Source: Candidatus Latescibacterota bacterium (GTDB lineage: Bacteria; Latescibacterota; UBA2968; UBA8231). From it: 64,000 nt of DNA. This document shows, one piece after another, positions 1-64,000 of the stretch. The stretch lies in NCBI GenBank assembly GCA_965217585.1, contig OZ244561.1, forward strand, positions 5,664,001 through 5,728,000, read 5' to 3'. The notes below the pieces were generated by a model. The model was not told where the DNA came from. It made no database searches and saw only the letters and a list, made by a program, of their open reading frames with translations. A program made the translations under genes and the position numbers. Numbering within the stretch: position 1 is the stretch's first letter; every line of letters starts with the position of its first letter.

Positions 1-1578
1 ATGCTGGTTTCGCCGACCCAACTGCCGCCTTCGTTTTTGGGCAAGTTTCCCGGTTCGGCCGGTTTTTTCGGCAAGGGGATCCCCGGCCTGCATCTGGACG
101 TGACCATGCGCTTGGAGACCCCGGTCATGTACTTCTATCCTCCCGAGGGCACGGCTGAGCCAGTGGAGATGGATGTAAAGGCCAGCTTTAGAGGGGGATG
201 GTTGACGGAGTACTATCCCCAAGCTATGGCGGAAACGCCAGGTTTGATCCTAGACCTGAATGGCGCGCGCGTCGTTGGCGGCATCGACGAGCACACTATG
301 GGCTCCCTGACCTGGAAGGGATTGCGCATCGGCGTGGAGGCGAACCCTCCCCAGACAGACGCAGAAGTATGGCTCGCCCCCAGGCGGGTGCGCGCGGCCT
401 CTGTTTCCACGCCGGACGGCGAAAGCGAGAAGTACCTGTTCTACCGAGGGCTCGGTCACCTCGACGCGATGCTGCGGGTGTACCGCAGTGCGGACGGAGA
501 GTGGCTAGATATCCGCCGGCAGCCGTTTCCGGCCGCGGATGAGCCGACTGGAGCGACCATCGGCAGTTCCTGGTTGGCCCATATCCGCGCCGATGGCAGC
601 AGCGCCTTCCTAACCATCGGTGCTCTGGAGATGAGCGGAGGAACAGCGGATGTGCTGGCCAAGGTGCCGGCGCGCTTTGCCGAGAGAGAATTTTCGCCCA
701 GCAACCTAGAACTGCTGCGCACCGACATGCACCGGGCCCTGGTGGCCGAGGGGCTCTTTGCAGACGAAGCCGACGCCATGCTCGACACCTGGCAAGAGGC
801 CTATTTCCACAGTCCGGGCCTGCGCCTCTTTTTCACCGTGCCGCAGGAGTGGACGGACTACTTGCTGCCGCTCGAATTTTCCGCCCCAGTCGAGCTGACC
901 CGCATCATGGTGGGTCGCATCGAGGTGGTCACTCCAAAACAACGGGCCCTGCTGGCGGAGATTGCCGCACGTCCGGTCGAGTTCTTTCCCACGGCAGCAT
1001 TGGCCGCCCTGTTCGAAGAAGATGGGGGCGGAGAACAGTGGGAAAGCGAGATTTTCCAGCAGGTCCAAAAAGGCGACATAGATCTGGAGGAACTGGGGGT
1101 GCCGCTGCCCACGACCTTTGCGGCCTACCTAGACCTGGGCCGGCTGCGCAATGCGCTGATCCTGAACGAGCAGGCGGTCCGGCCGACATCGCATTTGTGG
1201 GACTTCATTAACGCCTACGGGCTGTCCGGTTATCAGCCGCCCGCGACCGCAGAGAGCCAAGAGACCGTGGTGCGCGAAGAATGGGACCAGACCCTGCCCG
1301 CGAGGTTCTCCCTAGAGCAGAACTATCCCAATCCCTTCAACAGCGAGACCTCGTTGCGCTTTGCTCTGCCGCAGCCCACGGCCGTGGAGTTGGCGGTGTA
1401 CAACTTGGCCGGCCAGCAAGTGGCGCAACTGGTGTATGGCCCGCGGCCGGCTGGGTTGTACGCGGTGCACTGGGACGGCCGCAGCGACGCGGGCCGCTCT
1501 CTGGCGACCGGGGTGTACCTGTACCGGCTGCAGGCGGAGAACCAGACCCTGACGCGCAAACTCCTCTTGCTGCGGTAG
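1..1578 (+). CDS. Secreted protein with C-terminal FlgD/T9SS type-A-like domain (probably 5'-truncated by the window edge)
   Basis: C-terminus LEQNYPNPFN...WDGRSDAG...GVYLYRL...RKLLLLR. No signal peptide at position 1, so the ORF likely begins upstream. Core motifs ETPVMYFY and EKYLFYRG belong to a conserved hypothetical family. Confidence 0.75.
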   Translation: MLVSPTQLPPSFLGKFPGSAGFFGKGIPGLHLDVTMRLETPVMYFYPPEGTAEPVEMDVKASFRGGWLTEYYPQAMAETPGLILDLNGARVVGGIDEHTMGSLTWKGLRIGVEANPPQTDAEVWLAPRRVRAASVSTPDGESEKYLFYRGLGHLDAMLRVYRSADGEWLDIRRQPFPAADEPTGATIGSSWLAHIRADGSSAFLTIGALEMSGGTADVLAKVPARFAEREFSPSNLELLRTDMHRALVAEGLFADEADAMLDTWQEAYFHSPGLRLFFTVPQEWTDYLLPLEFSAPVELTRIMVGRIEVVTPKQRALLAEIAARPVEFFPTAALAALFEEDGGGEQWESEIFQQVQKGDIDLEELGVPLPTTFAAYLDLGRLRNALILNEQAVRPTSHLWDFINAYGLSGYQPPATAESQETVVREEWDQTLPARFSLEQNYPNPFNSETSLRFALPQPTAVELAVYNLAGQQVAQLVYGPRPAGLYAVHWDGRSDAGRSLATGVYLYRLQAENQTLTRKLLLLR

Positions 1579-1669
1579 CCGCACGCTCCCACTCCCCAAT
1601 GGCACACCCCTCCGGCCGTATCGGGTCCGTCATCCGCGTCCGAGTTGCCAACTGAGCGCCACCCAAGCG

Positions 1670-3973
1670 CTAGTACGCCACCGCGACCACGCGCCGCCGA
1701 CTGTAGCTTTCCCCGTCTCCTTCAACGCGCAATTCCGCGACGTACAGCCCTGGCGTTACCTCTGCACCCCAACTCCTCCGACCATCCCAAACCCAAGCCC
1801 GACCACCCGCCCGACCCTCCTCTTCCCGCACCCACACCAACCGCCCCGCAAGGTCGAAAATCCGCAGACCGATCCACCGCGCGGCCAAGACATTGACCAA
1901 GTCGAATTCCACCCGCAGCGCGTCGTTGACCCCGTCGCCATTGGGCGTCAACGCCGGTGGCCCCATCTCCACATTGGCCAACAACCGCGCTCCCACGGGC
2001 AAGCGCACGGCATTCGTGCTGCTGGCGACCTCCGCGTACGCGTCGCCCGCATCCACCCGCTGCCGCAACAGCGCGTCGGCGGGACCTTGGGCGATAAAAG
2101 CGTCAAAGCGCGTAGCATCTACAAACACGGTTCCGACAAAGCGCAGTTCCACTAGCTGACGGCTCTTAACCGGCGCGGCCAAGGCGATGGCCACCCCCCC
2201 TTCCGTCGGTGTGGGCGTCGCCTCCACCACCTCGCCTTCCACCAACACCTCCACAAACTCAATCGGTGCGGAGGTTTCCACCTCTAGGTGGTTAAAGCCA
2301 CGGCCCGCCACCTGTTGTGGACGAATGTAATAGGCAAACTCGGTTCGCTCCCCGGGCTGCACCTCGACCGGAAAAATCTCCCCCACCACCTCTTGCGCCA
2401 CTGGGTCGCCGAACTCGATCTCCAGCCAATCTAAGGCCACCCCCGCATCCGGCCGCTCGGCGACCAAGGCAACCTCCAGCTCGGCGTATTGCCGTGGCGA
2501 GGGCGAAGCAAACGGCTCGCCCGGCTGCAAGTACAGCTTGCTCCACGGGCTCCAAGCGGCCCCCGGCGACAGCGCGGTGTCGATCCGGCCCTTAAAGGAT
2601 GGGATGAGCTTGTTGTACTTTCGCTCGGAGACGACCCGGCCGTTTTTGTCGTGATAGGTGATGTCCATTTGCAGGTCATTGCCCGTGCGGCTGCGCACCT
2701 CCATCCGCGTCCCAGCGGGCGCGTCGGCCTGCCAGCGGATCGCGTGTACCTGCTTGTCGCCGCCGAGGTCGATCAGGGGCGAAGGCAACACCACTCGCTG
2801 CGGATGCCCCTCGCCAAAAACCTGCAGCTCGCGCGTGCCGCCCCAAAACTGGCAGGGCGGTACAATGCCGCAGCCCACGCAAGCGGCCGCGCAGGCCGCG
2901 TCCCAAAACACCCATTCGACCCGCACGTAGCGCGTCTTGATCGGCGCAAAGTGGTGATTGGCAATCCCGAGCTGGCGATTGGACATGGTAGCTTTACCCG
3001 CGAATTGCCGGTGCCAGATGCGCGTGCCATCCGGCGCTAGGGACCCATCCGCGGTCAGCACCTCGTAGCGGTCGAAGTTGAAGCGGAATTGCCCGGGCCG
3101 CGACAAAAAATCCCCGACGATGCGCACCAAATCCACCCAAAAGACTGCACCCAAGTCCAAGGTCATGCGCGAGATCACATCAACCGGGCGGTTGATGCGG
3201 CGGTTTTCCGTCCACAGGGAAAATTGGCCGTCGGCCAGCGGTAGCGAGTTGGCAAACGACGCAGCGTCGCCAAAACCGTCGATATCAACGATGATTTCCA
3301 AGCCCCCGCCTTTGGCCGCCAGATCCAAGGAGAGGTTGTCGCCGATGGCTTCGACCTCCACCTCGGCCAGCGCGGCCTCGGCTCCGCAGTCGAGCACTTC
3401 GACGCGGATAAATTGCACAAACGGGTCGCGCACCGGGTCCAGCTCCAGCGCGACTCGGTGCCGTTGGTTTTCCTTGAAGCGCTCCTTCACGCGGTACACG
3501 AGGCTGCCCTCAATGGGGTTGCCGACCACGTCGATCGCCGGCTCCCCAGTGGAAAGCAACACGTCGAAAAGGGCACACGGCTGAGCGGTCTCCAAAAAGG
3601 TCAGCACTACCCGGCGCGCCGCCACGGCTCGTCCCAAGTCGATCTCGATCCACCAATCGTCTGGATCGTCGGCCGGGTCGGGTCCCCAGCCGGTCAGCCG
3701 ATCCCCGTCAATGGCCCGCGCCGCAGTCAGCGCGTTGGAGCCAACCGCATGAATCCCGCCACCAAAGGCCGCGGCATCGCGCACTGGGTCGGGGTTTTTG
3801 CGGATTTCGACCGAGCGGATCATCCCAGTGTTGTCGAGTGCAACAATCCCCAGCGGCAAGCGCCAAGTCCGCCACTCATCGGCCGCGTCAAAGCGAAGCT
3901 GCTCGGCGGCGAGCGCACTTGAGAACAAAGCGCTGACGCCCCACAGGGCGGCGTGGAGTACCTTGCAAGCCAT
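1670..3973 (-). CDS. Secreted discoidin/F5-8-like protein with TPNGDGxND/FlgD C-terminal domain (family 'A' paralog A0)
   Basis: GGAGG then ATG at 3973 and a signal peptide. Motifs WWIEIDLGRAV, RSRTG...WSPWS...SPSPRQY, GEIFP, LTPNGDGVND; ends VVAVAY. Confidence 0.8.
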   Translation of the reverse strand: MACKVLHAALWGVSALFSSALAAEQLRFDAADEWRTWRLPLGIVALDNTGMIRSVEIRKNPDPVRDAAAFGGGIHAVGSNALTAARAIDGDRLTGWGPDPADDPDDWWIEIDLGRAVAARRVVLTFLETAQPCALFDVLLSTGEPAIDVVGNPIEGSLVYRVKERFKENQRHRVALELDPVRDPFVQFIRVEVLDCGAEAALAEVEVEAIGDNLSLDLAAKGGGLEIIVDIDGFGDAASFANSLPLADGQFSLWTENRRINRPVDVISRMTLDLGAVFWVDLVRIVGDFLSRPGQFRFNFDRYEVLTADGSLAPDGTRIWHRQFAGKATMSNRQLGIANHHFAPIKTRYVRVEWVFWDAACAAACVGCGIVPPCQFWGGTRELQVFGEGHPQRVVLPSPLIDLGGDKQVHAIRWQADAPAGTRMEVRSRTGNDLQMDITYHDKNGRVVSERKYNKLIPSFKGRIDTALSPGAAWSPWSKLYLQPGEPFASPSPRQYAELEVALVAERPDAGVALDWLEIEFGDPVAQEVVGEIFPVEVQPGERTEFAYYIRPQQVAGRGFNHLEVETSAPIEFVEVLVEGEVVEATPTPTEGGVAIALAAPVKSRQLVELRFVGTVFVDATRFDAFIAQGPADALLRQRVDAGDAYAEVASSTNAVRLPVGARLLANVEMGPPALTPNGDGVNDALRVEFDLVNVLAARWIGLRIFDLAGRLVWVREEEGRAGGRAWVWDGRRSWGAEVTPGLYVAELRVEGDGESYSRRRVVAVAY

Positions 3974-4144
3974 GGTGCCTCCTATGGCATCGGTCGCCCC
4001 GGCTGGCGTCGAGCCGCCGCAAGCGACGCGGAGCCATAGTATATCGAACCGCGCTTCTCCCTCCAATCCGCGCTTGCCTCTTGCACATTGCCCTTGTTAT
4101 TTAGAGGCACGCCCACCAACCGCGCACCCACTGGAGGAAAAGCA

Positions 4145-5152
4145 ATGCCCGCGCTCACATCTCACCAACTCGACCACTTTGCCAGCGAAGGCTACGTCGT
4201 CGTCAAAGGCGTCCTCGACCCGGTCACCACCCTCGACCCGGTCATCGACGAATACGCCACTGTCCTCGACAGCTTGGCCGACGCGCTCTACGCTCAGGGC
4301 GAAATCACCTCGCGCTACGAAGAGCTTGAGTTCGGCGACCGCTACATCCAGCTCTGTGTTGAAACCGGCCGCATCCACAGCCAGTACTTCGACTTCTCGC
4401 TACCCTTTCAAAACGTCCAGCCCGATACCCCCTTCTGGGCCGGCCCGGCCGTTTTCCGCGCCTTCACCGACCCCAACCTGCTCGACGTCGTCGAGGCGCT
4501 AATTGGCCCAGAAATTTACTCCAACCCGGTCCAGCATGTGCGCATCAAGCCACCCGAGCGCTACCTGCCCAAAAACCAGTTCGGCAACGCCATCCTCGGC
4601 GCGACCCAGTGGCACCAAGACCACGGCGTCGTAACCGAGGAGGCGGACGACACGCAGATGCTGACCGTGTGGTTCTCGCTACAAGACACCCCCATCGAGA
4701 AGGGGCCGCTGATGGTCGCGCCCGGCTCGCACAAAAACGGCCTTTTGCCCCACTGCCCTAACTACATGGACAACGCGCCGCAATTCGCGGGTGCGGCCCA
4801 AGTCCCGGAAAAGCTCTTCGCCGCCGATCAGGCCATCCCCGTGCCGGTCGAGCGCGGCGACGTCATCTTCGTCCACAAGCAGACCGTCCACGGCTCCTAT
4901 CCCAACATCAGCGACGAGGTCCGCTGGAGCTTTGACCTGCGCTACAATCCCAGCGACCAGCCCACCGGGCGCATCGCCTTCCCCGGGTTTGTCGCGCGCA
5001 GCCGCCGCGACCCAGACAGCGAGTTGCGCGACCCGGCCGAGTGGCACCGACTGTGGCTGGAGGCGCGGGCCAGAATGTCCGCTATCAACCAAGACGGCCA
5101 GATCGACGTTCCCTTCCGCCGTGCGCAGATGGCGCACCCTCTGTGTGCCTAA
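4145..5152 (+). CDS. Phytanoyl-CoA dioxygenase (PhyH) family Fe(II)/2-oxoglutarate oxygenase
   Basis: GGAGG SD before ATG 4145. EGYVVV N-terminal motif, WHQD (HxD), TVHGS distal His, RWSFDLRY. Confidence 0.9.
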   Translation: MPALTSHQLDHFASEGYVVVKGVLDPVTTLDPVIDEYATVLDSLADALYAQGEITSRYEELEFGDRYIQLCVETGRIHSQYFDFSLPFQNVQPDTPFWAGPAVFRAFTDPNLLDVVEALIGPEIYSNPVQHVRIKPPERYLPKNQFGNAILGATQWHQDHGVVTEEADDTQMLTVWFSLQDTPIEKGPLMVAPGSHKNGLLPHCPNYMDNAPQFAGAAQVPEKLFAADQAIPVPVERGDVIFVHKQTVHGSYPNISDEVRWSFDLRYNPSDQPTGRIAFPGFVARSRRDPDSELRDPAEWHRLWLEARARMSAINQDGQIDVPFRRAQMAHPLCA

Positions 5153-5157
5153 ACGCC

Positions 5158-6183
5158 ATGCAACCATTCGACAGCTACGGCGACCTGCTCACCTACATCC
5201 AAGACAACGGTCACACTCCACAGATCCTCGGCCGCGCGCCCGACGGACAGCCCATTGTCGCGATCAAAAGCGGCGGCGACAAAACACCGGCCATTTTCAT
5301 CAGTGCCGGCAGCCACGCCACCGAACAGGCTGGCGTCAGCGCGGCCTGCGCCCTCATCGACGAAATCGAGACCGAGCACCAGCTCTACACCATCCCCAGC
5401 CGAGACCTCATCGGCATGAATGGCCTCGCCTACGCGCTCGGCCTGAGCCTAGAAACCCCGGATCTCGGCGGCCTCGACGACGTCGCCCCCTTACTCAAAA
5501 AGCGCGGCGAAGTCCTCTATGACGAAGGCGAAACCGTGGTCGCCCTCATCGGCGAGTATGGCTACTCGACGAGCAACCTGTACAACCATCCAGTAGGGGA
5601 TTGGATCGAAGCACTCAAAGGCCGTCGGCTCTACTTTGCCGCCAGCAATCCCGGCGTCGAGCGCGCGTACACGCTGGTGATTGACCCCGCCGGTGAAGTC
5701 CTCCACCTCAACCGTTTCCACGACACCCCTTGGGCACCCGTCGAGCCGCGTTGCACCCGCGACCTGATGGCCTCCATACAGCCCGGCCTGACGCTAGACC
5801 TCCACGAGCACGGGGGCGACTTCTTCTGGTTTTCGGCGCGGCACCAGCGCACCCCCAGCGACCAGCAGTGGGAGGAGGCCATGGCCAGCGAGATGATCGC
5901 CGCAGTCGCGGCCTCCGGCGTGGCCCTCGCCCCGAGCGACTATTTGCCCGGATCTTTTTTTACCAAGGGGCCGCGCAGCGTCTTCTGGCTCAACCCCCAG
6001 CAGCGCGGCGAGGGCTTCAACCTCGCCGACTTTGCCGCGAAAACCTACGGCTTGGCCTTCACCATTGAGACCGGCATGGAACTGCCCTTTGCCGAGCGGG
6101 TCCACACCGCGAAGATCGCCGTGCAAAAGGCCGTCGAGGTCTTTGCGAGACGCCACGCCGGATGCCCATCGGCCACGCCCTAA
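5158..6183 (+). CDS. M14-like zinc carboxypeptidase/deacylase
   Basis: GSHATE (HxxE), LNR, LDLHE and C-terminal TIET motifs. ATG lies 5 nt after the upstream stop. Confidence 0.75.
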   Translation: MQPFDSYGDLLTYIQDNGHTPQILGRAPDGQPIVAIKSGGDKTPAIFISAGSHATEQAGVSAACALIDEIETEHQLYTIPSRDLIGMNGLAYALGLSLETPDLGGLDDVAPLLKKRGEVLYDEGETVVALIGEYGYSTSNLYNHPVGDWIEALKGRRLYFAASNPGVERAYTLVIDPAGEVLHLNRFHDTPWAPVEPRCTRDLMASIQPGLTLDLHEHGGDFFWFSARHQRTPSDQQWEEAMASEMIAAVAASGVALAPSDYLPGSFFTKGPRSVFWLNPQQRGEGFNLADFAAKTYGLAFTIETGMELPFAERVHTAKIAVQKAVEVFARRHAGCPSATP

Positions 6184-7418
6184 GCCGCTTTCGGCTGCGG
6201 GAATTTAACCGCAATGTCCGGCTGTTTTTCGCTTTTGGCACCTCGATCAACGCCGGCATGGCGCTCTTTTCCCTGCTGTACAACCTCTATCTACTGCGCC
6301 TGAGCTACCAAGAGGACTTCATCGGCCAAGTCGCCAGCATGGCACCGCTGGCGACCGGCCTGTTGGCGCTGCCCACCGGCATCCTGAGCGACCGCCTCGG
6401 CCGCAAGCCCTTCCTCATAGCGTCGGGCCTGCTGCTGGCTGTCTCCCAGTTGGGCCTGTGCCTAACAACAACCCCGGGCGCGCTGCTGGCGTTCTCGTTT
6501 GTCGGCGGCGTGGCCACGGCCTTCGTCTGGGTCAACCACGTGCCCTTCCTCTCGGACAACGCCCACCCAGCGCGGCGCGCCGAAGCCCTCGCCATTTGGT
6601 CGGGCCTGCAAATAATCGTCCGCATGTTCCTGAGCCTAATCGGCGGCTTCATGCCCGGAGTCATGGGCTACTTCCTCGGCCTCTCTACCGAGGCCCCCGC
6701 ACCCTTCCGCTACGCGCTGTTCTTCGGCGCGGCTTGTTCAATCATCGCCGTCGTGCCGATGCTGTACGCATCCGGTGAAACCCGCCGCGAAAGAGCACCC
6801 GCGCCAACTCGGTCGCCGGATAAAAACGAGTCGACGATTCCGCCGTGGCGCGTCTTTGCTGCCATTACCGTCTTGAGTGGCACGCGCGGTTTCTCCATGG
6901 GGCTGACGTACCCGTTCTTCAACGTGTTCTTCGAGTCCGAGCTGGGCGTCGGCCCGGCTGCGATCGGCGCGATCTTCTTCCTCAGCCAACTCGCCAGCCT
7001 ACCAGCGACCTTTGCCGCGCCAACGCTGGTGCGCCGCTTCGGGCCGACGCTGACCATTCTCCCGGCCCGCACTATGGGCGGCAGTGCGCTCGGGATCATG
7101 GGAGCCTTTATCAGCCTGCCATTGGCCGTGCCCATGTTTCTGCTCGTGCGCATCGGCGAAGTCATCGACAACCCGTCCGACCAGCACTTCTCCACCCAAG
7201 TGCTGCCCCGACGCTATTGGGCGCGGATCCAGGGTCTCCGCGTCTGCGGCTTCCAGCTCTTGAGCTTCCTCGGCAGCCTCATCGGCGGCACGCTCATCCT
7301 CGACTATGGCTACGGGGCCGTCTTTGGCCTGGCCTGCGCGTCGCGGATTGCGAGCGGCTTGATTATGGCGGCTTTTTTCGGGCTGCGGCCAGCGCGCCCG
7401 CTTGCAACAGAGCGTTAG
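6162..7418 (+). CDS. MFS transporter
   Basis: About 12 hydrophobic segments and motif A GILSDRLGRK. Confidence 0.9.
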   Translation: MPIGHALSRFRLREFNRNVRLFFAFGTSINAGMALFSLLYNLYLLRLSYQEDFIGQVASMAPLATGLLALPTGILSDRLGRKPFLIASGLLLAVSQLGLCLTTTPGALLAFSFVGGVATAFVWVNHVPFLSDNAHPARRAEALAIWSGLQIIVRMFLSLIGGFMPGVMGYFLGLSTEAPAPFRYALFFGAACSIIAVVPMLYASGETRRERAPAPTRSPDKNESTIPPWRVFAAITVLSGTRGFSMGLTYPFFNVFFESELGVGPAAIGAIFFLSQLASLPATFAAPTLVRRFGPTLTILPARTMGGSALGIMGAFISLPLAVPMFLLVRIGEVIDNPSDQHFSTQVLPRRYWARIQGLRVCGFQLLSFLGSLIGGTLILDYGYGAVFGLACASRIASGLIMAAFFGLRPARPLATER

Positions 7419-7576
7419 TGCTAATCACTCGCGGGGGAATCTAATCACCCACAACCCGCTAGAGTGCTTCCCACACAACGACGAAGTTCCTATTGACACA
7501 GGAACTCCGTTCTGGTAGTGGTTAGGGGAAGTTTCTGGTGGCCGCTAACCACTGATGTGAACATGAAGGGCTGAAA

Positions 7577-10500
7577 ATGAAAAAGGCCTATTTGTTCAAC
7601 GTCGCCCTGTTGTTGGTCGGTGTCCTATTCGTGCCGGCTAGCTACGCTCAGGACTATACTCGCCGGAATCTGCCCGAAGGTGCCCTCGCCCGCCTAGGCA
7701 AAGGAGAGGCGAAAGCGGCGCTCTATTCAGCCGATGGCATGCGGCTGGCGGTGAACAGCAGTCTCGGCATCTGGATCTACGATGCTCACACTGGCGCCGA
7801 AGTCGTTCTGATTCCGGAGGGAAATGCCAGAGTGATAGCTCTCTCATCGGATGGGTCCACCCTAGCCAGTACCAGGGCCAGTACCAAGAGCTGGCGGGAC
7901 AGAACGGTGCGGTTGTGGGATGCGGACAGCGGTGAACTCAAAGCCGTCCTCGAAGGGCATAAGGACTTGATCAGTTCCATGTCGTTTGCCCCCGATGGGG
8001 CCACTCTCGCCAGTGGCAGTTACGATGAAACGATCCGGCTATGGGACGTCGCCAGCGGCGAGGTCGTGGCCATTTTAGAAGGGTATAACGAGCCAGTCCA
8101 TTCCGTGTCGTATTCTCCGAATGGGGCCATTATCGCCAGTGGCGGTAGGGACAACACGGTGTGGTTATGGGACGTCGCCAGTGGGCAGCTCAAAGCCGTC
8201 CTCGAAGGGCATAAGGAGTGGATCAGTTCCATGTCGTTTGCCCCCGATGGGGCCACTCTCGCCAGTGGCAGTTACGATGAAACGATCCGGCTATGGGACG
8301 TCGCCAGTGGGCAGCTCAAAGCCGTCCTCGAAGGGCATAAGGACTGGTCGATCAGTTCCATGTCGTTTTCGCCCGATGGGGCCTCTCTCGCCAGTGGCAG
8401 TTGGGACAGCACGGTGCGGCTATGGGATGTGGACAGCGGACAAACGCAAAATACCCTAGAACCTCCGGGACTTGTCTATTCCGTGTCATATACGCCGGAT
8501 GGGGCCTCTCTGATCGTTGTCAGTGGCTACGGCACAGTGCAGTTGTGGGATGCGGACAGCGGACAAATGCAGGGCACCTTGCCGGGACATACGGTTTGGG
8601 TCTATTCGGTGGCTTTCTCTCCTGATGGAGCTACCCTCGCTAGTAGCCATATAAACGGCGAGTTGTGGCTGTGGGATGTAGCCGGCAGCCAACTCAAGGC
8701 CTTTGAAGGGCATATGGATATGAGCCGGGTCCGTTCGGTGGTTTTCTCACCGGATGGGGTCACCCTCGCCGGTATTGACCACACAGTCCGGTTATGGGAC
8801 GTGGACAGCGGACAAATGCGCAATACCCTGCGAAGTTATATTTATCCCCGTTCGGTAGCTTTCTCGCCGGATGGGGTCACTTTGGCTAGTGGCCATAGAA
8901 ACGGCGAGGTGAGGCTGTGGGATGCGGCCAACATCGGGTCAAGGGCAGAACCCGTTATCCTTCAGGGGCATCTGGAAGAAGTCCTCTCCGTGGCTTTCTC
9001 GTCGGATGGGGTCACTTTGGCTAGTGGCCATATAAACGGCGAGGTGAGGCTGTGGGATGTGAACAGCGGTCAACTCAAGACCATCCTCGAAGGACATACG
9101 GATTGGGTTAGTTCGGTGGCTTTCTCACCGGATGGAGCCGGCCTTGCCAGTAGCAGTAACGACGGCACAGTGCGGTTGTGGGATGCGGACAGCGGACAAA
9201 TGCAGGGCACCTTGCCGGGACATACGGACGATGCGGATGATTGGGTAACTTCCTTAGCGTATTCTCCAGATGGATTCACTCTCGCCGGCGGCGGTTCCGC
9301 TGGCACAATTCTGCTGTGGGATGCGGTCAGTGGCCAGCTCAAAACCACCCTCGAAGGGCATACGGGTCGTGTCTATTCCATAGCATTTTCGCCCGATGGG
9401 ACCATCCTGGCCAGTGGCAGTAACGACGGTACGATTCTGCTGTGGGACATGTTGAACATCCCAAATCCACCTGTCAATATATCCGTCCCACTCGGTTTTG
9501 CTGTCGAGAAATCGTCGTGGTTGGAGCCGATCGCCATGGATCTTATCACGAATCGCGAATACGGCACGGGAATCATCGGTGCGACCATCCGTGGTGCCGC
9601 ATCCGATGATGGAGAAGTATTGCTCTGGAGGTTCTCGGCAGAGGGAGAGGAGCTAGTCGCCCGCATCCCTGCCGAGTTAGTAAACGCAGTGCCGACGGTC
9701 CGTTTCGATCAAACCGGACTGTTTGACAACAAGCTTTTCGTGACGATCAATGCTGGCCCGGATGGACAGCGCACAACCCGTGTCGTAATCGTAGAGCCGA
9801 ACGGCGAGTTTCGCGACGCAATCAACATCTACAATGAAAATTCGACCCAAGCGTCCATTGAGTTCATTAGCCACTCAAGCTATCCAGCAGGTGCCTATAT
9901 CTACGATGCAGACATCGGGCAAGGCCAGTCTTTCTACCGGCTGGATACGTCCTTCAATCTCCACCTGATCGCTTCCCATACCCTACCTGCCGACAGAAGC
10001 GATATCGATCCAATGGACCTGAAGGCCGACCCAACCGGAAAATACGGCGGTCTGCTGACGCTCTCCGATACCGATCTCAACCACCAAAGACTTTCAGGCC
10101 TGTACCAACTGCAAGCCAATGGAGAATGGCGAACGTTGGTGCCGCCGGCACCTGTCAGTGAGCGTCAATTTCAGGGAATCGCGTTCTCTAACGCTGGGCC
10201 TCTTGGCAACGGTCTCTACGTAGCAGACGCCGCAGCGAACAACATTTGGATCGCAAGCCCCAGAGGTCATATCGAAGCCTTTGTAATCGGTTTTGTTGCT
10301 CCCAAGCGCGTTGCCATCGGACCGGAGGGAGCCGACATGTGGGTTACCGATCAGACGGGACTGTATCGGATCTTCTCGACCGATCCAGCCGATCAGGAAG
10401 CTCGCAAAACCACCTTGCCGGTCGCCAGCAGTCTAGAGTCCAACTATCCCAACCCCTTCAACAGCTCCACCCAAATCCCCTACCGCGTCAGTGCCCCCGG

Positions 10501-10699
10501 GCCAGTGCGACTGGTGATCTACAACACCCTCGGCCAGCCGGTGCGCACGCTGGTGGACGCAGTCCAAGCTGCCGACGCGTACCAAGTTCCTTGGGACGGC
10601 TGCGACCACCGCGGAGCGCGCGTCGCCAACGGGGTTTACTTATACCGGCTTCAGGCTGGGGAGATCTCCCGGGTGCGCAAGATGCTGGTCCTGGAATAA
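7577..10699 (+). CDS. Secreted WD40-repeat protein with a second beta-propeller-like domain and a FlgD/T9SS type-A-like C-terminal domain
   Basis: Signal peptide; about 13 GH...FSPDG.TLASGS.D.TVRLWD repeats; C-terminus SNYPNPFN...RKMLVLE. Confidence 0.9.
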   Translation: MKKAYLFNVALLLVGVLFVPASYAQDYTRRNLPEGALARLGKGEAKAALYSADGMRLAVNSSLGIWIYDAHTGAEVVLIPEGNARVIALSSDGSTLASTRASTKSWRDRTVRLWDADSGELKAVLEGHKDLISSMSFAPDGATLASGSYDETIRLWDVASGEVVAILEGYNEPVHSVSYSPNGAIIASGGRDNTVWLWDVASGQLKAVLEGHKEWISSMSFAPDGATLASGSYDETIRLWDVASGQLKAVLEGHKDWSISSMSFSPDGASLASGSWDSTVRLWDVDSGQTQNTLEPPGLVYSVSYTPDGASLIVVSGYGTVQLWDADSGQMQGTLPGHTVWVYSVAFSPDGATLASSHINGELWLWDVAGSQLKAFEGHMDMSRVRSVVFSPDGVTLAGIDHTVRLWDVDSGQMRNTLRSYIYPRSVAFSPDGVTLASGHRNGEVRLWDAANIGSRAEPVILQGHLEEVLSVAFSSDGVTLASGHINGEVRLWDVNSGQLKTILEGHTDWVSSVAFSPDGAGLASSSNDGTVRLWDADSGQMQGTLPGHTDDADDWVTSLAYSPDGFTLAGGGSAGTILLWDAVSGQLKTTLEGHTGRVYSIAFSPDGTILASGSNDGTILLWDMLNIPNPPVNISVPLGFAVEKSSWLEPIAMDLITNREYGTGIIGATIRGAASDDGEVLLWRFSAEGEELVARIPAELVNAVPTVRFDQTGLFDNKLFVTINAGPDGQRTTRVVIVEPNGEFRDAINIYNENSTQASIEFISHSSYPAGAYIYDADIGQGQSFYRLDTSFNLHLIASHTLPADRSDIDPMDLKADPTGKYGGLLTLSDTDLNHQRLSGLYQLQANGEWRTLVPPAPVSERQFQGIAFSNAGPLGNGLYVADAAANNIWIASPRGHIEAFVIGFVAPKRVAIGPEGADMWVTDQTGLYRIFSTDPADQEARKTTLPVASSLESNYPNPFNSSTQIPYRVSAPGPVRLVIYNTLGQPVRTLVDAVQAADAYQVPWDGCDHRGARVANGVYLYRLQAGEISRVRKMLVLE
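7937..8307 (+). repeat. Near-identical ~119-bp coding repeats within the WD40 gene (7937-8055 and 8189-8307)
   Basis: Direct comparison shows the copies are offset by 252 bp, i.e. two 42-aa WD units. Confidence 0.9.
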
Positions 10700-10775
10700 A
10701 GTAGCCCAGAACCGCTGCGGCGGTGTTCCATCTCCTATTCCCCCAAGAGATTCCTCTGTTATCCGACCGCCAGAT

Positions 10776-12347
10776 TCATCGACGGCGACGGGAAGCTCTG
10801 CGCTGCTGCGGACAGTCACTGAAGTCCCGGCGCGGGTCCTGGCTGACCACATCTGGATAATAGAGCGGCTGGTCCGCTTCTACCAGCATCCCGTCTCCAC
10901 GCATGATCTGGTTAGACGTTCGGGGCTTTATCCGGCTCGGATACTGCTTGTGATATTGCGCACTTTCCCGCCTAGTCGACTCTATGACTTCCTCAAAATC
11001 AAAGCCATCAAAGAGCGCGGACTTGAGTTTCTCCAGTTCGGCGGCCATCTCCCCTGTGGCGCGGCCTACCAGATTGCGCTGCTCGTGCGGATCGTCCATC
11101 AGGTCGAAGGCCAGATCCTCGCAGGTGTGGAAGGCGATGTACTTGTAGCGCTGCGAGCGGATCATGCGGTATCCTTTGCCCAGGTGTCCGACGATGACGC
11201 CGGGGCGCGCTGCCAGAGCCGGGCAGGCATCGCCCCGCCCCGCCGGCGCCAAGTCGATGCCGTCCAGACCGTCGAGCAGAGGCGCGTCGGTCAAGCCACA
11301 GAGCGTGGGGAAGATATCGGCCAGGCTCACCGGCGCGGCGATTTCAGCTGGCGAGAGCTGGCCCCTGCGGTGCTCCGGCAGGGAGACGATCAGCGGCACC
11401 CGAACAGAAGCTTCGTGCCAAGTCTGTTTCCACCACAGGCCGTGCTCTCCAGCCAGTTCGCCGTGGTCCGAGGTGTAGACGATGACGGTGTTGTCGAGCA
11501 GCCCGTCGCGCTCCAAGACCGCTAAAAAGTCCCCTATGATCTCGTCCAACTGGTCTACGCAGGCAACGTATGCCGCCCGGGCGCGCAGGGTCTGGTCCGC
11601 GGTGATCTCTTCGGCGGGATGCCCCTGGGACTCGCCACTATCCGACCTCAGAGCTTCCAAGGTCATGGGGTGGTCCTCGGCGTCCCCGCTGCGGCCCACC
11701 CGCGGCGGAGTGACCCCTTCGGGGTAGTAGCGCTCGAAAAAGCGGCGGGGTGCGTTCATCGGGAAGTGCGGGTGAACGAACGAGGTGTACATCAACCAGG
11801 GCTGGTCCGGGTGGGCGTGGCGGTGTTCGCGCAGCCACGCCGTGGCCTCGCGCACGACAAACTGCTCCTGGAACAGGGATTCGGGGATATCGCTGAGACC
11901 GGCATCCTCAATGATGGAGGGCATGAAGATGTGATCCTGGATCCCGGGCAGAAAAAGTGGGTCTTTCTGATGGCCTGGCGAGGGCGCGTCAAAATCGCCG
12001 TAGGGGCGGGCCCCGAAACCGGCGTACTGACGGGAGCCCCGCAGGTGCATCTTGCCGACGGCGGCCGTGGCGTAGCCGTGCTGCCCTAGGTGCGAAGCAA
12101 AGGTAGGGGTGTCAGGCCACAGGACCGGGCAGCGATGCGGGTGCCGGCCGGACAGCATCGACATTCGGCTGGGCGTACACAGGGGCATCTGGCAATAGGC
12201 AGTTTCGAAGTGGACGCCCTGCTGGATGAGACGGTCAAGCGTCGGAGTGCGGCAGGGTTCGCCGCCGCGCTCCGGAGAGCGGGCCGAGAGGAAGCGAAAA
12301 CTGTGTTCATCGCTGAGGAGAAAGAGGATATTGGGGCGATTGGGCAT
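10776..12347 (-). CDS. Sulfatase (formylglycine-dependent, choline-sulfatase-like)
   Basis: AGGAG SD before ATG 12347. Motifs PNILFLLSDEH, CTPSR (CxPxR), GKMH, SDHGE. Confidence 0.92.
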   Translation of the reverse strand: MPNRPNILFLLSDEHSFRFLSARSPERGGEPCRTPTLDRLIQQGVHFETAYCQMPLCTPSRMSMLSGRHPHRCPVLWPDTPTFASHLGQHGYATAAVGKMHLRGSRQYAGFGARPYGDFDAPSPGHQKDPLFLPGIQDHIFMPSIIEDAGLSDIPESLFQEQFVVREATAWLREHRHAHPDQPWLMYTSFVHPHFPMNAPRRFFERYYPEGVTPPRVGRSGDAEDHPMTLEALRSDSGESQGHPAEEITADQTLRARAAYVACVDQLDEIIGDFLAVLERDGLLDNTVIVYTSDHGELAGEHGLWWKQTWHEASVRVPLIVSLPEHRRGQLSPAEIAAPVSLADIFPTLCGLTDAPLLDGLDGIDLAPAGRGDACPALAARPGVIVGHLGKGYRMIRSQRYKYIAFHTCEDLAFDLMDDPHEQRNLVGRATGEMAAELEKLKSALFDGFDFEEVIESTRRESAQYHKQYPSRIKPRTSNQIMRGDGMLVEADQPLYYPDVVSQDPRRDFSDCPQQRRASRRRR

Positions 12348-12394
12348 GGGTATAGCTCCTGTAGAAGTTAGATCATCGCTTGGGCAAAACTCCA

Positions 12395-12426
12395 TAAAAA
12401 ATAAGCCCCTGATTGCTCAGGGGCTT
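12395..12426 (-). terminator. Intrinsic terminator downstream of tRNA-Val
   Basis: Hairpin AAGCCCCTGA-GCAA-TCAGGGGCTT followed by ATTTTTT on the minus strand. Confidence 0.8.
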
Positions 12427-12432
12427 GTAAAG

Positions 12433-12509
12433 TGGTGGGCGATCCCAGACTCGAACTGGGGACATCCTGCTTGTAAGGCAGGCGCTCTGACCAACTGAGC
12501 TAACCGCCC
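12433..12509 (-). tRNA. trnV: tRNA-Val(TAC)
   Basis: Reverse complement GGGCGGTTAGCTCAGTTGGTCAGAGCGCCTGCCTTACAAGCAGGATGTCCCCAGTTCGAGTCTGGGATCGCCCACCA: cloverleaf, anticodon TAC, encoded CCA. Confidence 0.97.
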
Positions 12510-12640
12510 GGCCTCTAAGCATAGCAATTCCGGCCCTTGCGTGCAAAACGAACGCCGTCCATTTGGCACTGTTGACCTCCTGCCCTAGAATTAAAATTCG
12601 CGCCAATGCAATGGCCGACGCGGATTAGCAAGAATACGAC

Positions 12641-13658
12641 ATGACCAATGCCACGCACACCCTGCTGCTCCCCAACCAAGTTGACGAGGCCCTCGCCGCG
12701 CACTTTGCCGCGCTCGGCGTCGGCACAATCGCCGCCTACAAGCTCTGGTGCCACCGGCACGGCCTGAGCACGGCGCTGGACAAAACGCCGCAAGAGCGGG
12801 CCGAGGAGCGGGTGCTCTTCGCCTCGTTGCAGCCATCGGTAGATCCAGCAGCCAGCAAAGAGCACGACCCGCGCCGCGCCGCGCCGACTCGCTATAGCAT
12901 TAGCGGCCAAGTCGTCGATCAGACCGCGTATCTGTCGGAAGTGGCCATCTATCTGAGCGGGAGTGTGCAAGACACGGTGTGGACGGATGCCGAAGGCCGC
13001 TTTGCATTTGCAGATCTCCCAGAGGGTCGCTATCGGCTGATACCGTTCAAGGACGAGCATCTGTTTTTCCCGCCCGAGCAGGCGGTTGTCCTTTCGGGCG
13101 AAGACGCGGTTGGGGTGGAGTTTGTCGAGGTTTTTGCGGTGCTGGCGGTGGCGGTGGAGCGCTTGGAGGTGGACGGGACGCCGCAGACGACTGTGGTGGA
13201 GCTGACTAACAGCGGGTTGGGTCGGTTGATCTGGCAGGTGCGGCACTCGGCGGCTTGGCTGTCGGTATCGGGTGCGGAGTTCGACGGGGTGGTAGAGGAA
13301 CGGGCGGATGGGTCGCTGGCAGGTCAGGGGGCGGGCATGTTGACGGTCGAGACGTCAGGAGCGGGGTTGGCTGCGGGGGCGTATGCAGACACGCTGTATG
13401 TGCAGTCCAATGGCGGCGAGGTGGCTATCCCCGTCAACGTTGACAGACGGGTTCAGGTCTGCACGCGATCCTGTATGGACGCCCGCTGGAAGCCGGATCC
13501 TGTTTTCAGCCGCTGTCGTCTCCGAGTCTAACCCTTTTTCTCCTTTTTCTAGACATATCTTTTCTATTAGTAGTGATGGTTTTGATGTTAGCGATTTGAC
13601 TGAAGACTTCAGCCCTAGCGGCCAACACTTCTTACCTGCCGTGTCCTTGTCGCCATAA
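12641..13658 (+). pseudogene. Chimeric relic: N-terminus resembling PcfJ-domain proteins, then Cna-B/carboxypeptidase-regulatory-like and BACON-like domains, then an out-of-frame TolB/PD40 fragment
   Basis: AYKLWCHRHG...DKT start; abrupt switch at ~12885 to YSISGQV...TDAEGRFAF...G.Y.L.P; LTNSG...W....WLSV BACON-like segment; another frame from ~13440 reads DPVWTPAGSRILFS. No signal peptide despite extracellular-type domains. Confidence 0.55.
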
Positions 13659-13725
13659 TTGAGGCCAAAACGGGGAACGGAGAAAACGAAAAATCGTGCA
13701 TAATAAACGGATGCGATCATCGCGC

Positions 13726-16263
13726 ATGACTTTCGCAAGCCCTAGACTCGTGCTGCTGTCCATCCTGATCCTGGCCAGCGCGCTTTCCGCCCAAGAAGGC
13801 GAGGGCTACCGCCTGCTGTTCAACCAAGTGCGCGTCGATAGGCCCGCGCATTGGCAGGCTTGGGACGCACCTACCGGGGTGCAGGTGGTGCGCGCCGACG
13901 GCACGGTTGAGCCGCGCTTTTTGCGCCGTGGGATAGAAGTGGCGCAGAACGCCCCCGACTTTACCTACGTCAGCGCCTTCGCCTCTGAGGACACCTTACA
14001 GGGCGGGATCTACGCAGTAGGCACGAGCCAGCGCCAAGCCTTTTTCGTTCTCGACGGCGATCCCAATACCTACTGGGAGCCGCAGCGTACCAGCTCGCTG
14101 GATCATTGGTTTTTGGAAATTGATCTCGGTCGTGCGGTGATCGCCCACCGCGTAGTACTGCGCTTTGTCGCCGCAGGGCAGGGCGACCCTTTTTTGAAGT
14201 TCAGGGTAATGGCCTCGGACGGGTTGCGCTGGGGGCAGGGGCGCGACCAGCGGCGGCGGTTCTTCCGCGTCGGCTTGGAGACCAAGCCCAACAAAGACCA
14301 GCGCGAATACGCCTTCGACATCGCGCCCGACCGGCAGGTGCCCGAAGGCGTCGAGGGCGAGATCGTCCAATTTTTGCGCATCGATGTGCTCGACACCGAT
14401 GGGCCGCGGGCCGAGGAGATCAGCGCGGGAACCTACGCATTCTTGGCGGAAGAAGATCGGGGGGCTATCGATCATTTTCGCGTCACCGCCGCCGGCCGCG
14501 AGATTCTCGTCGCTGAGCGCGACTACTTCGACCTGCCTAGTCAGGAGCGCGGCCCGGTGCGCTACTACCGCCACGAGCGGCCCCGCCTCGCCGAGGTCGA
14601 GGTTTTCTCCCTTGGCGAGAACGTGGTACAGCTAACCCAGAGCGGGATTGGGCGCGGCGCTGACGAGCGCGGCTTTGATTTCCTGTTCCGCAGAATCTTC
14701 TCCGACGGCCTGTATAGCTCGGGGTTCAACATGCCGATCTACGATCCGGTGGCCAATGAAAAACAGCTCAAAATTGACCTCGGTGCCAAGTACTGGCTCG
14801 ACCGCATCAAGTTGCTCGCGCCGGCCGACGAGATGCCACCGCTGGCCTATCAACTGCGGATGTCGGACGGGGCACTCAGTCCCAACGGCGAGCGGATCTG
14901 GACCACCTTTGGCGAGCGGCGCAACCTCAGCAGTTACCAGCACTTGGAGGAGACCTTTCCCCTACAGGAGGTGCGCTTTATCGAAGTGCGCCATCTCGAA
15001 TACAACCCCAATGAACAGGTTGAGGGTTACCTGAGCGAAATCCAGGCCTATGGCGAGGGTTTTGTCTCCGAGGTGGAAATGACTTCGCCCTTTATCCCGC
15101 TCGACCGGCCGCGGCTGTTTGCGGCAGTCGAGTGGGAGGGGAAACAACCGCCGGGCACCCGGATTGAGGTCCGCACCCGCTCCGGCGAGGAGATCGTTGA
15201 AGTCCCTCACTACTACGCCACCACCGGCCGCGAGATATCCAAGGAAATGTGGGAACTGCTGTCTGAAAACCGCCGGCCGCCGGTGGTCATCGAGCAGGTC
15301 GCCGGGCCGAGTTGGAGTAACTGGAGCACTATCTATGAGGCTGCGGGCGTGCCCTTTAAGTCGCCGAGTCCGCGAGCCTTCGTGCAAGTGCAGATCAAGC
15401 TGCGCTCCCGCGAGCCACTCCGGGCGGCGAGGATCCGCGATTTGCGTCTGCGCTTCGAGCCGCCGCTGGTAGATAAAATAGTGGGCGAGATCTGGCCCGT
15501 GTGGCAGGTCGAGCCGGGGGTGGAGCAAGACTTTGTGCTCTACTTGCGGCCCGAATTCGCCGTCGGCAACCCAGGCTTCGACCGGCTGCGGCTGCACTCA
15601 TCCTCGGCCGCACCAATCGAGTTGCTCTCGGTGCGCTCGGGCAGGGATACCGCATTGCGCGGCGGGGGCGGGCGGAGGTTGTGGCCGGGCGAGTTAGTTT
15701 TGGAACAGGGGAGGGAAGGTGAGGTCGAGCTGATTTTTCCCGAGCCGGTCTTCCGCGGTAGTTCTATCTACGAGATCAAATTCCGCACCAAAGTCTTTTT
15801 GCAAAGTACGACCTTCACCGCCGAGTTGGAGCAGGTAAGCCAACCGGGCCGGGTGCAATTGGTCAGCGACGGAGATGCCTCAAGTCTCGTTTCTAGTCAG
15901 TCGCTGGTGGTGGTTTCGGATTTGGAGCGGACCCGGCTGCTAAAAGACGTGGCGGTGGTGCCCAAGGTTTTTACCCCCAATGGCGACGGAATCAACGACC
16001 ATACGGATATTGAACTGTCGATTTTTCACTTGGAGGGAACCAAGCAACTGCGGGTGGCGATCTACGATCTGTCGGGGCACAAGGTGCGCGATCTGTCGAG
16101 AGGCACCGAGCATCCCAGCGGCGAACGGCGCGTCGAGTGGGACGGCCGTGACGAGGTCGGCGCAGTCGTGTCACCGGGGATCTACCTAGTGCAGGTCGGC
16201 TTCGCTGCCGACAGCGGCGTGGCAGGGACACACGCGGCGAGTTTGGTACACGTGGCCTACTAA
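13726..16263 (+). CDS. Secreted discoidin-like protein with TPNGDGxND/FlgD C-terminal domain (family A, A1)
   Basis: Signal peptide from ATG 13726. Motifs WFLEIDLGRAV, IDLGAKYWLDRI, RTRSG...WSNWS...SPSPR, GEIWP, FTPNGDGIND; ends LVHVAY. Confidence 0.85.
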   Translation: MTFASPRLVLLSILILASALSAQEGEGYRLLFNQVRVDRPAHWQAWDAPTGVQVVRADGTVEPRFLRRGIEVAQNAPDFTYVSAFASEDTLQGGIYAVGTSQRQAFFVLDGDPNTYWEPQRTSSLDHWFLEIDLGRAVIAHRVVLRFVAAGQGDPFLKFRVMASDGLRWGQGRDQRRRFFRVGLETKPNKDQREYAFDIAPDRQVPEGVEGEIVQFLRIDVLDTDGPRAEEISAGTYAFLAEEDRGAIDHFRVTAAGREILVAERDYFDLPSQERGPVRYYRHERPRLAEVEVFSLGENVVQLTQSGIGRGADERGFDFLFRRIFSDGLYSSGFNMPIYDPVANEKQLKIDLGAKYWLDRIKLLAPADEMPPLAYQLRMSDGALSPNGERIWTTFGERRNLSSYQHLEETFPLQEVRFIEVRHLEYNPNEQVEGYLSEIQAYGEGFVSEVEMTSPFIPLDRPRLFAAVEWEGKQPPGTRIEVRTRSGEEIVEVPHYYATTGREISKEMWELLSENRRPPVVIEQVAGPSWSNWSTIYEAAGVPFKSPSPRAFVQVQIKLRSREPLRAARIRDLRLRFEPPLVDKIVGEIWPVWQVEPGVEQDFVLYLRPEFAVGNPGFDRLRLHSSSAAPIELLSVRSGRDTALRGGGGRRLWPGELVLEQGREGEVELIFPEPVFRGSSIYEIKFRTKVFLQSTTFTAELEQVSQPGRVQLVSDGDASSLVSSQSLVVVSDLERTRLLKDVAVVPKVFTPNGDGINDHTDIELSIFHLEGTKQLRVAIYDLSGHKVRDLSRGTEHPSGERRVEWDGRDEVGAVVSPGIYLVQVGFAADSGVAGTHAASLVHVAY

Positions 16264-18992
16264 TGCGGCGGGCGACGGTCCTCCTCCTGCTATGGGCATC
16301 CGTCGCCGAGGGCGACGATCTCCTGCACTGGGGTATTAGTAGGGTCTATACGTACGGCGAGACCTTTGAGATGGACTATGTCTCGCCGGCGATCCACAAG
16401 TGGTACGGGCCGCACTACTTGCCTGAGACCTATATGGCACCTTGGTACGACCAAGGAAGCAACTTCGCCCGTGACACATACCTGCGCTATATCAGCCTGA
16501 TCCTCGAAGGCGACGAGACCTACGACACCTTCGGCACACCCCTCGGCCGCGGCTGGCTAGTGTACAACTGGCAACAGGATCAGCCCGGCGCGCGCGGCAG
16601 CTTTATTGACAAGCGCGGCGGCGGCCTGTCCTCACTGGACCTGATGGCCAGTCGGCGGCCGGCCTACCGCGACTTCTTCAACCGCTTGGTCATCGTTTCG
16701 GACCAGCGCGGCGCGTCGTCGTACCGGCTGATGATCGGCGATGAGATCGCGACCCGCTTCACGCCGCTGACGTTCAACAAGCCGCGCTTCAATGGCGTGC
16801 GCCTCGACTACGCCGTCGAGCGCTACGAGGCCAGTCTGCTTTTGTCGCGGCCGAGCAATCCCGACGAGGAGGCACAGACCAACTCCACTACGGTGATGGG
16901 TAGCCACCTCGAATATCAGGCCGGGACAGGCGGGAATTTCGGGCTGACCTATATCAATGCCCACAACGTGCTGACGCAGGTGGAATTCAACGAGGGCAAT
17001 CCGCTGCACGGAATTCTGACTTCGCTGGAAAACCAGCCCCTCGACAAGCTGTGGGTCAGAATCAGGGACGACTCGCCCGGCCGCGGTGGCGTCGGAGCGG
17101 CACTGGCGGGTTTCGACATCGTCATGGTCGATACCAGTGGTCGCCAGCTAAGGGGGCGCGATATTGGCTTCCTGCCGCGGCGCGAGGGCGGTTTCGAGGA
17201 GGGGGGTCGGCTGTTTGCCCGCGACGAAGAGAGCATCTTGCTCGAATACGATATGGGCGGCCTCGACTTTGCAGACGTGCAGTCGGGCGACCTGCGCGAG
17301 GTGCAGATCGAACTCTCGCTGGCCAATGACTATAGGGTAGAAGTGGCCTCGGACTTGCAAACGGATGGCCAGCGACGCAATGCTGAGATCGTCTTTTTGC
17401 CCGTCGCCAGGGCCGCAGGCAACGTCCAAGACAACAGTAACACCAAGGTGGTGCGGCTCGACTATGGTCTGCCGACAGCCAGCGAGTTGATCGGCATCAA
17501 CTGGAATCTAAACGATTGGCAGGGCTTCTCGCTTTTGGGCGAGTTGGTGCTCAACCGCCGCTTTTCGCGCTACCCCAATCCCCATATCTCGGCGCACCAC
17601 GAGACCGTCGCCAGCGCCCACGCCGGCTATCTCAACGCGGCCTATCGCAGGGGCGCTTGGATGCTTTTCGGCGAAGGCTTTTCAATCGCAGACGACTACA
17701 GTACCCGCTACTGGCTCACCGACCGCAACGGTCGGATCAAGTTCAAAAACCCAGTGCCGCAGGTCTATGAGTTTGTCGATGACGACGACGACCGCAACGG
17801 CCTGACCGAGTGGGAGCGCCCCTTTTTCGTGCGCTGGGGCGGAATCACTGAATCAGTGACGGTCTCACCGACCAGCATCCGCTCGAACCAGCGCGAAGTG
17901 GCTTGGCCGGGTCTAGACGAGAACGGCGACTTCATCAACGACCACAACCAAAACAGAAACCTCTATCCCGACTACGAAGAGCCTTTCCTGCGCTACCGCG
18001 CCGACCGCCCCGAGTTCCTCTTCGGCCTCGACATGAACCACAACGGCGTCATCGACCGCTTTGAAAACGACCTCGTTCCCGATTATCCCTATAAGCGCGA
18101 CCACCGGGGATTCAACACCTACCTCAAGGCCGAGGTGGTGCCCGCGCTCGAGGTGAGCGTCGGGCGACAGGACATGCGGCTGGTCGCTGGCAACGGGCGG
18201 ACCCGCGCTTGGTATGTGCTAGGTGCTTGGCGCTACCGCTTCACCGGGGGCAGCCAGCTCCGGCTCTTTGAGTTCGGTGCCCGAGTGCGCGACGACATCC
18301 CCGACGATTTGCGGCAGTGGTTCCAGCCGTTGGGGGAACCGGGACGGATGATTGACCGGATCGACTTTTTGCCGGGACGGAACGCTTGGAAAAACTCGCT
18401 ATACCTCGACTTGGACCAACGCCTAGGGGCGCAGATAAGGCTCTTGCACCGCTTCAAATGGGATTGGGTCGAGCAGCAGGACCCGGCCGACGAGGTGCGG
18501 TTCCGGGAGGGCCGCAAGACCAGCGGATTCTTAGGCGCAATCAATAAAGTGGAGTGGAGTATCCCAGTGGGCTTGGGCGTCTTGGAGCCTCGTTTCAAAA
18601 GCGAGTTCCGCCGGGAGCGGCCCTTTAGCACGCGCTACTTAGAATTCACGAGCTTAGAGGAGACCTTCTTCCTGATATGGACGCAGCCGCTTTTTGCCGA
18701 GGCGGTGGGCATCAGCTACTTCCCCCGCTACGGCCGCCAGATATTCAACACCGAATTGCAGGTGGGGCTGGAAGTAGGCCGTCTGTGGCTTTTGGCAGGG
18801 AGGCGGGAGGAAGTAGATGCCGACTTCCTAGGCTGGACCGCGGTCGCTCAACTCAAAAACCGCACGGCCTATCAGGGGTATCAGCTAGTGACCACTACCG
18901 GTGTGCAGTTCCAACAGCGGCGTTTTGCCGGGCGGGTACCGCAGGAAGCGAGTTTGGTCTTTATGACATTGTACGCGGGGTTGAGCCAATGA
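16263..18992 (+). CDS. Large exported protein, predicted outer-membrane beta-barrel-like, with Asp-rich Ca-binding-like motifs (family B, B1)
   Basis: TAATG overlap with the upstream gene; signal peptide; DDDDDRNG, DENGDFIND, DMNHNGVID; amphipathic strand pattern in the C-terminal third; ends TLYAGLSQ. Confidence 0.7.
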   Translation: MRRATVLLLLWASVAEGDDLLHWGISRVYTYGETFEMDYVSPAIHKWYGPHYLPETYMAPWYDQGSNFARDTYLRYISLILEGDETYDTFGTPLGRGWLVYNWQQDQPGARGSFIDKRGGGLSSLDLMASRRPAYRDFFNRLVIVSDQRGASSYRLMIGDEIATRFTPLTFNKPRFNGVRLDYAVERYEASLLLSRPSNPDEEAQTNSTTVMGSHLEYQAGTGGNFGLTYINAHNVLTQVEFNEGNPLHGILTSLENQPLDKLWVRIRDDSPGRGGVGAALAGFDIVMVDTSGRQLRGRDIGFLPRREGGFEEGGRLFARDEESILLEYDMGGLDFADVQSGDLREVQIELSLANDYRVEVASDLQTDGQRRNAEIVFLPVARAAGNVQDNSNTKVVRLDYGLPTASELIGINWNLNDWQGFSLLGELVLNRRFSRYPNPHISAHHETVASAHAGYLNAAYRRGAWMLFGEGFSIADDYSTRYWLTDRNGRIKFKNPVPQVYEFVDDDDDRNGLTEWERPFFVRWGGITESVTVSPTSIRSNQREVAWPGLDENGDFINDHNQNRNLYPDYEEPFLRYRADRPEFLFGLDMNHNGVIDRFENDLVPDYPYKRDHRGFNTYLKAEVVPALEVSVGRQDMRLVAGNGRTRAWYVLGAWRYRFTGGSQLRLFEFGARVRDDIPDDLRQWFQPLGEPGRMIDRIDFLPGRNAWKNSLYLDLDQRLGAQIRLLHRFKWDWVEQQDPADEVRFREGRKTSGFLGAINKVEWSIPVGLGVLEPRFKSEFRRERPFSTRYLEFTSLEETFFLIWTQPLFAEAVGISYFPRYGRQIFNTELQVGLEVGRLWLLAGRREEVDADFLGWTAVAQLKNRTAYQGYQLVTTTGVQFQQRRFAGRVPQEASLVFMTLYAGLSQ

Positions 18993-20875
18993 GGGGCTGG
19001 CTGGGGATCGCGGCACTTGTGCTGCCAAGCGGCCTCTGCGGCCAGCCGGCGCAGACTTATGTGCTCGGTACCCAAGGCACCTCCGCTTGGAAAGTCGGCG
19101 GCGATGGCCTCAAACCCGAGCATGTACTCAACGCCCAGCTCGGCCAGCTCGAGTTGACTAACACACCGGGGGCGACCATCGACTTTGACTACCGGCCGGG
19201 CTGGATCGGACCGCTGCACTTCGACGAGGAGGTCAACATCGCCGCGCGGGTCCTAGAGTTCGGTTCGATTCAAGCGCCCAACGCCGGCCGCGGCCACGAG
19301 CGCCAGCTCGTGGGCACGGTCAACGGCGATCACCAAGTGGCCTTTGAGCGCAAACCGACGGTCTTCGAGCCGCGGGTGGCGACGAGGGGCATTTGGGTGA
19401 TCTTGGACTTTGTGGTGCCGGTGGGGGTGCGGCGAGTGCAGTTCTACCCGCGCAACACCGTGGTGGCGACGCCAGCGACGCCGTTCCACAACGATTTTCT
19501 GCGCGGCTACGAGTTGTGGCTCAATCAGTTTCCATCCGGCCAGCCCGATGTGCTGATCCAACGCGAGGCGCAAAACGAGGAGCCGGTCGTCGATGTAGCC
19601 GTCCCGCCGCAATACGCGCGCTTCGTCAAGATCAAATCGCTGGCCGATGTGCCTTTTGAGATTGACGAGGTCGAAGTCTATGGCACGGGCTTTCTGCAGC
19701 AGAGCCTCTATCTGTCCAATATCATCGACTTAGGCGACCGGTCCACGGTGGGCTTTGTCGAGTGGATTGAAGACCTCGTCGGCCATGCGGATTTTTCGCA
19801 CCTAAAGGTGCGGGTGCGGACGGGCACCGACCCCTCGCCGCTGGTCTATCGCGAATGGTTTTTCGACGCCGACGGCGTTCGCTCTTTCCGAGAGGTCAGC
19901 CGCGAGACCTACGTCGATTCGCTATTGCCAGCCGATCGCGGCGGCATCCGCGACGATACCGGGCACTGGAGCCCGTGGTTTGCGGTGCGAGTGGATGAGC
20001 TGGTGAGGGCGCCGACTCCACGCCGCTATATCCAGTTCCGCTTCGAGTTTGCGGGAGGGCTTTTCGCGACGCGTCAGGTTGACGAACTGCACTTTGAGTA
20101 CCTACAGCCGCCGCTGGCGGACTCGCTGCACGCCGAAGTCTTTCCGCGGCTGGCCGAGGCGGAAAAACCGGCGACTTTCCGCTACGCGGTGCGGCTGCGC
20201 TCCACGGGAGAGGTGCGCGGTTTTGACCGGTTAGAAGTCGATACCAATATCCTAGTCACAGCGGTACGCGAGGTAAAGCTCGACGGGCAGCCGTTCGACT
20301 TTGCGGTGGATTTTATCCGCGAGGATGGCTTTGGCTTCAACTTTCCCCTAGTCCACAGCGACGGGGCGGTGCTGGAGTTCACCTTCGATCTGCCGATTTT
20401 TCGCTTCGGCACCACCTTTTCGGGCCGTGCCTACAACAGCCGTGCGGGTACTGTGCCGCAGCGGTTGGTGCCGGGCGAGGCGACGGATTTTGGTCCGGGA
20501 GATTTTCCCGAGCTATCGAACCTCTCGGTGGCGATCCCCAAGGCGCAGATCGGCAAGTTGGTCGGCGAGATCGCGTTTGGGCCGCGCGTTTTTACGCCCA
20601 ATGGCGATGGGATCAACGATCATCTCGACGTGTTTTTCAACGTGTTGCAGCTAACGCGGCCCGCGCCGGTGCGCTTGGACTTGTTCGATCTATCGGGGCG
20701 GTTGGTGCATGAGGTGTTTGTCGCTGAGCGGGGGGTCGGTCCGGTAGAGGCGCAGTGGGACGGCCGGCTGGCGAATGGGAAAACCGCGTTGCCAGGGACC
20801 TATATTTGGGTGTTGCGGGTGCAGGCGGATGCGTTTGCGGAAGTGCATACCGGGACGGTGGGGGTGGCGCATTGA
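18989..20875 (+). CDS. Secreted family A protein (A2)
   Basis: ATGA overlap; signal peptide MRGWLGIAALVL. Motifs RVRTG...WSPW...PTPRRYIQ, AEVFP, FTPNGDGIND; ends TVGVAH. Confidence 0.85.
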   Translation: MRGWLGIAALVLPSGLCGQPAQTYVLGTQGTSAWKVGGDGLKPEHVLNAQLGQLELTNTPGATIDFDYRPGWIGPLHFDEEVNIAARVLEFGSIQAPNAGRGHERQLVGTVNGDHQVAFERKPTVFEPRVATRGIWVILDFVVPVGVRRVQFYPRNTVVATPATPFHNDFLRGYELWLNQFPSGQPDVLIQREAQNEEPVVDVAVPPQYARFVKIKSLADVPFEIDEVEVYGTGFLQQSLYLSNIIDLGDRSTVGFVEWIEDLVGHADFSHLKVRVRTGTDPSPLVYREWFFDADGVRSFREVSRETYVDSLLPADRGGIRDDTGHWSPWFAVRVDELVRAPTPRRYIQFRFEFAGGLFATRQVDELHFEYLQPPLADSLHAEVFPRLAEAEKPATFRYAVRLRSTGEVRGFDRLEVDTNILVTAVREVKLDGQPFDFAVDFIREDGFGFNFPLVHSDGAVLEFTFDLPIFRFGTTFSGRAYNSRAGTVPQRLVPGEATDFGPGDFPELSNLSVAIPKAQIGKLVGEIAFGPRVFTPNGDGINDHLDVFFNVLQLTRPAPVRLDLFDLSGRLVHEVFVAERGVGPVEAQWDGRLANGKTALPGTYIWVLRVQADAFAEVHTGTVGVAH

Positions 20876-23529
20876 TGGGGGAAAGAAGGTATCAATCGCT
20901 ATGGGGACTCCTGTTCCTGCTCCTACTCCCTCTGCTCCTCACCGCCCAAGACTACGGTGCTCGCCTCGGCACCGTCAAGCGCGGCGGCAAAGTCTCTTTT
21001 GAACCGCGAGGACCTGGCGTACTCTTCGACGCGCTCGATCCGGCCGTGCGCAAGTGGTATATCCCGCAGGAACTCTACACCGAATACCGCTGGAAGCAGT
21101 GGGAGTACTCCAACTACGCGCGCAACCTGTACCAGCGCTACGTGTCCACCTCGCTCGAAGGCAGCTATATCTACGATGTGTACGGCAACTACCTGACCCG
21201 CGGCTGGCCGATTTTCGACTGGCGGCAGCAAAACCCCCAGCCCTTTGGTTCGACCTTGGCCCAAGACGGGCGCTTCGCCGGTTGGTTCAACCAGTTACTG
21301 ATCGCCTCAGACCATAAAGGGCAGTACCACTACGCCATCACCATCGGCAGCCAAATCCGCACCACCCTGACGCCGATGACCTTTTCCAAACCGCGCTTCA
21401 ACGGCATCCAGTGGGACCTCCTATCCGACAAATACGCGCTTACCATGCTGCTGTCGCGGCTCAACAGCCTGACTGACGAGACCGGCTCGGGGATAGGCAC
21501 CTCGGAGAAGACCAACAACACCAGCTTAATCGGCAGCCGGTTGGAGGTGCAGGTCGGCGACTTCGTCAAGATCGGCGGGACGTACCTCAACGCGCACCAC
21601 GCACAGACCCAAACCGAGATATTCAATGGCAATATCCTCAAGGGCAACCTCACTGGGGTGCAGAATTTGACTAATGTCAGCTTCATCGAAGTAGTCATTA
21701 AAGACGATTCGCCTGAAGACGGCGAAGCTGGCGGCGCACTCTTCGCACAGGACATCGTCATCTGGGATCTGGAGGGCAAGCCTACGCGCGGCTCGGAGCT
21801 CGGCTTCCGGCCGCTGGTGGAGGGCGGGTTCCAGCGCCGAGGTTTTCTCGCCGCCGACGGGCGCGAGGAGATCCGCCTGCGCTACGATTTCCAAGACCGC
21901 TCCTACACCGGGCCGCCCCCCAGCGAAATTCAGCGGGTGCAGATCGAACTGGTGCTAGCCAATGATTACCTAGTCGAGATGGCCTCTGATCGCCAGACCG
22001 ACTTTCGGGAGCGGGTTGTGACGGTGCCGGTGGCGCGAGCGTTGGGCAATGTCAAGGACTCGTCCAACCAGCAAGTGTTGGCCCTCGATTACGGGCTGCC
22101 CACCGCCAACCAGATCGCCGGCTTCACCCTCGAGTTGACCGATCTTGAGGGCTTCAACACCTACTTTGAAGTCGCCGCCAACCATCAGTACCGACAATAT
22201 CCCAACCCCAACCTCGAAAAGCACCACGTCGCCAGCGGCGAGGCCGAGGCCTGGATGCTCAACGTCTCCAAGACCGCCTATCCCTACTTCGCGCTGTTGG
22301 AAGCCTTCGACATCGCCCCCAATTACCAGACCGGGTTTCAGGTCGTTGACCGCAACGGCATCGTCGATTACGCGAACCCGTTGCGCTTCTTTGAATTCGT
22401 CGAAGATAACGACGATCAGGACCGCTTCCCCGACTGGGCGCGGCAAGGGTCCCCGAGAGACCGCCAGATCTTTCCCGGCTGGGACGAAAACAACGACCTG
22501 ATCTCCGACTTCAACCAAAACGACACTCCTTCAAGCCCCAACCGAGTACCCGACTACGAAGAGCCTTTCCTGCGCTTCCACACCGACCGGCCGGAGTTCC
22601 TCTACGGCATCGACCAAAACCACAACGGCTGGATCGACCGCTTTGAAAACGACGAGGAGGCCGACCTGCCCTACCAGCGCGACCGCAAGGGCTACAATCT
22701 GTACGTCGGTGCCTTTCTGCACCCCGATCTGCGGGCGACCGCAGGCCGCCAGCGGCTCGCGCAGCACTCCGACCACCGCCGCGCCCACGCCGATTACCTG
22801 ATGCTGGCCGGGGACCACTACTTCACCGGCTGGGGGCGGGCACGGGTTTTTCAGGACCTGCGCCGCGTCAAAGACGATATCTTCGACCACCTCGTGCAAT
22901 GGACGCAACTACCCAATACCCGAGGCGAACTGGTGCCGACCCCAGACGTGCTGCCGGCGCAGAACACAGTGGTCAATACTACTTGGCTGGGTTTTGACTT
23001 CGACCGCTGGCCCGGTTTTAAGTTCGTCAACATGTTCAAGTGGCAGTACTACCACCAGCGCGATCCAAGCACTGCGCTGCTGTTGCGCGGACAGCGCGAG
23101 GACGGCTCGTTCCTCGGCCTGATCAACAAGGCCGAGTACCGGCTGCAGCTAGGCAAGCTGACCTTGAGCCCGGCCTGCAAAAGCGAGTTCCGCCGCGAGG
23201 TCCCGGTACTCCGCGGCCAGCCCGAGCGCAAGGAGTGGAGTCAACTCCTGCTCGCCGTCGGGCGCATATCCGTCCTGCGCAGCAGCTACTTAGAGGCTGG
23301 GATCGAGTACCACAACTTCCGGCAGTTGCGCGAGCCGCCGCCGCCGGGGGCCGAAGACAGCTTCTCGGAGACGACGACGGTCGCCCAGTTGACCAATATC
23401 TCCGACTACCAGGGTTATAAGTTGACGACGGTGTTGGGGTTCGACGTGACCCGGCGCTACCAAGAGGTCGAGGGGACGCGGACGCGGACGAGGGGGTTTC
23501 TCACCGTGTACGCGGGAGTCGAGCAATGA
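20875..23529 (+). CDS. Family B protein (B2), paralog of B1
   Basis: TGATG overlap; signal peptide. Shares KWY.P, TP.TF.KPRFNG, DYGLPTA, PDYEEPFLR...DRPEFL.G.D.NHNG.IDRFEND and a terminal YAG with B1. Confidence 0.75.
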   Translation: MGERRYQSLWGLLFLLLLPLLLTAQDYGARLGTVKRGGKVSFEPRGPGVLFDALDPAVRKWYIPQELYTEYRWKQWEYSNYARNLYQRYVSTSLEGSYIYDVYGNYLTRGWPIFDWRQQNPQPFGSTLAQDGRFAGWFNQLLIASDHKGQYHYAITIGSQIRTTLTPMTFSKPRFNGIQWDLLSDKYALTMLLSRLNSLTDETGSGIGTSEKTNNTSLIGSRLEVQVGDFVKIGGTYLNAHHAQTQTEIFNGNILKGNLTGVQNLTNVSFIEVVIKDDSPEDGEAGGALFAQDIVIWDLEGKPTRGSELGFRPLVEGGFQRRGFLAADGREEIRLRYDFQDRSYTGPPPSEIQRVQIELVLANDYLVEMASDRQTDFRERVVTVPVARALGNVKDSSNQQVLALDYGLPTANQIAGFTLELTDLEGFNTYFEVAANHQYRQYPNPNLEKHHVASGEAEAWMLNVSKTAYPYFALLEAFDIAPNYQTGFQVVDRNGIVDYANPLRFFEFVEDNDDQDRFPDWARQGSPRDRQIFPGWDENNDLISDFNQNDTPSSPNRVPDYEEPFLRFHTDRPEFLYGIDQNHNGWIDRFENDEEADLPYQRDRKGYNLYVGAFLHPDLRATAGRQRLAQHSDHRRAHADYLMLAGDHYFTGWGRARVFQDLRRVKDDIFDHLVQWTQLPNTRGELVPTPDVLPAQNTVVNTTWLGFDFDRWPGFKFVNMFKWQYYHQRDPSTALLLRGQREDGSFLGLINKAEYRLQLGKLTLSPACKSEFRREVPVLRGQPERKEWSQLLLAVGRISVLRSSYLEAGIEYHNFRQLREPPPPGAEDSFSETTTVAQLTNISDYQGYKLTTVLGFDVTRRYQEVEGTRTRTRGFLTVYAGVEQ

Positions 23530-25077
23530 GATGCGTGCTCTGGGCAGCGCTTTTGTGGCTGGGTTGCAGCAGCGAGCGCCCACCCCTCCAACCCCCAATC
23601 TCAGACGAAGAGCCGATCTTTGACCATAGCACCTTCGCGGACGCGAGGTTGGAACGAGCGGTGCGGCAGGCGCTGCGACAGCCACAAGGAGGCTTGGAGA
23701 GCGAGGAGCTATCTGGGTTGCGAACTCTGGATGCGGGCGGCTATGGGATCGCGGATGTCGAAGGGATTGAACGACTGAGGGGCTTGGATACCCTGATGCT
23801 GGGCGATAATGCCGTGGTGGATATTGGCCCGCTCGCCCGATTGACCCGGCTACAAGTGCTCGACCTGTCTAACAATCAGATCGCCGACCTCGCGCCGCTG
23901 GCCAACCTCCTACTGCTAAGGGCACTCAACCTCGACGGCAACCAAGTAGCAGACCTCGCGCCGCTAGCGCGGCTGACGCGGTTGGGTCTGCTCAACCTCG
24001 ACGGCAACCAAGTCCGCGATGTTTCGGTGCTGTCGCGGCTCCGGCGCTTGCACAGCGTCGAGCTGTCGGGCAACCCGCTCGACCTAGACCAAGTGGAGAC
24101 CCTGCGCGGGCGAGGGAGGGCGGGGGATGGAGGTGACCTTTTTCCTGCCGGGGATTTTCTTCCAAGACGCCCAACTAGAGCAGGCGGTGCGCAGTGCGGT
24201 CAGGAAGCCAACCGAAGAGCTGACGGCGGTGGATCTGCACGCGATTACCCGCCTGAGACTCAACAGCTCGGTCAAGTCGCTGGAGGGCATTGAGCAGCTA
24301 ACCAACTTGGAAAGCCTGAGCTTTAGCGGCTCTACCAGCGAGGGCGAATTGGAGAGCCTGTTGCCGCTGGCGGACCTGAGCACGCTGCACGTCCTCCAAT
24401 TGACGACGGCCAAGATCGAGGATATTCGCGCGCTATCCCGACTGACGAGCCTGGAAAAGCTCAACCTCAGCAACAACGCCATTGCGGATATTTCGCCGCT
24501 GGCCGGCTTGGTCAACCTGCGCGAATTGTGGCTAGATAAGAACCAGATACAAGACCTCGCGCCGCTGGCCGAGCTCCGCCGACTGGAGATACTATATCTC
24601 GCGGAGAATGCAGTCGAAAACCTTGCGCCGCTGGCCGAGCTAGACCGGCTGGCAAAGCTGCGCTTGTCCCACAATCGGGTGGCGGATATTTCGCCGCTGG
24701 CCGAGCTGCACGCCCTACAACAGCTCGCATTCACCAACAACGCCGTGGCCGAGATCTTGCCCTTGGGTGGATTGTACTTACTCGAAGACTTGGACTTTAC
24801 TGCCAACTTGGTCAGTGACCTCAGGCCGCTTACCGATAAGCCACACCTGACGGCTTTGTCCTTTGGCCAGAACTTCGTCGAAGATATCTCGCCGCTGGCC
24901 GGTCTCCCCGAACTCAGACGCCTGCGCCTGCCGGACAATAAGGTAGTGGATGTCGCTGCGTTGCTAACGCTGGAGAAGCTGCTCTCGGCCGACCTGCGGG
25001 GCAATCCACTCAGCGCGGCCAGCATTGACCTGATCGCTGCGCTCATAGAGAGCAGCAACCGCAGGATCACCTTCTGA
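23526..25077 (+). CDS. Internalin-like leucine-rich-repeat lipoprotein split into two frames (23526-~24116 and 24127-25077)
   Basis: Lipobox WLGC; 22-aa LRRs (L..L.L..NQI.DL.PLA.L); two F.DA.LE.AVR caps; +1 frame change at the G-tract 24108-24126. Confidence 0.8.
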
Positions 25078-26978
25078 TGAGGCTGCGCCTCTGCATCTGG
25101 CTGGTTGCGTTGAGCGCCGGTCCGGCTTGGCCGCAGTTGGAATTGGTGGTGGGCCGGGAGGGGCTCTCTTACCTAGACATCCAGGACTCTGTGGTCTTCG
25201 TCAACAAAGCACCTGATTCGCTGTGGACATGGGCGGTGACGCCGGGCGAGAATCTGATGGCCAACGCCCTCTCGCGGGGTGGGCAGATTTTGATCTCGGT
25301 CACGGAGCCTACCCTAGGTTCTTTGGCGGAGACGATTGAGTGGCCCGTGTTCCGCCGCGATATAACCGCGGTGCAGGCCATTGCCGATGGCGACCGAGGG
25401 ACGGCCTTTGACCCCGATGAGTTTGGGTTGAGCCGCCAAGCGTCCATTTACATCGACTTGGGTGGGGCCTATACCATCGTGCGGACCAGGGCGTTCCCGC
25501 GCCTCGACGCCGAACACATCGGGAACTTTCCGCAGACTTTTGACCTGGGGTTGGGCGACCGACTACAGCCGGTCAATGCCTTGGAACGCCTGTTGACAGC
25601 TAACGACTATCCCGCCGCCGAAAATCTCGGCGGCGAGATCAGGTTCCAACGCTATGTGTTCTTTGGCACTACCCGGCCCAATATCCGTGCGATTATCGAA
25701 TGGCCGGGCGTCCTCCCAGTCAGCGGCCAGCGCCAAGCGCGCTACGTGCGCTTCCAGCCTCTAGGCGACGTGCCCTGGGAGTTGGCCGAGCTGGAGCTCT
25801 ACACAGACGGCACGACACCGCCGGGTTTTTTTCGCTCGGTCCCGCTATTGGCCAGCACCGGGACGCCGGTGTGGGGACGGCTGCGCCACGAGGGCGGCGC
25901 GCCGTTGGAGGAATTGCCCATTGTAGTGCAGACGCGCACCGGCCCGGACGACGAGCCAGAGCATTACTTCATCACTCAGGGGCCAGAAGAGATCCGGGTC
26001 AATCGAGCCGTCTGGGAAAATGCCCCCGAGTTCCCAGGCATTGGCCAAGGGCCGGTCGTGTCCAACCCCGACTGGAGCGGCTGGGAGACGGTCACCGGCG
26101 GGGTGGTGCGCTCGCCAAGTCCGAATCGCTTTTTGCAATTCCAAGTGCGCTTTTTGCAGCCGGGCGTCAAGTTAGAACGACTCGTTTTCGAGTACTCTTC
26201 GCCGCCGGTCGCCGGCGAGATCTACGCCGAAATCAGCCCGCCGCTAGTCAATGCTGGGGTGGAGACGGCCTTTGTGGCGATCATGCAGACGCGCCGTCTC
26301 GCGGGGAGGTCGGACACCGGCTTCCGTTTGGTCGAGGTGCTGACCTCAGCCGGGATTGCGGGCATTGACAGCGTCAAGGTAGATGACGAGCACGCGCTGT
26401 ACACTCTGCGCTTAGATCCCGGGCGCGGATTTGCCGTAAACCTCTGGCAGCGGGTGCTAAAGGACGGCAGCCTCGTGCATATTTTCTTTCGCGGCAAGGT
26501 CTTTGTCGATGGGACGCGTTTTGAGGTGCGCGCAGTCGAGCAGCGCCACGTCTTGGATGAAGCACCCTACGAGACGTTCCAGTACGCACGCGAAGCAGAT
26601 GTAGATCCGGTGCTGCCGGGTGCGGGTCTGACGGTGCGCCTCTCCGCGTCAAACGCTGCCCTCATCGCCGATGTAGAGTCGGCGCAGCGGGTGCTGACGC
26701 CCAACAACGACGGAGTCAACGACCTGTTTGCAGTCGCCTATAGCTTGCTCAAGCTGACGCGACCGGCGGCGGTCTTCTTTCGCATCTATGATTTGGGAGG
26801 TGGCTTGGTGCGCCGGGGCTATGCCGGTGAGGACCAGAGCGGACGCTTTGCCCAAGTCTGGGATGGGCGCGACGATTGGGGCAGGCTAGTCGCACCGGGG
26901 ATGTACCTCTATCACCTCCAGGTCGCAGCCGATGTCGGCACCACGCGCTACAGTGGCATAGTCAACGTGGCGTACTAA
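25077..26978 (+). CDS. Secreted family A protein (A3)
   Basis: TGATG overlap; signal peptide. Motifs YIDLGG, QTRTG...WSGW...SPSPNRFLQ, AEISP, LTPNNDGVND; ends IVNVAY. Confidence 0.85.
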   Translation: MRLRLCIWLVALSAGPAWPQLELVVGREGLSYLDIQDSVVFVNKAPDSLWTWAVTPGENLMANALSRGGQILISVTEPTLGSLAETIEWPVFRRDITAVQAIADGDRGTAFDPDEFGLSRQASIYIDLGGAYTIVRTRAFPRLDAEHIGNFPQTFDLGLGDRLQPVNALERLLTANDYPAAENLGGEIRFQRYVFFGTTRPNIRAIIEWPGVLPVSGQRQARYVRFQPLGDVPWELAELELYTDGTTPPGFFRSVPLLASTGTPVWGRLRHEGGAPLEELPIVVQTRTGPDDEPEHYFITQGPEEIRVNRAVWENAPEFPGIGQGPVVSNPDWSGWETVTGGVVRSPSPNRFLQFQVRFLQPGVKLERLVFEYSSPPVAGEIYAEISPPLVNAGVETAFVAIMQTRRLAGRSDTGFRLVEVLTSAGIAGIDSVKVDDEHALYTLRLDPGRGFAVNLWQRVLKDGSLVHIFFRGKVFVDGTRFEVRAVEQRHVLDEAPYETFQYAREADVDPVLPGAGLTVRLSASNAALIADVESAQRVLTPNNDGVNDLFAVAYSLLKLTRPAAVFFRIYDLGGGLVRRGYAGEDQSGRFAQVWDGRDDWGRLVAPGMYLYHLQVAADVGTTRYSGIVNVAY

Positions 26979-27050
26979 TGACGGCTTGCGGTAGCGATTA
27001 CTCTTGGATTTTGCGCTTGTGGACCGATAAGGTAAGGTTGGTGCAGAAGG

Positions 27051-27084
27051 TCCGTAGGGACGGCTTGCGAACCGCCCCTACGGA
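27051..27084. repeat. GTAG-type REP-like palindrome or bidirectional terminator between convergent genes
   Basis: TCCGTAGGGACGG-CTTGCGAA-CCGCCCCTACGGA imperfect hairpin. Confidence 0.65.
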
Positions 27085-27094
27085 CGAGGCGCGA

Positions 27095-27928
27095 TTAACG
27101 GATACCCGTTGAAAGCAGCGATTTGATCCGTCCCCACAACTGGGCTTCGACGCTCGTAGCGGAAGAGGGCGCCGGTCGCCAAGCGGGCCAGTTTCCGCCC
27201 AAGCCGTCGGTCAATTCGACCAAGTTGCTCCCGTCTATATTAACTACCCAGATCTCAAATTGGTCGCCCAAACTGGAACCAGAAGAAAAGGCTATTCTCA
27301 TGCCGTCGGGTGCCCAAGTGGGGTTTACATCTATGTTAGGTCTGTAGGCTAGAGGAGTAAGGGTCAGGGGATCAAACGCCTGCTCGAACTCGCTGGTATC
27401 GCGGATATAGATGTCAAACTGGCCCTCGTCCCGCAAGGCGAACACTTCTTTAGTCCCATCCGGGGAAAGGTTGGGTTGGTTATGGGGTGCCTCCCTCCGG
27501 TCCACGGGTATCGGGTTACTTCCATCTACCACTACGGCAAACGTCTCAACACCATCCCTCGGATCCCCCGTAGGCAGCGTGTCATAGTAGATTCTACTCC
27601 CGTCTTCAGACCACGAAAGTATCACTTTTTGGACTGAATCGTCTGTCACCGGTTGCTGATTGCTGCCGTCGGTGTCCATCAACCAGATTTCATCGTCGCC
27701 AAAGTCGATATAGGCGATCTTCATGCCATCCGGGGACCAAGCCGGGCTAGTGCAATACCGTCCTTTGGTTAGATTTATAGGATCGCTCCCATCCGCATTC
27801 ATAATCCAAATGTTGGGGCCCCCCTCGCGATCGGAGACAAACGCGATTCTATCCCAGTCCTGCCCCCAGCCATCAACGGCCAGCCCCAGCGTTGCCAAGC
27901 AGACGATCAGTATGGATCGATAGTTCAT
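27095..27928 (-). CDS. Secreted TolB-like/PD40 beta-propeller protein with C-terminal WGxIK tag
   Basis: Signal peptide; IAFVSDR, PAWSPDG.KIA, PTWAPDG repeats; ends TSVEAQLWGRIKSLLSTGIR. Confidence 0.85.
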   Translation of the reverse strand: MNYRSILIVCLATLGLAVDGWGQDWDRIAFVSDREGGPNIWIMNADGSDPINLTKGRYCTSPAWSPDGMKIAYIDFGDDEIWLMDTDGSNQQPVTDDSVQKVILSWSEDGSRIYYDTLPTGDPRDGVETFAVVVDGSNPIPVDRREAPHNQPNLSPDGTKEVFALRDEGQFDIYIRDTSEFEQAFDPLTLTPLAYRPNIDVNPTWAPDGMRIAFSSGSSLGDQFEIWVVNIDGSNLVELTDGLGGNWPAWRPAPSSATSVEAQLWGRIKSLLSTGIR

Positions 27929-28056
27929 AACGTGGCTCTTTTCAAATTCACAAATTGGGCAAGGTGTTGCTAGACATTATAACTTAAACCATGATTGACT
28001 TACAAGTACGGCGGACGCAAGACATACGCAGCCAGTGAGGGGAATTTCAGTCCCGT

Positions 28057-28360
28057 CGGCGGTTGTCTCTTCAAGTGAGTCAAGGAGCCGACATGTGGAC
28101 TTTGGCCCAGGCCTATCCGCGCTTTCACGACGCCTGGTTCCACTATAACATTTACCACATCCACCGCGAGGAAGACACGCACTCGATTGCTGCCTTTTGC
28201 CCATCCTGAGGTTCAGCAAGCCGTCGGAAAGATGGTGCGATCGGCAAATGGCCAGCGCATTGAGGAGCGCTTTGAATCTTTTCTGCGCCAACTGCGAGAA
28301 AAATACGCAGAGCATATTGAAATATATCCCGACAATCTCGCATCCGAACCTGCCTTGTAA
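28057..28360 (+). pseudogene. Relic of a PpiC/SurA-type peptidyl-prolyl isomerase (C-terminal part, frameshifted)
   Basis: Manual translation gives RRLSLQVSQGADMWTLAQAY..., then in another frame RLLPFAHPEVQQAV...ERFESFLRQLREKYAEHIEIYPDNL...*. These resemble the rotamase helix and SurA/PrsA C-terminus. Confidence 0.45.
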
Positions 28361-28384
28361 ATTCGTCTCCACGAAAGGACTTCC

Positions 28385-29497
28385 ATGCACATCACCAAAG
28401 TCGAAATACGCACCGTGGCCCCGCCGGTTGATCGCTTCACCTGGTCGGACGATCTGCCGGACCAGTACTCGACCAACACGGTCGTCAGAATCTACACAGA
28501 CGAGGGCGTCGAGGGCGTAGCAGGCGTCTGGAACGCGACCTCGTATGACTTCGAGCGCTATACCGCCGAATCCATCCGCCACCTAGCCCCCATCCTGCTG
28601 GGCAAGGACCCGCTCCTGCGGGAGCATATCTGGCACGAGATCAGGCCGCGCGTCTTTCCGCTGCCGCCCCAGTCGTTGGCCGCCATCGACATTGCCCTGT
28701 GGGATTTGGCCGGCAAGGTGGCGGGACTGCCGCTCTACCGGCTGTTGGGCGGAGCGCGAGACAAAATCCCCGCCTATGCCAGCACCCCGCTCTTTGAAGA
28801 TGTCGAATCCTATCTGAAGAATGCCGAGGAGTTCATCGCCCAAGGCTTCAAGGCCATCAAGTTCCACACTTGGTGCATTCCCGAACTAGACCTCGAACTC
28901 GCCCGCGCCGTCAGAAAGCAGTATCCCGGCAACGACGTCGCCTTCATGCTCGACGCCGAAAACAACTACGACCGCGACGGCGCCCTGCGCGTGGCCCAGG
29001 AGCTCGAAGCCATGGGCTTTACCTGGTTTGAGGCCCCGCTGCACGACTCGGATCTCGACGGCTACCGGGAGCTGACGAGCCGGGTAACCATTCCCATTCT
29101 TCCGTCCGGCAACTGGTTCCAAGACCTCCACACCTTTGCCGAAGCCCTCCATTCAAAGGCGTGGGGACGCGCCCGCACCGACGTGGCCATGATGGGTGGG
29201 ATAACGCAGACCAACAAAGCGATCGCCCTCACCGAAGCGGCCGGTATGAAATGCGAGATCATGTCGTGGGGATACAGCCTAGTGTCGGCAGCCAACCTGC
29301 ACCTGATGCTGGCTCACGACAACTGCTCCTATTTCGAGCAGTCGGTGCCCTGCGAACCCTACGAATACGGGATGCAGGACGTCATCCGCGCCCAACCCGA
29401 CGGCTATACCTACGCGCCCGCCGGGCCGGGCCTCGGCCTCGCCGTGGACTGGGAGGCCATGGCAGCGGCCACGATCCATTCGATTGTCGTCGAGTAA
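28385..29497 (+). CDS. Mandelate racemase/muconate lactonizing enzyme (enolase superfamily)
   Basis: AIDIALWDLAGK..GLPLYRLLGG, GFKAIKFH, MLDAE, WFEAP, P.GPGLG. Confidence 0.92.
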   Translation: MHITKVEIRTVAPPVDRFTWSDDLPDQYSTNTVVRIYTDEGVEGVAGVWNATSYDFERYTAESIRHLAPILLGKDPLLREHIWHEIRPRVFPLPPQSLAAIDIALWDLAGKVAGLPLYRLLGGARDKIPAYASTPLFEDVESYLKNAEEFIAQGFKAIKFHTWCIPELDLELARAVRKQYPGNDVAFMLDAENNYDRDGALRVAQELEAMGFTWFEAPLHDSDLDGYRELTSRVTIPILPSGNWFQDLHTFAEALHSKAWGRARTDVAMMGGITQTNKAIALTEAAGMKCEIMSWGYSLVSAANLHLMLAHDNCSYFEQSVPCEPYEYGMQDVIRAQPDGYTYAPAGPGLGLAVDWEAMAAATIHSIVVE

Positions 29498-29569
29498 GGT
29501 GCTGCTGGAGCTACCAGATGTACCCACTAGCCTAGGGACTGGCCCTGTCGGAGGAAAACCCTCAACCAT

Positions 29570-30550
29570 CTACTTTTCGCAGATGGCGACTCCGATGTGG
29601 CGGTAAATACCGTCTTGGTCAACCTGTACTGTGCCGTCGCCCGCGCCGTAGATATTGCCTTGGTCTCGGGCCGAGTAATAGAGCAAATAGCGGTCGCCGT
29701 CTGCGAGGACACACGGCGTTGAGGTGTAGCGACCGTCAAAGTGGTTGGGATGGCGCGTGGCCGGAAAGGCCGAGCGCTCAAAGTGGTGCTTCCAGTGCAG
29801 ACCGTCGGCCGAGGTCGAGGCGTAAATTTCGAAAATGCCGTCCGCCACGTGGCAGCCATACCACATGGTGTAGGTGCCGTTGTTTTCTAGGACATAGGGA
29901 TAGACGACGCTCCTGTGGCTCTCATTGGCCACGACCGCTGGTTCTGCATCGCGGCTCCAGTGCAGGCCGTCGGCCGAGGTGAAGCGGTAGATGTGGCGGG
30001 CCATGGCGCGAAAATCGTCGTCCGCCGCTGGCGAAGAATTCATCCACATGCGGTAGCAGCCCGGGCCATCCTTGAGCACACAAGGGCGGCGACCGCTTGG
30101 GTAGAGCGGCTCGGGATGGACTGCCCAGCGCCGACCGTCCGGGCTGGAGGCATAACCAAGCATCTGCCGCATAAGGGGGCCTTTGCTAGTGGTGCCGAGG
30201 CGCTGGCTCATTACAAACCACATCTTGTACAGGCCTTCATCGCCATCAAAGAGGACGTGCGGTGTCTGCCACGCTTGGCCCACAGGAGTCTCACCCGTGC
30301 GCAGAATAGGGTTGTCGGGAAAGGCCGTCCAGTGCAAGCCGTCCTCCGATTCGGCATAGCCCAGATCCATGTCGTCGTTGCGCGTGGCACTGCTGTTGCC
30401 CAGATACCACATCTCGTACCTGCCGTTGACCCTAATCACCGTGGGATTGTAGAGCGTCACCCGGCACCAGGTCTGCCCTGTGGTCATGGTCGAGAGCACG
30501 GGCTGGGACGACCGCTGCCAAGCCAATTCGTGGAGCAATGTATCCGCCAT
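29570..30550 (-). CDS. Five-bladed beta-propeller glycoside hydrolase-like protein (GH43/130/32-like)
   Basis: Repeated P.V....g.Y.MWY...GYA.S.DGLHW blades. ATG 30550 is preferred; alternative start at 30583. Confidence 0.7.
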   Translation of the reverse strand: MADTLLHELAWQRSSQPVLSTMTTGQTWCRVTLYNPTVIRVNGRYEMWYLGNSSATRNDDMDLGYAESEDGLHWTAFPDNPILRTGETPVGQAWQTPHVLFDGDEGLYKMWFVMSQRLGTTSKGPLMRQMLGYASSPDGRRWAVHPEPLYPSGRRPCVLKDGPGCYRMWMNSSPAADDDFRAMARHIYRFTSADGLHWSRDAEPAVVANESHRSVVYPYVLENNGTYTMWYGCHVADGIFEIYASTSADGLHWKHHFERSAFPATRHPNHFDGRYTSTPCVLADGDRYLLYYSARDQGNIYGAGDGTVQVDQDGIYRHIGVAICEK

Positions 30551-30579
30551 TTCACCCCCTCCAGATTCTGGTGCCCTCG

Positions 30580-31572
30580 TCACTCGCCGATCATCGCAGC
30601 AGTGAGACGGTCCAGAAGCGCATCATCTGCCGGCAGCAGGCCAGAGGCCGGCAAACGCCGCAGTAGGTCGGCCCAGCGGTCGTACTGTGCCTGCGCCCGT
30701 TGCAGGTAGGGCACAGCTTCCTCCTCACGACCCTCGGAGGCTAGGGTCACACCCACCCAGAAGGGAGCCTCGCCGCCCGTTGCTTCATCGGGTACCAGCT
30801 CCGTCGCTTCGCGGTAGGCATCCATAGCCGCCGCCATGTCCCCTGCGGTCACCCATTCGTCACCCTCGTTCAGCTTGTGGTAGGCCCGCGCTAGACGCAC
30901 GAGACGGCGCAGTTCCGCCACCGGCTCGGGATGGTCTTCCACGCGCAGGTCGAACAGGCGATCGACCCACGGCCGGCCGGTATCTTCGGCGGAGACCACG
31001 AGGATGGCCGCCGACTGTCGGCCGCGCAAATCTCCCCCCTCGGCCTCGGCGACCTCTAGGGCTACGAGCAGCCGCTCAGCCAAATCGCCTTCGGCATTTT
31101 CGTAGGCATACGCCATGGCCGGCCACACGCTGTCTTGATCCATCAGATTCGCCTGGACGCTGTACTGGGCACCGGTCTGGTGGCCGGCGGCGACGATGGC
31201 GCGCGCGCCCGTGTGAACGGCCACATTCCCCTCGGCATCGACCATGGCCACTTGCCGCACTGCAGCGTCGGCATCCCCCGCGAGCAGAGCGGTGAGTGCT
31301 GTCGGAGCCGTCTTGCCCATGGCCATCAATTCGAGGCCGAGCGGACCGTAGGCCGGGTCAACGAGAGATTGGGTGGCCACCGCGCCAACGCCGGGACGGG
31401 CCCAAGGAACGATGGGGCCCACGGAAAACCAGTGGGACTGGACGGCGACGCCGAGCTGGCCGGTGAGGGAGTCGCGGGCGACGATGGAATAGGTAGCCAC
31501 AGGTCGCCGCCAGTCGGGTGCGTCGGCCGCGGCTAGCTGGGCCGTGACGAGGATTAGGATGAGTAGGCGCAT
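30580..31572 (-). CDS. DUF1028 (Ntn-hydrolase-like) protein with C-terminal TPR-like helices
   Basis: Signal peptide then TYSIVARD...GVAVQS, GAVATQ, GGDLRGRQSAA, DLRVEDH. Confidence 0.88.
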   Translation of the reverse strand: MRLLILILVTAQLAAADAPDWRRPVATYSIVARDSLTGQLGVAVQSHWFSVGPIVPWARPGVGAVATQSLVDPAYGPLGLELMAMGKTAPTALTALLAGDADAAVRQVAMVDAEGNVAVHTGARAIVAAGHQTGAQYSVQANLMDQDSVWPAMAYAYENAEGDLAERLLVALEVAEAEGGDLRGRQSAAILVVSAEDTGRPWVDRLFDLRVEDHPEPVAELRRLVRLARAYHKLNEGDEWVTAGDMAAAMDAYREATELVPDEATGGEAPFWVGVTLASEGREEEAVPYLQRAQAQYDRWADLLRRLPASGLLPADDALLDRLTAAMIGE

Positions 31573-31601
31573 GGTTCCTCCCAAGTGTCGATAGATGGGG
31601 A

Positions 31602-33350
31602 TTAACTTTTCTTGTCCTTTGCCAACGGCCCGGTCGGTGCTTCCTTACTGTAGAGCGACGATCCTCGCTCGTACGACACGAACACCTCGCCATTGGCCAC
31701 GTCCAGTCGCGGCACGTTGCTGTGGAACACATCGCGGTCCGGGCCGCGCATCACCGCCAACTGGACGTCGCTCATCCCCTCGACCAATTCGCCCCAGCGG
31801 TTTTCCGGGTGGGCCATCTCGCCGCCGCTGCGATTGAAGTTGCGCGACGAATACTTGATCAGAATGCCCCGCCGCGCAATCTCGCTCTTCCAGGCCAACG
31901 CTCCGTGAGTCGTGCCGCCGTCGCCGAAGAACAGCACGTCGCCGGCCTGCATCTCGACGTGTTTGACCAGCCCCATATCGCGATCGCAAGTCCGCACGCC
32001 GGGGGGCAATTTGTAGTAGGCCTTGTGGCTGCCCGGCACGCAGGCAAAACCCCCATCGCCCGCCCGCACATCCCTGAGCTGCCAAGCCACAGTGACCGCC
32101 TCGCAATAGCTGCGGCCGTTGTGGTACACATAGCCGCGGCCGGGGTTGAGCGGCTCGTTGGCGTCGTGCAGTGCGTGGCCGCTGGTCCCCTTGACCGAGA
32201 CAAAACCCGTCGCTCCGCCCATCCGCCCGCCGCTGCCGCCCATCCAGTTCAGCCGGTGCTCGACCGCCGGATGCGCGACCATCCGCCGAAACGGTTCGCA
32301 AGACGGTTGGGGCAGATCCAGTAGTCCATTCAACAAAGGCCGCCCGGTTCCCGCCAAGCTTTTGGACCCCCGTGCCAGCTCTGCGCCGACTTCGATCCGC
32401 TCCTCAAAGCGATCCACTGCCTCGTTGGCCGCGGCCAGCCACTCCTCGTCCATCACCCCGCGCAAGACCAGATAGCCGTTGAGATCCCAGAAGTAAAATT
32501 CCCGGTAGTCGATGTCGCTGTCTGGATCCACCTGCAAAAGCGACGGGTGAAAAACCTCGGACTCCATCCGCGTCGTCTTGCCATCGGTCACAATCGTCGG
32601 CGGCGGCGACGTGGCTTGGTAGCCCGGCTTGTAGAGCGAGGCTTGTTGCACCTCACTCAATTCGGCGTGCCATTCCGGGCGCGGCTCCGCTGCGGTCTTC
32701 GGCCCAGTCCCCGCGCTGCGGATCACGCCGCGTCCCACAAATTCATAACTCAACAGCCGCTGACGCCCTTTTCCCTTCCACGGTCGCATCCCCTGCACAG
32801 TCGCCAGCCCCACGATCAGCAAATCCCCCGCTTTGAGCGCTGGCTGCAAAACAAGCTCCATATCGTCGGCCCCGGTCGCCACCTCCTCCGGCGTCGCCAC
32901 ATTGCCCTTGTGGCTGCACGGCACCAGCACAAAGCCGCCGTCCCCCTCCTCGACATCCTCCAGCGCCCACAGCACCCGCACTCCCTCGCTGAAGCGCCGC
33001 CCATTCTGGAAGTAGTACGCAATGGCTGGATCCCGAGGCTCGTTGCCGCCGACCAGCGGTGCACCCGTTTCGCAAGTCTCCTCGCACCAGACTTCCGGTT
33101 CGCGGTCGAGGATAAACCCCTGACCCACAAGCTGGTTGAGATACCACACCAACGCCGGATGCACCAGCAGGTCGCGGAATGGCTCCCGCGCCTTCTCCGG
33201 CCAGCCTAACATCCCCTCCGTCGCCCCCATGGCGTCGATCTCCCTATTGAGCCGCTCGACCTCCGGCCGAGTCAACGTCCCCGGCACGTGCAAATATCCG
33301 GCCACATCAAAACAGTAATTCTCTTCGTTGGTCATTGTTTCGCGGTCCAT
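31602..33350 (-). CDS. Tandem two-domain PhyH-family protein
   Basis: GGAGG SD before ATG 33350. Two copies of Y.fD..GYL...EPFR....HP...DGGF..VP.SHK...AGD.L. Confidence 0.85.
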   Translation of the reverse strand: MDRETMTNEENYCFDVAGYLHVPGTLTRPEVERLNREIDAMGATEGMLGWPEKAREPFRDLLVHPALVWYLNQLVGQGFILDREPEVWCEETCETGAPLVGGNEPRDPAIAYYFQNGRRFSEGVRVLWALEDVEEGDGGFVLVPCSHKGNVATPEEVATGADDMELVLQPALKAGDLLIVGLATVQGMRPWKGKGRQRLLSYEFVGRGVIRSAGTGPKTAAEPRPEWHAELSEVQQASLYKPGYQATSPPPTIVTDGKTTRMESEVFHPSLLQVDPDSDIDYREFYFWDLNGYLVLRGVMDEEWLAAANEAVDRFEERIEVGAELARGSKSLAGTGRPLLNGLLDLPQPSCEPFRRMVAHPAVEHRLNWMGGSGGRMGGATGFVSVKGTSGHALHDANEPLNPGRGYVYHNGRSYCEAVTVAWQLRDVRAGDGGFACVPGSHKAYYKLPPGVRTCDRDMGLVKHVEMQAGDVLFFGDGGTTHGALAWKSEIARRGILIKYSSRNFNRSGGEMAHPENRWGELVEGMSDVQLAVMRGPDRDVFHSNVPRLDVANGEVFVSYERGSSLYSKEAPTGPLAKDKKS

Positions 33351-33489
33351 TTGGATACCTCCTTTGTCCGGAATCAGCGTCGGTGTTTTAATAGGAGACA
33401 ATATAGCCGCTGCTCCAATCAATCGGCAATGGACACCGCCCCACCGACGCGATATATTACGCCTACCAATCACAACAGGAGAACACGCC

Positions 33490-34833
33490 ATGACTTTGAC
33501 CCCTTGGATTCGCATCGGCCAGCCCTTAGAGGCGGTCATGTCCGACTACGAGCGCATTTTCGACGCCTGGGAACAAGGCGGCATCCGCGGCCTTGTCTTT
33601 GGCCGGCTGGTCTTTGCCGATGAGCAGGGCCAGTCTACCGTCCCCGCGTTCAAGAGCGATCTCGCGCCCTACCAAAAGCGCGGCCTCACAGCCCAACTGC
33701 GCGACGTGCCCCTGCAACCCGACAAGGAAAAGCTCCTGCACGCCATGCTGGCCGACGTCAAAAAACGCGGCTGGACCCTGATGATCTTCTCACCCGCCTC
33801 CGGCACCATTGCCGCCGAGGGCCTGCCGCTGGAGGAGGACCCCTACGGCACTCAGGCACACGCCGCGTCTTGGGAGGACATCTTCGCGGCTTTTCCAGAA
33901 GCCGACGGCGGCATTGTCGATGGCTGGACCGAGTCGCCCTACGAGCTGGCATACCACCACGGCAATGCGGTTTTCCGCCCGCTCAATGACGGCCAGCGCC
34001 GAGAAGCAACGGCTAGAGGCTACGACGCTGAACGCTTGGATCGGGGCCGCCAGCATCTGCTCCAGCGCTTCCAGAGCTTCACTCCCGCCGAAGTGGACTA
34101 CTATGGTGCCCACGGTGTGCTCTCGGAGATGAACCTCTTCGACATCAACGAGGACGCGCTCTACTGGCTGCGCTGGCGACGCGAAGACGGCATCCGCCAG
34201 GGCCGCGAATTCCGCCAAGCCATCAACGAGTTGCCGCGCCAATTGCTCCTCGGCAACGGCCCGCGCTCGGCTGTGTTTTCCGGCATGACTGCGCTCGACT
34301 TCCACGCTTGGGGCCAAATCGTGGATTTGCTCTTGGTCAAGCACTACTTCTGGCATCGCGGCTTCGACGGGATGTACGGCACGGTTGCCCGCTGGGTGCA
34401 GCAGATTCAGGAGTGGAATCCGGCGTTGAGCGAAGCGCAATGCTGGACGGTGCTCCGCGCTTGGCTCGGCATCCACCTGCCCGAGGTGGAGTGCCTAGCC
34501 GATATGGAATTGGGATTTCCGCAGGCGTTTTTCGACGAGGTGGTGCAGGAAGAAACGCGCCGCGCCATCGCCGCGGTCGGCGACCCGCAAAAGATCCTAC
34601 CCTGGGTCGATACCGGACGCATGCCCCACGCCGGCGATCCCATGACTGCCGGCGATCTCTACCGCATCCTCCAAGCTTCAGAAGCGGCCGGGCTCGAGCG
34701 CTTCCTCTTCCACAACCACGCCCACTTGACCGCGGCTGAATGGGCGGTCATCTCGCGGATGTGCGGCACAGCGTGGGACGAAGATCCCGACGGCTATTGG
34801 CCTCCAGCAACGCCCAAACCCGGGACGTTCTAA
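33490..34833 (+). CDS. Conserved hypothetical protein (possible TIM-barrel hydrolase-like fold)
   Basis: ACAGGA SD before ATG 33490; long ORF with genome-typical codon usage; fold guess is weak. Confidence 0.6.
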   Translation: MTLTPWIRIGQPLEAVMSDYERIFDAWEQGGIRGLVFGRLVFADEQGQSTVPAFKSDLAPYQKRGLTAQLRDVPLQPDKEKLLHAMLADVKKRGWTLMIFSPASGTIAAEGLPLEEDPYGTQAHAASWEDIFAAFPEADGGIVDGWTESPYELAYHHGNAVFRPLNDGQRREATARGYDAERLDRGRQHLLQRFQSFTPAEVDYYGAHGVLSEMNLFDINEDALYWLRWRREDGIRQGREFRQAINELPRQLLLGNGPRSAVFSGMTALDFHAWGQIVDLLLVKHYFWHRGFDGMYGTVARWVQQIQEWNPALSEAQCWTVLRAWLGIHLPEVECLADMELGFPQAFFDEVVQEETRRAIAAVGDPQKILPWVDTGRMPHAGDPMTAGDLYRILQASEAAGLERFLFHNHAHLTAAEWAVISRMCGTAWDEDPDGYWPPATPKPGTF

Positions 34834-34954
34834 GCGCCCCAGCTATCCCCGCGCCACACTGACCGTCGCGTCGTCTGAGGATCATCACAGTCTAGGCCGA
34901 ACCGCGATCCGTCGCTAGCTGGTCGTGGTCGAACTGCCGACCCGATCCACCGGC

Positions 34955-34980
34955 GGAACCCCCGCGAACGTGCTGCGTCT
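34955..34980 (+). promoter_or_regulatory. Candidate ECF-sigma promoter for the VWA gene
   Basis: GGAAC-N16-CGTC(T) about 90 bp upstream of ATG 35070. Confidence 0.4.
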
Positions 34981-35069
34981 CTGGAAGGAAGGTGTGCCGC
35001 CATCTGCTTGCGATCACCCCGGCATGCCCCACTCAGTTCCCCATACCACCTTATCCAGAGGCCGATCTC

Positions 35070-36659
35070 ATGAACGCAAGCCCCACCTCTCCCTACCGGT
35101 ACGCCGCCCTCGCTGGGCTTCTCGCCGCCCTCTCCCTTGCCGCGTGCTCTTCCCAGCCGATGGCAGTCCCCGCCTCAATGCCGTCCTCCCCAATGGCCGC
35201 CGAGGATTACAGGCACCTCTCTCCCCCCTCCTACTTCAACACCGAGTCGTACGCGTACATCGACGAGAATGACTTTCAGCTCGTGAGCGCGTCGCCGCTC
35301 TCGACGTTCTCGATCGACGTGGACCGGGCTTCATACGCCAACGTGCGCCGGTTCATCCAGCAGGGGGAGCGGCCACCCGTCGATGCGGTCCGCATTGAGG
35401 AGATGATCAACTATTTTCCTTACGAGTGGGAAGAAGTGCTGGGAGAGCACCCTTTTGCCGTCACCACCGAAGTGTGGGACGCGCCCTGGAAACCCGCGCA
35501 CCGGCTAGTGCGCATCGGCCTCAGGGCGCAGTCAATCGACACGGAGAACCTTCCGCCCGGCAACTTGGTCTTTCTGATCGATGTGTCCGGGTCGATGACG
35601 TCCCCTGACAAGCTGCCGCTACTCAAGAAGGCGTTCGCGCTCCTCGTCGAGCAACTCAGGGCCGAGGATCGGGTGGCAATCGTGGTTTACGCCGGTGCCG
35701 CCGGACTAGTTCTACCCTCGACACCAGGGGATGCGCAGGAGGACATTCTAGCCGCCCTGGAAAATCTCCACGCCGGCGGCAGCACCGCGGGCGGGGCCGG
35801 GATCAAGCTAGCGTATCAAATCGCGCGTGAGCACCACATCGACGGCGGCAACAACCGCGTCATCCTAGCAACGGACGGCGACTTCAACGTCGGTCCCTCG
35901 GGCGACGCCGAGATGATCCGACTCATCGAGAAAGAGCGCGAGAGCGGAACGTTCCTGACGGTCCTCGGCTTCGGTACCGGCAACCTGAAGGACTCGAAGA
36001 TGGAACAAATCGCCGACCACGGGAACGGCAACTTCCACTACGTGGACAACCTGTTAGAGGCCAGAAAAGTTCTAGTGGAAGAGATGGGCGGGACCCTCCT
36101 CACGCTTGCCAAGGACGTTAAGGTGCAGGTCGAGTTCAACCCCGCCCGAGCGGCCGGATACCGGCTGATCGGCTACGAGAACCGCTTGCTCGACGAGGAA
36201 GACTTCAACGACGACACCAAGGACGCCGGCGAACTCGGGGCCGGACACACAGTGACGGCACTGTACGAGGTCGTGCCCGTGGGCGTCCCCGTTCCCGGAG
36301 GCACGGTTGACGAACTCCGCTACCAACCGGAGGACGAGGACGACACGGCCGTCGAGAGCGGCTTCGAGGAAGAGCTGATGTATGTCAAGATCCGCTACAA
36401 GGACCCGGACGGGTCGGTGAGCAGGCTGCTGGCGCACACAGTGGCGGACGCGCCCGCCCGCCCGTCCACGGATTTCCGCTTCGCCACCGCCGTGGCGGGC
36501 TTCGGCATGCTGCTCCGCGACTCGCTCTACGCGAGCGACTACACGCTGGAGGATGTCATCGGGCTCGCCGAGCGAGGCCAAGGCTATGACCCCAAGGGCT
36601 ACCGGGGCGAGTTCATCCGCCTCGTCGAGGCGGTGCGGGATCTGCATCTGCTGGAGTAA
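35070..36659 (+). CDS. YfbK-like VWA-domain lipoprotein (vWF_A + VWA + DUF3520)
   Basis: Lipobox LAAC. Motifs PLSTFSIDVDRASY, RIEEMINYF, DVSGSM (MIDAS), ILATDGDFNVG, YRLIGYENR. Confidence 0.92.
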   Translation: MNASPTSPYRYAALAGLLAALSLAACSSQPMAVPASMPSSPMAAEDYRHLSPPSYFNTESYAYIDENDFQLVSASPLSTFSIDVDRASYANVRRFIQQGERPPVDAVRIEEMINYFPYEWEEVLGEHPFAVTTEVWDAPWKPAHRLVRIGLRAQSIDTENLPPGNLVFLIDVSGSMTSPDKLPLLKKAFALLVEQLRAEDRVAIVVYAGAAGLVLPSTPGDAQEDILAALENLHAGGSTAGGAGIKLAYQIAREHHIDGGNNRVILATDGDFNVGPSGDAEMIRLIEKERESGTFLTVLGFGTGNLKDSKMEQIADHGNGNFHYVDNLLEARKVLVEEMGGTLLTLAKDVKVQVEFNPARAAGYRLIGYENRLLDEEDFNDDTKDAGELGAGHTVTALYEVVPVGVPVPGGTVDELRYQPEDEDDTAVESGFEEELMYVKIRYKDPDGSVSRLLAHTVADAPARPSTDFRFATAVAGFGMLLRDSLYASDYTLEDVIGLAERGQGYDPKGYRGEFIRLVEAVRDLHLLE

Positions 36660-36679
36660 CGGACTGAGAGAAACCCGCA

Positions 36680-38137
36680 CTAATCATCCTGCTCTCTTTC
36701 AAGCAAACACCATTCGTACGGACCAGGCCCTGTATGGCAAATCATCTCGGCGATCTGACTACGCATTGACGCAATCCGATTCTGACAATCGGGATGCCCA
36801 GCCATGTTTTTCATTTCACCCGAATCGGTATCTAAGTCGTACAGTTCGTCGATATCGAAACGGTTCCAGATATATTTCCAGTTCCCATCGCGGATCATCA
36901 CGTGGGCAGCGAGCTGTTCCGGCTCTTGCGCGTTATGATAGATCGCGTCGAGGCTGGCAATCTCGGCGAAGATGGGTCGGCGATCAGGTTCTCGTCCGTT
37001 CAGGATTTTCTCCGCTACAGAACGTCCATCAATCGGTGCTGGCGAATTTTCACTTGCGAGGTCGAGTAACGTCGGCATCAGATCGACGCCGGCGAACGGC
37101 GCTGCTACCCGGAACCCGCGCGGCAACTGTTCGGGCCATGAGATTAGGCAGGGCACCTGTGCCGACGCTTCATACATCAAGCATTTCTCCACATAGCCAT
37201 GGTCGCCCAGTAATTCCCCATGGTCACTTATGAAGACGACAATGGTATTGTTGAGCAGATCTCGTTCCTCAAGAGTTCTGAGGATGCGCCCAACTTGCGT
37301 GTCAATGTGTGTGATGAGGGCGTAATAGTACGCCATCACGCGGCGAAATTCCGCGTCAGTTACCGTAGGACGAATGCGGAACTTGCCGCGCGCTTGAAAG
37401 TCGGGCTTGCCTTCAAGTGGATCTCGCAAGGAGGCAGGGAGCGGAATCTGTTCTTCTGGATAGCTCGCTAGAAGCTCAGGCGGAACTAAGATTCTAGGAT
37501 GCGGATCCTTGACACTCGCAAACAGAAAGAACGGGGCATGATCTTGCTGCTCAATAAATTCGAGACTGCGGTCAACCGTCCAGGTCGTCCGTTGCTGCCG
37601 AGGGTCCTCAATGGTACCAAACTCTAGAGTATTTTCGTACAGGGTCATCCCAGGCGCGTCTGATAGATAGAGGTTGGGAACCCCTTCTCGGGCAAAATAA
37701 TCAAACAGCGGATCTGGATATTCGCCCAAATAACGATAGGTGCACCAGAAGTCAGTGAACCCATGTTGCGGAAGGTGATCATCGCCCAGATGCCACGGAC
37801 CAACGATGCCACAGCGATAGCCTGCCGCTTTCAGCACATCGCCGATTGTAATGCAGTTGTCAGGCAGGTAGGAACCGAACTCGCCCTTCCTGCCAGGGCC
37901 GTAATTCCGCAGTTGCAGGTGGGCATGCGGATAAAGGCCAGTCAACCAACTCGCGCGTGCAGGCGAACACACGGGAGAAGCGCAGTACGCGTTCTCAAAG
38001 CAAACGCCATTCGCGGCCAACTGATCGAGGTGCGGGGTCTGCACCGTAGAACTACCCGCGAATCCGGCCGCGTCCCATCGCATCTGATCGCACATAATCA
38101 GCACTATATTGGGGCGTGGGTTCGTCATAATACTCAC
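36680..38137 (-). CDS. Sulfatase
   Basis: PNIVLIMCDQ, CSPAR (CxPxR), SDHGE, ELYDL. Start is GTG 38137 or ATG 38128. Confidence 0.92.
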   Translation of the reverse strand: MSIMTNPRPNIVLIMCDQMRWDAAGFAGSSTVQTPHLDQLAANGVCFENAYCASPVCSPARASWLTGLYPHAHLQLRNYGPGRKGEFGSYLPDNCITIGDVLKAAGYRCGIVGPWHLGDDHLPQHGFTDFWCTYRYLGEYPDPLFDYFAREGVPNLYLSDAPGMTLYENTLEFGTIEDPRQQRTTWTVDRSLEFIEQQDHAPFFLFASVKDPHPRILVPPELLASYPEEQIPLPASLRDPLEGKPDFQARGKFRIRPTVTDAEFRRVMAYYYALITHIDTQVGRILRTLEERDLLNNTIVVFISDHGELLGDHGYVEKCLMYEASAQVPCLISWPEQLPRGFRVAAPFAGVDLMPTLLDLASENSPAPIDGRSVAEKILNGREPDRRPIFAEIASLDAIYHNAQEPEQLAAHVMIRDGNWKYIWNRFDIDELYDLDTDSGEMKNMAGHPDCQNRIASMRSQIAEMICHTGPGPYEWCLLEREQDD

Positions 38138-38241
38138 TTTCTACATACGAGTCGCTGGCGTTTACCGGTACGTATCGGTATAATAAGACCCCTCCGCGCA
38201 GCTAGCGAATCTTCCTATACACAGATACACAGGATCGAACC

Positions 38242-39501
38242 ATGGCCAAAAAACGCGGCAAACAACATCCCATCCGCGTCGGCGTAGTCGGCGTCGGTCG
38301 CGGCCGCTCCTTCATGCAGGCGGCTGCGGCGACCGGCATGGAACTAGTCGCCATTTGCGACATTTGGGAAGAGCGACTCATTGCAGAAGGCAAGGCGCTC
38401 AACGTGCCCACATTCGTCGATTACGACGAATTCCTCGGCTGCGACATGGACGCGGTCGTGCTGGCCAACTACTTCCACCAGCACGCCCCGTTTGCCATCA
38501 AAGCGCTCAACGCCGGCAAACACGTAATGAGCGAAACCGCAGCCTGCCACACCTTGGGCGAAGGCGTGGCGCTGGCGCGGACGGTCGAGAAAAGCGGCAA
38601 AATCTACATGTTCGCCGAGAACTACCCCTACATGGTCTTCAACCAAGAGATGAAGCGGCTCTACCAACAGGGCCGCGTCGGCGAGTTCAAATACGGCGAG
38701 GGCGAGTACGTCCACCCCGACCCACCCGAAGTGAAACTGGCGCGTAGCTGCGGGCGCGACCACTGGCGCAACTGGATCCCCGCCACCTACTACTGCACCC
38801 ATTCCATCGCCCCAGTCATGTACATCACCGACACCCGGCCCGTAAAGGTGAACGGCTTTGTCATCCCCTTTGATTTCGCCGACCCCACCCAAACGCTGCA
38901 CATGAACCGCAGTGACACCGCTGCGGTGATCATCTGCCGGATGGACAACGACGCGGTGATGAAGTCGCTACACGGCGCGTTGCGCGGTCACGGCAACTAC
39001 GTCCGCATCCACGGCAACAAGGGCGTGATGGAAAACTGCCGCCACGGCGACAAACAGCGGCTACGCGTGTGGTACGAACCGTGGGAAAAGCGCCAGAGCG
39101 ATCCGGTCGAAACGGTGTACAGTCCCGACTTCCCCGTGCATCATGGCCTAGCGGCGCGCGCTGGACACGGCGGCGGCGACTTTTTCACCAGCTACCACTT
39201 TGCCGAGGCCATCCGCACCGGCGAGCCGCCCTATCTCGACGTGTACCGCGGCATCGACATGAGCATCGCCGGGATCCAAGCGTGGCGTTCGGCGCTGAAC
39301 GATTCGGCACCGCTGGAAGTACCCGACTTCCGCCGCGAATCAGTGCGCCGAAAATACGCCCAAGACGACTGGTCTCCCGACCCCGAGCGCAAAAAGAAGG
39401 GGCAGCCGCCGAGCAGTGTTTTGGGTGAGATCGAACCGGCCGCTGAGGCGAAAAAGCTAGCGAGCAAAGTCTGGGCAGACCAAGGCTATCTCGGCGATTG
39501 A
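38242..39501 (+). CDS. Gfo/Idh/MocA family oxidoreductase
   Basis: VGVVGVGRG Rossmann motif, GKHVMSE, MFAENY, GHGGGD. Confidence 0.9.
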   Translation: MAKKRGKQHPIRVGVVGVGRGRSFMQAAAATGMELVAICDIWEERLIAEGKALNVPTFVDYDEFLGCDMDAVVLANYFHQHAPFAIKALNAGKHVMSETAACHTLGEGVALARTVEKSGKIYMFAENYPYMVFNQEMKRLYQQGRVGEFKYGEGEYVHPDPPEVKLARSCGRDHWRNWIPATYYCTHSIAPVMYITDTRPVKVNGFVIPFDFADPTQTLHMNRSDTAAVIICRMDNDAVMKSLHGALRGHGNYVRIHGNKGVMENCRHGDKQRLRVWYEPWEKRQSDPVETVYSPDFPVHHGLAARAGHGGGDFFTSYHFAEAIRTGEPPYLDVYRGIDMSIAGIQAWRSALNDSAPLEVPDFRRESVRRKYAQDDWSPDPERKKKGQPPSSVLGEIEPAAEAKKLASKVWADQGYLGD

Positions 39502-39505
39502 TTCT

Positions 39506-39864
39506 TCACAAAGTGCCCTTGGGACCCTGTATCTGGACTGGAGACACATCAATCTCGTGGATGTCAACGTTGAACCTGCCGGATGCGTTGACTCCTTGCG
39601 CCCAAAGCAGCAGATCAGATGTTCGGTCAGGTACTTGTACTCCTCGAACAGTCCTCCATCCTCAGGTTTGATATACGCGCGCGGATGATACATGTGATTG
39701 TACGTCGTATATGCCCAGCACCCTGCCGCCTTTGACAGGTGCCACCACGGGGACTTCCTGATGCGGGCAGATATTAGCATCTGGGCGTCGCTGTTCCCGC
39801 TCTGCCGAAGATTAATCGGCAATGTACGCCGCTTGAGACCGTCGATTACCAGAGTTTGTGCCAT
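39506..39864 (-). pseudogene. Deleted and truncated GcvT/DmdA-like aminomethyltransferase
   Basis: The N-terminus RIRKSP...YNHMYHPRAY...EY.YLTEH jumps at ~39619 into another frame, DLLLWAQGVN...IHEIDVSPVQIQGPK, and then stops. The intervening and C-terminal parts are missing. Confidence 0.8.
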
Positions 39865-39922
39865 ATGAGAACCTCCAGTTGTTTGGTTTTTTATATCAAT
39901 TCGACGCGACGCAACACGGATC

Positions 39923-42391
39923 TCACGCCTTCATCTTCTTGCCTTCCGGGTCGTACAGAGGCTCCTGCGCAACCGTTGCTTGCAGACGCTCGCCAAAGTA
40001 GAGGATGTCAACGCTGGTTCCCTCCTCGGTGTAGTCCATCGGCAGGTAGCCATACGCGATGCCGAGGCCGATCGAGTGGCCGTAGTTGGCGCTCGTCACA
40101 TAGCCCAGCACGCGGTCGCCGTTCAAGATTGGCTCCTTGCCCATAACGACGGCGTTGGGGTCGTCCAGCGTTATACAGCACAGCTTGCGCGTCAGGCCCT
40201 GGGCGCGAATTTTCCTCAGCTCGTCCCGACCCAGAAAATCGCCCTTTCCCATCCTCACCGCGAAACCTATGCCCGCCTCGTACGGATTGTACTCGGTGTG
40301 GATGTCGTTACCCCACAGTCGGTAGCCTTTTTCTAGCCGCAGCGAGTCGAACGCGCCTCCACCTGCCGCGATGACTCCGAGCGGCTGGCCGGCCTCCCAC
40401 AGGACATCCCACAACCGCAAGCCTTGCTCGGTGGGGGCGTAGATCTCCCAGCCGAGTTCGCCCACGTATGAAATGCGCAGCGCCAGTGCGGAAACCTCGG
40501 CTATCCTTAGCGGCTTCGCCGTCAAGTAGGGAAACCCCTGGTCGCTTATATCGTCCTCACAGACCCGGCTCAGCAAGTCGCGCGCTCTTGGCCCCCACAG
40601 GCCGATGCAGCACAGCCCCGACGAGATATCAGCTATCCTAACCGATCCGTCGTCCGCTAGATGCGCCTGAATCCAGCCCAGATCGTGGAGTCCCATAGCT
40701 CCTCCCGTGACCACCATGAAGCGGTTCTCACCGAGGCGCGTCACGGTCAGGTCGCACTTGATTCCGCCCCGAGGTGTGAGCATCGACGTGTACGTGATAG
40801 TCCCGACGGGCTTGTTCATCTGATTGGTAGCAAGGCGCTGGAGCGCATCGAGCGAGCCGGCTCCGGTCACCTCGAACTTGGCGAAGGGAGTGAGATCGAA
40901 CAGGGCAACTCTCTCACGAGTGGCGACATGTTCCGCGGCGACCGTCGGCGACCATTCTCGTGCCTCCCAGCCAGCTCGCGCCACGCCGGTAACGCTAAGG
41001 GAATCGAGCAGGCCCTCGTTCGCGGCGTACCACTGGGGACGCTCCCATCCCGCGTTCTCGAAAAAGACGCCGCCCAATTCCCGTTGGCGCGTATAGAACG
41101 GCGTCAGGCGGAGGTTGCGCGGGTTGGCTATCTGCTGTCGCGGGTGGATGATGTCGTACACCTCGCGGTACTGTTGCGCAGCCCGGGCGCGGACGTAGGA
41201 GCGGCTGTAGGCGTGCGGATGGAAGCGCCTTATGTCGCACTCGCGCAGGTCGCTGGTCGGCTCGCCATTTGCGATCCACTCAGCGACCGCTTTGCCGACG
41301 CCTCCGGCGTGTGTAATCCAGACTGCCTGTGCCGACCAGAAGCCGCGGACTTGAGGCGCTTCGCCGAGTATGGGAAATCCGTCGGTAGTGAACGAGAAGA
41401 TGCCGTTGAACTTGCGCGTCAATCCCACGCCCTTGAGGCTCGGCAGCACTTCTCCCGCCGCCGCCATCGCCTTCTCAAAGTGAGGTGACGTGAACGGCAT
41501 CTCGGCCGGAGCGACCGGCGCTTCCGAGTGGTCGAGAATGTCATTGGCGTCCACTAAGAGGGGTTCGTGCTGGTATGAGCCGATGCCGTAGCACTCGCCG
41601 ACCTGCCGGAAGTACACAGCCTCGTCCTGGTGGCGCAAGAACGGCTGCGATATCTCCTCGGTCGCCCCGGCGAGTTCCCGCAGTGGTGTCGTAACGGCGT
41701 AGAGATGTTGCATCGGCGACAGTGGGATGGGCACATCGGCAAACCCGCCAACCTTTGGGGCCCAGATGCCAGTAGCAGCGACTACCAGGTCCGTCTTGAT
41801 GTCGCCGCGCGTGGTATGGACCGCCGCAATGTGTCCGTCCACGATAGCGAAGTCCGTAACCTTGACATTACTGTAGAACGTGGCACCGTTCCGCTCCGCC
41901 TCTCGCGCCATCGCTTCAGCCGGCCTTGTCGCCTTCGTCTGGATGTCGGAAGGAACATACAGTGCACCCAAAATGCGGTCGGATAACATTGGAAGCCGAC
42001 TGCGTGCCTCATCGGCGCTGAGCAGATGGGCCTCCACGCCCCAACTCATGCCATACCCGGCCTTGCGTTTCAGGTCAGCGAAGCGCTCCTGCGTCCAGGC
42101 CACTTCAAGGCTACCCAAGGTCTTGGCGCATGGCTCACCCTCGAGTTCCAACTGTCGCCACAGGTCAACCGTGTAGCGCGCGAAGCCTGTCATGGTCTTC
42201 GATGGGTTAAGCTGAAAAACGAGGCCCGGGGCGTGCGAGGTCGAGCCGCCAGTCTCAAACAGCGGTCCTTGCTCGACGACAACGACATCCCGCCAGCCGA
42301 ATTTCGTCAGATGGTACGCGACGCTGCAACCGACGATGCCTGCGCCAATAATGACGGCCCTAGCTTGCTGCGGCAATGTGGTATCAGACAT
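39923..42391 (-). CDS. Dimethylglycine/sarcosine dehydrogenase-oxidase (FAD domain + GcvT-like THF-binding domain)
   Basis: IIGAGIVG, GSTSHAPG, GWERP, SYVGELGWEI, SLRLEKGYRLWG; 822 aa. Confidence 0.9.
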   Translation of the reverse strand: MSDTTLPQQARAVIIGAGIVGCSVAYHLTKFGWRDVVVVEQGPLFETGGSTSHAPGLVFQLNPSKTMTGFARYTVDLWRQLELEGEPCAKTLGSLEVAWTQERFADLKRKAGYGMSWGVEAHLLSADEARSRLPMLSDRILGALYVPSDIQTKATRPAEAMAREAERNGATFYSNVKVTDFAIVDGHIAAVHTTRGDIKTDLVVAATGIWAPKVGGFADVPIPLSPMQHLYAVTTPLRELAGATEEISQPFLRHQDEAVYFRQVGECYGIGSYQHEPLLVDANDILDHSEAPVAPAEMPFTSPHFEKAMAAAGEVLPSLKGVGLTRKFNGIFSFTTDGFPILGEAPQVRGFWSAQAVWITHAGGVGKAVAEWIANGEPTSDLRECDIRRFHPHAYSRSYVRARAAQQYREVYDIIHPRQQIANPRNLRLTPFYTRQRELGGVFFENAGWERPQWYAANEGLLDSLSVTGVARAGWEAREWSPTVAAEHVATRERVALFDLTPFAKFEVTGAGSLDALQRLATNQMNKPVGTITYTSMLTPRGGIKCDLTVTRLGENRFMVVTGGAMGLHDLGWIQAHLADDGSVRIADISSGLCCIGLWGPRARDLLSRVCEDDISDQGFPYLTAKPLRIAEVSALALRISYVGELGWEIYAPTEQGLRLWDVLWEAGQPLGVIAAGGGAFDSLRLEKGYRLWGNDIHTEYNPYEAGIGFAVRMGKGDFLGRDELRKIRAQGLTRKLCCITLDDPNAVVMGKEPILNGDRVLGYVTSANYGHSIGLGIAYGYLPMDYTEEGTSVDILYFGERLQATVAQEPLYDPEGKKMKA

Positions 42392-42459
42392 GTCTTCTGT
42401 GTCTCCCGCGTCAGGTCATCGGTCCGAACGATGCCACCACACAAATATGGTGTTTCTCC

Positions 42460-43551
42460 TCAAAAATCCATCGCCGGCGGTCCCGTGTAGCCAATGCTCT
42501 GCCACCCGGCGACATCGCCGCCCGTGAGGCGATAGGGGTGCGGATACAGCTTCAGCGTGCGGTCCGCAAAAGGCAGGGACACCCGCTCGTGCTCCCGATG
42601 GGCCGAGCGCACCAAGGCGATAGCCACTTCGAGCGAGTGGCGATAGTCGTCGCCGCTGCTATACGGCTCGGTGCCGGCCTGATGGGCACGTATCAGGCGC
42701 TCGACCGTATAGGCAAAAGCGTCCGCCGCTGGCTGATCCAAAAAGTCGGGATATACCGGAGAAGCCGCCGCGCCGGTCCCCTCGATTAGCACGGGCCGCG
42801 GGCGCGCCAAAAAGACCTGCCCGCGCTCGCCGCCGACCGAGATAAAGGTTGGCACGCGGCCATCAGGCTCAGGGGCGACGACCTCGCAGACGATGCCGCC
42901 GCTCAGCCCCAAACGACCGTACGCAGGCACATCCCCTTCCTCTACAGGAGTGCCTTTCGCCACGTATCCCGGCACCGCCGGCAAGGTGTACCCTTCCACC
43001 CACTCCACATCCATCCCCGTGAGGATGCGCAGGGCCGCGATCTGCACGCAACCGCCGCCCGATACTTCGGTCGGCAGCCCACCCGGGATCGCCGCCGAGG
43101 TCAGCCGCCCAATGTGCCCCTGCCGCACCCACTCGACCACCTCGGGCATATACGGCGTCGCCCATCCGGCCTGAGCGCAGCCGAACAACGTGCCGTGCTC
43201 TCGGCAGATGCGGATCATTTCGTCCGCCTCGTGTAGCTGGTGAGAAATCGGCTTCTCGCAGGACACGACCCGCACGCCAGCGCGAGCGCAGGTGGTGACG
43301 CAGGGATAGTTCTGGCCCACTGGAACGACTGCGGAGACGATGTCGGGCACTTCGGCCGCCAAAAGGCCGTCGAGATCGTCGTACACCTTCTCCACGCCGT
43401 AGCGCCGGGCGATGGCGTCCCGCCGCTCTCTGGCGCGATCGACGAGGCCGACAATCTCGCAGTTGGGATGGGCGGCATAGGCCCGCGTGTAGTAGCGGCC
43501 CCATGTGCCGGCCGCGCCGACGACGGCCACCCGGTATTGTTTATTAGTCAT
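42460..43551 (-). CDS. Gfo/Idh/MocA family oxidoreductase
   Basis: VAVVGAAGTWG Rossmann motif, PDIVS, CEKP. Confidence 0.88.
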   Translation of the reverse strand: MTNKQYRVAVVGAAGTWGRYYTRAYAAHPNCEIVGLVDRARERRDAIARRYGVEKVYDDLDGLLAAEVPDIVSAVVPVGQNYPCVTTCARAGVRVVSCEKPISHQLHEADEMIRICREHGTLFGCAQAGWATPYMPEVVEWVRQGHIGRLTSAAIPGGLPTEVSGGGCVQIAALRILTGMDVEWVEGYTLPAVPGYVAKGTPVEEGDVPAYGRLGLSGGIVCEVVAPEPDGRVPTFISVGGERGQVFLARPRPVLIEGTGAAASPVYPDFLDQPAADAFAYTVERLIRAHQAGTEPYSSGDDYRHSLEVAIALVRSAHREHERVSLPFADRTLKLYPHPYRLTGGDVAGWQSIGYTGPPAMDF

Positions 43552-43565
43552 TGTTAGTCTCCTAA

Positions 43566-43594
43566 TTGACGGGGATAGAGGTCGCGGTTATATT
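43566..43594 (+). promoter_or_regulatory. sigma70 promoter of the tyrS leader
   Basis: TTGACG (43566-71), 17-bp spacer, TATATT (43589-94). Confidence 0.75.
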
Positions 43595-43613
43595 TTTGCG
43601 CGGAGAATGAACG

Positions 43614-43673
43614 ATGCAGAACCTACGCGCCGATCGCCACTATTACTATACCCCGCTTCATAGAGAGGGGTAG
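43614..43673 (+). CDS. Putative Tyr-rich attenuator leader peptide MQNLRADRHYYYTPLHREG
   Basis: GGAGA SD at 43602-06, ATG 43614, TAT-TAC-TAT at 43641-49, TAG at 43671-73; lies immediately upstream of a terminator and tyrS. Confidence 0.8.
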   Translation: MQNLRADRHYYYTPLHREG

Positions 43674-43705
43674 TGCGTTCGCTTTATTGTCTAAACCGCG
43701 TGTAC

Positions 43706-43733
43706 AAGCCCCTGATTACAGGGGCTTTTTTTT
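43706..43733 (+). terminator. Attenuator terminator upstream of tyrS
   Basis: AAGCCCCTG-ATTA-CAGGGGCTT stem running into a T8 tract, 23 nt before the tyrS ATG. Confidence 0.88.
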
Positions 43734-43756
43734 GTGCCTATAAATAAGGAAATATA

Positions 43757-45004
43757 ATGAACATCATACCCGATCTTCAATTCCGCGGCTTGATCTACCA
43801 AGCCACTGACCTCAACGGCCTCGCCGCGCGCCTCGCCGCCGGTCCCGTCGTGCTCTACAATGGCTTCGACCCAACCGCCGACAGCCTGACGGTGGGCAAC
43901 CTCGTGCCGATCCTGCTCCTGCGCCGCTTCCAACTCGCCGGCCACAAGGTCATTGCCTTGGCTGGCGGCGGCACCGGCCTGATTGGCGATCCAGGCGGCA
44001 AGACCGAGGAGCGCCAGCTCAATGCCACCGACGTCGTGGCCGAGTGGACGCAGCAGGTCAAAGCCCAGTTAGAGCGCTTCCTCGAATTCGACGGCCCCAA
44101 CCCCGCAGTGATGGTCGATAACCACGCCTGGCTCGGCCAACTCGCGGCCATCGACTTTATGCGCGATGTCGGCAAGCACTTTCCCGTCCCCTACATGCTG
44201 GCCAAGGACTCGGTCGCCTCGCGCTTAGAAACGGGCATTTCCTACACCGAGTTCAGCTACATGGTGCTACAGGCGTATGATTTCTTGGTCCTCAACAAAG
44301 AATACGGCTGCGAGTTGCAGACCGGCGGCTCTGACCAGTGGGGCAATATCACCGCCGGCACCGATCTGGTCCGCCGCTCCGCCGGCAACCGGGCCTTTGG
44401 CCTGACCTGCCCGCTGGTGACCAAAGCAGACGGCACCAAATTCGGCAAGACCGAGGCGGGCACGGTCTGGCTCGACGTTGCTAAGACCTCGGCCTACCAG
44501 TTTTACCAGTTCTGGATCAACGCCGAGGACCAGAAGGTCGTCGATTACCTGAAAACCTACACCTTCTTGGAGCAGGACGCGATCCTCCAACTCGCCGAAA
44601 CCGTCCGCGACCAGCCCGAACGGCGCGAGGCCCAGCGCACCCTCGCTGCCGAGGCAACGACCATGGTGCATGGAGCCGATGCTGCTCGCCGAGCCGAACG
44701 CATCTCACACGCGCTCTTTTACGGGGAGTTTCAGGAGCTATCCGAGGAGGAAATCCTCGAAGGCTTTGACGACGTGCCAACGCACGCGATGGGTCAGGAG
44801 GAACTATGGCTGATCGATCTGCTCGTCGCGGCTGGCGTCTCCTCCTCCAAGCGCCAAGCCCGCCAAGACGTGCAAAACGGCTCAATCTACATCAACGGCG
44901 AGCGCTGCACGGACATGGCGCGGAGCATGCGGTGCCAAGAGGGCCTACACGGCAAATACCTAATCGTGCGCCGGGGCAAGAAGCAGTACACCCTCGTCTG
45001 CTAG
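43757..45004 (+). CDS. tyrS: Tyrosine--tRNA ligase
   Basis: YNGFDPTADSLTVGN (HIGH-like), QTGGSDQWGNI, KFGKT (KMSKS-like), C-terminal S4 domain ending RRGKK. Confidence 0.97.
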   Translation: MNIIPDLQFRGLIYQATDLNGLAARLAAGPVVLYNGFDPTADSLTVGNLVPILLLRRFQLAGHKVIALAGGGTGLIGDPGGKTEERQLNATDVVAEWTQQVKAQLERFLEFDGPNPAVMVDNHAWLGQLAAIDFMRDVGKHFPVPYMLAKDSVASRLETGISYTEFSYMVLQAYDFLVLNKEYGCELQTGGSDQWGNITAGTDLVRRSAGNRAFGLTCPLVTKADGTKFGKTEAGTVWLDVAKTSAYQFYQFWINAEDQKVVDYLKTYTFLEQDAILQLAETVRDQPERREAQRTLAAEATTMVHGADAARRAERISHALFYGEFQELSEEEILEGFDDVPTHAMGQEELWLIDLLVAAGVSSSKRQARQDVQNGSIYINGERCTDMARSMRCQEGLHGKYLIVRRGKKQYTLVC

Positions 45005-45069
45005 AAAACGGTGAGAAGGACAACATAGGGCAAGAGGATATCCAGTAAGGAAGGACTGAGAAGGTCCTT

Positions 45070-45408
45070 TTATCCATACACCTTGACTCCAAGCGGGGCA
45101 AAGGATTGGGGGTCAAGATGCCGATCGAGGTCGATTACGGTCACCACTCTGCCAGTAGCGTCCTCCAATTCTTTCATTAGCTCAAGCACAACAGGCGAGC
45201 AACCTGCCACAGCCACGTCAATGTCGGACGACTCTCGCCAAGAATCGGGCGACCGCAGCGAGCCCACAATGTACGCAGCCTCGATTCCGAGCGGCTCCCG
45301 CAGTTCCAACAAGGTACGACGAACGCAGTCGAGCAACTCGGCCTGCTCTGCCGCTAGCCGCTGGCGTCGCGCTCTTATGGCTTCGTCGAGGATACTGGTG
45401 TCGAACAT
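45070..45408 (-). CDS. Minimal nucleotidyltransferase (MNT, MntA-like antitoxin)
   Basis: AYIVGSL....W...SDIDVAV (GS-x-DxD) motif; 112 aa from ATG 45408. Confidence 0.8.
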   Translation of the reverse strand: MFDTSILDEAIRARRQRLAAEQAELLDCVRRTLLELREPLGIEAAYIVGSLRSPDSWRESSDIDVAVAGCSPVVLELMKELEDATGRVVTVIDLDRHLDPQSFAPLGVKVYG

Positions 45409-45424
45409 ACTTTCGCCGCTTGGC

Positions 45425-47218
45425 TTACTCCCACTCCACCGTGCCCGGCGGCTTGTGGGTAATGTCGTAGAAGACTGCTTCAATCCCTGCTAGTGCCAAC
45501 AGCCGCTCGCACACGTCGTCCAAAAACGCCTGCGGCAACGGGCAAAAGCGCGCGGTCATAAAGTCGGAAGTCGCAATCGGCCGCAGCACCACACTCTCTT
45601 GGACTCCATCCGACGACAGCGGCAGCAGCACCGTCGGCATCTGGGTTACTTCCTCCATCAGCCCGTGGCGCTCCAACGCCTCCATGCTGATGGCATCGGC
45701 CCGACGCAGTAGATCGAGCCGGTCGCGGGTCAAATATCCCGCCTTGAGGCTTTGCTGCGGCCGCGGTGCCGGCCCCAGCAGGTAGATCACCCGATTGATC
45801 GACGGGAAGTTATTGGTCAGTTCGGTGGACAGCGCCTCCAGCGTCTTCCACTCGCTCTGGCCAGAAACCACCGCTGGATGCGCGTAGGTCCGCGAATCGC
45901 CCTGCACGCCAACGCTGCGCAGCGGCAGCACATCGAGCGCTAGGCCGAATGTCGCCGCCACCTTCTGCGCCTCAGCGACCGTCTCGAATGCTAAGTTCTC
46001 CGCACTCGACCCCTCGCTACACAAGACCCGCACCGCCAGCCCCGGTCCTGGGAACGGATGCCGCCAGACCAAGTGGTGCGGCAAGCCGAGCGTCTCGCCC
46101 AAGGTCCGCGCCTCGTCCTTGTAGAGCTGATCTAGCGGCTCGACGACCTTGCCCTCAGCCAAGAGCTGATCGATGACGCCGACGCGGTTGTGATGGGTCT
46201 TGATGACCGCCGCATTTTCCGTGCCACCGGACTCGATGGTATCCGTGTAGAGCGTCCCCTGGCCCAACAGCCACTCGTCCGGGTCCAGCGCCAGCGCCGC
46301 CAGCGCCCGGTCGCGGACGCGAATGAACTCCTCGCCGATCTGCAGCCGCTTCTCTTCTGGATCGGCAATCCCCTCCGTGGCGGCGAGGAATTCCGCGCTG
46401 GCATCAACGACTTCCAGATTGTGCAGGCCGGCCCCCTTCATCAGCCGCTCGACCAGCGCGGTCTCGCCCTCGCGCATAAAGCCGTTGTCAATGTGCAAGC
46501 CCAGCACCCGCTCTGGGCCCAAGGCGCGGTTGAGCAAGAGAAACGCCACCGACGAATCGACCCCGCCGCTGACGAACAGAAAGACATTGCGCCCCTTCGC
46601 CTGCTGTTGGATCCGCTCTATCGTTTGCTCGATGTAGCGCTCCATCGTCCAGTTCCGCTCTGCGCTGCACAGCGCGGCGAAGTTATCGAGGATTTCCATG
46701 CCCCGGACGGTGTGCGTTACTTCTGGATGGAACTGCAAGCCGTATATCTTGCGCTCGGCGTCGCCCATTGCCGCCACCGGACAGTCCTCGGTTGCGCCCA
46801 AAACGGCAAACCCGGGTGGCAGAGCCGCAACGTGGTCGCGATGGCTCATCCACACCCGCTCGCGCGCGTCCAACCCGCCTAGTACCCCCTCTGCCTTGTG
46901 GACTTGCAAATAGGCCACGCCAAATTCGTGAGTCGTCCCCCGCTCGACTTGGCCACCCAAGCGGTGGCAGAGCAGTTGGTGGCCGTAGCACAAGCCCAGC
47001 ATCGGCTTGCCCATCGCCAAAATCTCGGGATTGTACGCTGGGGCTTCTGGGTCATAGACGCTGGCCGGGCCGCCCGACAGAATCAGCCCGTCGGCGTCTT
47101 GCAAATCGGCAACCACAGTCTCTGGCGAGCGGATCTCAGCATAAACGCGGAGGCGGCGAATGCGGTTGGCGATTAAGTGGGCGTACTGCCCGCCGAAGTC
47201 GAGAACGACGATGCTCAC
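45425..47218 (-). CDS. guaA: GMP synthase (glutamine-hydrolysing), long form
   Basis: VLDFGGQY, GLCYGHQ, QFHPEV, SGGVDS, IKTHHN, RHPFPGPGL, KPPGTVEWE. Confidence 0.97.
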   Translation of the reverse strand: MSIVVLDFGGQYAHLIANRIRRLRVYAEIRSPETVVADLQDADGLILSGGPASVYDPEAPAYNPEILAMGKPMLGLCYGHQLLCHRLGGQVERGTTHEFGVAYLQVHKAEGVLGGLDARERVWMSHRDHVAALPPGFAVLGATEDCPVAAMGDAERKIYGLQFHPEVTHTVRGMEILDNFAALCSAERNWTMERYIEQTIERIQQQAKGRNVFLFVSGGVDSSVAFLLLNRALGPERVLGLHIDNGFMREGETALVERLMKGAGLHNLEVVDASAEFLAATEGIADPEEKRLQIGEEFIRVRDRALAALALDPDEWLLGQGTLYTDTIESGGTENAAVIKTHHNRVGVIDQLLAEGKVVEPLDQLYKDEARTLGETLGLPHHLVWRHPFPGPGLAVRVLCSEGSSAENLAFETVAEAQKVAATFGLALDVLPLRSVGVQGDSRTYAHPAVVSGQSEWKTLEALSTELTNNFPSINRVIYLLGPAPRPQQSLKAGYLTRDRLDLLRRADAISMEALERHGLMEEVTQMPTVLLPLSSDGVQESVVLRPIATSDFMTARFCPLPQAFLDDVCERLLALAGIEAVFYDITHKPPGTVEWE

Positions 47219-47221
47219 GAT

Positions 47222-47767
47222 TTATACCTGTCCTTTCAGGCTACCCCACGAAATGGGTGCAACATTCGTCTGCTCAGCAGTAAGATACAAGCCAGCGCCC
47301 ATGTAATAGGACGTGCCCTCAATCTCGATGGGGGCCACGTAGCTTACCTTGGGAGATTCGTCGGCTCCTTCTATCGCTGGATTATCCCAGAGGTATTCCA
47401 CAAAACCGCCCCCGGCTTGTGCCGCCGCGATATTCTGCTGCGTGATCTTAACGCCATTGCTGTCCTCTTGGTCGATATTATTGGTGCCTTCGCGCGAGGG
47501 GATGGTAGCGTGAAAGAAGCTCGTGCCGTCGAAATCAGTGATGAAAATATAAATCGGCCCATATCTCCATTCTTCGTCGGTCCTGAAGGTTTCCAGAATG
47601 GCCGTCCGTGCCGCCTCATCTTGCGCAGACTCCAGTAAGCTCTTCGCTTCCAGCACGAAATTTTTCAGCGTCTCCCGATCTACCACGTCGCTTGCAGCGG
47701 CAGCGGCTTTTTCTACTCCGCCGAGCAGCCCTATCGCAATTAGGACCAATGACAACTTTCGGATCAT
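47222..47767 (-). CDS. Secreted stand-alone single Cache-domain protein with C-terminal WGxLK tag
   Basis: Signal peptide; YIFI.D.DG...H....EG.N....D.NG..I......GGGFVEY.W.NP...K.SYV (sCache_2-like); ends TNVAPISWGSLKGQV. Confidence 0.8.
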   Translation of the reverse strand: MIRKLSLVLIAIGLLGGVEKAAAAASDVVDRETLKNFVLEAKSLLESAQDEAARTAILETFRTDEEWRYGPIYIFITDFDGTSFFHATIPSREGTNNIDQEDSNGVKITQQNIAAAQAGGGFVEYLWDNPAIEGADESPKVSYVAPIEIEGTSYYMGAGLYLTAEQTNVAPISWGSLKGQV

Positions 47768-47897
47768 AGTTTACTCCTCTTAGTAGTTAATGCGTTCTGC
47801 GTTCAGTTACGATCAGTACGTAAAGGGGCTTTAGGCATATAGTCAAGGCACGGCGGGAGCCTTTTCTCACGCCTCCACCGGACTATATTTGGTCGCT

Positions 47898-49193
47898 ATG
47901 ACCTCCTCGCATCCACCCACCCCATCCGAACGCCTGCGTCCCGAGTTGGGGCTAATCGGCACCATCGCCCTCGGCTTGGGATCGATCGTCGGCACCGGCG
48001 TCTTTGTCAGCATTGGGATCGGCGCTGGCATCGCTGGACCGGCGGTTCTGGTCGCCATCGCCATCGCGGCGCTGGTCGCTCTTTGCAACGGCCTGTCCAG
48101 CGCCCAGCTCGCCGCCAGTCATCCGCTCAGCGGTGGCACGTATCAATACGGCTATGAGTATGCTTCACCAGCCATCGGCTTTACTGCCGGATGGATGTTC
48201 CTTTGTGCCAAGAGCGCGACCGCGGCCACCGCGGCGATGGGCCTGGCCGGCTACCTGCTCAACGCGCTAGATCAAACCGGATTGATTGCCCCGGTCGCCC
48301 TAGCAGCCGTGTTAGCGCTCACCCTTATCTCTCTCTTGGGCATCAACCGCACCAACAAGGTCAACATCGCCATCGTCGCCGCGACACTTTGCTCGCTACT
48401 CGTCTTCATCGTCGCTGGCACGCCCAGTGCTCTGCACAACCTGCGCCTGACCCCTTTCTTGGGCGACGACGGCTGGTCGGCTCTGTTGCAAGCCAGCGCC
48501 TTGATGTTCGTCGCCTATACGGGCTACGGTCGCATCGCCACGCTTGGCGAAGAAGTGCGCCAACCCCGCAAGACGATCCCCCGAGCCATCGTCGCCGCGC
48601 TGCTCATCGCCATGATGCTCTACATCGGCGTCGGTGCTGTCGCCATAGCCGCTGTAGGATCGGAGACGTTCTATGCGACCACCATGGACAAGGCCGCTCC
48701 CCTAAAGGTCATCGCCCGGACCTTTGACGTACCCAGCGTCTCTTGGATCCTAGCCTTGGGGGCTATCACCGCTATGGCCGGGGTGCTGCTCAACCTGATC
48801 CTCGGTCTGTCGCGGGTCCTGCTGGCTATGGGTCGCCAAGGGGATATGCCCCGGGCGCTTGCCCGCCTCAATCGAGATCAGACTACGCCCTCCATTGCCG
48901 TGGTGGTCGTCGGACTGGCTATTGCCGGGCTAGTCCTCGTAGGCGACATCAAGACCACTTGGTCCTTTAGCGCCTTCTCCATTCTGGTCTATTACGCCAT
49001 TACCAACTTCTGCGCCCTGCGCTTGCCGGCCGCCCAGCGGCTCTATCCCCGGTGGGTGGCCTTAGTGGGCCTAGTCGCCTGCTTAGGGCTGGCGTTTTTC
49101 GTCGAGCGCACAATCTGGCTCAGTGGGTTGGGGCTACTCTTGCTTGGCTGGTGCTGGCACCGCGTGGCGCAGCACCGCATGACGGAACTATAA
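47898..49193 (+). CDS. APC family amino acid permease
   Basis: GSIVGTGVF, P.SGG.Y.Y, FVAYTGY, EEVRQP.KTIPRAI, SRVLLAMGR; about 12 TM segments. Confidence 0.92.
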   Translation: MTSSHPPTPSERLRPELGLIGTIALGLGSIVGTGVFVSIGIGAGIAGPAVLVAIAIAALVALCNGLSSAQLAASHPLSGGTYQYGYEYASPAIGFTAGWMFLCAKSATAATAAMGLAGYLLNALDQTGLIAPVALAAVLALTLISLLGINRTNKVNIAIVAATLCSLLVFIVAGTPSALHNLRLTPFLGDDGWSALLQASALMFVAYTGYGRIATLGEEVRQPRKTIPRAIVAALLIAMMLYIGVGAVAIAAVGSETFYATTMDKAAPLKVIARTFDVPSVSWILALGAITAMAGVLLNLILGLSRVLLAMGRQGDMPRALARLNRDQTTPSIAVVVVGLAIAGLVLVGDIKTTWSFSAFSILVYYAITNFCALRLPAAQRLYPRWVALVGLVACLGLAFFVERTIWLSGLGLLLLGWCWHRVAQHRMTEL

Positions 49194-49256
49194 ATAGATT
49201 TGGTAGTTGTTATAGGATTGCAAAACAGATACTCGCGTACCCTGTTGCCCCTAATC

Positions 49257-50642
49257 AGTTGAATTCGACAGGTAGGTGTATTATACCGATTTGACTTTTT
49301 AGTGTCCTAATTACCCTCTTCTCTTGGGGGAGACTTATTAGGACAGACGATTAGCAAAACGGTATTACGCGGCCTTTCTGTAGGTTCGTTTTTGGTTATG
49401 TTCAATCTGTTGTCGAGCACTCTGCCAAGCAAAATTTCGCTTGAGGGTAAACGCACTCCACGGTCCTTGGTGGGGAATCTCCCGATGCCGAAGATGGATC
49501 AAAACCAAGTAGGCCATAACAGACAACGCGACGGAGCGTTCGACTCGTTGGGTCTGCTTGGTCACCTGGGCTTGTCCTAATCCGGTGGCCCCTTTCAATT
49601 CTTTGATGAGCAGTTCTACGTGCCAGCGGCGGGTATACAGCACGACGAGTTGGCCTGCGGTCACGTCCGGTAGATTGGTCACCAGGATTTTGGTTTGTTT
49701 CGGCGAATCGTTGCGCCGTTTCTTGCTCAAGACCAACGTGACATCTCCGATGTGTCGCAGGCGTTTACGACCGCGGTAGACCCAATAGACCCGCCGACGG
49801 GAGCCGTGCGGACGAAACCAGATTTTTCGATAACAGGTGTAGCGCGTGTGATTGACCCAATCTTTGAGCGTATGGCCGTCTTCAAACTTCCAGGTGCGGG
49901 GCAAACTCATGACGAAAAAGAAGCCCCGTTGCTGGATCAAGTGCAGCGTTTCTTTAGCGGGAAACCCGGCATCGGCGACCACGATCACTTGCTGGGCCCA
50001 AGCCGGTGGCACCAAAGCGGCCAGCATCTGACGAAACAACACATTGGGCTTCTGATAGGCCGGGTCTTCTTTACGCCGAACCAACTCGAAATCGATAGGG
50101 ATTCGATAATTGCCCCACTGCAGCATGACCAGGATCACTTCAAACCCCCACAGAAAGGGACTATAGCCATTGGCGCGGGCTTTGCGCACCAACGGATGTT
50201 TCTTGGCCACCTTGGCTTTGTAGGTCCCGTCGACGATCACTAACACCCGACCGTCTTCCGCCGGTGGCAGCCCGGCGATCACCGCATCGACCAAGTACCC
50301 CAACAGCAACCGCCAACTCCAGTAGGTCGCATACAGCAACCGACGTAAGTGCCATTCCGCTATATGGTTAGGACCCAGGCGGGCTAAACCACACAGCGTC
50401 GCTTTATCTTGATAGATTAACAACAGCGTCATACTCCAACAGAACACCAGATGATGGCGATGACGAAAAAAATGTTGAGTCCCACGCAAAAAATAACGAA
50501 GGTTGACCGGCAAGCGAGTTAGTTGCAGCATCGGAGTTTCCCTGGGGTAGATGATCCATGGCGGTGAATCAAGCTATCCCAAAATAGGGAGACTCCGATG
50601 CCTGTTCGAGCCTAAATATCAACCTACCTGTCGAATTCAACT
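49257..50642 (-). mobile_element. Insertion sequence (IS701/IS4-like), ~1.39 kb
   Basis: Perfect 21-bp terminal IR AGTTGAATTCGACAGGTAGGT at 49257-49277 and 50622-50642 flanking a DDE transposase. Lower GC. Target duplication not clearly resolved. Confidence 0.9.
49365..50531 (-). CDS. DDE transposase
   Basis: VIVDGT, VVADAGF, Y..RWHVE...KELK...GL (YREK-like) motifs. Confidence 0.92.
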   Translation of the reverse strand: MLQLTRLPVNLRYFLRGTQHFFRHRHHLVFCWSMTLLLIYQDKATLCGLARLGPNHIAEWHLRRLLYATYWSWRLLLGYLVDAVIAGLPPAEDGRVLVIVDGTYKAKVAKKHPLVRKARANGYSPFLWGFEVILVMLQWGNYRIPIDFELVRRKEDPAYQKPNVLFRQMLAALVPPAWAQQVIVVADAGFPAKETLHLIQQRGFFFVMSLPRTWKFEDGHTLKDWVNHTRYTCYRKIWFRPHGSRRRVYWVYRGRKRLRHIGDVTLVLSKKRRNDSPKQTKILVTNLPDVTAGQLVVLYTRRWHVELLIKELKGATGLGQAQVTKQTQRVERSVALSVMAYLVLIHLRHREIPHQGPWSAFTLKRNFAWQSARQQIEHNQKRTYRKAA

Positions 50643-50667
50643 TATCAGTACTTCAGGAGAAGCTCCT

Positions 50668-51264
50668 ATGCCTATCTCTCGTCTGATTTGGATCGTCCTG
50701 CTGACGAGCGGCATCGCCGCCGCCGACCAAGGCCCCTTGGCCAACCGGGGCGACTGGGCGTTGGGCGTGGCCTTGCCCTCTAGCGGCGGAAGCAGTTTTA
50801 GCCTGTGGAAAATCCGCTCTCCCACCACCGCTGTGGGCTTGGAAATAGGTGTTTCGTGGAGCTACGCCGATTCCACCCTCAACGCCGATGACTTCGCTCC
50901 GACCAGTCTCCAAAAGCATTACCTATCGCTGTTCCTGCGTCCTACTATCAAGCACTATCGTCCGCTGCACGACCGAATCGCCCCTTTTACGTACGGCCAA
51001 GTCGAAGCCGGTTTTCGGGGCTACAAACGGGATTCTCCACATAGGCAGAACGGCAGCAGCGGAGGCAATATAGGGCTAACACTGGGTTTGGGAGTCGAAT
51101 GGTTCCCGTTCCAACGCATCAGCTTGGGCGGTCAGACCGGGCTGAGACTGGGCTACAGCTACAGGCAGTACGATACTAGGGGCTATAGTAACGATTCTAG
51201 TAGCAATTGGTCCCTGTACCTAAGAACCTTCCAATCGGAGGTGAAGGCATTGATGTATTTTTGA
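50668..51264 (+). CDS. Small outer-membrane beta-barrel protein (paralog 1)
   Basis: AGGAG SD, signal peptide, about 8 amphipathic strands, GLGVEWF, terminal aromatic MYF. Confidence 0.8.
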   Translation: MPISRLIWIVLLTSGIAAADQGPLANRGDWALGVALPSSGGSSFSLWKIRSPTTAVGLEIGVSWSYADSTLNADDFAPTSLQKHYLSLFLRPTIKHYRPLHDRIAPFTYGQVEAGFRGYKRDSPHRQNGSSGGNIGLTLGLGVEWFPFQRISLGGQTGLRLGYSYRQYDTRGYSNDSSSNWSLYLRTFQSEVKALMYF

Positions 51265-51312
51265 TGAAAGGCGATGCCGCCACTTATCACTCTCCACTAT
51301 TTGAGCGATGCG

Positions 51313-52176
51313 ATGTCTTTTTTAATTCTTACTTTGCTGCTAGCCATCCAGATAACGGCGTGCGACTATTGGAGCCCGACACAGTCCTTTGATTCATCCG
51401 ATGTTCCCAGGCGGCCGGAACGTGTTTTTCTTGGCGACGATACCCGCTTCAATGAGAGTCGTCATTTCTCCCTAATTCTCTGGAATTGGCCCGCAAGTGC
51501 CGTAGATGCTATTTATTTTTTACCACTTAACGAGGCCACCGGTTATGGTATAGACGATCCCGATTACAGGATATACGTTTTTGTGCGGTCATCCAAGGCC
51601 GAACCAGCGGTGCTGTGCCGCGACGATGGACAAGCCATTGATGGGTTTCAGCTAAACCCTGCCTTCGCAGAGGTCTGTATTGTCGATGGCCAAATAACCT
51701 TGCGCAAAAAGCAAGACTACTCCTTTAAGGACAATCCCGTCTCTCTAAGGATCGTCCCCACAGTAGAAGAACCCTACCGACGATCAGAATTCCTCGTGAC
51801 GACCGGAATACGTCTTACTAGCGATACTTCTTTGCGGTTTGATAAAGACGGCTTTATTCGAGATCTGGTAAATTGGCCGGCGAGTGCTGTAGATAAAATC
51901 TATCTTGTACCGCTTAACGAGGCCACAAATTATGGTCATAGATATGACCCTGATCAACGAATATACATTTTCGTACGGCCGTCTGGACCAGCGGTGCTGT
52001 GCCGCGACGATGGACAAGCCATTGATGGATTTCAGCCGAACCCCGCCTTTGCAGAAGTCTGTATTGTCGATGGCCAAATAACCTTGCGCAAAAAGCAAGA
52101 CTATTCTTTTAAGGATAATCCCGCCTTTTTATGGGTGGCTCCAGTACCGAAAACTCCAAGACAAACCGGCGGCTAG
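51313..52176 (+). CDS. Lipoprotein with two tandem ~128-aa repeats, unknown function
   Basis: Lipobox ITAC; NWPASAVD.IY..PLNEAT.YG...PAVLCRDDGQAIDGFQ.NPAFAEVCIVDGQITLRKKQDYSFKDNP occurs twice, offset 384 bp. Start uncertain (51274, 51307 or 51313). Confidence 0.75.
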   Translation: MSFLILTLLLAIQITACDYWSPTQSFDSSDVPRRPERVFLGDDTRFNESRHFSLILWNWPASAVDAIYFLPLNEATGYGIDDPDYRIYVFVRSSKAEPAVLCRDDGQAIDGFQLNPAFAEVCIVDGQITLRKKQDYSFKDNPVSLRIVPTVEEPYRRSEFLVTTGIRLTSDTSLRFDKDGFIRDLVNWPASAVDKIYLVPLNEATNYGHRYDPDQRIYIFVRPSGPAVLCRDDGQAIDGFQPNPAFAEVCIVDGQITLRKKQDYSFKDNPAFLWVAPVPKTPRQTGG

Positions 52177-52228
52177 GGGAGATGTTCTGCGCTATAGATG
52201 CAACCCAGCTTCTTTCGTGGAGAAAGCC

Positions 52229-52816
52229 ATGTTTATTTTTCCTCTGCTCGGTATAGTCCTGTTGATAGGTAACGCCGCCGCGGACCAAGACCCCTTGGCC
52301 GACCGGGGCAACTGGGCGTTGGGTGTAGCCCTGCCTTCCAGCAGCGAACTTAGCCTCAGCCTGTGGAAAGTACGCTCTCCCGTCACTGCCCTCGGCCTGG
52401 AAATAGATTTTTCGTCGTATTACAGTGATCACACTTCCGACGACTTCGACAACCCCGACCGATACGATACCCGATCTCAGTATCGTTCTCTAAGGCTGCA
52501 ACTGAGTCCTACCATCAAACACTACCGCCCCCTGCACGACCAAGTCGCCCCCTTTATTTTTTATCAAGCCCACGCGGATTTTTACAATCGCCGATCAGAC
52601 ATCGACTCGGGGACACAACGCATCAGAACCAATAGCGCTCTAGGGCTGGCGCTGGGTTTGGGTGCCGACTGGTTCCCCTTCCAACGCATCAGCTTGAGCG
52701 GCCAGACCGGACTAGACCTGAGCTACCGCTACGAAAAACCCCGCTCTAACAGTAGTATGTGGGAGTGGTCCCTCAAGACCTTCCAAACGGAAGTGGCGGC
52801 GCTAGTATATTTTTGA
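52229..52816 (+). CDS. Small outer-membrane beta-barrel protein (paralog 2)
   Basis: Highly similar to 50668-51264 (PLA.RG.WALGVALPSS, PTIKHYRPLHD, WFPFQRISL.GQTGL); ends VYF. Confidence 0.8.
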   Translation: MFIFPLLGIVLLIGNAAADQDPLADRGNWALGVALPSSSELSLSLWKVRSPVTALGLEIDFSSYYSDHTSDDFDNPDRYDTRSQYRSLRLQLSPTIKHYRPLHDQVAPFIFYQAHADFYNRRSDIDSGTQRIRTNSALGLALGLGADWFPFQRISLSGQTGLDLSYRYEKPRSNSSMWEWSLKTFQTEVAALVYF

Positions 52817-54376
52817 CGCCGCCCTGTCCGCGCTGCCAACCCGATCCCTCACCAGCAGCGTCAGCCGCTGCCAGCAAGCATCGTCGCGCGCGGGATGGTC
52901 GCAGTTGTAGTGGACGCCGCGGCTTTCCAAGCGCTGCCGCGCCGAGCGGGCAATGAGCTGAGCCACGGTCGCCAAGCTGCGTAACTGGACTAGCTCGGCG
53001 TCGAGCCGGTGCTCGCGGTACAAGGCTTCAATTTCTCGCGCCATCCGCTCCGTCTCCTCACAAGCCCGCTGCAAACCTCGGTCGCTGCGCACGATCCCCA
53101 CTTCGTCCCACATCAAGCGCCGCAGCAACTCCCGCCGCTCCTCCAGCGCATCATGTGCAATAGGATCACCCGTATGCTCCATCTCGAATCGACCCATAGC
53201 CACGGGCGCAACGGTCCTAGCGTGCTCGACAGCGCGCCGCGCAAAGACCAACCCTTCCAACAGCGAGTTGCTTGCCAGCCGGTTGGCCCCCTGGAATCCG
53301 CTCATCGCCACCTCGCCGGCCGCGTATAGACCCGCGATATCCGTCTGGCCGTGCGCGTCCGTCCACACCCCACCACAGCTATAGTGAGCCGCCGGCACCA
53401 CCGGAATCGGCGTCTCGGTCATGTCCACGCCCATCCCCAGACAATGCTGATAGATGTTGGGAAAACGGCGGCGGGTCTGGTCCGCATCTTGGCCAGTGAC
53501 GTCCAAATAGACGCACTCGGCACCGCTTTGCTGCATCTGTGCGACAATAGCCCGTGAGACCACATCGCGCGTCTGCAACGGGTCGGTGAACGCCGTGCCA
53601 CACTCGTCGATCAGCACCGCACCAAAGCCGCGCAAAGCCTCGGTAATCAGGAATGAGGGTCGTCCAGGATCGTAGAGCATGGTCGGGTGGAACTGCATAA
53701 ACTCCATGTTGCTCACCCTCGCTCCGGCCCGCCAAGCCATGGCGACCCCATCGCCGGAAGCCACGCGCGGGTTAGTGGTGTGCAAAAAGACCTGCCCGCA
53801 GCCGCCCGTGGCCAGCAGCGTAACCGGTGCCATGGCGGCGATGGGCGCGGCTTGCTCCGAGTCCAATACCCAAGCCCCGTGACAACGCCGTTGATCGTCC
53901 ACGATCAGGTCCACGGCCAAATGGTGATCGTACAGGGTCACCTGCGGCAGCGCTTGCACGGTCGCGACCAAGGCGCGCGTCACCTCGCGGCCAGTCATGT
54001 CGTCCGCATGCACCACCCGCGCATGCGCGTGGCCACCTTCGCGCCCCAACGCGAACACCCCGGGCCGCGCTTCGTTGAACTGCGCGCCAATCGCCAGCAG
54101 TTCGGCCACCACCTCCGGCCCTTCGGCCACCACTCCTTCGACGATCGCGTGGTCGCATAGCCCAGCGCCCGCCGCGAGCGTGTCCTGCGCGTGGCTAGCT
54201 ACTGAATCGGCCGTATCCATGGCCGCGGCAATGCCGCCTTGCGCATATTGAGTGTTGGACTCGCGCCGCTCGCGCTTGGTCACCACGGCCACGGACCCGT
54301 GCTGAGCGGCCTTGAGGGCAAAGAACAGCCCGGCAATACCGCTGCCGAGAACGAGATAATCCGCCTCGATTTTCAT
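52802..54376 (-). CDS. nadB: L-aspartate oxidase
   Basis: LGSGIAGL, YAQGGIA, REGGH, MEFMQFHPT, LITEALRG, AHYSCGG, GANRLASNSLLE, ESRGVH. Confidence 0.95.
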   Translation of the reverse strand: MKIEADYLVLGSGIAGLFFALKAAQHGSVAVVTKRERRESNTQYAQGGIAAAMDTADSVASHAQDTLAAGAGLCDHAIVEGVVAEGPEVVAELLAIGAQFNEARPGVFALGREGGHAHARVVHADDMTGREVTRALVATVQALPQVTLYDHHLAVDLIVDDQRRCHGAWVLDSEQAAPIAAMAPVTLLATGGCGQVFLHTTNPRVASGDGVAMAWRAGARVSNMEFMQFHPTMLYDPGRPSFLITEALRGFGAVLIDECGTAFTDPLQTRDVVSRAIVAQMQQSGAECVYLDVTGQDADQTRRRFPNIYQHCLGMGVDMTETPIPVVPAAHYSCGGVWTDAHGQTDIAGLYAAGEVAMSGFQGANRLASNSLLEGLVFARRAVEHARTVAPVAMGRFEMEHTGDPIAHDALEERRELLRRLMWDEVGIVRSDRGLQRACEETERMAREIEALYREHRLDAELVQLRSLATVAQLIARSARQRLESRGVHYNCDHPARDDACWQRLTLLVRDRVGSADRAASKIY

Positions 54377-57036
54377 TTGATAAAGACCATCTTGTTAGAG
54401 AGGGCAATCGGCCCGATGCGCAACACATAGTAATACATACCGCTGGCCACGCGCTCGCCCCGCTCGTCGCGGCCATCCCAAGAGGTGCTGTACAATCCCG
54501 GAGCCGCCAGGTCCTCGACCAAGTGCCGCACCAAGCCGCCGGTCGCGGTGCGGACTTCGAGCTCGACCATGGTCTGGCCGGCGACGATGGGTTCGTTGAT
54601 CCCGATCTGATAGTCGATCTGCGTAGCCTCATTGAACGGGTTGGGGTAATTCTGCCCCAAGGCAAAGTCCAAGGGTATGCGCGGGTCGAAGTTGAGGAAG
54701 GGCCGCCAGTTGACATCGCCACTGATCCGGGCCTCGATCCAGCTCTCGTCCTCGTTCCCCCACCAGTTGTTGGTCGCCTGCAGCGGTTGGTTGGCCCGGT
54801 TGTCGAGCAATTGCTCACTGTCTTGGACGCCGTTCAAGACCAACCGCGCCGGTACCGTGCTCCCATCCACTCGCAGGGCCAACGCATTGCGAGTGAATTG
54901 ATTGCGCACAATACGCGGGCGAGCGCTTTTAGACCAAAGGCCGACCTCGTGATTGTACAGCGTGTTGTCCTCGATCTCGACCTCCCGCGTCTCCACGCAG
55001 TAAATCCCGACCCCACCGGCAAACGCATTGCCCGCCACCTCGCCGCTGACCCCCCGCCCCAAGACCAAGTTGGCCTCCTCGGGCGCGGCCGAGCCGTTGG
55101 CGTTGAAGCGGCTGTCGAGCAACGACAAAAACCCGCCCTCGCGCCAGAGTCCGGCACGGCCATTGGCGCGTAGCTCGGCTTGGTTTATCCGCGTCAAGCC
55201 CCGGCCGGAAATCCAAATGCCCATCTCACCCGCTGCCTCGACCTGTACGCCGTCCAAGAGGATCTCTTCGTCAATCTCCTCTAAGCGAATGCCGTCCGCG
55301 CTAGCGTGGTGGACTGCCACCTCTTCCAAGGTCAGGGGGTGGTGGAGCTTCTCGGCCAATAGGCCATAGCGGGCGTGTTCGATGCGGGCGCGGCGCAAAT
55401 AGGCCAAGGCCGTTGGATGCAGCACGAGGCCCTGCCAATCCCCGGGCTGCGGCTCGGCCGCGGCCGAGCGGAAGACGGCCTGTCCCCGCCCCAAAGTGCC
55501 GACGTTGAAGCTGCCGTACACCCTCAGTTCCACGCGCGCCGTATCCGTGCCTGCGGCCAGCGCGTCTGGTCCCACCAGCACCTGTGCGCCAGCGTGGACA
55601 TCGAGCCGCCCTGCGGGCAGGACGGTCACGTCGCCGACGACCTCAATGCGGTCTCTCCACACCTCGACATCGGCAATCGGGCCGGCGCGGCGGCGGTCTT
55701 GGAGCTTGAGGTCGGCCACCATCCGGTCGCCCTCGCGGCGGATGCGGGTCACGCTAATCCCAGGCGTGGACGCTGGGTTGGACGCAGCCCAGAAGTCGGT
55801 AAATTGCTCGCCGTCAAACACGTCGGTGGCGTCTCCAAGGTTGCCGCCAAACTCCGTGCGATAGCGCCCGTCGTGCGCCCAAAAGTCGAGGTTGTCGCGG
55901 CCGCTAAACGGGGACGGCTTGCGACCCAAGGGGAAACCCGCATCGCCAAAAAGCCCATCGGCGCATACTAAGTCCACCTGTTTGTTGGTTTCCGTATTGT
56001 TGCCGTTGCGAGCGGGGTTTATGCGCCAGATCAGCAAGCCCTCGCCGGGCAAATTGCGCTCGTAGTAGCTGTGCTGGCGGCTGCGGAACTCCACGAGAAA
56101 GAAGTGCTCAGCGGGCGCGAGCGCGGGCAGCAAATACACTGCGCCGCCGGTATTGACATCGGCAAAGATCGCGTCGTCCTGGTCCGCGCTCAGCACTTCG
56201 AGCTGTTGGTTGTTTACTCCCAGCCAGCCGAGTTGCCCCAAGCTCCAGGCGCAAAAGGGGTTGGGGCCATCTACCTCGCCCCAACCTCGATTGCCGTGCC
56301 CCATCAACCCCCAATAGCCAATGCCGCCCGAGTCGTCGTCCGGCTCGGTCCCAAGATCGCGGTCGTACAGGTCCGGCAGGCCCAGAAAGTGCCCAAACTC
56401 GTGTGCCATGCTGCCTACAGCCTCGACAAAAGACCGCCCGCGCTGCACGGCACCGCTTTTCGAGTCAATCCGGATGAAGCCGCCGAGTAGGGCGCGGTCT
56501 TGGCTCACAAAGTCGCCGTACAACCCAAGCTGGGCGACGCCCGTGGCTTCTTCGGTTATAAAACCCGTCGGGGCCGAGGCCGAGACGATAAAAATAAAAT
56601 CCACGTATCCATCGTCGTCGCCGGAGTTGGGCATTCCGTCGGGGCCGTCGTTGTCGTAGCGGCCAAAATCCACATCGGCATCGACGGCCTCGATGACCTC
56701 GCGGGCGAAGCGGCCAAAACCACTCTCCGCGTACACGTCGGCATTGCTGTGGGCCGCGTACCAGCGGGGCAGCACCTCGCCGGTGAGTGTGAACTGACCG
56801 CGCGACATCTCCCGGTAGAAGTGGGTCAGGCTGCCCGGCTGCTCGGCGAAAATCCCCGCCGCAAAAGACGGGACCTCCCTGCCCAAGCCGCGCTCGTCGG
56901 CAAAGTGCGCGAAGATGGTTAGGGCGTGGATGTGCCCGGTTTGGGCGATGACGTCTTGCAGGGGAGCCGCACCGACCTCGGCAGCCGCGACCCAAGCGGC
57001 GACGAGCGCGTTTTTGGCAGCAGGTTTAAGCATCAA
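54373..57036 (-). CDS. M6 (immune inhibitor A-like) metalloprotease with beta-helix and FlgD/T9SS type-A-like C-terminal domain
   Basis: YDNDGPDG.PNSGDDDGYVD, AHEFGHFLGLPDLYD, WGLMG.G; right-handed beta-helix repeats; QNYPNPFN...NKMVFIK. Confidence 0.9.
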   Translation of the reverse strand: MMLKPAAKNALVAAWVAAAEVGAAPLQDVIAQTGHIHALTIFAHFADERGLGREVPSFAAGIFAEQPGSLTHFYREMSRGQFTLTGEVLPRWYAAHSNADVYAESGFGRFAREVIEAVDADVDFGRYDNDGPDGMPNSGDDDGYVDFIFIVSASAPTGFITEEATGVAQLGLYGDFVSQDRALLGGFIRIDSKSGAVQRGRSFVEAVGSMAHEFGHFLGLPDLYDRDLGTEPDDDSGGIGYWGLMGHGNRGWGEVDGPNPFCAWSLGQLGWLGVNNQQLEVLSADQDDAIFADVNTGGAVYLLPALAPAEHFFLVEFRSRQHSYYERNLPGEGLLIWRINPARNGNNTETNKQVDLVCADGLFGDAGFPLGRKPSPFSGRDNLDFWAHDGRYRTEFGGNLGDATDVFDGEQFTDFWAASNPASTPGISVTRIRREGDRMVADLKLQDRRRAGPIADVEVWRDRIEVVGDVTVLPAGRLDVHAGAQVLVGPDALAAGTDTARVELRVYGSFNVGTLGRGQAVFRSAAAEPQPGDWQGLVLHPTALAYLRRARIEHARYGLLAEKLHHPLTLEEVAVHHASADGIRLEEIDEEILLDGVQVEAAGEMGIWISGRGLTRINQAELRANGRAGLWREGGFLSLLDSRFNANGSAAPEEANLVLGRGVSGEVAGNAFAGGVGIYCVETREVEIEDNTLYNHEVGLWSKSARPRIVRNQFTRNALALRVDGSTVPARLVLNGVQDSEQLLDNRANQPLQATNNWWGNEDESWIEARISGDVNWRPFLNFDPRIPLDFALGQNYPNPFNEATQIDYQIGINEPIVAGQTMVELEVRTATGGLVRHLVEDLAAPGLYSTSWDGRDERGERVASGMYYYVLRIGPIALSNKMVFIK

Positions 57037-57250
57037 ATTCAGGTGGGGGCCGGATCAAGCGGCCCGTTTCAACTTGGACCTAGCGTATTTGATACTCTCT
57101 GTGGGGAGATTGCCCAAGAGTGGCCGTTGCGTCGCGTTTCTACCGACAAGACGCATGACGCAGTCTCTATACGGGTACGTCGTTTTAAGCGTTTGGTGAA
57201 TTCGGGTGGTACTTTTGGCGTGGGAGGCATATTTCAAATTATTTGGGCCT

Positions 57251-58804
57251 CTAACGCTTGTCAACATAACCTCGGCTCCAGTCAATCTGCACGCCGCCGT
57301 AGTACCGCAGCCGCTGGTCGCGCTGAATGCGGTAGCGGCTGCTCAGCCGCCAGCCGCGATAGGTAAACGCCACGAGCGCGTAGCCGCGCCAGCCCGTGCC
57401 GTAGAGCGGGCGGATGCTCACGGCCCCGGGCAGATCCACCTCGTATTCGTAGATCCGCGTCCAATACGAGTCCGTGCGGAAGCGGCTCACGTGCAAGGTG
57501 AGCCAGCGCGTCTTAAACCGCACGCTGCCCAAAAGGCCCCATTCGGCGCGGGCGGCGCGGTGCCAGCGCACCCACTCGCCGCGCCAGCGCCAAGCCCCCC
57601 GATCCAAGTCCAAACGCCATTTGTGGCTGCGCTCTTGGGCCAACTGCTCGTCCGCCCAGCGCGGCCGCAGGCGTCTCTGCCACTGCCCGCGCATAGCCCA
57701 GCGGCGACCCAACCGCTGCCGCAGCTCGCCTCCCCAAGTGGCATACGTGGCCGGCACGGGTATGAAGTAGGAGCGCGCGGGCCGGCGGTACACGTCCGCG
57801 TATGCGCGCCAACCCCGCCCGCTGACTTCTGCAACGCCACCCCGTTCGTTTTGCATGGCCGAGGTTCCCGGAGCCGCGCCAAAGAAGCTGTGGAACCCCG
57901 GCGCGTAGTAGCGGCCCAGCGTCCGCACCCGCAGACCCCCATACCGCACCCGCAGTTCCCCGACCACACCCCAATGCCCTACCCCATCGCCAGCCACCTC
58001 CAACGCCGCTCGGCCCCGGCCCCAATCCACGCGCACATCCACGGCCCCCATGCGCTGCTCGTCGCCGACAAAGCCCCAAGGCGTCCGCCCATTCCGACGC
58101 AAGTCGAGACGGTGGGAAAAGTCCAAGGCCAGCAGGGTCGTACCCCCCTGCCAACGCTCGCCCCGCCAGTGCAGCCGACCGCCACCAGCGCGGATGCCCA
58201 GCAGATCGCGGCCGGCCATCTCGGTCGCCGTCACGTGATAGCCGCTTTCGGGCAGGGATCGCACCTGGCCCTGATCGTTCAAGCGCCCATCTCGGCGCGT
58301 CCAGCCCCCGAGTACGACCCCACTCCACGCGCGGCCCTCGTAGCGCCATGCCACACCGCGCAGGGCGTGGTTCTCCCCGCTAGAGCGATACCCCAAGCGC
58401 CGACTGTCTCCCGCTGGCATCCTCGGCGCGATACTCCCGCGCCGGCTGCGCCCAAACACCAAGCCCGCCCCCGTGCCGGGCCGCAGGTCGCCGACGACCC
58501 ATTCGGACCGCTGCCTCTGCACCGCGTAGTAAAACGTCCTAAAATCGCTCCAGCCCGACTCGCCTGGATCGCGCTCGGCCAAGCCAAAAAACGCCTGTCC
58601 GCTGACCGGCACGCCCTCCACCCGCTGATACAACTGCCACCGCTCCCGAGCCGCCTCAGCCCCGCGCACCCGCCACCGCACCGCCACCGCTTCTAGCCTT
58701 CCCAAGTCGTCCAACCGCTGCTCCAAATAGCCCGCATCCTCGTCCCCCAAATCCCCCTCTGCCCACACCGGGCCGACCAACACCAACACCCACAGTCGCC
58801 ACAT
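57251..58804 (-). CDS. Predicted outer-membrane beta-barrel resembling Bacteroidota helix-hairpin-helix-domain barrels, here apparently without the HhH module
   Basis: AGGAGG SD and signal peptide. Motifs ERDPGE...DF, VVGD....G.GLVF, LRG.A, SGYH.T..E, F.TDSY.TRIY.YE.D......I..LYG.G.R.Y. Confidence 0.65.
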   Translation of the reverse strand: MWRLWVLVLVGPVWAEGDLGDEDAGYLEQRLDDLGRLEAVAVRWRVRGAEAARERWQLYQRVEGVPVSGQAFFGLAERDPGESGWSDFRTFYYAVQRQRSEWVVGDLRPGTGAGLVFGRSRRGSIAPRMPAGDSRRLGYRSSGENHALRGVAWRYEGRAWSGVVLGGWTRRDGRLNDQGQVRSLPESGYHVTATEMAGRDLLGIRAGGGRLHWRGERWQGGTTLLALDFSHRLDLRRNGRTPWGFVGDEQRMGAVDVRVDWGRGRAALEVAGDGVGHWGVVGELRVRYGGLRVRTLGRYYAPGFHSFFGAAPGTSAMQNERGGVAEVSGRGWRAYADVYRRPARSYFIPVPATYATWGGELRQRLGRRWAMRGQWQRRLRPRWADEQLAQERSHKWRLDLDRGAWRWRGEWVRWHRAARAEWGLLGSVRFKTRWLTLHVSRFRTDSYWTRIYEYEVDLPGAVSIRPLYGTGWRGYALVAFTYRGWRLSSRYRIQRDQRLRYYGGVQIDWSRGYVDKR

Positions 58805-58970
58805 AGTCCTTCCTCCTTTGTCTGGACTCTTGCAATGACTGTGCCATGAGGCGCGGTCAGTGGTGAGGCAGTGGCTAGTGTATCCTTTATTCCCTATTCT
58901 GTTTCCTTTAGGTTACAGTCCCAAGCAGGCAATCGCCGAGGCGGATTGGGGCCCAAAAAAGAAATCGTAC

Positions 58971-59783
58971 ATGAGAACCCTCAAATACAGCATTTTGCTC
59001 GCCAATGCCCTGCTCATCGCCTGCGGCGACGACGACAATCCCGTCGAAGGCAGTGGGGACCATACGATTGGGAATGCAGCGAGCCGTGGGCAGGGACAAC
59101 TCGCCGCCGCTCAAGAGCACGCTGGCGGGGATAATACCATTGGCAATGCAGCGAGCCATTGGCGGGGGCTAGAGCTCCGCCCCGAGAGTAGATGTTCCCC
59201 TTATAAGCGCAGCGACTATCGCTACTCGCAGTCTGTCGAGCTAGCCATTATCGAAGGACTCGGCGGCATCTACAGCCCGTACACTGGGCGCTGTTTTGCT
59301 AGTCAGTGGGAGACGGACATCGAGCACATAATCGCGCTTTCCGAGGCGCATGACAGTGGGCTATGCGAGCCTGCCCCCAACATCATGCAGCTACGTCGAG
59401 CCTTTGCTTCCGATCCGCTCAATCTGACGCTTGCCAGCCCTGAATTAAACCGCGACCGCAAGCAGCACTACGACGGTGCCGAATGGATGCCGCCCATGAA
59501 TAGATGCTGGTTTGCCCAGCGCATCGTTGAAGTGCGCAGAAAGTATGGCCTCACTATTGACCGCAGAGAAGCGGAGGCACTGGAGCGCATACTGTCGGCC
59601 TGTGCCTCTGTCGAGATGGAGTTTATTGATTGTGCAGCGGCGCTTAGCGCGTATGACGACGACGGCAATGGGCGCATCACTTGCGCGGAGGCGCGACGGC
59701 ACGGCATAGCTCCCGTCAGCAGTAGCCATCCGGCGTATCCGTTTATGCACGACGGGGATGGCGACGGCGTCGTATGCGAATGA
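58971..59783 (+). CDS. Lipoprotein HNH/DUF1524-like endonuclease with C-terminal Excalibur Ca-binding domain
   Basis: Lipobox LIAC; DIEHIIAL.EA.DSG...DPLNL......N..K; ITCAEAR...Y....DGDGDGVVCE. Confidence 0.85.
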   Translation: MRTLKYSILLANALLIACGDDDNPVEGSGDHTIGNAASRGQGQLAAAQEHAGGDNTIGNAASHWRGLELRPESRCSPYKRSDYRYSQSVELAIIEGLGGIYSPYTGRCFASQWETDIEHIIALSEAHDSGLCEPAPNIMQLRRAFASDPLNLTLASPELNRDRKQHYDGAEWMPPMNRCWFAQRIVEVRRKYGLTIDRREAEALERILSACASVEMEFIDCAAALSAYDDDGNGRITCAEARRHGIAPVSSSHPAYPFMHDGDGDGVVCE

Positions 59784-59883
59784 ACCCATCATCCGGCTCG
59801 AATCGCCGCTGGCCGTATTCTATAAAGTGTGTAATGACAACACGCTGAAATACCTTCTATTGCAACTCAAAGGAGCACCCCAC

Positions 59884-60702
59884 ATGAAATTCACCACCTG
59901 TAACGAGTACTTCACCGACTGGCCCATTGAAGAGGTCTTCGACTACGCGGCCGACCTCGGGTACGACGCCGTCGAAATCGCCCCCTTCACCCTCGCCGAC
60001 AGCGTCGAAGACATCTCCGCGTCGCGCCGCGCCCAAATCCGCGCCGCCGCCGAACGAGCCGGCGTGGAAATCGCGGGCCTACACTGGCTCTTGGCCAGCC
60101 CCGACGGGCTGTACATCACCCATCCCGACCCGGCCATCTACCGGCGCACCCGCGCGTACTTCAAGGAGCTAGTCCAATTCTGCGGCGATCTCGGCGGCCA
60201 AGTCATGATTATCGGCTCGCCCATGCAGCGCAACCTGCAGGAAGGTTGGAATTACCAAGATTGCTGGAACCGCATGCGCGGAGCCTTTGAAAACAGCTTG
60301 GAGTTGGCTCAGCAGCACGGCGTCTATCTCTGCATAGAGTCGCTGAGCAAGGAGCAGACGAACATCATCACCACCTGTGCAGAAGCGCGCAAAATGGTCG
60401 CCGAGATCGATCACCCACACTTCCAAACCATGGTCGATGTGTGCTCCGGCTCGACCGAGGCAATTCCCGTCGCTCAGCTTTTGCGCGACTCCGGCCAGCA
60501 CCTCTACCACGTCCACGTCAACGACGCCAACAAGCGCGGCCCCGGCTTTGGCAACACCGACTTCGCCAGCGTCATGCGGACGCTAAAGGAACTGGATTAT
60601 CAGCGCTACGTCTCGGTGGAAGTATTCGATTTTAGCCCGGATCCGCGCACCATTGCCGCCGGCAGTTTGCACTACCTCAAGGGCCTCGCTGCCGCACTGT
60701 GA
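59884..60702 (+). CDS. Sugar phosphate isomerase/epimerase (xylose-isomerase-like TIM barrel)
   Basis: AAGGAG SD; GYDAVEI, CIE, HVHVND.N.RGPG.G, SVEVF. Confidence 0.88.
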   Translation: MKFTTCNEYFTDWPIEEVFDYAADLGYDAVEIAPFTLADSVEDISASRRAQIRAAAERAGVEIAGLHWLLASPDGLYITHPDPAIYRRTRAYFKELVQFCGDLGGQVMIIGSPMQRNLQEGWNYQDCWNRMRGAFENSLELAQQHGVYLCIESLSKEQTNIITTCAEARKMVAEIDHPHFQTMVDVCSGSTEAIPVAQLLRDSGQHLYHVHVNDANKRGPGFGNTDFASVMRTLKELDYQRYVSVEVFDFSPDPRTIAAGSLHYLKGLAAAL

Positions 60703-60774
60703 CACAAGCCCATCTCCCTTGACAGTAGCGCCCTTTTTGCGAACTTTCGGGCACTCATAAAGAAAGGGTTCTTC

Positions 60775-61149
60775 ATGCCCAACTACACCTTCAACCACAT
60801 CCACCACGAGGCCACCGATGTCCATGCCGCGGCCGCCTGGTACAGAAAGCTCTTCGGCGCCACCAGCGATCCGCCCTTTGAACGCGGCGGTGCGACTTGG
60901 ATCCCGGTCCACATCGGCGCGGTGCAAATCACGGTCACGGACCGCGAGTTTGCCCCTATGGAGCTGGGGCGCTACCAGGGCTACGACCACCTCGCCCTCG
61001 TCTCCGACGACTTCGATCAAACCCTCGCCGACATCGCCGAGCACGGCGTCGAGATCTGGATGGGGCCGGTGACGCTCGATGACGGCAGCCGCATCGTCTT
61101 CATCAACGGCCCAGACAACGTCAAGATCGAATTAATGGAGCAAAGCTGA
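60775..61149 (+). CDS. VOC/glyoxalase family protein
   Basis: FNHIH, WY..LFG, DHLAL, FINGPDNVKIEL. Confidence 0.88.
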   Translation: MPNYTFNHIHHEATDVHAAAAWYRKLFGATSDPPFERGGATWIPVHIGAVQITVTDREFAPMELGRYQGYDHLALVSDDFDQTLADIAEHGVEIWMGPVTLDDGSRIVFINGPDNVKIELMEQS

Positions 61150-63027
61150 GTGGAAATCCGCCCCTTCGGCCTGTGGTCCAGCCCCCTCTCGCCCGACGAG
61201 TTGGCCAGCGCCACGCGCCTCCGCGATGTGGCTTGGGATGCCGACGGCCGCACCCTCGTTTGGCTGGAGGGCCGGGGACCGCAGGGCGTGCTCGTCTGCC
61301 AGGAGCCGGGGGCCGCCCCGCGCGACCTCAACACCGCGCTCTCGGTGCGTGCTCAAGTCGGCTACGGCGGTGGTGACTTTGCTGTATCCCGCTGCCACGC
61401 GTACTTCGTCGAGCACGGCGGCCGCCTCTACCGCCAGCCGCTAGCCGGCGGCCCAGCCCAGCCGATCACTCCTCAGTTTGGCCACGCCGCGTCTCCTGCG
61501 CCTGCGCCAACAGGGCGTCATCTGGTGTACGTCCACAGTTACGAGGGCTGCGACACGTTGGCCATCGTCGATGTCGCTGGGCGCTTTTGGCCGCAAATTC
61601 TCGCGGAGGGGGCCGACTTCTACATGCAGCCAGCTTGGCACCCCAAAGGAGACCGCTTGGCCTGGATCGAGTGGGATCATCCGCAAATGCCTTGGGACGG
61701 CACCCGCCTAGTGCTGGGCCAACTTGCGCGCAGCCGCCACGGGCTTCCCAGCCTGCGCACAACCGAGGTGCTCGCCGGCGACGCGGACACCGCAATTGCC
61801 CAGCCTTGTTTCTCGCCCGATGGCCGCTATCTGGTCTACGCCTCGGACGAGCGCGGCTACAGCAACCTCTGGTGCCGCGACCTCGCCAGCGGTGCCACGC
61901 GCTGCCTGTACGAGGACGCCAGCGACGTCGCCGGTCCCGCTTGGGCGCAGGGCATGCGGGCGTTTTCGTGGGCCGCCGATAGCCGCACCTTGTATTTCGT
62001 GCGCAGCGAAAACGCCCAGCGCCTAGCGTACGCGCTCGACTTCGCCAGTGGAGCGGTCACAAGGGTCGAGGCGCTGGCCGCCTACACCCACATCGAACAG
62101 CTCGCCGCGGCCCCGCGCGGCAAGGGCTTGGCCTGTATTGCCGCGGCCAGCGCAATCCCCGCTCGCATCGTCGCTGGTACTGCCACCCAAGTAACAGTCC
62201 GCGCTCGCTCCGCCAGCGAGTCGCTTGCCCCGGCCGATCTTTCCACGCCCGAGCCGATTTCTTGGGCCAACGAGGACGCCACGCAAGTCCACGGGCTATA
62301 CTATCCTCCGGCCAGCCGCCGCTTTACTGGCCAAGGCCGACCGCCGCTGATTGTCATGATCCACGGCGGCCCTACCGGCCAAGTCGATACCGGCTTCGAG
62401 GCCACCAATCAGTTTTTTGCCACCCGTGGCTTTGCCGTCCTCGACATTGACTACCGAGGTAGCACCGGCCGCGGCCGGGCGTACATGAGTGCCTTGCGCA
62501 CCCGCTGGGGCATCCTCGATGTCGAAGACGCCATCGGCGGTGCCCAGCACCTCGTCGCCAGCGGCCTCGCCGATCCAGAGCGCCTCGTCATCATGGGCGG
62601 CAGCGCCGGTGGCTACACGGTCTTGCGGACGCTCACCACGCGGCCCGGCTTTTTCCGCGCCGGCATCTGTCTCTACGGCGTGGCCAACCTCTTCACCCTC
62701 GCCGCGGACACCCACAAATTTGAATCCCGCTACCTCGATTCCATGATCGGCCCGCTGCCCGCAGCGGCTGAGGTCTATCGCGATCGCTCGCCGGTCTACG
62801 CCGCCGACCAGCTACGCGACCCGATCGCCCTCTTCCAGGGTACCGACGATCAAGTCGTACCCCCGGCCCAAGCCGAGGAGATCGCGGCCTCGTTGCGCCG
62901 CCGCAACATACCACACGTCTATCATCTGTACGAAGGCGAGGGCCACGGCTGGCGCAAACCCGAGACCGTGCGGGCCTTCTACCAAGCCTGCGAGGCCTTC
63001 CTCCGCCAGCACGTCCTCTTCGCCTAA
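61150..63027 (+). CDS. S9 family (prolyl oligopeptidase/acylaminoacyl) peptidase
   Basis: HGGPT, DYRGSTG.G, GGSAGG nucleophile, QG.DD.VV, GEGHG. Confidence 0.93.
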   Translation: MEIRPFGLWSSPLSPDELASATRLRDVAWDADGRTLVWLEGRGPQGVLVCQEPGAAPRDLNTALSVRAQVGYGGGDFAVSRCHAYFVEHGGRLYRQPLAGGPAQPITPQFGHAASPAPAPTGRHLVYVHSYEGCDTLAIVDVAGRFWPQILAEGADFYMQPAWHPKGDRLAWIEWDHPQMPWDGTRLVLGQLARSRHGLPSLRTTEVLAGDADTAIAQPCFSPDGRYLVYASDERGYSNLWCRDLASGATRCLYEDASDVAGPAWAQGMRAFSWAADSRTLYFVRSENAQRLAYALDFASGAVTRVEALAAYTHIEQLAAAPRGKGLACIAAASAIPARIVAGTATQVTVRARSASESLAPADLSTPEPISWANEDATQVHGLYYPPASRRFTGQGRPPLIVMIHGGPTGQVDTGFEATNQFFATRGFAVLDIDYRGSTGRGRAYMSALRTRWGILDVEDAIGGAQHLVASGLADPERLVIMGGSAGGYTVLRTLTTRPGFFRAGICLYGVANLFTLAADTHKFESRYLDSMIGPLPAAAEVYRDRSPVYAADQLRDPIALFQGTDDQVVPPAQAEEIAASLRRRNIPHVYHLYEGEGHGWRKPETVRAFYQACEAFLRQHVLFA

Positions 63028-63048
63028 AGCTCGCCAAAGGAGCATCCC

Positions 63049-64000
63049 TTGCACTACGAAACCGTCATCGGCATGGAAGTCCACGTCGAGTTGCAAACCG
63101 CCTCCAAGATGTTTTGCGCCTGCGCGGCCGATCACTTTCAGGTGGCGGCCAACGCCCATATCTGCCCGGTGTGTACCGGCCAGCCCGGGGCCTTGCCCAC
63201 AATCAACGGCCGCGCCGTCGAGCTGACGATCATGACCGGCATGGCCCTTCATTGCCAAGTCAAACCCCGCAGCGTCTTTGCGCGCAAAAACTACGTCTAT
63301 CCCGACCTGCCCAAGGGCTACCAGATCTCGCAATACGAGCAGCCCTTGTGTGAGAGCGGCTGGATCGAGATCGACGGCGAGAGCGGCTCCAAGAAGATCG
63401 GAGTCGTCCGCGTCCACCTCGAAGAAGACACCGGCAAGCTCCAGCACGCCGGCCACTCCAGCCTGATAGACTACAACCGCGCCGGCGTGCCGCTGATGGA
63501 AATCGTCACCGACTCCTCGCTCCGCTCGGCCGACGAGAGCTATGCGTATTTGACCCAGATCCGCCAGATCGTTCGCTACCTAGGCGCGTCCTCTGGCGAC
63601 ATGGAGAAAGGGGCCATGCGCTGCGAAGCCAACATCTCGATCCGGCCCGCGGGCAGCCGAGAATTGGGCACCAAGGTCGAGGTCAAAAACCTCAACTCCT
63701 TCCGCGCCGTGCGCAGCGCCATCGCCTACGAAGCCGAGCGCCAGCAACACATCGTCGAATCCGGCGGCCACGTCCGCCAAGAGACCATGGGCTGGGACGA
63801 ACGCGCCAACATCACCCGTCCGCAGCGCAGCAAAGAGACCTCGGACGACTATCGCTACTTCCCGGAGCCGGACCTGCTCGTCGCGGACTTAGACGACGAG
63901 TGGATCGCCAGAGTCCACGCCAGCCTGCCCGAGCTGCCCGCCGCCAAGGCCGCGCGCTTTGCCGCCGCCTACAGACTCAACTCACAGGAGATCGCCGCCT
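63049..64000 (+). CDS. gatB: Asp/Glu-tRNA amidotransferase subunit B (3'-partial)
   Basis: AAGGAG SD then TTG 63049. Reads [68 protein letters not shown]. Absent from the ORF track because there is no stop in the window. Confidence 0.96.

Follow-up and report, generated by a model that had tools for sequence, protein, structure and literature searches.

A repeated operon pairing T9SS-tailed beta-sandwich proteins with predicted large outer-membrane beta-barrels in a Latescibacterota-type bacterium

The 64,000-nucleotide stretch of DNA analysed here (the window) carries a six-gene operon on the + strand at 13726–26978, which the ORF list resolves in the order A1-B1-A2-B2-LRR-A3 (Table 1). The longest frame of A1 in that list opens at a GTG at 13696. 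All five junctions overlap, as originally predicted, and each was re-read in the sequence: TAATG at 16261–65, where the A1 stop overlaps the B1 start, ATGA at 18989–92, TGATG at 20873–77, ATGA at 23526–29 and TGATG at 25075–79. Overlapping junctions are frequent in operons, so the overlaps by themselves are unremarkable; the conserved gene order is a stronger signal. A small gene lies 165–195 nt upstream of A1. Its product has a weak CarboxypepD_reg match (33.2 bits, cut-off 32.3) and a sub-threshold BACON_2 match, has only three homologues in the genome, and is present at just one of 79 loci from other genomes, namely the closest one (L012).

Table 1. Genes of the operon and the gene preceding it, with the basis of each assignment.
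Feature	Coordinates	Strand	Basis or remark
Small upstream protein, 296 aa	12641..13531	+	Operon membership uncertain
A1, secreted, 845 aa	13726..16263	+	Pfam matches above cut-offs
B1, large outer-membrane beta-barrel, 909 aa	16263..18992	+	AlphaFold2 fold, no named family
A2, secreted, 628 aa	18989..20875	+	AlphaFold2 model and CHU_C
B2, B1 paralogue, 884 aa	20875..23529	+	Sequence alignment with B1
LRR lipoprotein	23526..25077	+	LRR_4 matches; frame broken as assembled
A3, secreted, A family, 633 aa	25077..26978	+	CHU_C and FlgD_ig matches

The LRR gene was predicted to be a member of the operon. It is present and coupled, but it is not intact as assembled: ten extra bases near 24108–24123 split it into two frames of 255 and 316 aa. 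Its orthologues are a single 511-aa frame. The ten bases are absent in contigs of three DNA runs (X1, X5 and X7), one such contig being otherwise identical to the window, and the frameshift is probably an assembly error. The two halves of the gene match LRR_4 at 95.2 and 121.8 bits. The protein has a lipobox-like LWLGC at its N-terminus and two internalin-like leucine-rich-repeat domains. Since the internalin models of NCBIfam match only far below their cut-offs, we class it as an LRR protein rather than an internalin.

The A proteins have the make-up that was predicted for them. A1 consists of a signal peptide, a discoidin/F5-8 type C domain (F5_F8_type_C, 36 bits, cut-off 28.2), further beta-sandwiches and a T9SS-type C-terminal domain. 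A2 consists of a CBM32-fold domain, a second beta-sandwich, an Ig-like domain and again a T9SS-type C-terminal domain. In the AlphaFold2 model of A2 (pLDDT 91.1), residues 78–236 have the CBM32 fold (4a42_B, Z 15.8, rmsd 2.0, 123 of 126 residues aligned), and residues 521–628 superpose on the C-terminal domain of PorU (6za2_B, Z 12.1). A discoidin-type jelly roll is thus found in A1 by Pfam and in A2 by fold. The curated Pfam sorting-domain model CHU_C (cut-off 27) matches A1, A2 and A3 at 30.8, 34.9 and 31.5 bits, and FlgD_ig (also 27) matches them at 29.5, 27.6 and 28.6. The NCBIfam model of the type-B sorting domain, TIGR04131, reaches 21.4 bits in A1 and 22.7 in A2, below its cut-off of 35, and has no match in A3. 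In alignments of 48 and 40 relatives, an RTG...WSxW...P[ST]P module varies little or not at all. Conservation across 79 A2-class paralogues is highest in the C-terminal domain (mean identity 39.4%), and the CBM32 domain belongs to the most variable parts (28.8%). We propose that beta-sandwich domains strung together make up the A proteins, which would be non-catalytic and are candidate sugar binders.

The original prediction likened the A proteins to the type-B-CTD cargo of Bacteroidota. The analogy is apt because the same genome carries the core T9SS genes: SprA (SprA_N, 80.3 bits in a 2153-aa frame), PorU (627.5 bits, cut-off 420) and, adjoining the PorU gene, a PorV-like gene (153.8 bits, below the cut-off of 250). 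GldM has no match in the genome, and the controls are silent too. There are 252 open reading frames in the genome ending in a T9SS-type C-terminal domain, and they include 150 of its 152 A-family proteins.

B1 and B2 are 38% identical over their full length (891 alignment columns), and neither has a Pfam or NCBIfam family at E ≤ 0.01. With 46 relatives included, no characterised family was found for B. Its fold is that of an outer-membrane beta-barrel and not of a soluble protein. In comparisons by VIA-align of the AlphaFold2 model of B1 (pLDDT 83.8, pTM 0.83), all 50 of the matches listed are membrane beta-barrels, nearly all of them bacterial outer-membrane proteins, with mitochondrial ones included. 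The top matches are SlpA (7zgx_A, Z 14.1, 380 aligned, rmsd 6.1), AlgE (12.8) and Wzi (12.2). Foldseek ranks MtrB first (E 2.9e-8) and SlpA second. SusC and other chains of the 22-strand receptor barrels appear in VIA-align at Z 8.2–9.3, lower than many unrelated barrels. A strand count from the model gives about 24–26 strands. The barrel carries a beta-sandwich insertion and a loop region that is conserved, Asp/Asn-rich and EF-hand-like. The Asp/Asn-rich block is the best conserved part of B1 and B2, and among 77 B paralogues this core has 61.1% identity versus 27.9% for the C-terminal barrel strands. From the model, B is confidently predicted to be a large outer-membrane beta-barrel.

The best structural matches of B, namely SlpA of Deinococcus and Thermus, MtrB, LptD and ushers, are barrels of the same size class. 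TM-scores to SlpA and the other giant barrels are at most 0.35 and sequence identities are 5–11%. Unlike MtrB and LptD, B has no cytochrome or LptE-type partner. The prominence of SlpA could be taken to mean that B, as a distant relative of SlpA of Deinococcus-Thermus, has mainly a structural function in the outer membrane or at the base of an S-layer, with A as a decorating coat. Ten of the 46 B relatives do touch SlpA_C (PF21620) at E ≤ 1, but always below its cut-off (best 30.2 bits, gathering score 35) and only at positions 232–308 of the 656 in the model. B1 and B2 do not match it, and no SLH domain was found. Moreover, the 80 diverged paralogues of B in this genome, paired with variable lectins, are unlike a single lattice protein. 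We consider this explanation highly improbable.

About 53 such cassettes occur in this 7.3-Mb genome, the window operon being one of them. They contain 80 B and 152 A paralogues, and these paralogues make up 7.7% of the DNA; 62 of the A genes are of the A1 class and 83 of the A2 class. B is the largest outer-membrane protein family of the genome, compared with 25 Plug-domain receptors and one SusD-like gene. Of its 80 members, 49 are preceded by an A-type gene and 20 by another B gene. The type of the preceding A gene tracks the B phylogeny. All seven B genes behind a short 'tail-only' A type sit in one B clade of 25, and 41 of the 42 behind class-1 or class-2 A genes sit in the other, of 52. 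The sister of B1, and likewise that of B2, occupies the corresponding position in a second cassette, the sister of B2 being the second barrel of the paralogous cassette at 3.63 Mb. Judged from these sequence relationships, A and B co-diversify and cassettes duplicate as units. In many cassettes the ratio is two or three A genes to one B, and some clusters contain A genes but no B, so one-to-one pairing is not general.

The linkage of A and B extends to other genomes. At the 79 loci, 106 B genes have an upstream flank that could be examined, and directly upstream of 93 of them is an A gene ending at the B start. The distribution of the two families is also largely shared: of 14 GTDB families sampled, 11 yielded either both or neither. 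In one family (f10), B is in all 13 genomes and an A2-type protein at E ≤ 1e-30 in only one. The position of A3 varies; by our own count it is the last gene in 16 orthologous loci and the first in 13 others. The best explanation is that the operon is a cassette of a lineage-specific cell-surface system in Latescibacterota-type bacteria. In this uncultured bacterium the A–B pairs, present about fifty times, are probably the chief binding machinery at the cell surface. We found no paper describing such an A–B cassette system.

Across the phylum, 143 of 151 genomes yielded SprA. It is common in families without B (29 of 30 genomes in f2 and 19 of 19 in f3), and therefore the T9SS works without B, making B an add-on and not a core part. 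B could be a dedicated, SprA-independent secretion pore for the preceding A protein, in an usher-like or two-partner-like fashion, with the C-terminal domain of A as recognition element or plug. That would suit the size class B shares with ushers, LptD and MtrB, the strict order of A then B, and the SurA-like chaperone genes in cassettes. It would also suit one genome, G015, which is 96% complete and has B matches but no SprA_N match. However, 88 of the 94 genomes with B also have SprA, and of the other six, five are 64–80% complete. A has a tail like the signal domains of the T9SS, no POTRA or usher domains were found in B1, B2 and their relatives, and many cassettes have several A genes for one B, which fits poorly with a dedicated pore. 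We find this reading quite improbable.

A closer parallel is to the PorP/SprF proteins. In Flavobacterium johnsoniae, a gene like porP/sprF is described as commonly lying directly downstream of a type-B-CTD gene (PMC12618676), and the cargo–partner pairs described include SprB-SprF, Fjoh_3952-Fjoh_3951 and PG1035-PorP (PMC12618676, PMC9143113). B has the same position, behind an A-type gene, in the majority of cases both in other genomes and in this one. As in the pairs so described, the gene for a CHU_C-tailed secreted protein directly precedes that of an outer-membrane barrel, the pairs occur many times in the genome and are duplicated together, and SprA, PorU and a PorV-like gene are present. 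The scale is different: F. johnsoniae has 12 type-B substrates, as compared with 80 barrels and 152 cargo proteins here. The barrels differ as well. B is about 900 aa long, with its many strands, inserted sandwich and calcium-loop-like region, whereas PorP/SprF models have about 270–290 positions, and the system is outside Bacteroidota. The PorP/SprF models PF11751 and TIGR03519 match neither B1 and B2 (E ≤ 0.01) nor the 46 relatives (E ≤ 1). PF11751 finds nothing in the whole genome, and control genomes are equally silent. Plug domains are likewise lacking in B1, B2 and the 46 relatives, while the same model matches 25 other genes of the genome. The prediction that B is not PorP and has no TonB plug thus holds as a sequence test.

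We tentatively favor, at a little under an even chance, a reading by analogy in which the A lectins, delivered by the T9SS, are taken over or anchored at the membrane by B as their cognate partner, in a PorP/SprF-like role played by a different family. The A proteins would be exported by Sec and then cross the outer membrane via SprA-PorU-PorV. Each B would take over, or hold at the surface, the A protein encoded just before it. The variable CBM32 domains would face outwards, giving the cell many and varied binding modules, and the LRR lipoprotein may be an accessory binding subunit. We infer the secretion of A by T9SS, the A–B contact, the surface exposure and the class of ligand. Several observations weigh against B as an anchor. 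It is three times the size of PorP/SprF and, as far as sequence can tell, unrelated to it. TIGR04131 falls short in A1 and A2 and is silent in A3. Many cassettes have several A genes per B, some A clusters have no B, and f10 has B almost without A2-type proteins. Finally, cassettes contain genes for a DUF6785/DUF6784 membrane protein, which a model of anchoring alone leaves unexplained.

That membrane protein, of 12 helices, is encoded by 15 cassette genes. It has 78 paralogues, of which 36 are no more than 10 kb away from a B gene (expectation 17%), and its nearest Atlas clusters are labelled peptide or OPT transporters (score 0.79), a match to be taken as a lead only. SurA-like chaperone genes are also found beside B, 33 of 47 within 10 kb. 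These genes raise the alternative of SusCD-like capture and uptake, with B as the channel, A binding at its mouth, DUF6785/DUF6784 conducting inner-membrane import and T9SS just delivering A. As in the SusC/SusD pairs of Bacteroidota polysaccharide utilisation loci, the gene for a large outer-membrane barrel adjoins that of a surface binding protein, and the pairs are massively expanded, taking up a large share of the genome. Carbohydrate-binding-type domains (CBM32, CBM9-like and BACON-like) are present in cassette proteins, and the numerical dominance of B over Plug receptors and SusD-like genes would also fit. Other features differ from SusCD. B matches no TonB-dependent receptor family and no energy-coupling part is seen. 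SusD is a helical lipoprotein, whereas A consists of beta-sandwiches in a chain and ends in a T9SS tail, and here the binder gene comes first and the barrel second. Cassettes contain no recurrent enzyme genes, and within 20 kb of the window operon there is neither a DUF6785 or SurA-like gene nor any other accessory gene. Sulfatase-rich surroundings had been cited as consistent with surface display or capture, and this argument fails because 8 of 50 sulfatase genes are within 10 kb of a B gene when 8.5 are expected. We regard uptake as less likely than anchoring but as a serious rival to it. As to the machine of cognate barrels and binders originally proposed, the three checks made on its own refuting conditions left it standing: B has a barrel fold, it has no named family, and A and B are linked. 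The argument from sulfatases is dropped.

It is unlikely that Latescibacterota own a T9SS-assembled machine for capture and import of glycans or peptides, without a TonB-type plug, in place of SusCD. If so, the calcium-loop B barrels would be the channels, the CBM32 lectins docked through their C-terminal domains would be interchangeable lids, DUF6785/DUF6784 would perform the inner-membrane step, and dedicated SurA-like chaperones would fold the barrels.

The window occupies positions 5,664,001-5,728,000 of a genome carried on one 7.32-Mb contig, with GC ~62%. The six genes of the operon are tabulated with the other features discussed. The original prediction listed five overlapping junctions between these genes; all five agree exactly with the window sequence. 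Since overlapping junctions are frequent in operons, the conserved gene order is the stronger signal. Among 79 loci from other genomes, the full order A1-B-A2-B-LRR-A3 occurs in 16, and A3 is placed first in 13 more (both counted manually from the listing). The records behind these loci are nearly all titled Candidatus Latescibacterota or Gemmatimonadetes/-ota metagenome-assembled genomes. Scans of window 12400-27400 found 3 promoter-like sites, with 3.3 expected, and 18 terminator-like sites, with 13.7 expected; since both counts are at chance level, the scans do not set the ends of the operon. Of the contigs from metatranscriptome run X21, none matched the window at ≥99%, 7 were 95-99% alike and 29 were 90-95% alike. 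These come from relatives and are therefore no evidence for transcription of the window operon itself.

Locations of the operon and of related or neighboring features. G000 is the genome containing the window; L090, L091 and L092 are loci within it.
Feature	Location	Strand	Description
Operon	window 13726-26978	+	Six genes in order: A1 (845 aa), B1 (909 aa), A2 (628 aa), B2 (884 aa), LRR, A3 (633 aa)
Additional bases in LRR gene	near window 24108-24123		10 bases
T9SS-type-tail proteins	window 1-1578; window 1670-4066	+; -	Two proteins, no B gene next to either; FlgD_ig scores 42 bits in one, and the other is A-like (797 aa; F5_F8_type_C and CHU_C)
WD40-repeat protein	window 7577-10699	+	1040 aa; 11 WD40 stretches; GC 0.564 vs ~0.62
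Sulfatase and GH130/GH32-like protein	window 10776-12395; window 29570-30583	-; -	Flanking the operon
Operon paralogue, L092	G000 3629001-3645000	-	A3-A1-B-A2-B, then a thioredoxin-like gene
B-B-B arrays	G000 3752202-3760726; G000 7034310-7042853		Examples from the B clade of 25
SurA-like protein	L090:15784-17535 (G000 718784-720538)		Double PPIase; family often directly downstream of B
DUF6785/DUF6784 protein	L090:17608-19620 (G000 720608-722623)		Example of the 12-helix membrane protein
Weakly PorV/PorQ-like protein	L091:6373-7230 (G000 245170-246030)	-	286 aa, in a B-B cassette

The assembly breaks the LRR gene into a 255-aa and a 316-aa frame. It is a single 511-aa frame in L011 and L012, two loci from other genomes, the latter being the closest to the window operon at 91% identity. 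Relative to these, the window carries the 10 additional bases, which contigs from three DNA runs do not contain; in one of these, run X1, a 1560-base contig lacks the 10 bases and has zero other differences from the window. The frame break thus probably stems from an error in the assembly's consensus, and on this read check we rejected a pseudogene or two separate genes. The product appears to be one lipoprotein with an LWLGC lipobox-like motif and two internalin-like LRR domains.

B1 and B2 are 38% identical across their length, and neither has any Pfam or NCBIfam match. Among 7999 candidates scored, 295 proteins belong to the family at E<=0.001; all lack Pfam domains and, where named, are called 'hypothetical'. 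Among 1.84 billion proteins, the family has 606 representatives at 50% identity. The structure model of B1, built from an alignment of 73 sequences (pLDDT 83.8, pTM 0.83), has ~24-26 long strands as counted from the predicted secondary-structure string rather than from coordinates. These are interrupted twice, by a beta-sandwich insert at ~240-394 and by an Asp/Asn-rich region at ~477-613 that is without regular structure and holds a canonical 12-residue EF-hand-like loop. The top Foldseek and VIA-align matches of the model are exclusively membrane beta-barrels: MtrB (E 2.9e-8, TM 0.27/0.35), SlpA (Z 14.1), AlgE, Wzi, BamA, ushers, LptD and SprA. None stands out, and the model points to no specific relative among them. 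Searched with hmmsearch against every sequence in the PDB, the B profile gave only chance-level matches, the best being a restriction-enzyme subunit at E 0.01. An Atlas search retrieved nothing beyond B's own family; among clusters with a Pfam family, the closest was DUF6029 at 0.89, a lead. Since the fold matches are confined to barrels and the profile and family searches came back empty, B is predicted to be a large outer-membrane barrel of an unnamed family. In a Pfam scan of 46 rows taken from the 73-row alignment, 10 members touched SlpA_C, each below its cut-off and over ~75 of 656 model positions. A structural role like that of SlpA is accordingly something we regard as very improbable, and we rank it below both a role in anchoring A and one in uptake.

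The A proteins look like secreted binding proteins. CHU_C (the signal domain of type-B T9SS cargo) and FlgD_ig score over their Pfam cut-offs in A1, A2 and A3, and Pfam finds F5_F8_type_C in A1; the NCBI model TIGR04131 stays under its cut-off for the A proteins. The A2 model, from an alignment of 48 relatives, is a chain of beta-sandwich domains (pLDDT 91.1). Its residues 78-236 can be superposed on CBM32 modules, with 123 residues fitted to 4a42_B at Z 15.8 and rmsd 2.0, and its residues 521-628 fit the PorU C-terminal domain (6za2_B, Z 12.1). There is no enzyme fold among the structural matches. A conserved RTG...WSxW...P[ST]P module had been proposed for these proteins, and in alignments of A relatives it is indeed invariant or nearly so.

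Both families are greatly amplified in this genome. In a naive six-frame ORF set, whose counts include a few fragments, phmmer with B1 finds 80 ORFs, and phmmer with A1, A2 and A3 finds 205, of which 152 cover more than half of the query and 53 match by the tail or a part only. The B genes and full A genes total 566 kb of the 7.3-Mb genome. An A-type C-terminal domain ends 252 ORFs, 150 of them A proteins. There are 53 same-strand gene runs with a B gene, which we call cassettes. The gene directly upstream of B is A1-class in 21 cases, A2-class in 21, a tail-only A in 7, another B in 20 and something else in 7; in 4 it is on the opposite strand. Of 106 B genes in other genomes whose flank could be tested, 93 have an A gene ending at their start; some of the remaining 13 are explained by tandems, where the gene is a second barrel, or by errors of projection.

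In a tree, the 77 full-length B paralogues split deeply into clades of 52 and 25. Barrels following class-1 or class-2 A genes fall in the clade of 52 (41/42), and those following tail-only A genes in the clade of 25 (7/7). In tandem cassettes, first barrels and second barrels each form a clade of their own, and B1 and B2 of the window are each sister to the corresponding barrel of the L092 cassette at 3.63 Mb. Therefore, the cassettes seem to duplicate as units, with the A type tracking the B clade. Such tracking is compatible with cognate pairs, and linkage alone would give the same. The ORF list of L092 shows no LRR gene. Barrels of the clade of 25 mostly stand in tandem B-B-B arrays, with the shorter tail-only type of A ahead of them and TPR proteins (~1090 aa) behind. 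Across paralogues, conservation is highest in the tail of A and in B's Asp-rich core, and CBM32 domains and barrel strands are variable. This fits a shared docking mechanism carrying diversified binding heads. An uncontrolled complex prediction from alignments, pairing B1 81-909 with the A1 linker and C-terminal domain (700-845), gave a score of 0.00 (mark 0.32) and has no bearing either way.

Several accessory families recur near B. Since 17% of the genome lies within 10 kb of a B gene, all four of the families counted are enriched there: SurA-like PPIases (33 of 47 paralogues, unusually many periplasmic chaperones), a DUF6785/DUF6784 12-helix membrane protein (36 of 78), a ~310-aa family with a CBM9-like domain in one member (41 of 51) and a ~258-aa lipoprotein family (22 of 25). 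TPR proteins also recur in the cassettes. None of the recurrent accessory genes occurs within 20 kb of the window operon. The Atlas clusters nearest to DUF6785/DUF6784 carry the names of peptide or OPT transporters, with a score of just 0.79, and we found no mention of DUF6785 in the literature. The 286-aa protein of L091 is weakly PorV/PorQ-like (44.5 bits, cut-off 90), scores 21 bits with PorP/SprF, and is the sole one of its 12 paralogues near a B gene.

The co-location of the 12-helix membrane protein genes with B is one reason to consider that B imports substrate. A second is that B outnumbers the TonB-dependent receptors; the genome has 25 Plug-domain receptors and one SusD-like gene. 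Against this, B has no plug and the cassettes have no recurrent enzymes. The original prediction also drew on sulfatase-rich surroundings, and that argument fails genome-wide: 8 of 50 sulfatases are within 10 kb of B, with 8.5 expected. This lack of enrichment leads us to reject, as far as sulfatases are concerned, a reading of the cassettes as sulfatase-linked PULs. Uptake is the main rival to the reading that we favor, and we judge it unlikely.

The genome carries SprA and PorU (627.5 bits), with a PorV-like gene adjoining PorU. GldM (TIGR03517) and PorP_SprF (PF11751) have no match in it, but control genomes are equally silent, so these results do not establish absence. SprA is present in 143 of 151 genomes of the GTDB phylum, including families lacking B. 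B is present in 94 of the 151, with GTDB families ranging from 63/63 (f1) to 0/30 (f2) and 0/19 (f3). The A2 type is present in 82, agreeing with the B pattern in 11 of 14 families (f7, f8 and f10 differ), and both A and B are in 63/63 sampled genomes of the window's own family. Since A and B are co-distributed, while SprA occurs also without B, the two appear to go together as an addition to a phylum-wide T9SS.

In our proposal, A would be a binding protein that lacks catalytic activity and carries a T9SS signal; B, the predicted outer-membrane barrel, is encoded by the gene directly behind that of A. The same arrangement is described for type-B-CTD cargo in Flavobacterium johnsoniae, where a PorP/SprF-like partner acts as shuttle or anchor and secretion requires the cognate downstream gene (PMC12618676). 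B differs in that the sequence test for PorP/SprF failed and its size differs threefold, and for these reasons we do not class it as PorP/SprF. Because of the likeness in arrangement and the conserved A tail and B core, we tentatively favor the reading that B receives or anchors its cognate A, a role it could well have. Anchoring and uptake are compatible with each other. That B is instead a dedicated pore seems improbable to us and ranks below both.

Latescibacterota are uncultured and widespread, and they break down organic matter. For their uptake of polymers, a 2015 genome analysis assumed non-specific porins (PMC4454575), and we found no paper describing B in the literature on Latescibacter(ota) secretion, outer membrane or polysaccharide use. 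A and B make up 7.7% of the genome and are found in all sampled family members, yet B is without a Pfam or NCBIfam entry. If B anchors T9SS cargo, it would be a second, unrelated answer to cargo handling outside Bacteroidota; if it imports substrate, it would be a new principle of outer-membrane uptake. Either way, the ~80 barrel-lectin modules per cell are defined targets for proteomics, structures and substrate-response transcriptomics.

Follow-up and report, generated by a model that had tools for sequence, protein, structure and literature searches.

The region upstream of tyrS in the genome of an uncultured Latescibacterota bacterium raises the question of whether the gene for tyrosyl-tRNA synthetase can be controlled by translation of a short leader peptide containing tyrosine codons. 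A first-pass annotation had proposed this for the locus, describing the site as a ribosome-mediated tyrosine attenuator. We examined the proposal in the window (the whole 64,000-nt stretch of DNA analyzed, positions 5664001 to 5728000 of a 7.3-Mb, single-contig host genome with 59.5% G+C) and in public relatives, which are labeled Candidatus Latescibacterota or, in some older bins, Gemmatimonadetes. The comparison supports it: conservation extends to the Tyr codons, to where the stop codon falls relative to the antiterminator strand, and to the terminator and promoter, while other residues of the peptide diverge and the stems vary. We therefore consider it probable, and hold the view with good confidence, that the site is a ribosome-mediated leader-peptide transcription attenuator coupling tyrS to the supply of charged tRNA-Tyr.

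In the window, 205 nt separate tyrS (43757 to 45004, plus strand) from a divergently transcribed Gfo/Idh/MocA-type oxidoreductase gene (42460 to 43551, minus strand), and these hold, in order and on the plus strand, a promoter, a leader open reading frame (ORF), and a terminator. tyrS encodes a 415-aa tyrosine--tRNA ligase (TIGR00234, 395.6 bits against a cutoff of 113.8). The sigma-70-type promoter (43566 to 43594) has a −35 box TTGACG (43566 to 43571), a 17-nt spacer, and a −10 box TATATT (43589 to 43594); it scores 10 of 12, and promoter-like sites occur at 2 per 2.5 kb against 0.9 expected. It predicts a transcript start at about 43600 to 43603. The leader Shine-Dalgarno sequence GGAG (43602 to 43605) lies 8 nt 5′ of an ATG at 43614, which opens an ORF (43614 to 43673) of 19 codons followed by TAG (43671 to 43673). 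Codons 10 to 12 are the putative regulatory Tyr codons TAT TAC TAT (43641 to 43649). Segment 1 (43625 to 43654) supplies the 5′ strands of an anti-antiterminator, ACGCGC (43625 to 43630) and TACCCC (43649 to 43654). Segment 2 (43666 to 43682), the 5′ strand of the antiterminator, comprises AGGGGT (43666 to 43671), 43673 to 43677, and 43680 to 43682 and overlaps the stop codon. The intrinsic terminator (3:4, 43706 to 43733) has a 9-bp stem with 6 G-C pairs (43706 to 43714 with 43719 to 43727), the loop ATTA, and eight T residues (43726 to 43733). A purine-rich putative ribosome-binding site, AAGGAAA (43746 to 43752), precedes tyrS. As only 23 nt separate the T tract from the tyrS ATG, and a promoter scan found no plus-strand match between terminator and gene, tyrS is left without room for a promoter of its own. 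On rereading of the sequence, every coordinate and motif that the first-pass annotation had given for the promoter, Shine-Dalgarno sequence, 19-codon leader, Tyr-Tyr-Tyr run, segments, T8 terminator, and tyrS proved correct.

Three mutually exclusive structures in the window are similar in stability. The 1:2 hairpin, in which TACCCC (43649 to 43654) pairs with GGGGTA (43667 to 43672), has an energy of −11.0 kcal/mol, or −17.4 kcal/mol when extended by pairing of 43625 to 43630 with 43673 to 43678. The 2:3 antiterminator (43666 to 43713) reaches −16.3 kcal/mol and excludes the terminator, which has an energy of −15.5 kcal/mol. The antiterminator had been described as a 6-bp pairing of 43666 to 43671 with 43708 to 43713; this helix is present, but the hairpin is larger, with 14 pairs in three helices, the other two being 43673 to 43677 with 43701 to 43705 and 43680 to 43682 with 43698 to 43700. 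The 5′ strand of 2:3 contains the stop codon and begins 19 nt downstream of the first base of the last Tyr codon, so that a ribosome at the stop codon would cover the strand and one on the Tyr codons would not.

The folding of the window leader with a stalled ribosome has one complication. When a ribosome occupies a Tyr codon and the transcript is cut before the 3′ arm of the terminator, the minimum-energy fold (about −18.7 kcal/mol) is not 2:3 but a helix between the 5′ end of the transcript (43602 to 43624), including the leader Shine-Dalgarno sequence and start codon, and the post-stop region (43667 to 43692); with 2:3 enforced, the energy is −16.3 to −17.6 kcal/mol. The same competitor wins in two further representatives of the genus (L013 and L020). 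In the window, 2:3 becomes the minimum only when the start region is masked too, for instance by a second ribosome at initiation.

The window sequence by itself is no more than suggestive of an attenuator. A lenient terminator scan found one terminator against 1.8 expected in shuffled sequences, which is no excess. Three Tyr codons among 18 non-start codons give a binomial P of 0.016 at the genome Tyr frequency of 3.0%, and the Tyr-richest leaders among relatives reach a P of 2e−5 at the same frequency; the leader ORF was picked as the frame with the most Tyr codons, so that these P values are flattered. The fold of the whole leader has a z score of −2.89, with 3 of 200 shuffles folding equally well. 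What places the attenuator beyond chance is its conservation in relatives.

Within the genus, the leader unit precedes tyrS in all 23 genomes with a full tyrS match, and it is retained where the upstream neighbor differs (L004, L015, L016, L017, and L020 to L023). In a 28-row genus alignment, positions 1 and 2 of the three Tyr codons are 93 to 96% conserved, and the third base is T or C in a ratio of 20:8 in the first Tyr codon and 17:11 in the second. Whole-codon insertions extend the run to four and six codons. TAT and TAC thus interchange, and the run varies from 2 to 6 codons, with the TA of each codon retained. In every leader of the 81-locus scan described below, 2 to 6 Tyr codons are in frame, versus 0 to 2 TAT or TAC triplets in the other frames, and an overlapping frame starting at ATG 43607 is retained in only 4 of 23 genus loci. 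The signature therefore reads as a coding one, with a Tyr excess specific to the leader frame. The block around the leader Shine-Dalgarno sequence is at least 90% conserved, and the terminator stem is nearly invariant with a variable loop (same 28 rows).

Covariation within the genus says less. The 2:3 pairing is kept in 86.9% of cells, a percentage matched by none of 500 shuffles, and two of its pairs changed on both sides; the 5′-end helix is paired in 80.6% of cells, with five pairs changed on both sides, and so has as much covariation as 2:3. Pairing of 1:2 (82.5% of cells) is no better than in shuffles. The RNAalifold consensus for the genus consists only of the terminator and a 4-pair hairpin at the G run. 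The covariation of 2:3 in the genus is thus thin, and because the sequences are too similar the genus alignment cannot choose among the alternative folds.

We extended the comparison to 80 tyrS loci from public genomes (L031 to L110), making 81 with the window, which were scanned by rule. A terminator preceded by an ATG or GTG ORF with 2 to 6 Tyr codons was found in 41 of the 81, down to about 62% TyrS identity. All 32 loci at about 66% identity or above (the window and L031 to L061) carry a leader, that of L058 starting with GTG, as do nine more distant ones (L066, L067, L069, L072, L074, L076, L078, L085, and L091). Four further distant loci belonging to three distinct leader families (L068, L070, L077, and L080) have leaders with a single Tyr codon (P of about 0.4 to 0.55), and L097 has a leader homologous to those of L078 and L091 with no ATG, GTG, or TTG start. 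Two loci (L065 and L073) offered too little upstream sequence and one (L075) was masked. No leader was found in at least seven loci labeled Latescibacterota (including L062 to L064, L071, L090, and L094), nor in any of the seven sister-genus loci examined (L024 to L030), where tyrS directly follows a gene that by its position looks like trpF. As controls, 14 loci among L089 and L092 to L110 that have a terminator and a candidate ORF, all labeled Paenibacillus, Gorillibacterium, or Dethiobacter, had 0 or 1 Tyr codon in the best upstream ORF. Thus the persistence of Tyr runs in relatives, which the first-pass annotation had named as the comparison to make, was borne out well beyond the genus.

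The leaders, with ORFs of 13 to 27 codons, fall into about ten peptide families that have little in common besides the Tyr codons; the peptide is conserved only at these codons and at a G-rich end set by the RNA strand. In almost every family, the Tyr codons have Arg codons as neighbors. Of the 42 distinct leaders, 39 have a TTGAC-N16-19-TAnnnT promoter immediately 5′ of the ORF. Seven of the 42, from three families, have the start codon exactly 7 nt after the −10 box, implying that these leader mRNAs may be leaderless.

The arrangement of the regulatory parts is more constant than their sequence. In all leaders, under the rule-based scan, the stop codon lies 25 to 44 nt before the terminator stem. 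For each of the 42 distinct leaders, the best 14-nt partner of the terminator 5′ arm was sought among 72 to 112 windows. In every one it lay downstream of the Tyr codons, within or abutting the end of the ORF, and in 32 it fell within −20 to +12 of the stop codon. Terminator arm sequences vary between families and the complementary strand varies along with them, which we interpret as compensation at the family level. Of the compensatory stem changes that might have been hoped for, the two pairs in 2:3 and this family-level change were found, but none for 1:2.

Constrained folding of truncated transcripts was consistent with this arrangement. With a ribosome on a Tyr codon, the strand could pair with the terminator arm in 15 of 18 representatives; the three failures (the window, L013, and L020) are all within the genus, where the 5′-end helix wins. 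When the ribosome was moved to the stop codon, the pairing was lost or relocated in 11 of the 15, halved in two, and kept in two, and in the two leaders that keep it the strand lies 11 to 31 nt before the stop. Because the unmasked fold forms the antiterminator in 10 of 18 representatives without a ribosome and without a 1:2 competitor (nine of the 10 being outside the genus), the 1:2 element is predicted to be mainly a feature of the genus rather than of the whole group. The 1:2 pairing of the first-pass annotation is thus present in the window at the energies given above, but the genus alignment shows no covariation for it, and relatives outside the genus do not conserve it. The leader is conserved across much of the sampled Latescibacterota, and its invariant design element is the antiterminator strand located where the ORF ends.

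tyrS is the textbook example of a gene regulated by a T-box, and known RNA families were therefore sought. In the interval 43300 to 44000, no Rfam family matched at its gathering score and no T-box was found even at E values up to 10. No T-box (RF00230) was detected in the whole host genome, in a search in which five control genomes do match, nor in 20 further loci, 17 of them labeled Latescibacterota. Of 20 control-type loci scanned, five, all labeled Paenibacillus, have a T-box above the gathering score before tyrS, and Paenibacillus also provides the closest TyrS outside Latescibacterota (57 to 61% identity). Sub-threshold matches were obtained with Phe_leader (RF01859; 19.9 bits against a gathering score of 55), Trp_leader (RF00513; 16.6 against 41), and the small RNA models anti-hemB (20.9 against 49.5) and SpF51 (20.4 against 50). 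All are driven by the terminator, and the likeness to Phe_leader and Trp_leader is confined to the terminator and the general layout.

RNA-library contigs from three studies, belonging to relatives 88 to 95% alike, cover the leader and tyrS. Two (X18 and X21) pass through the terminator, spanning leader, terminator, and tyrS; X17 has a break, between the end of one contig at 43689 and the start of the following one at 43744. These contigs speak neither for nor against attenuation, as they carry no information on ends, strand, or level and may derive from DNA.

A second synthetase gene of the same genome has a comparable leader. thrS (genome contig positions 4022418 to 4024331; TIGR00418, 679 bits) lies behind a promoter-proximal leader ORF with eight Thr codons in 10, followed by a terminator with six T residues. 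Every one of the 19 genus loci has the Thr run, of 5 to 11 codons, and none of 11 loci from other genera showed it. Inspection of the regions upstream of pheS, trpS, hisS, leuS, and ileS and of valS-like and metG-like genes (names that are tentative, since the last two were located through weak cross-matches) revealed no leader rich in the cognate codon. Genome-wide scans for leader attenuators were very noisy at 59.5% G+C, and only tyrS and thrS stood up. The scan candidates at 706428, 3390861, 4638378, 5599469, 5934027, 806436, 189978, and 3179024 look like effects of coding sequence or composition; a 656-aa ORF after 706428 matched no NCBIfam family.

The mechanism that best fits these observations would operate as follows. 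Transcription would begin at about 43600 to 43603, and a ribosome would load at the GGAG and the ATG at 43614 and trail the polymerase. With ample Tyr-tRNA, it would reach the TAG codon (43671 to 43673), cover the G-rich strand (43666 to 43682), and block the antiterminator; the terminator stem (43706 to 43727) with its T8 tail would then form, and most transcripts would stop before tyrS. With Tyr-tRNA scarce, the ribosome would stall on the Tyr codons (43641 to 43649) and mask segment 1, leaving free the G-rich strand, which lies at least 17 nt downstream of the last Tyr codon. The free strand would pair with 43698 to 43713 as soon as this region is transcribed, sequestering the terminator 5′ arm and allowing read-through into tyrS. 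The attenuator would thus most likely raise synthetase output when charged tyrosine tRNA is short.

The evidence bears on several other explanations. It is improbable, in our estimation, that the attenuator is real and its signal is something other than tyrosine, such as the action of TyrRS itself or some other RNA-binding protein, or the overall speed of translation or of the polymerase, with an ORF that simply couples translation to folding. Such a signal would accommodate the four distant loci with a single Tyr codon, the Arg codons beside the Tyr codons, which Tyr sensing alone does not explain, and the thermodynamic preference of the window leader for a 5′-end helix with some covariation. 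However, runs of 3 to 6 Tyr codons are kept or expanded in most families, with synonymous variation and in one frame; the gene controlled is the cognate synthetase; and thrS in the same genome has a Thr-codon leader, which indicates that codon identity tracks the gene. The unit could also be an independent small gene, encoding the 19-residue peptide or a small RNA of about 130 nt, with tyrS expressed by constitutive leak-through, as its self-contained promoter, ORF, and terminator and its weak matches to two terminator-bearing small RNA models might suggest. We regard this as quite unlikely, since conservation of the peptide is limited to the Tyr codons and to the G-rich end that the RNA strand dictates, the unit stays linked to tyrS in differing neighborhoods, no promoter was found between terminator and tyrS, and the antiterminator geometry is conserved.

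The history of tyrS, a classical T-box gene whose closest homologues outside Latescibacterota, in Paenibacillus, lie behind T-boxes, makes it natural to ask whether a T-box or another tRNA- or ligand-sensing riboswitch was missed, the Tyr codons being untranslated, specifier-like triplets. This is very unlikely given the negative Rfam search of 43300 to 44000, the negative T-box searches of the whole genome (where control genomes matched) and of 20 other loci, the distance of about 105 nt from transcript start to terminator against some 219 positions in the T-box model, and the variable number of consecutive in-frame Tyr codons after a start codon, which fits translation and not a single specifier. 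A promoter-like site, a short ORF, and an ordinary terminator that fell together by chance would be compatible with the modest Tyr excess of the window and the terminator scan without excess, but coincidence is scarcely credible for an arrangement conserved in 41 of 81 loci, with 42 distinct leaders, in diverged genomes.

The reading that we favor, a tyrosine-responsive leader-peptide attenuator, can be taken further, although we regard the following extension as doubtful. The Tyr leader may be an old and widespread trait of Latescibacterota that took over a Firmicutes-like tyrS from T-box control and has since diversified. Some descendants would be leaderless two-state switches that lack an anti-antiterminator; these would form the antiterminator by default, and tyrS expression would fall only when a ribosome reached the end of the ORF. 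The most reduced families would sense tyrosine through a single Tyr codon among Arg codons. The adjacency of Arg and Tyr codons might then provide a codon-pair or nascent-peptide context that sharpens stalling.

If the tyrosine-responsive attenuator is real, leader-peptide attenuation would extend to the sensing of tyrosine, to a textbook T-box gene, and to an uncultured phylum. Its roughly ten diverged leader families would form a natural series from which indispensable parts of an attenuator (cognate codons, a terminator, and an antiterminator strand where the ORF ends) can be told from optional ones (the 1:2 hairpin and the 5′ untranslated region). As ORFs of this size fall below annotation cutoffs, the tyrS leaders, and likewise that of thrS, are worth adding to genome annotations.

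Leader peptides before synthetase genes are not new, and in this respect the novelty claimed by the first-pass annotation was too strong. PMC1262725 describes classical attenuators before pheST in gammaproteobacteria and before trpS and leuS in Streptomyces and treats tyrosine as T-box regulated; Table 4 of PMC8079986 includes leader peptides before alaS, thrS, trpS, and leuS of Streptomyces lividans; PMC2965389 contains the prediction of a His leader upstream of hisS paralogues of bacilli; and PMC2659441 lists aspS and glnS leaders in Shewanella. The narrower claim stands: a tyrS or Tyr-codon leader peptide was not found in the full-text literature searched, which takes in only a minority of subscription journals, and the same literature yielded no published RNA regulation in Latescibacterota.

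Among known systems, the four-segment logic of the tyrS leader is that of Escherichia coli trpL, where segment 1 contains or adjoins the regulatory codons, segment 2 adjoins the stop codon, and 2:3 pairing excludes 3:4. Unlike the Latescibacterota leader, trpL precedes a biosynthetic operon and not a synthetase gene, the Trp_leader model gives 16.6 against 41 bits, and in Latescibacterota the 1:2 element is often missing outside the genus, leaving a two-state switch. T-boxes sense uncharged tRNA directly, without translation. The T-box of Bacillus subtilis tyrS (RF00230) shares with the present system the gene, the signal of tRNA-Tyr charging, and the output through terminator and antiterminator, but no T-box was found at the Latescibacterota locus.

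In E. coli, the cognate codons of the pheM leader peptide control pheST, providing feedback on tRNA charging. The pheST attenuator resembles the tyrS leader in combining a leader peptide and a synthetase gene with cognate codons, and PMC1262725 names it as the proteobacterial precedent; the two differ in amino acid, gene, and phylum and show no resemblance in sequence. The Phe_leader score (19.9 bits against 55) may not bear on pheM itself, because the model has no name beyond “Phenylalanine leader peptide” and could have been built from other sequences. The His leader of the bacilli hisS paralogues (PMC2965389) offers a parallel of another kind, in that a synthetase-family gene appears to have switched from a T-box to a leader peptide; it differs in amino acid and lineage and is there a prediction only. 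The Streptomyces leaders of trpS, leuS, alaS, and thrS (PMC1262725 and PMC8079986), which are predicted and backed by RNA-seq, are small ORFs that contain cognate codons, are in many cases leaderless, and lie with a hairpin behind them before single synthetase genes; on the Latescibacterota side some tyrS leaders likewise look leaderless and thrS has a Thr leader. The Streptomyces leaders do not include tyrS, contain 2 to 6 cognate codons, and have some terminators that are unclear, whereas the Latescibacterota terminator is canonical and its antiterminator can be traced.

Leader ORFs were also considered at other synthetase loci of the single-contig 7.3-Mb genome to which the window belongs, among them thrS and pheS. 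Upstream of thrS (L111:319-2232, numbered within the thrS locus), the leader region (L111:128-300, equivalent to G000:C1:4022227-4022399 in the genome) contains an ORF with 8 Thr in 10 codons, followed by a 27-nt terminator hairpin plus T6 that ends 18 nt 5' of thrS. A run of 5 to 11 Thr codons precedes thrS in all 19 loci from the genus of the window, and none was seen before thrS in 11 loci from other genera.

The pheS gene is the classical leader-controlled case in E. coli. The upstream region of its counterpart here (G000:C1:672900-673050, outside the window) carries no Phe-codon leader. The putative start codon is placed 117 nt before the position where the family match begins to be reported (673164), and 19 nt 5' of that codon there is a hairpin with T5; judged by position, the preceding gene may be rplT. 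With no Phe-codon leader, pheS is therefore outside leader control in this genome. Elsewhere outside the window, a near-identical palindromic hairpin of 27 to 28 nt followed by a T-run is present at at least six genome sites (minus strand, near G000:C1 positions 6845948, 6842616, 6833803, 3659891, 2761316, and 820639), 5' of unrelated ORFs, and looks like a repeated terminator-like element.

The start signals of the tyrS leader ORFs vary among the public genomes compared with the window. At seven loci (L058, L069, L070, L072, L076, L077, and L080), the leader mRNA is probably leaderless, since the start codon follows the −10 box at a distance of exactly 7 nt, whereas the leader ORF in the genus of the window has a GGAG site instead. 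At another locus (L097:430-600), the leader shares homology with its counterparts at L078 and L091 and has kept both its Tyr codons and its terminator, yet it contains no in-frame ATG, GTG, or TTG; it is either a copy in decay or uses an unusual start.

Folding and comparison within the genus identified a candidate long-range helix in the window, in which the 5' end of the leader transcript, with the Shine-Dalgarno sequence and start codon (43602-43624), pairs with the stretch just past the leader stop (43667-43692). This helix is the computed minimum-energy fold of the transcript modelled with a ribosome on the Tyr codons, and five of its pairs are altered on both sides within the genus. Its role could be to restrain re-initiation or to provide an additional anti-antiterminator.

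Nearly every tyrS leader family (L031-L091; window 43635-43649) has an Arg codon that adjoins a Tyr codon or is one codon away, and the most reduced families have a single Tyr with two Arg on each side. Tyr sensing by itself leaves this proximity unexplained.

The nearest TyrS proteins outside Latescibacterota are those of Paenibacillus, Dethiobacter, and other Firmicutes (57 to 61% identity; L079-L110 against window 43757-45004), and T-boxes precede tyrS at some of these Firmicutes loci. These relationships therefore suggest that one type of tyrS is linked to different sensors in different phyla.
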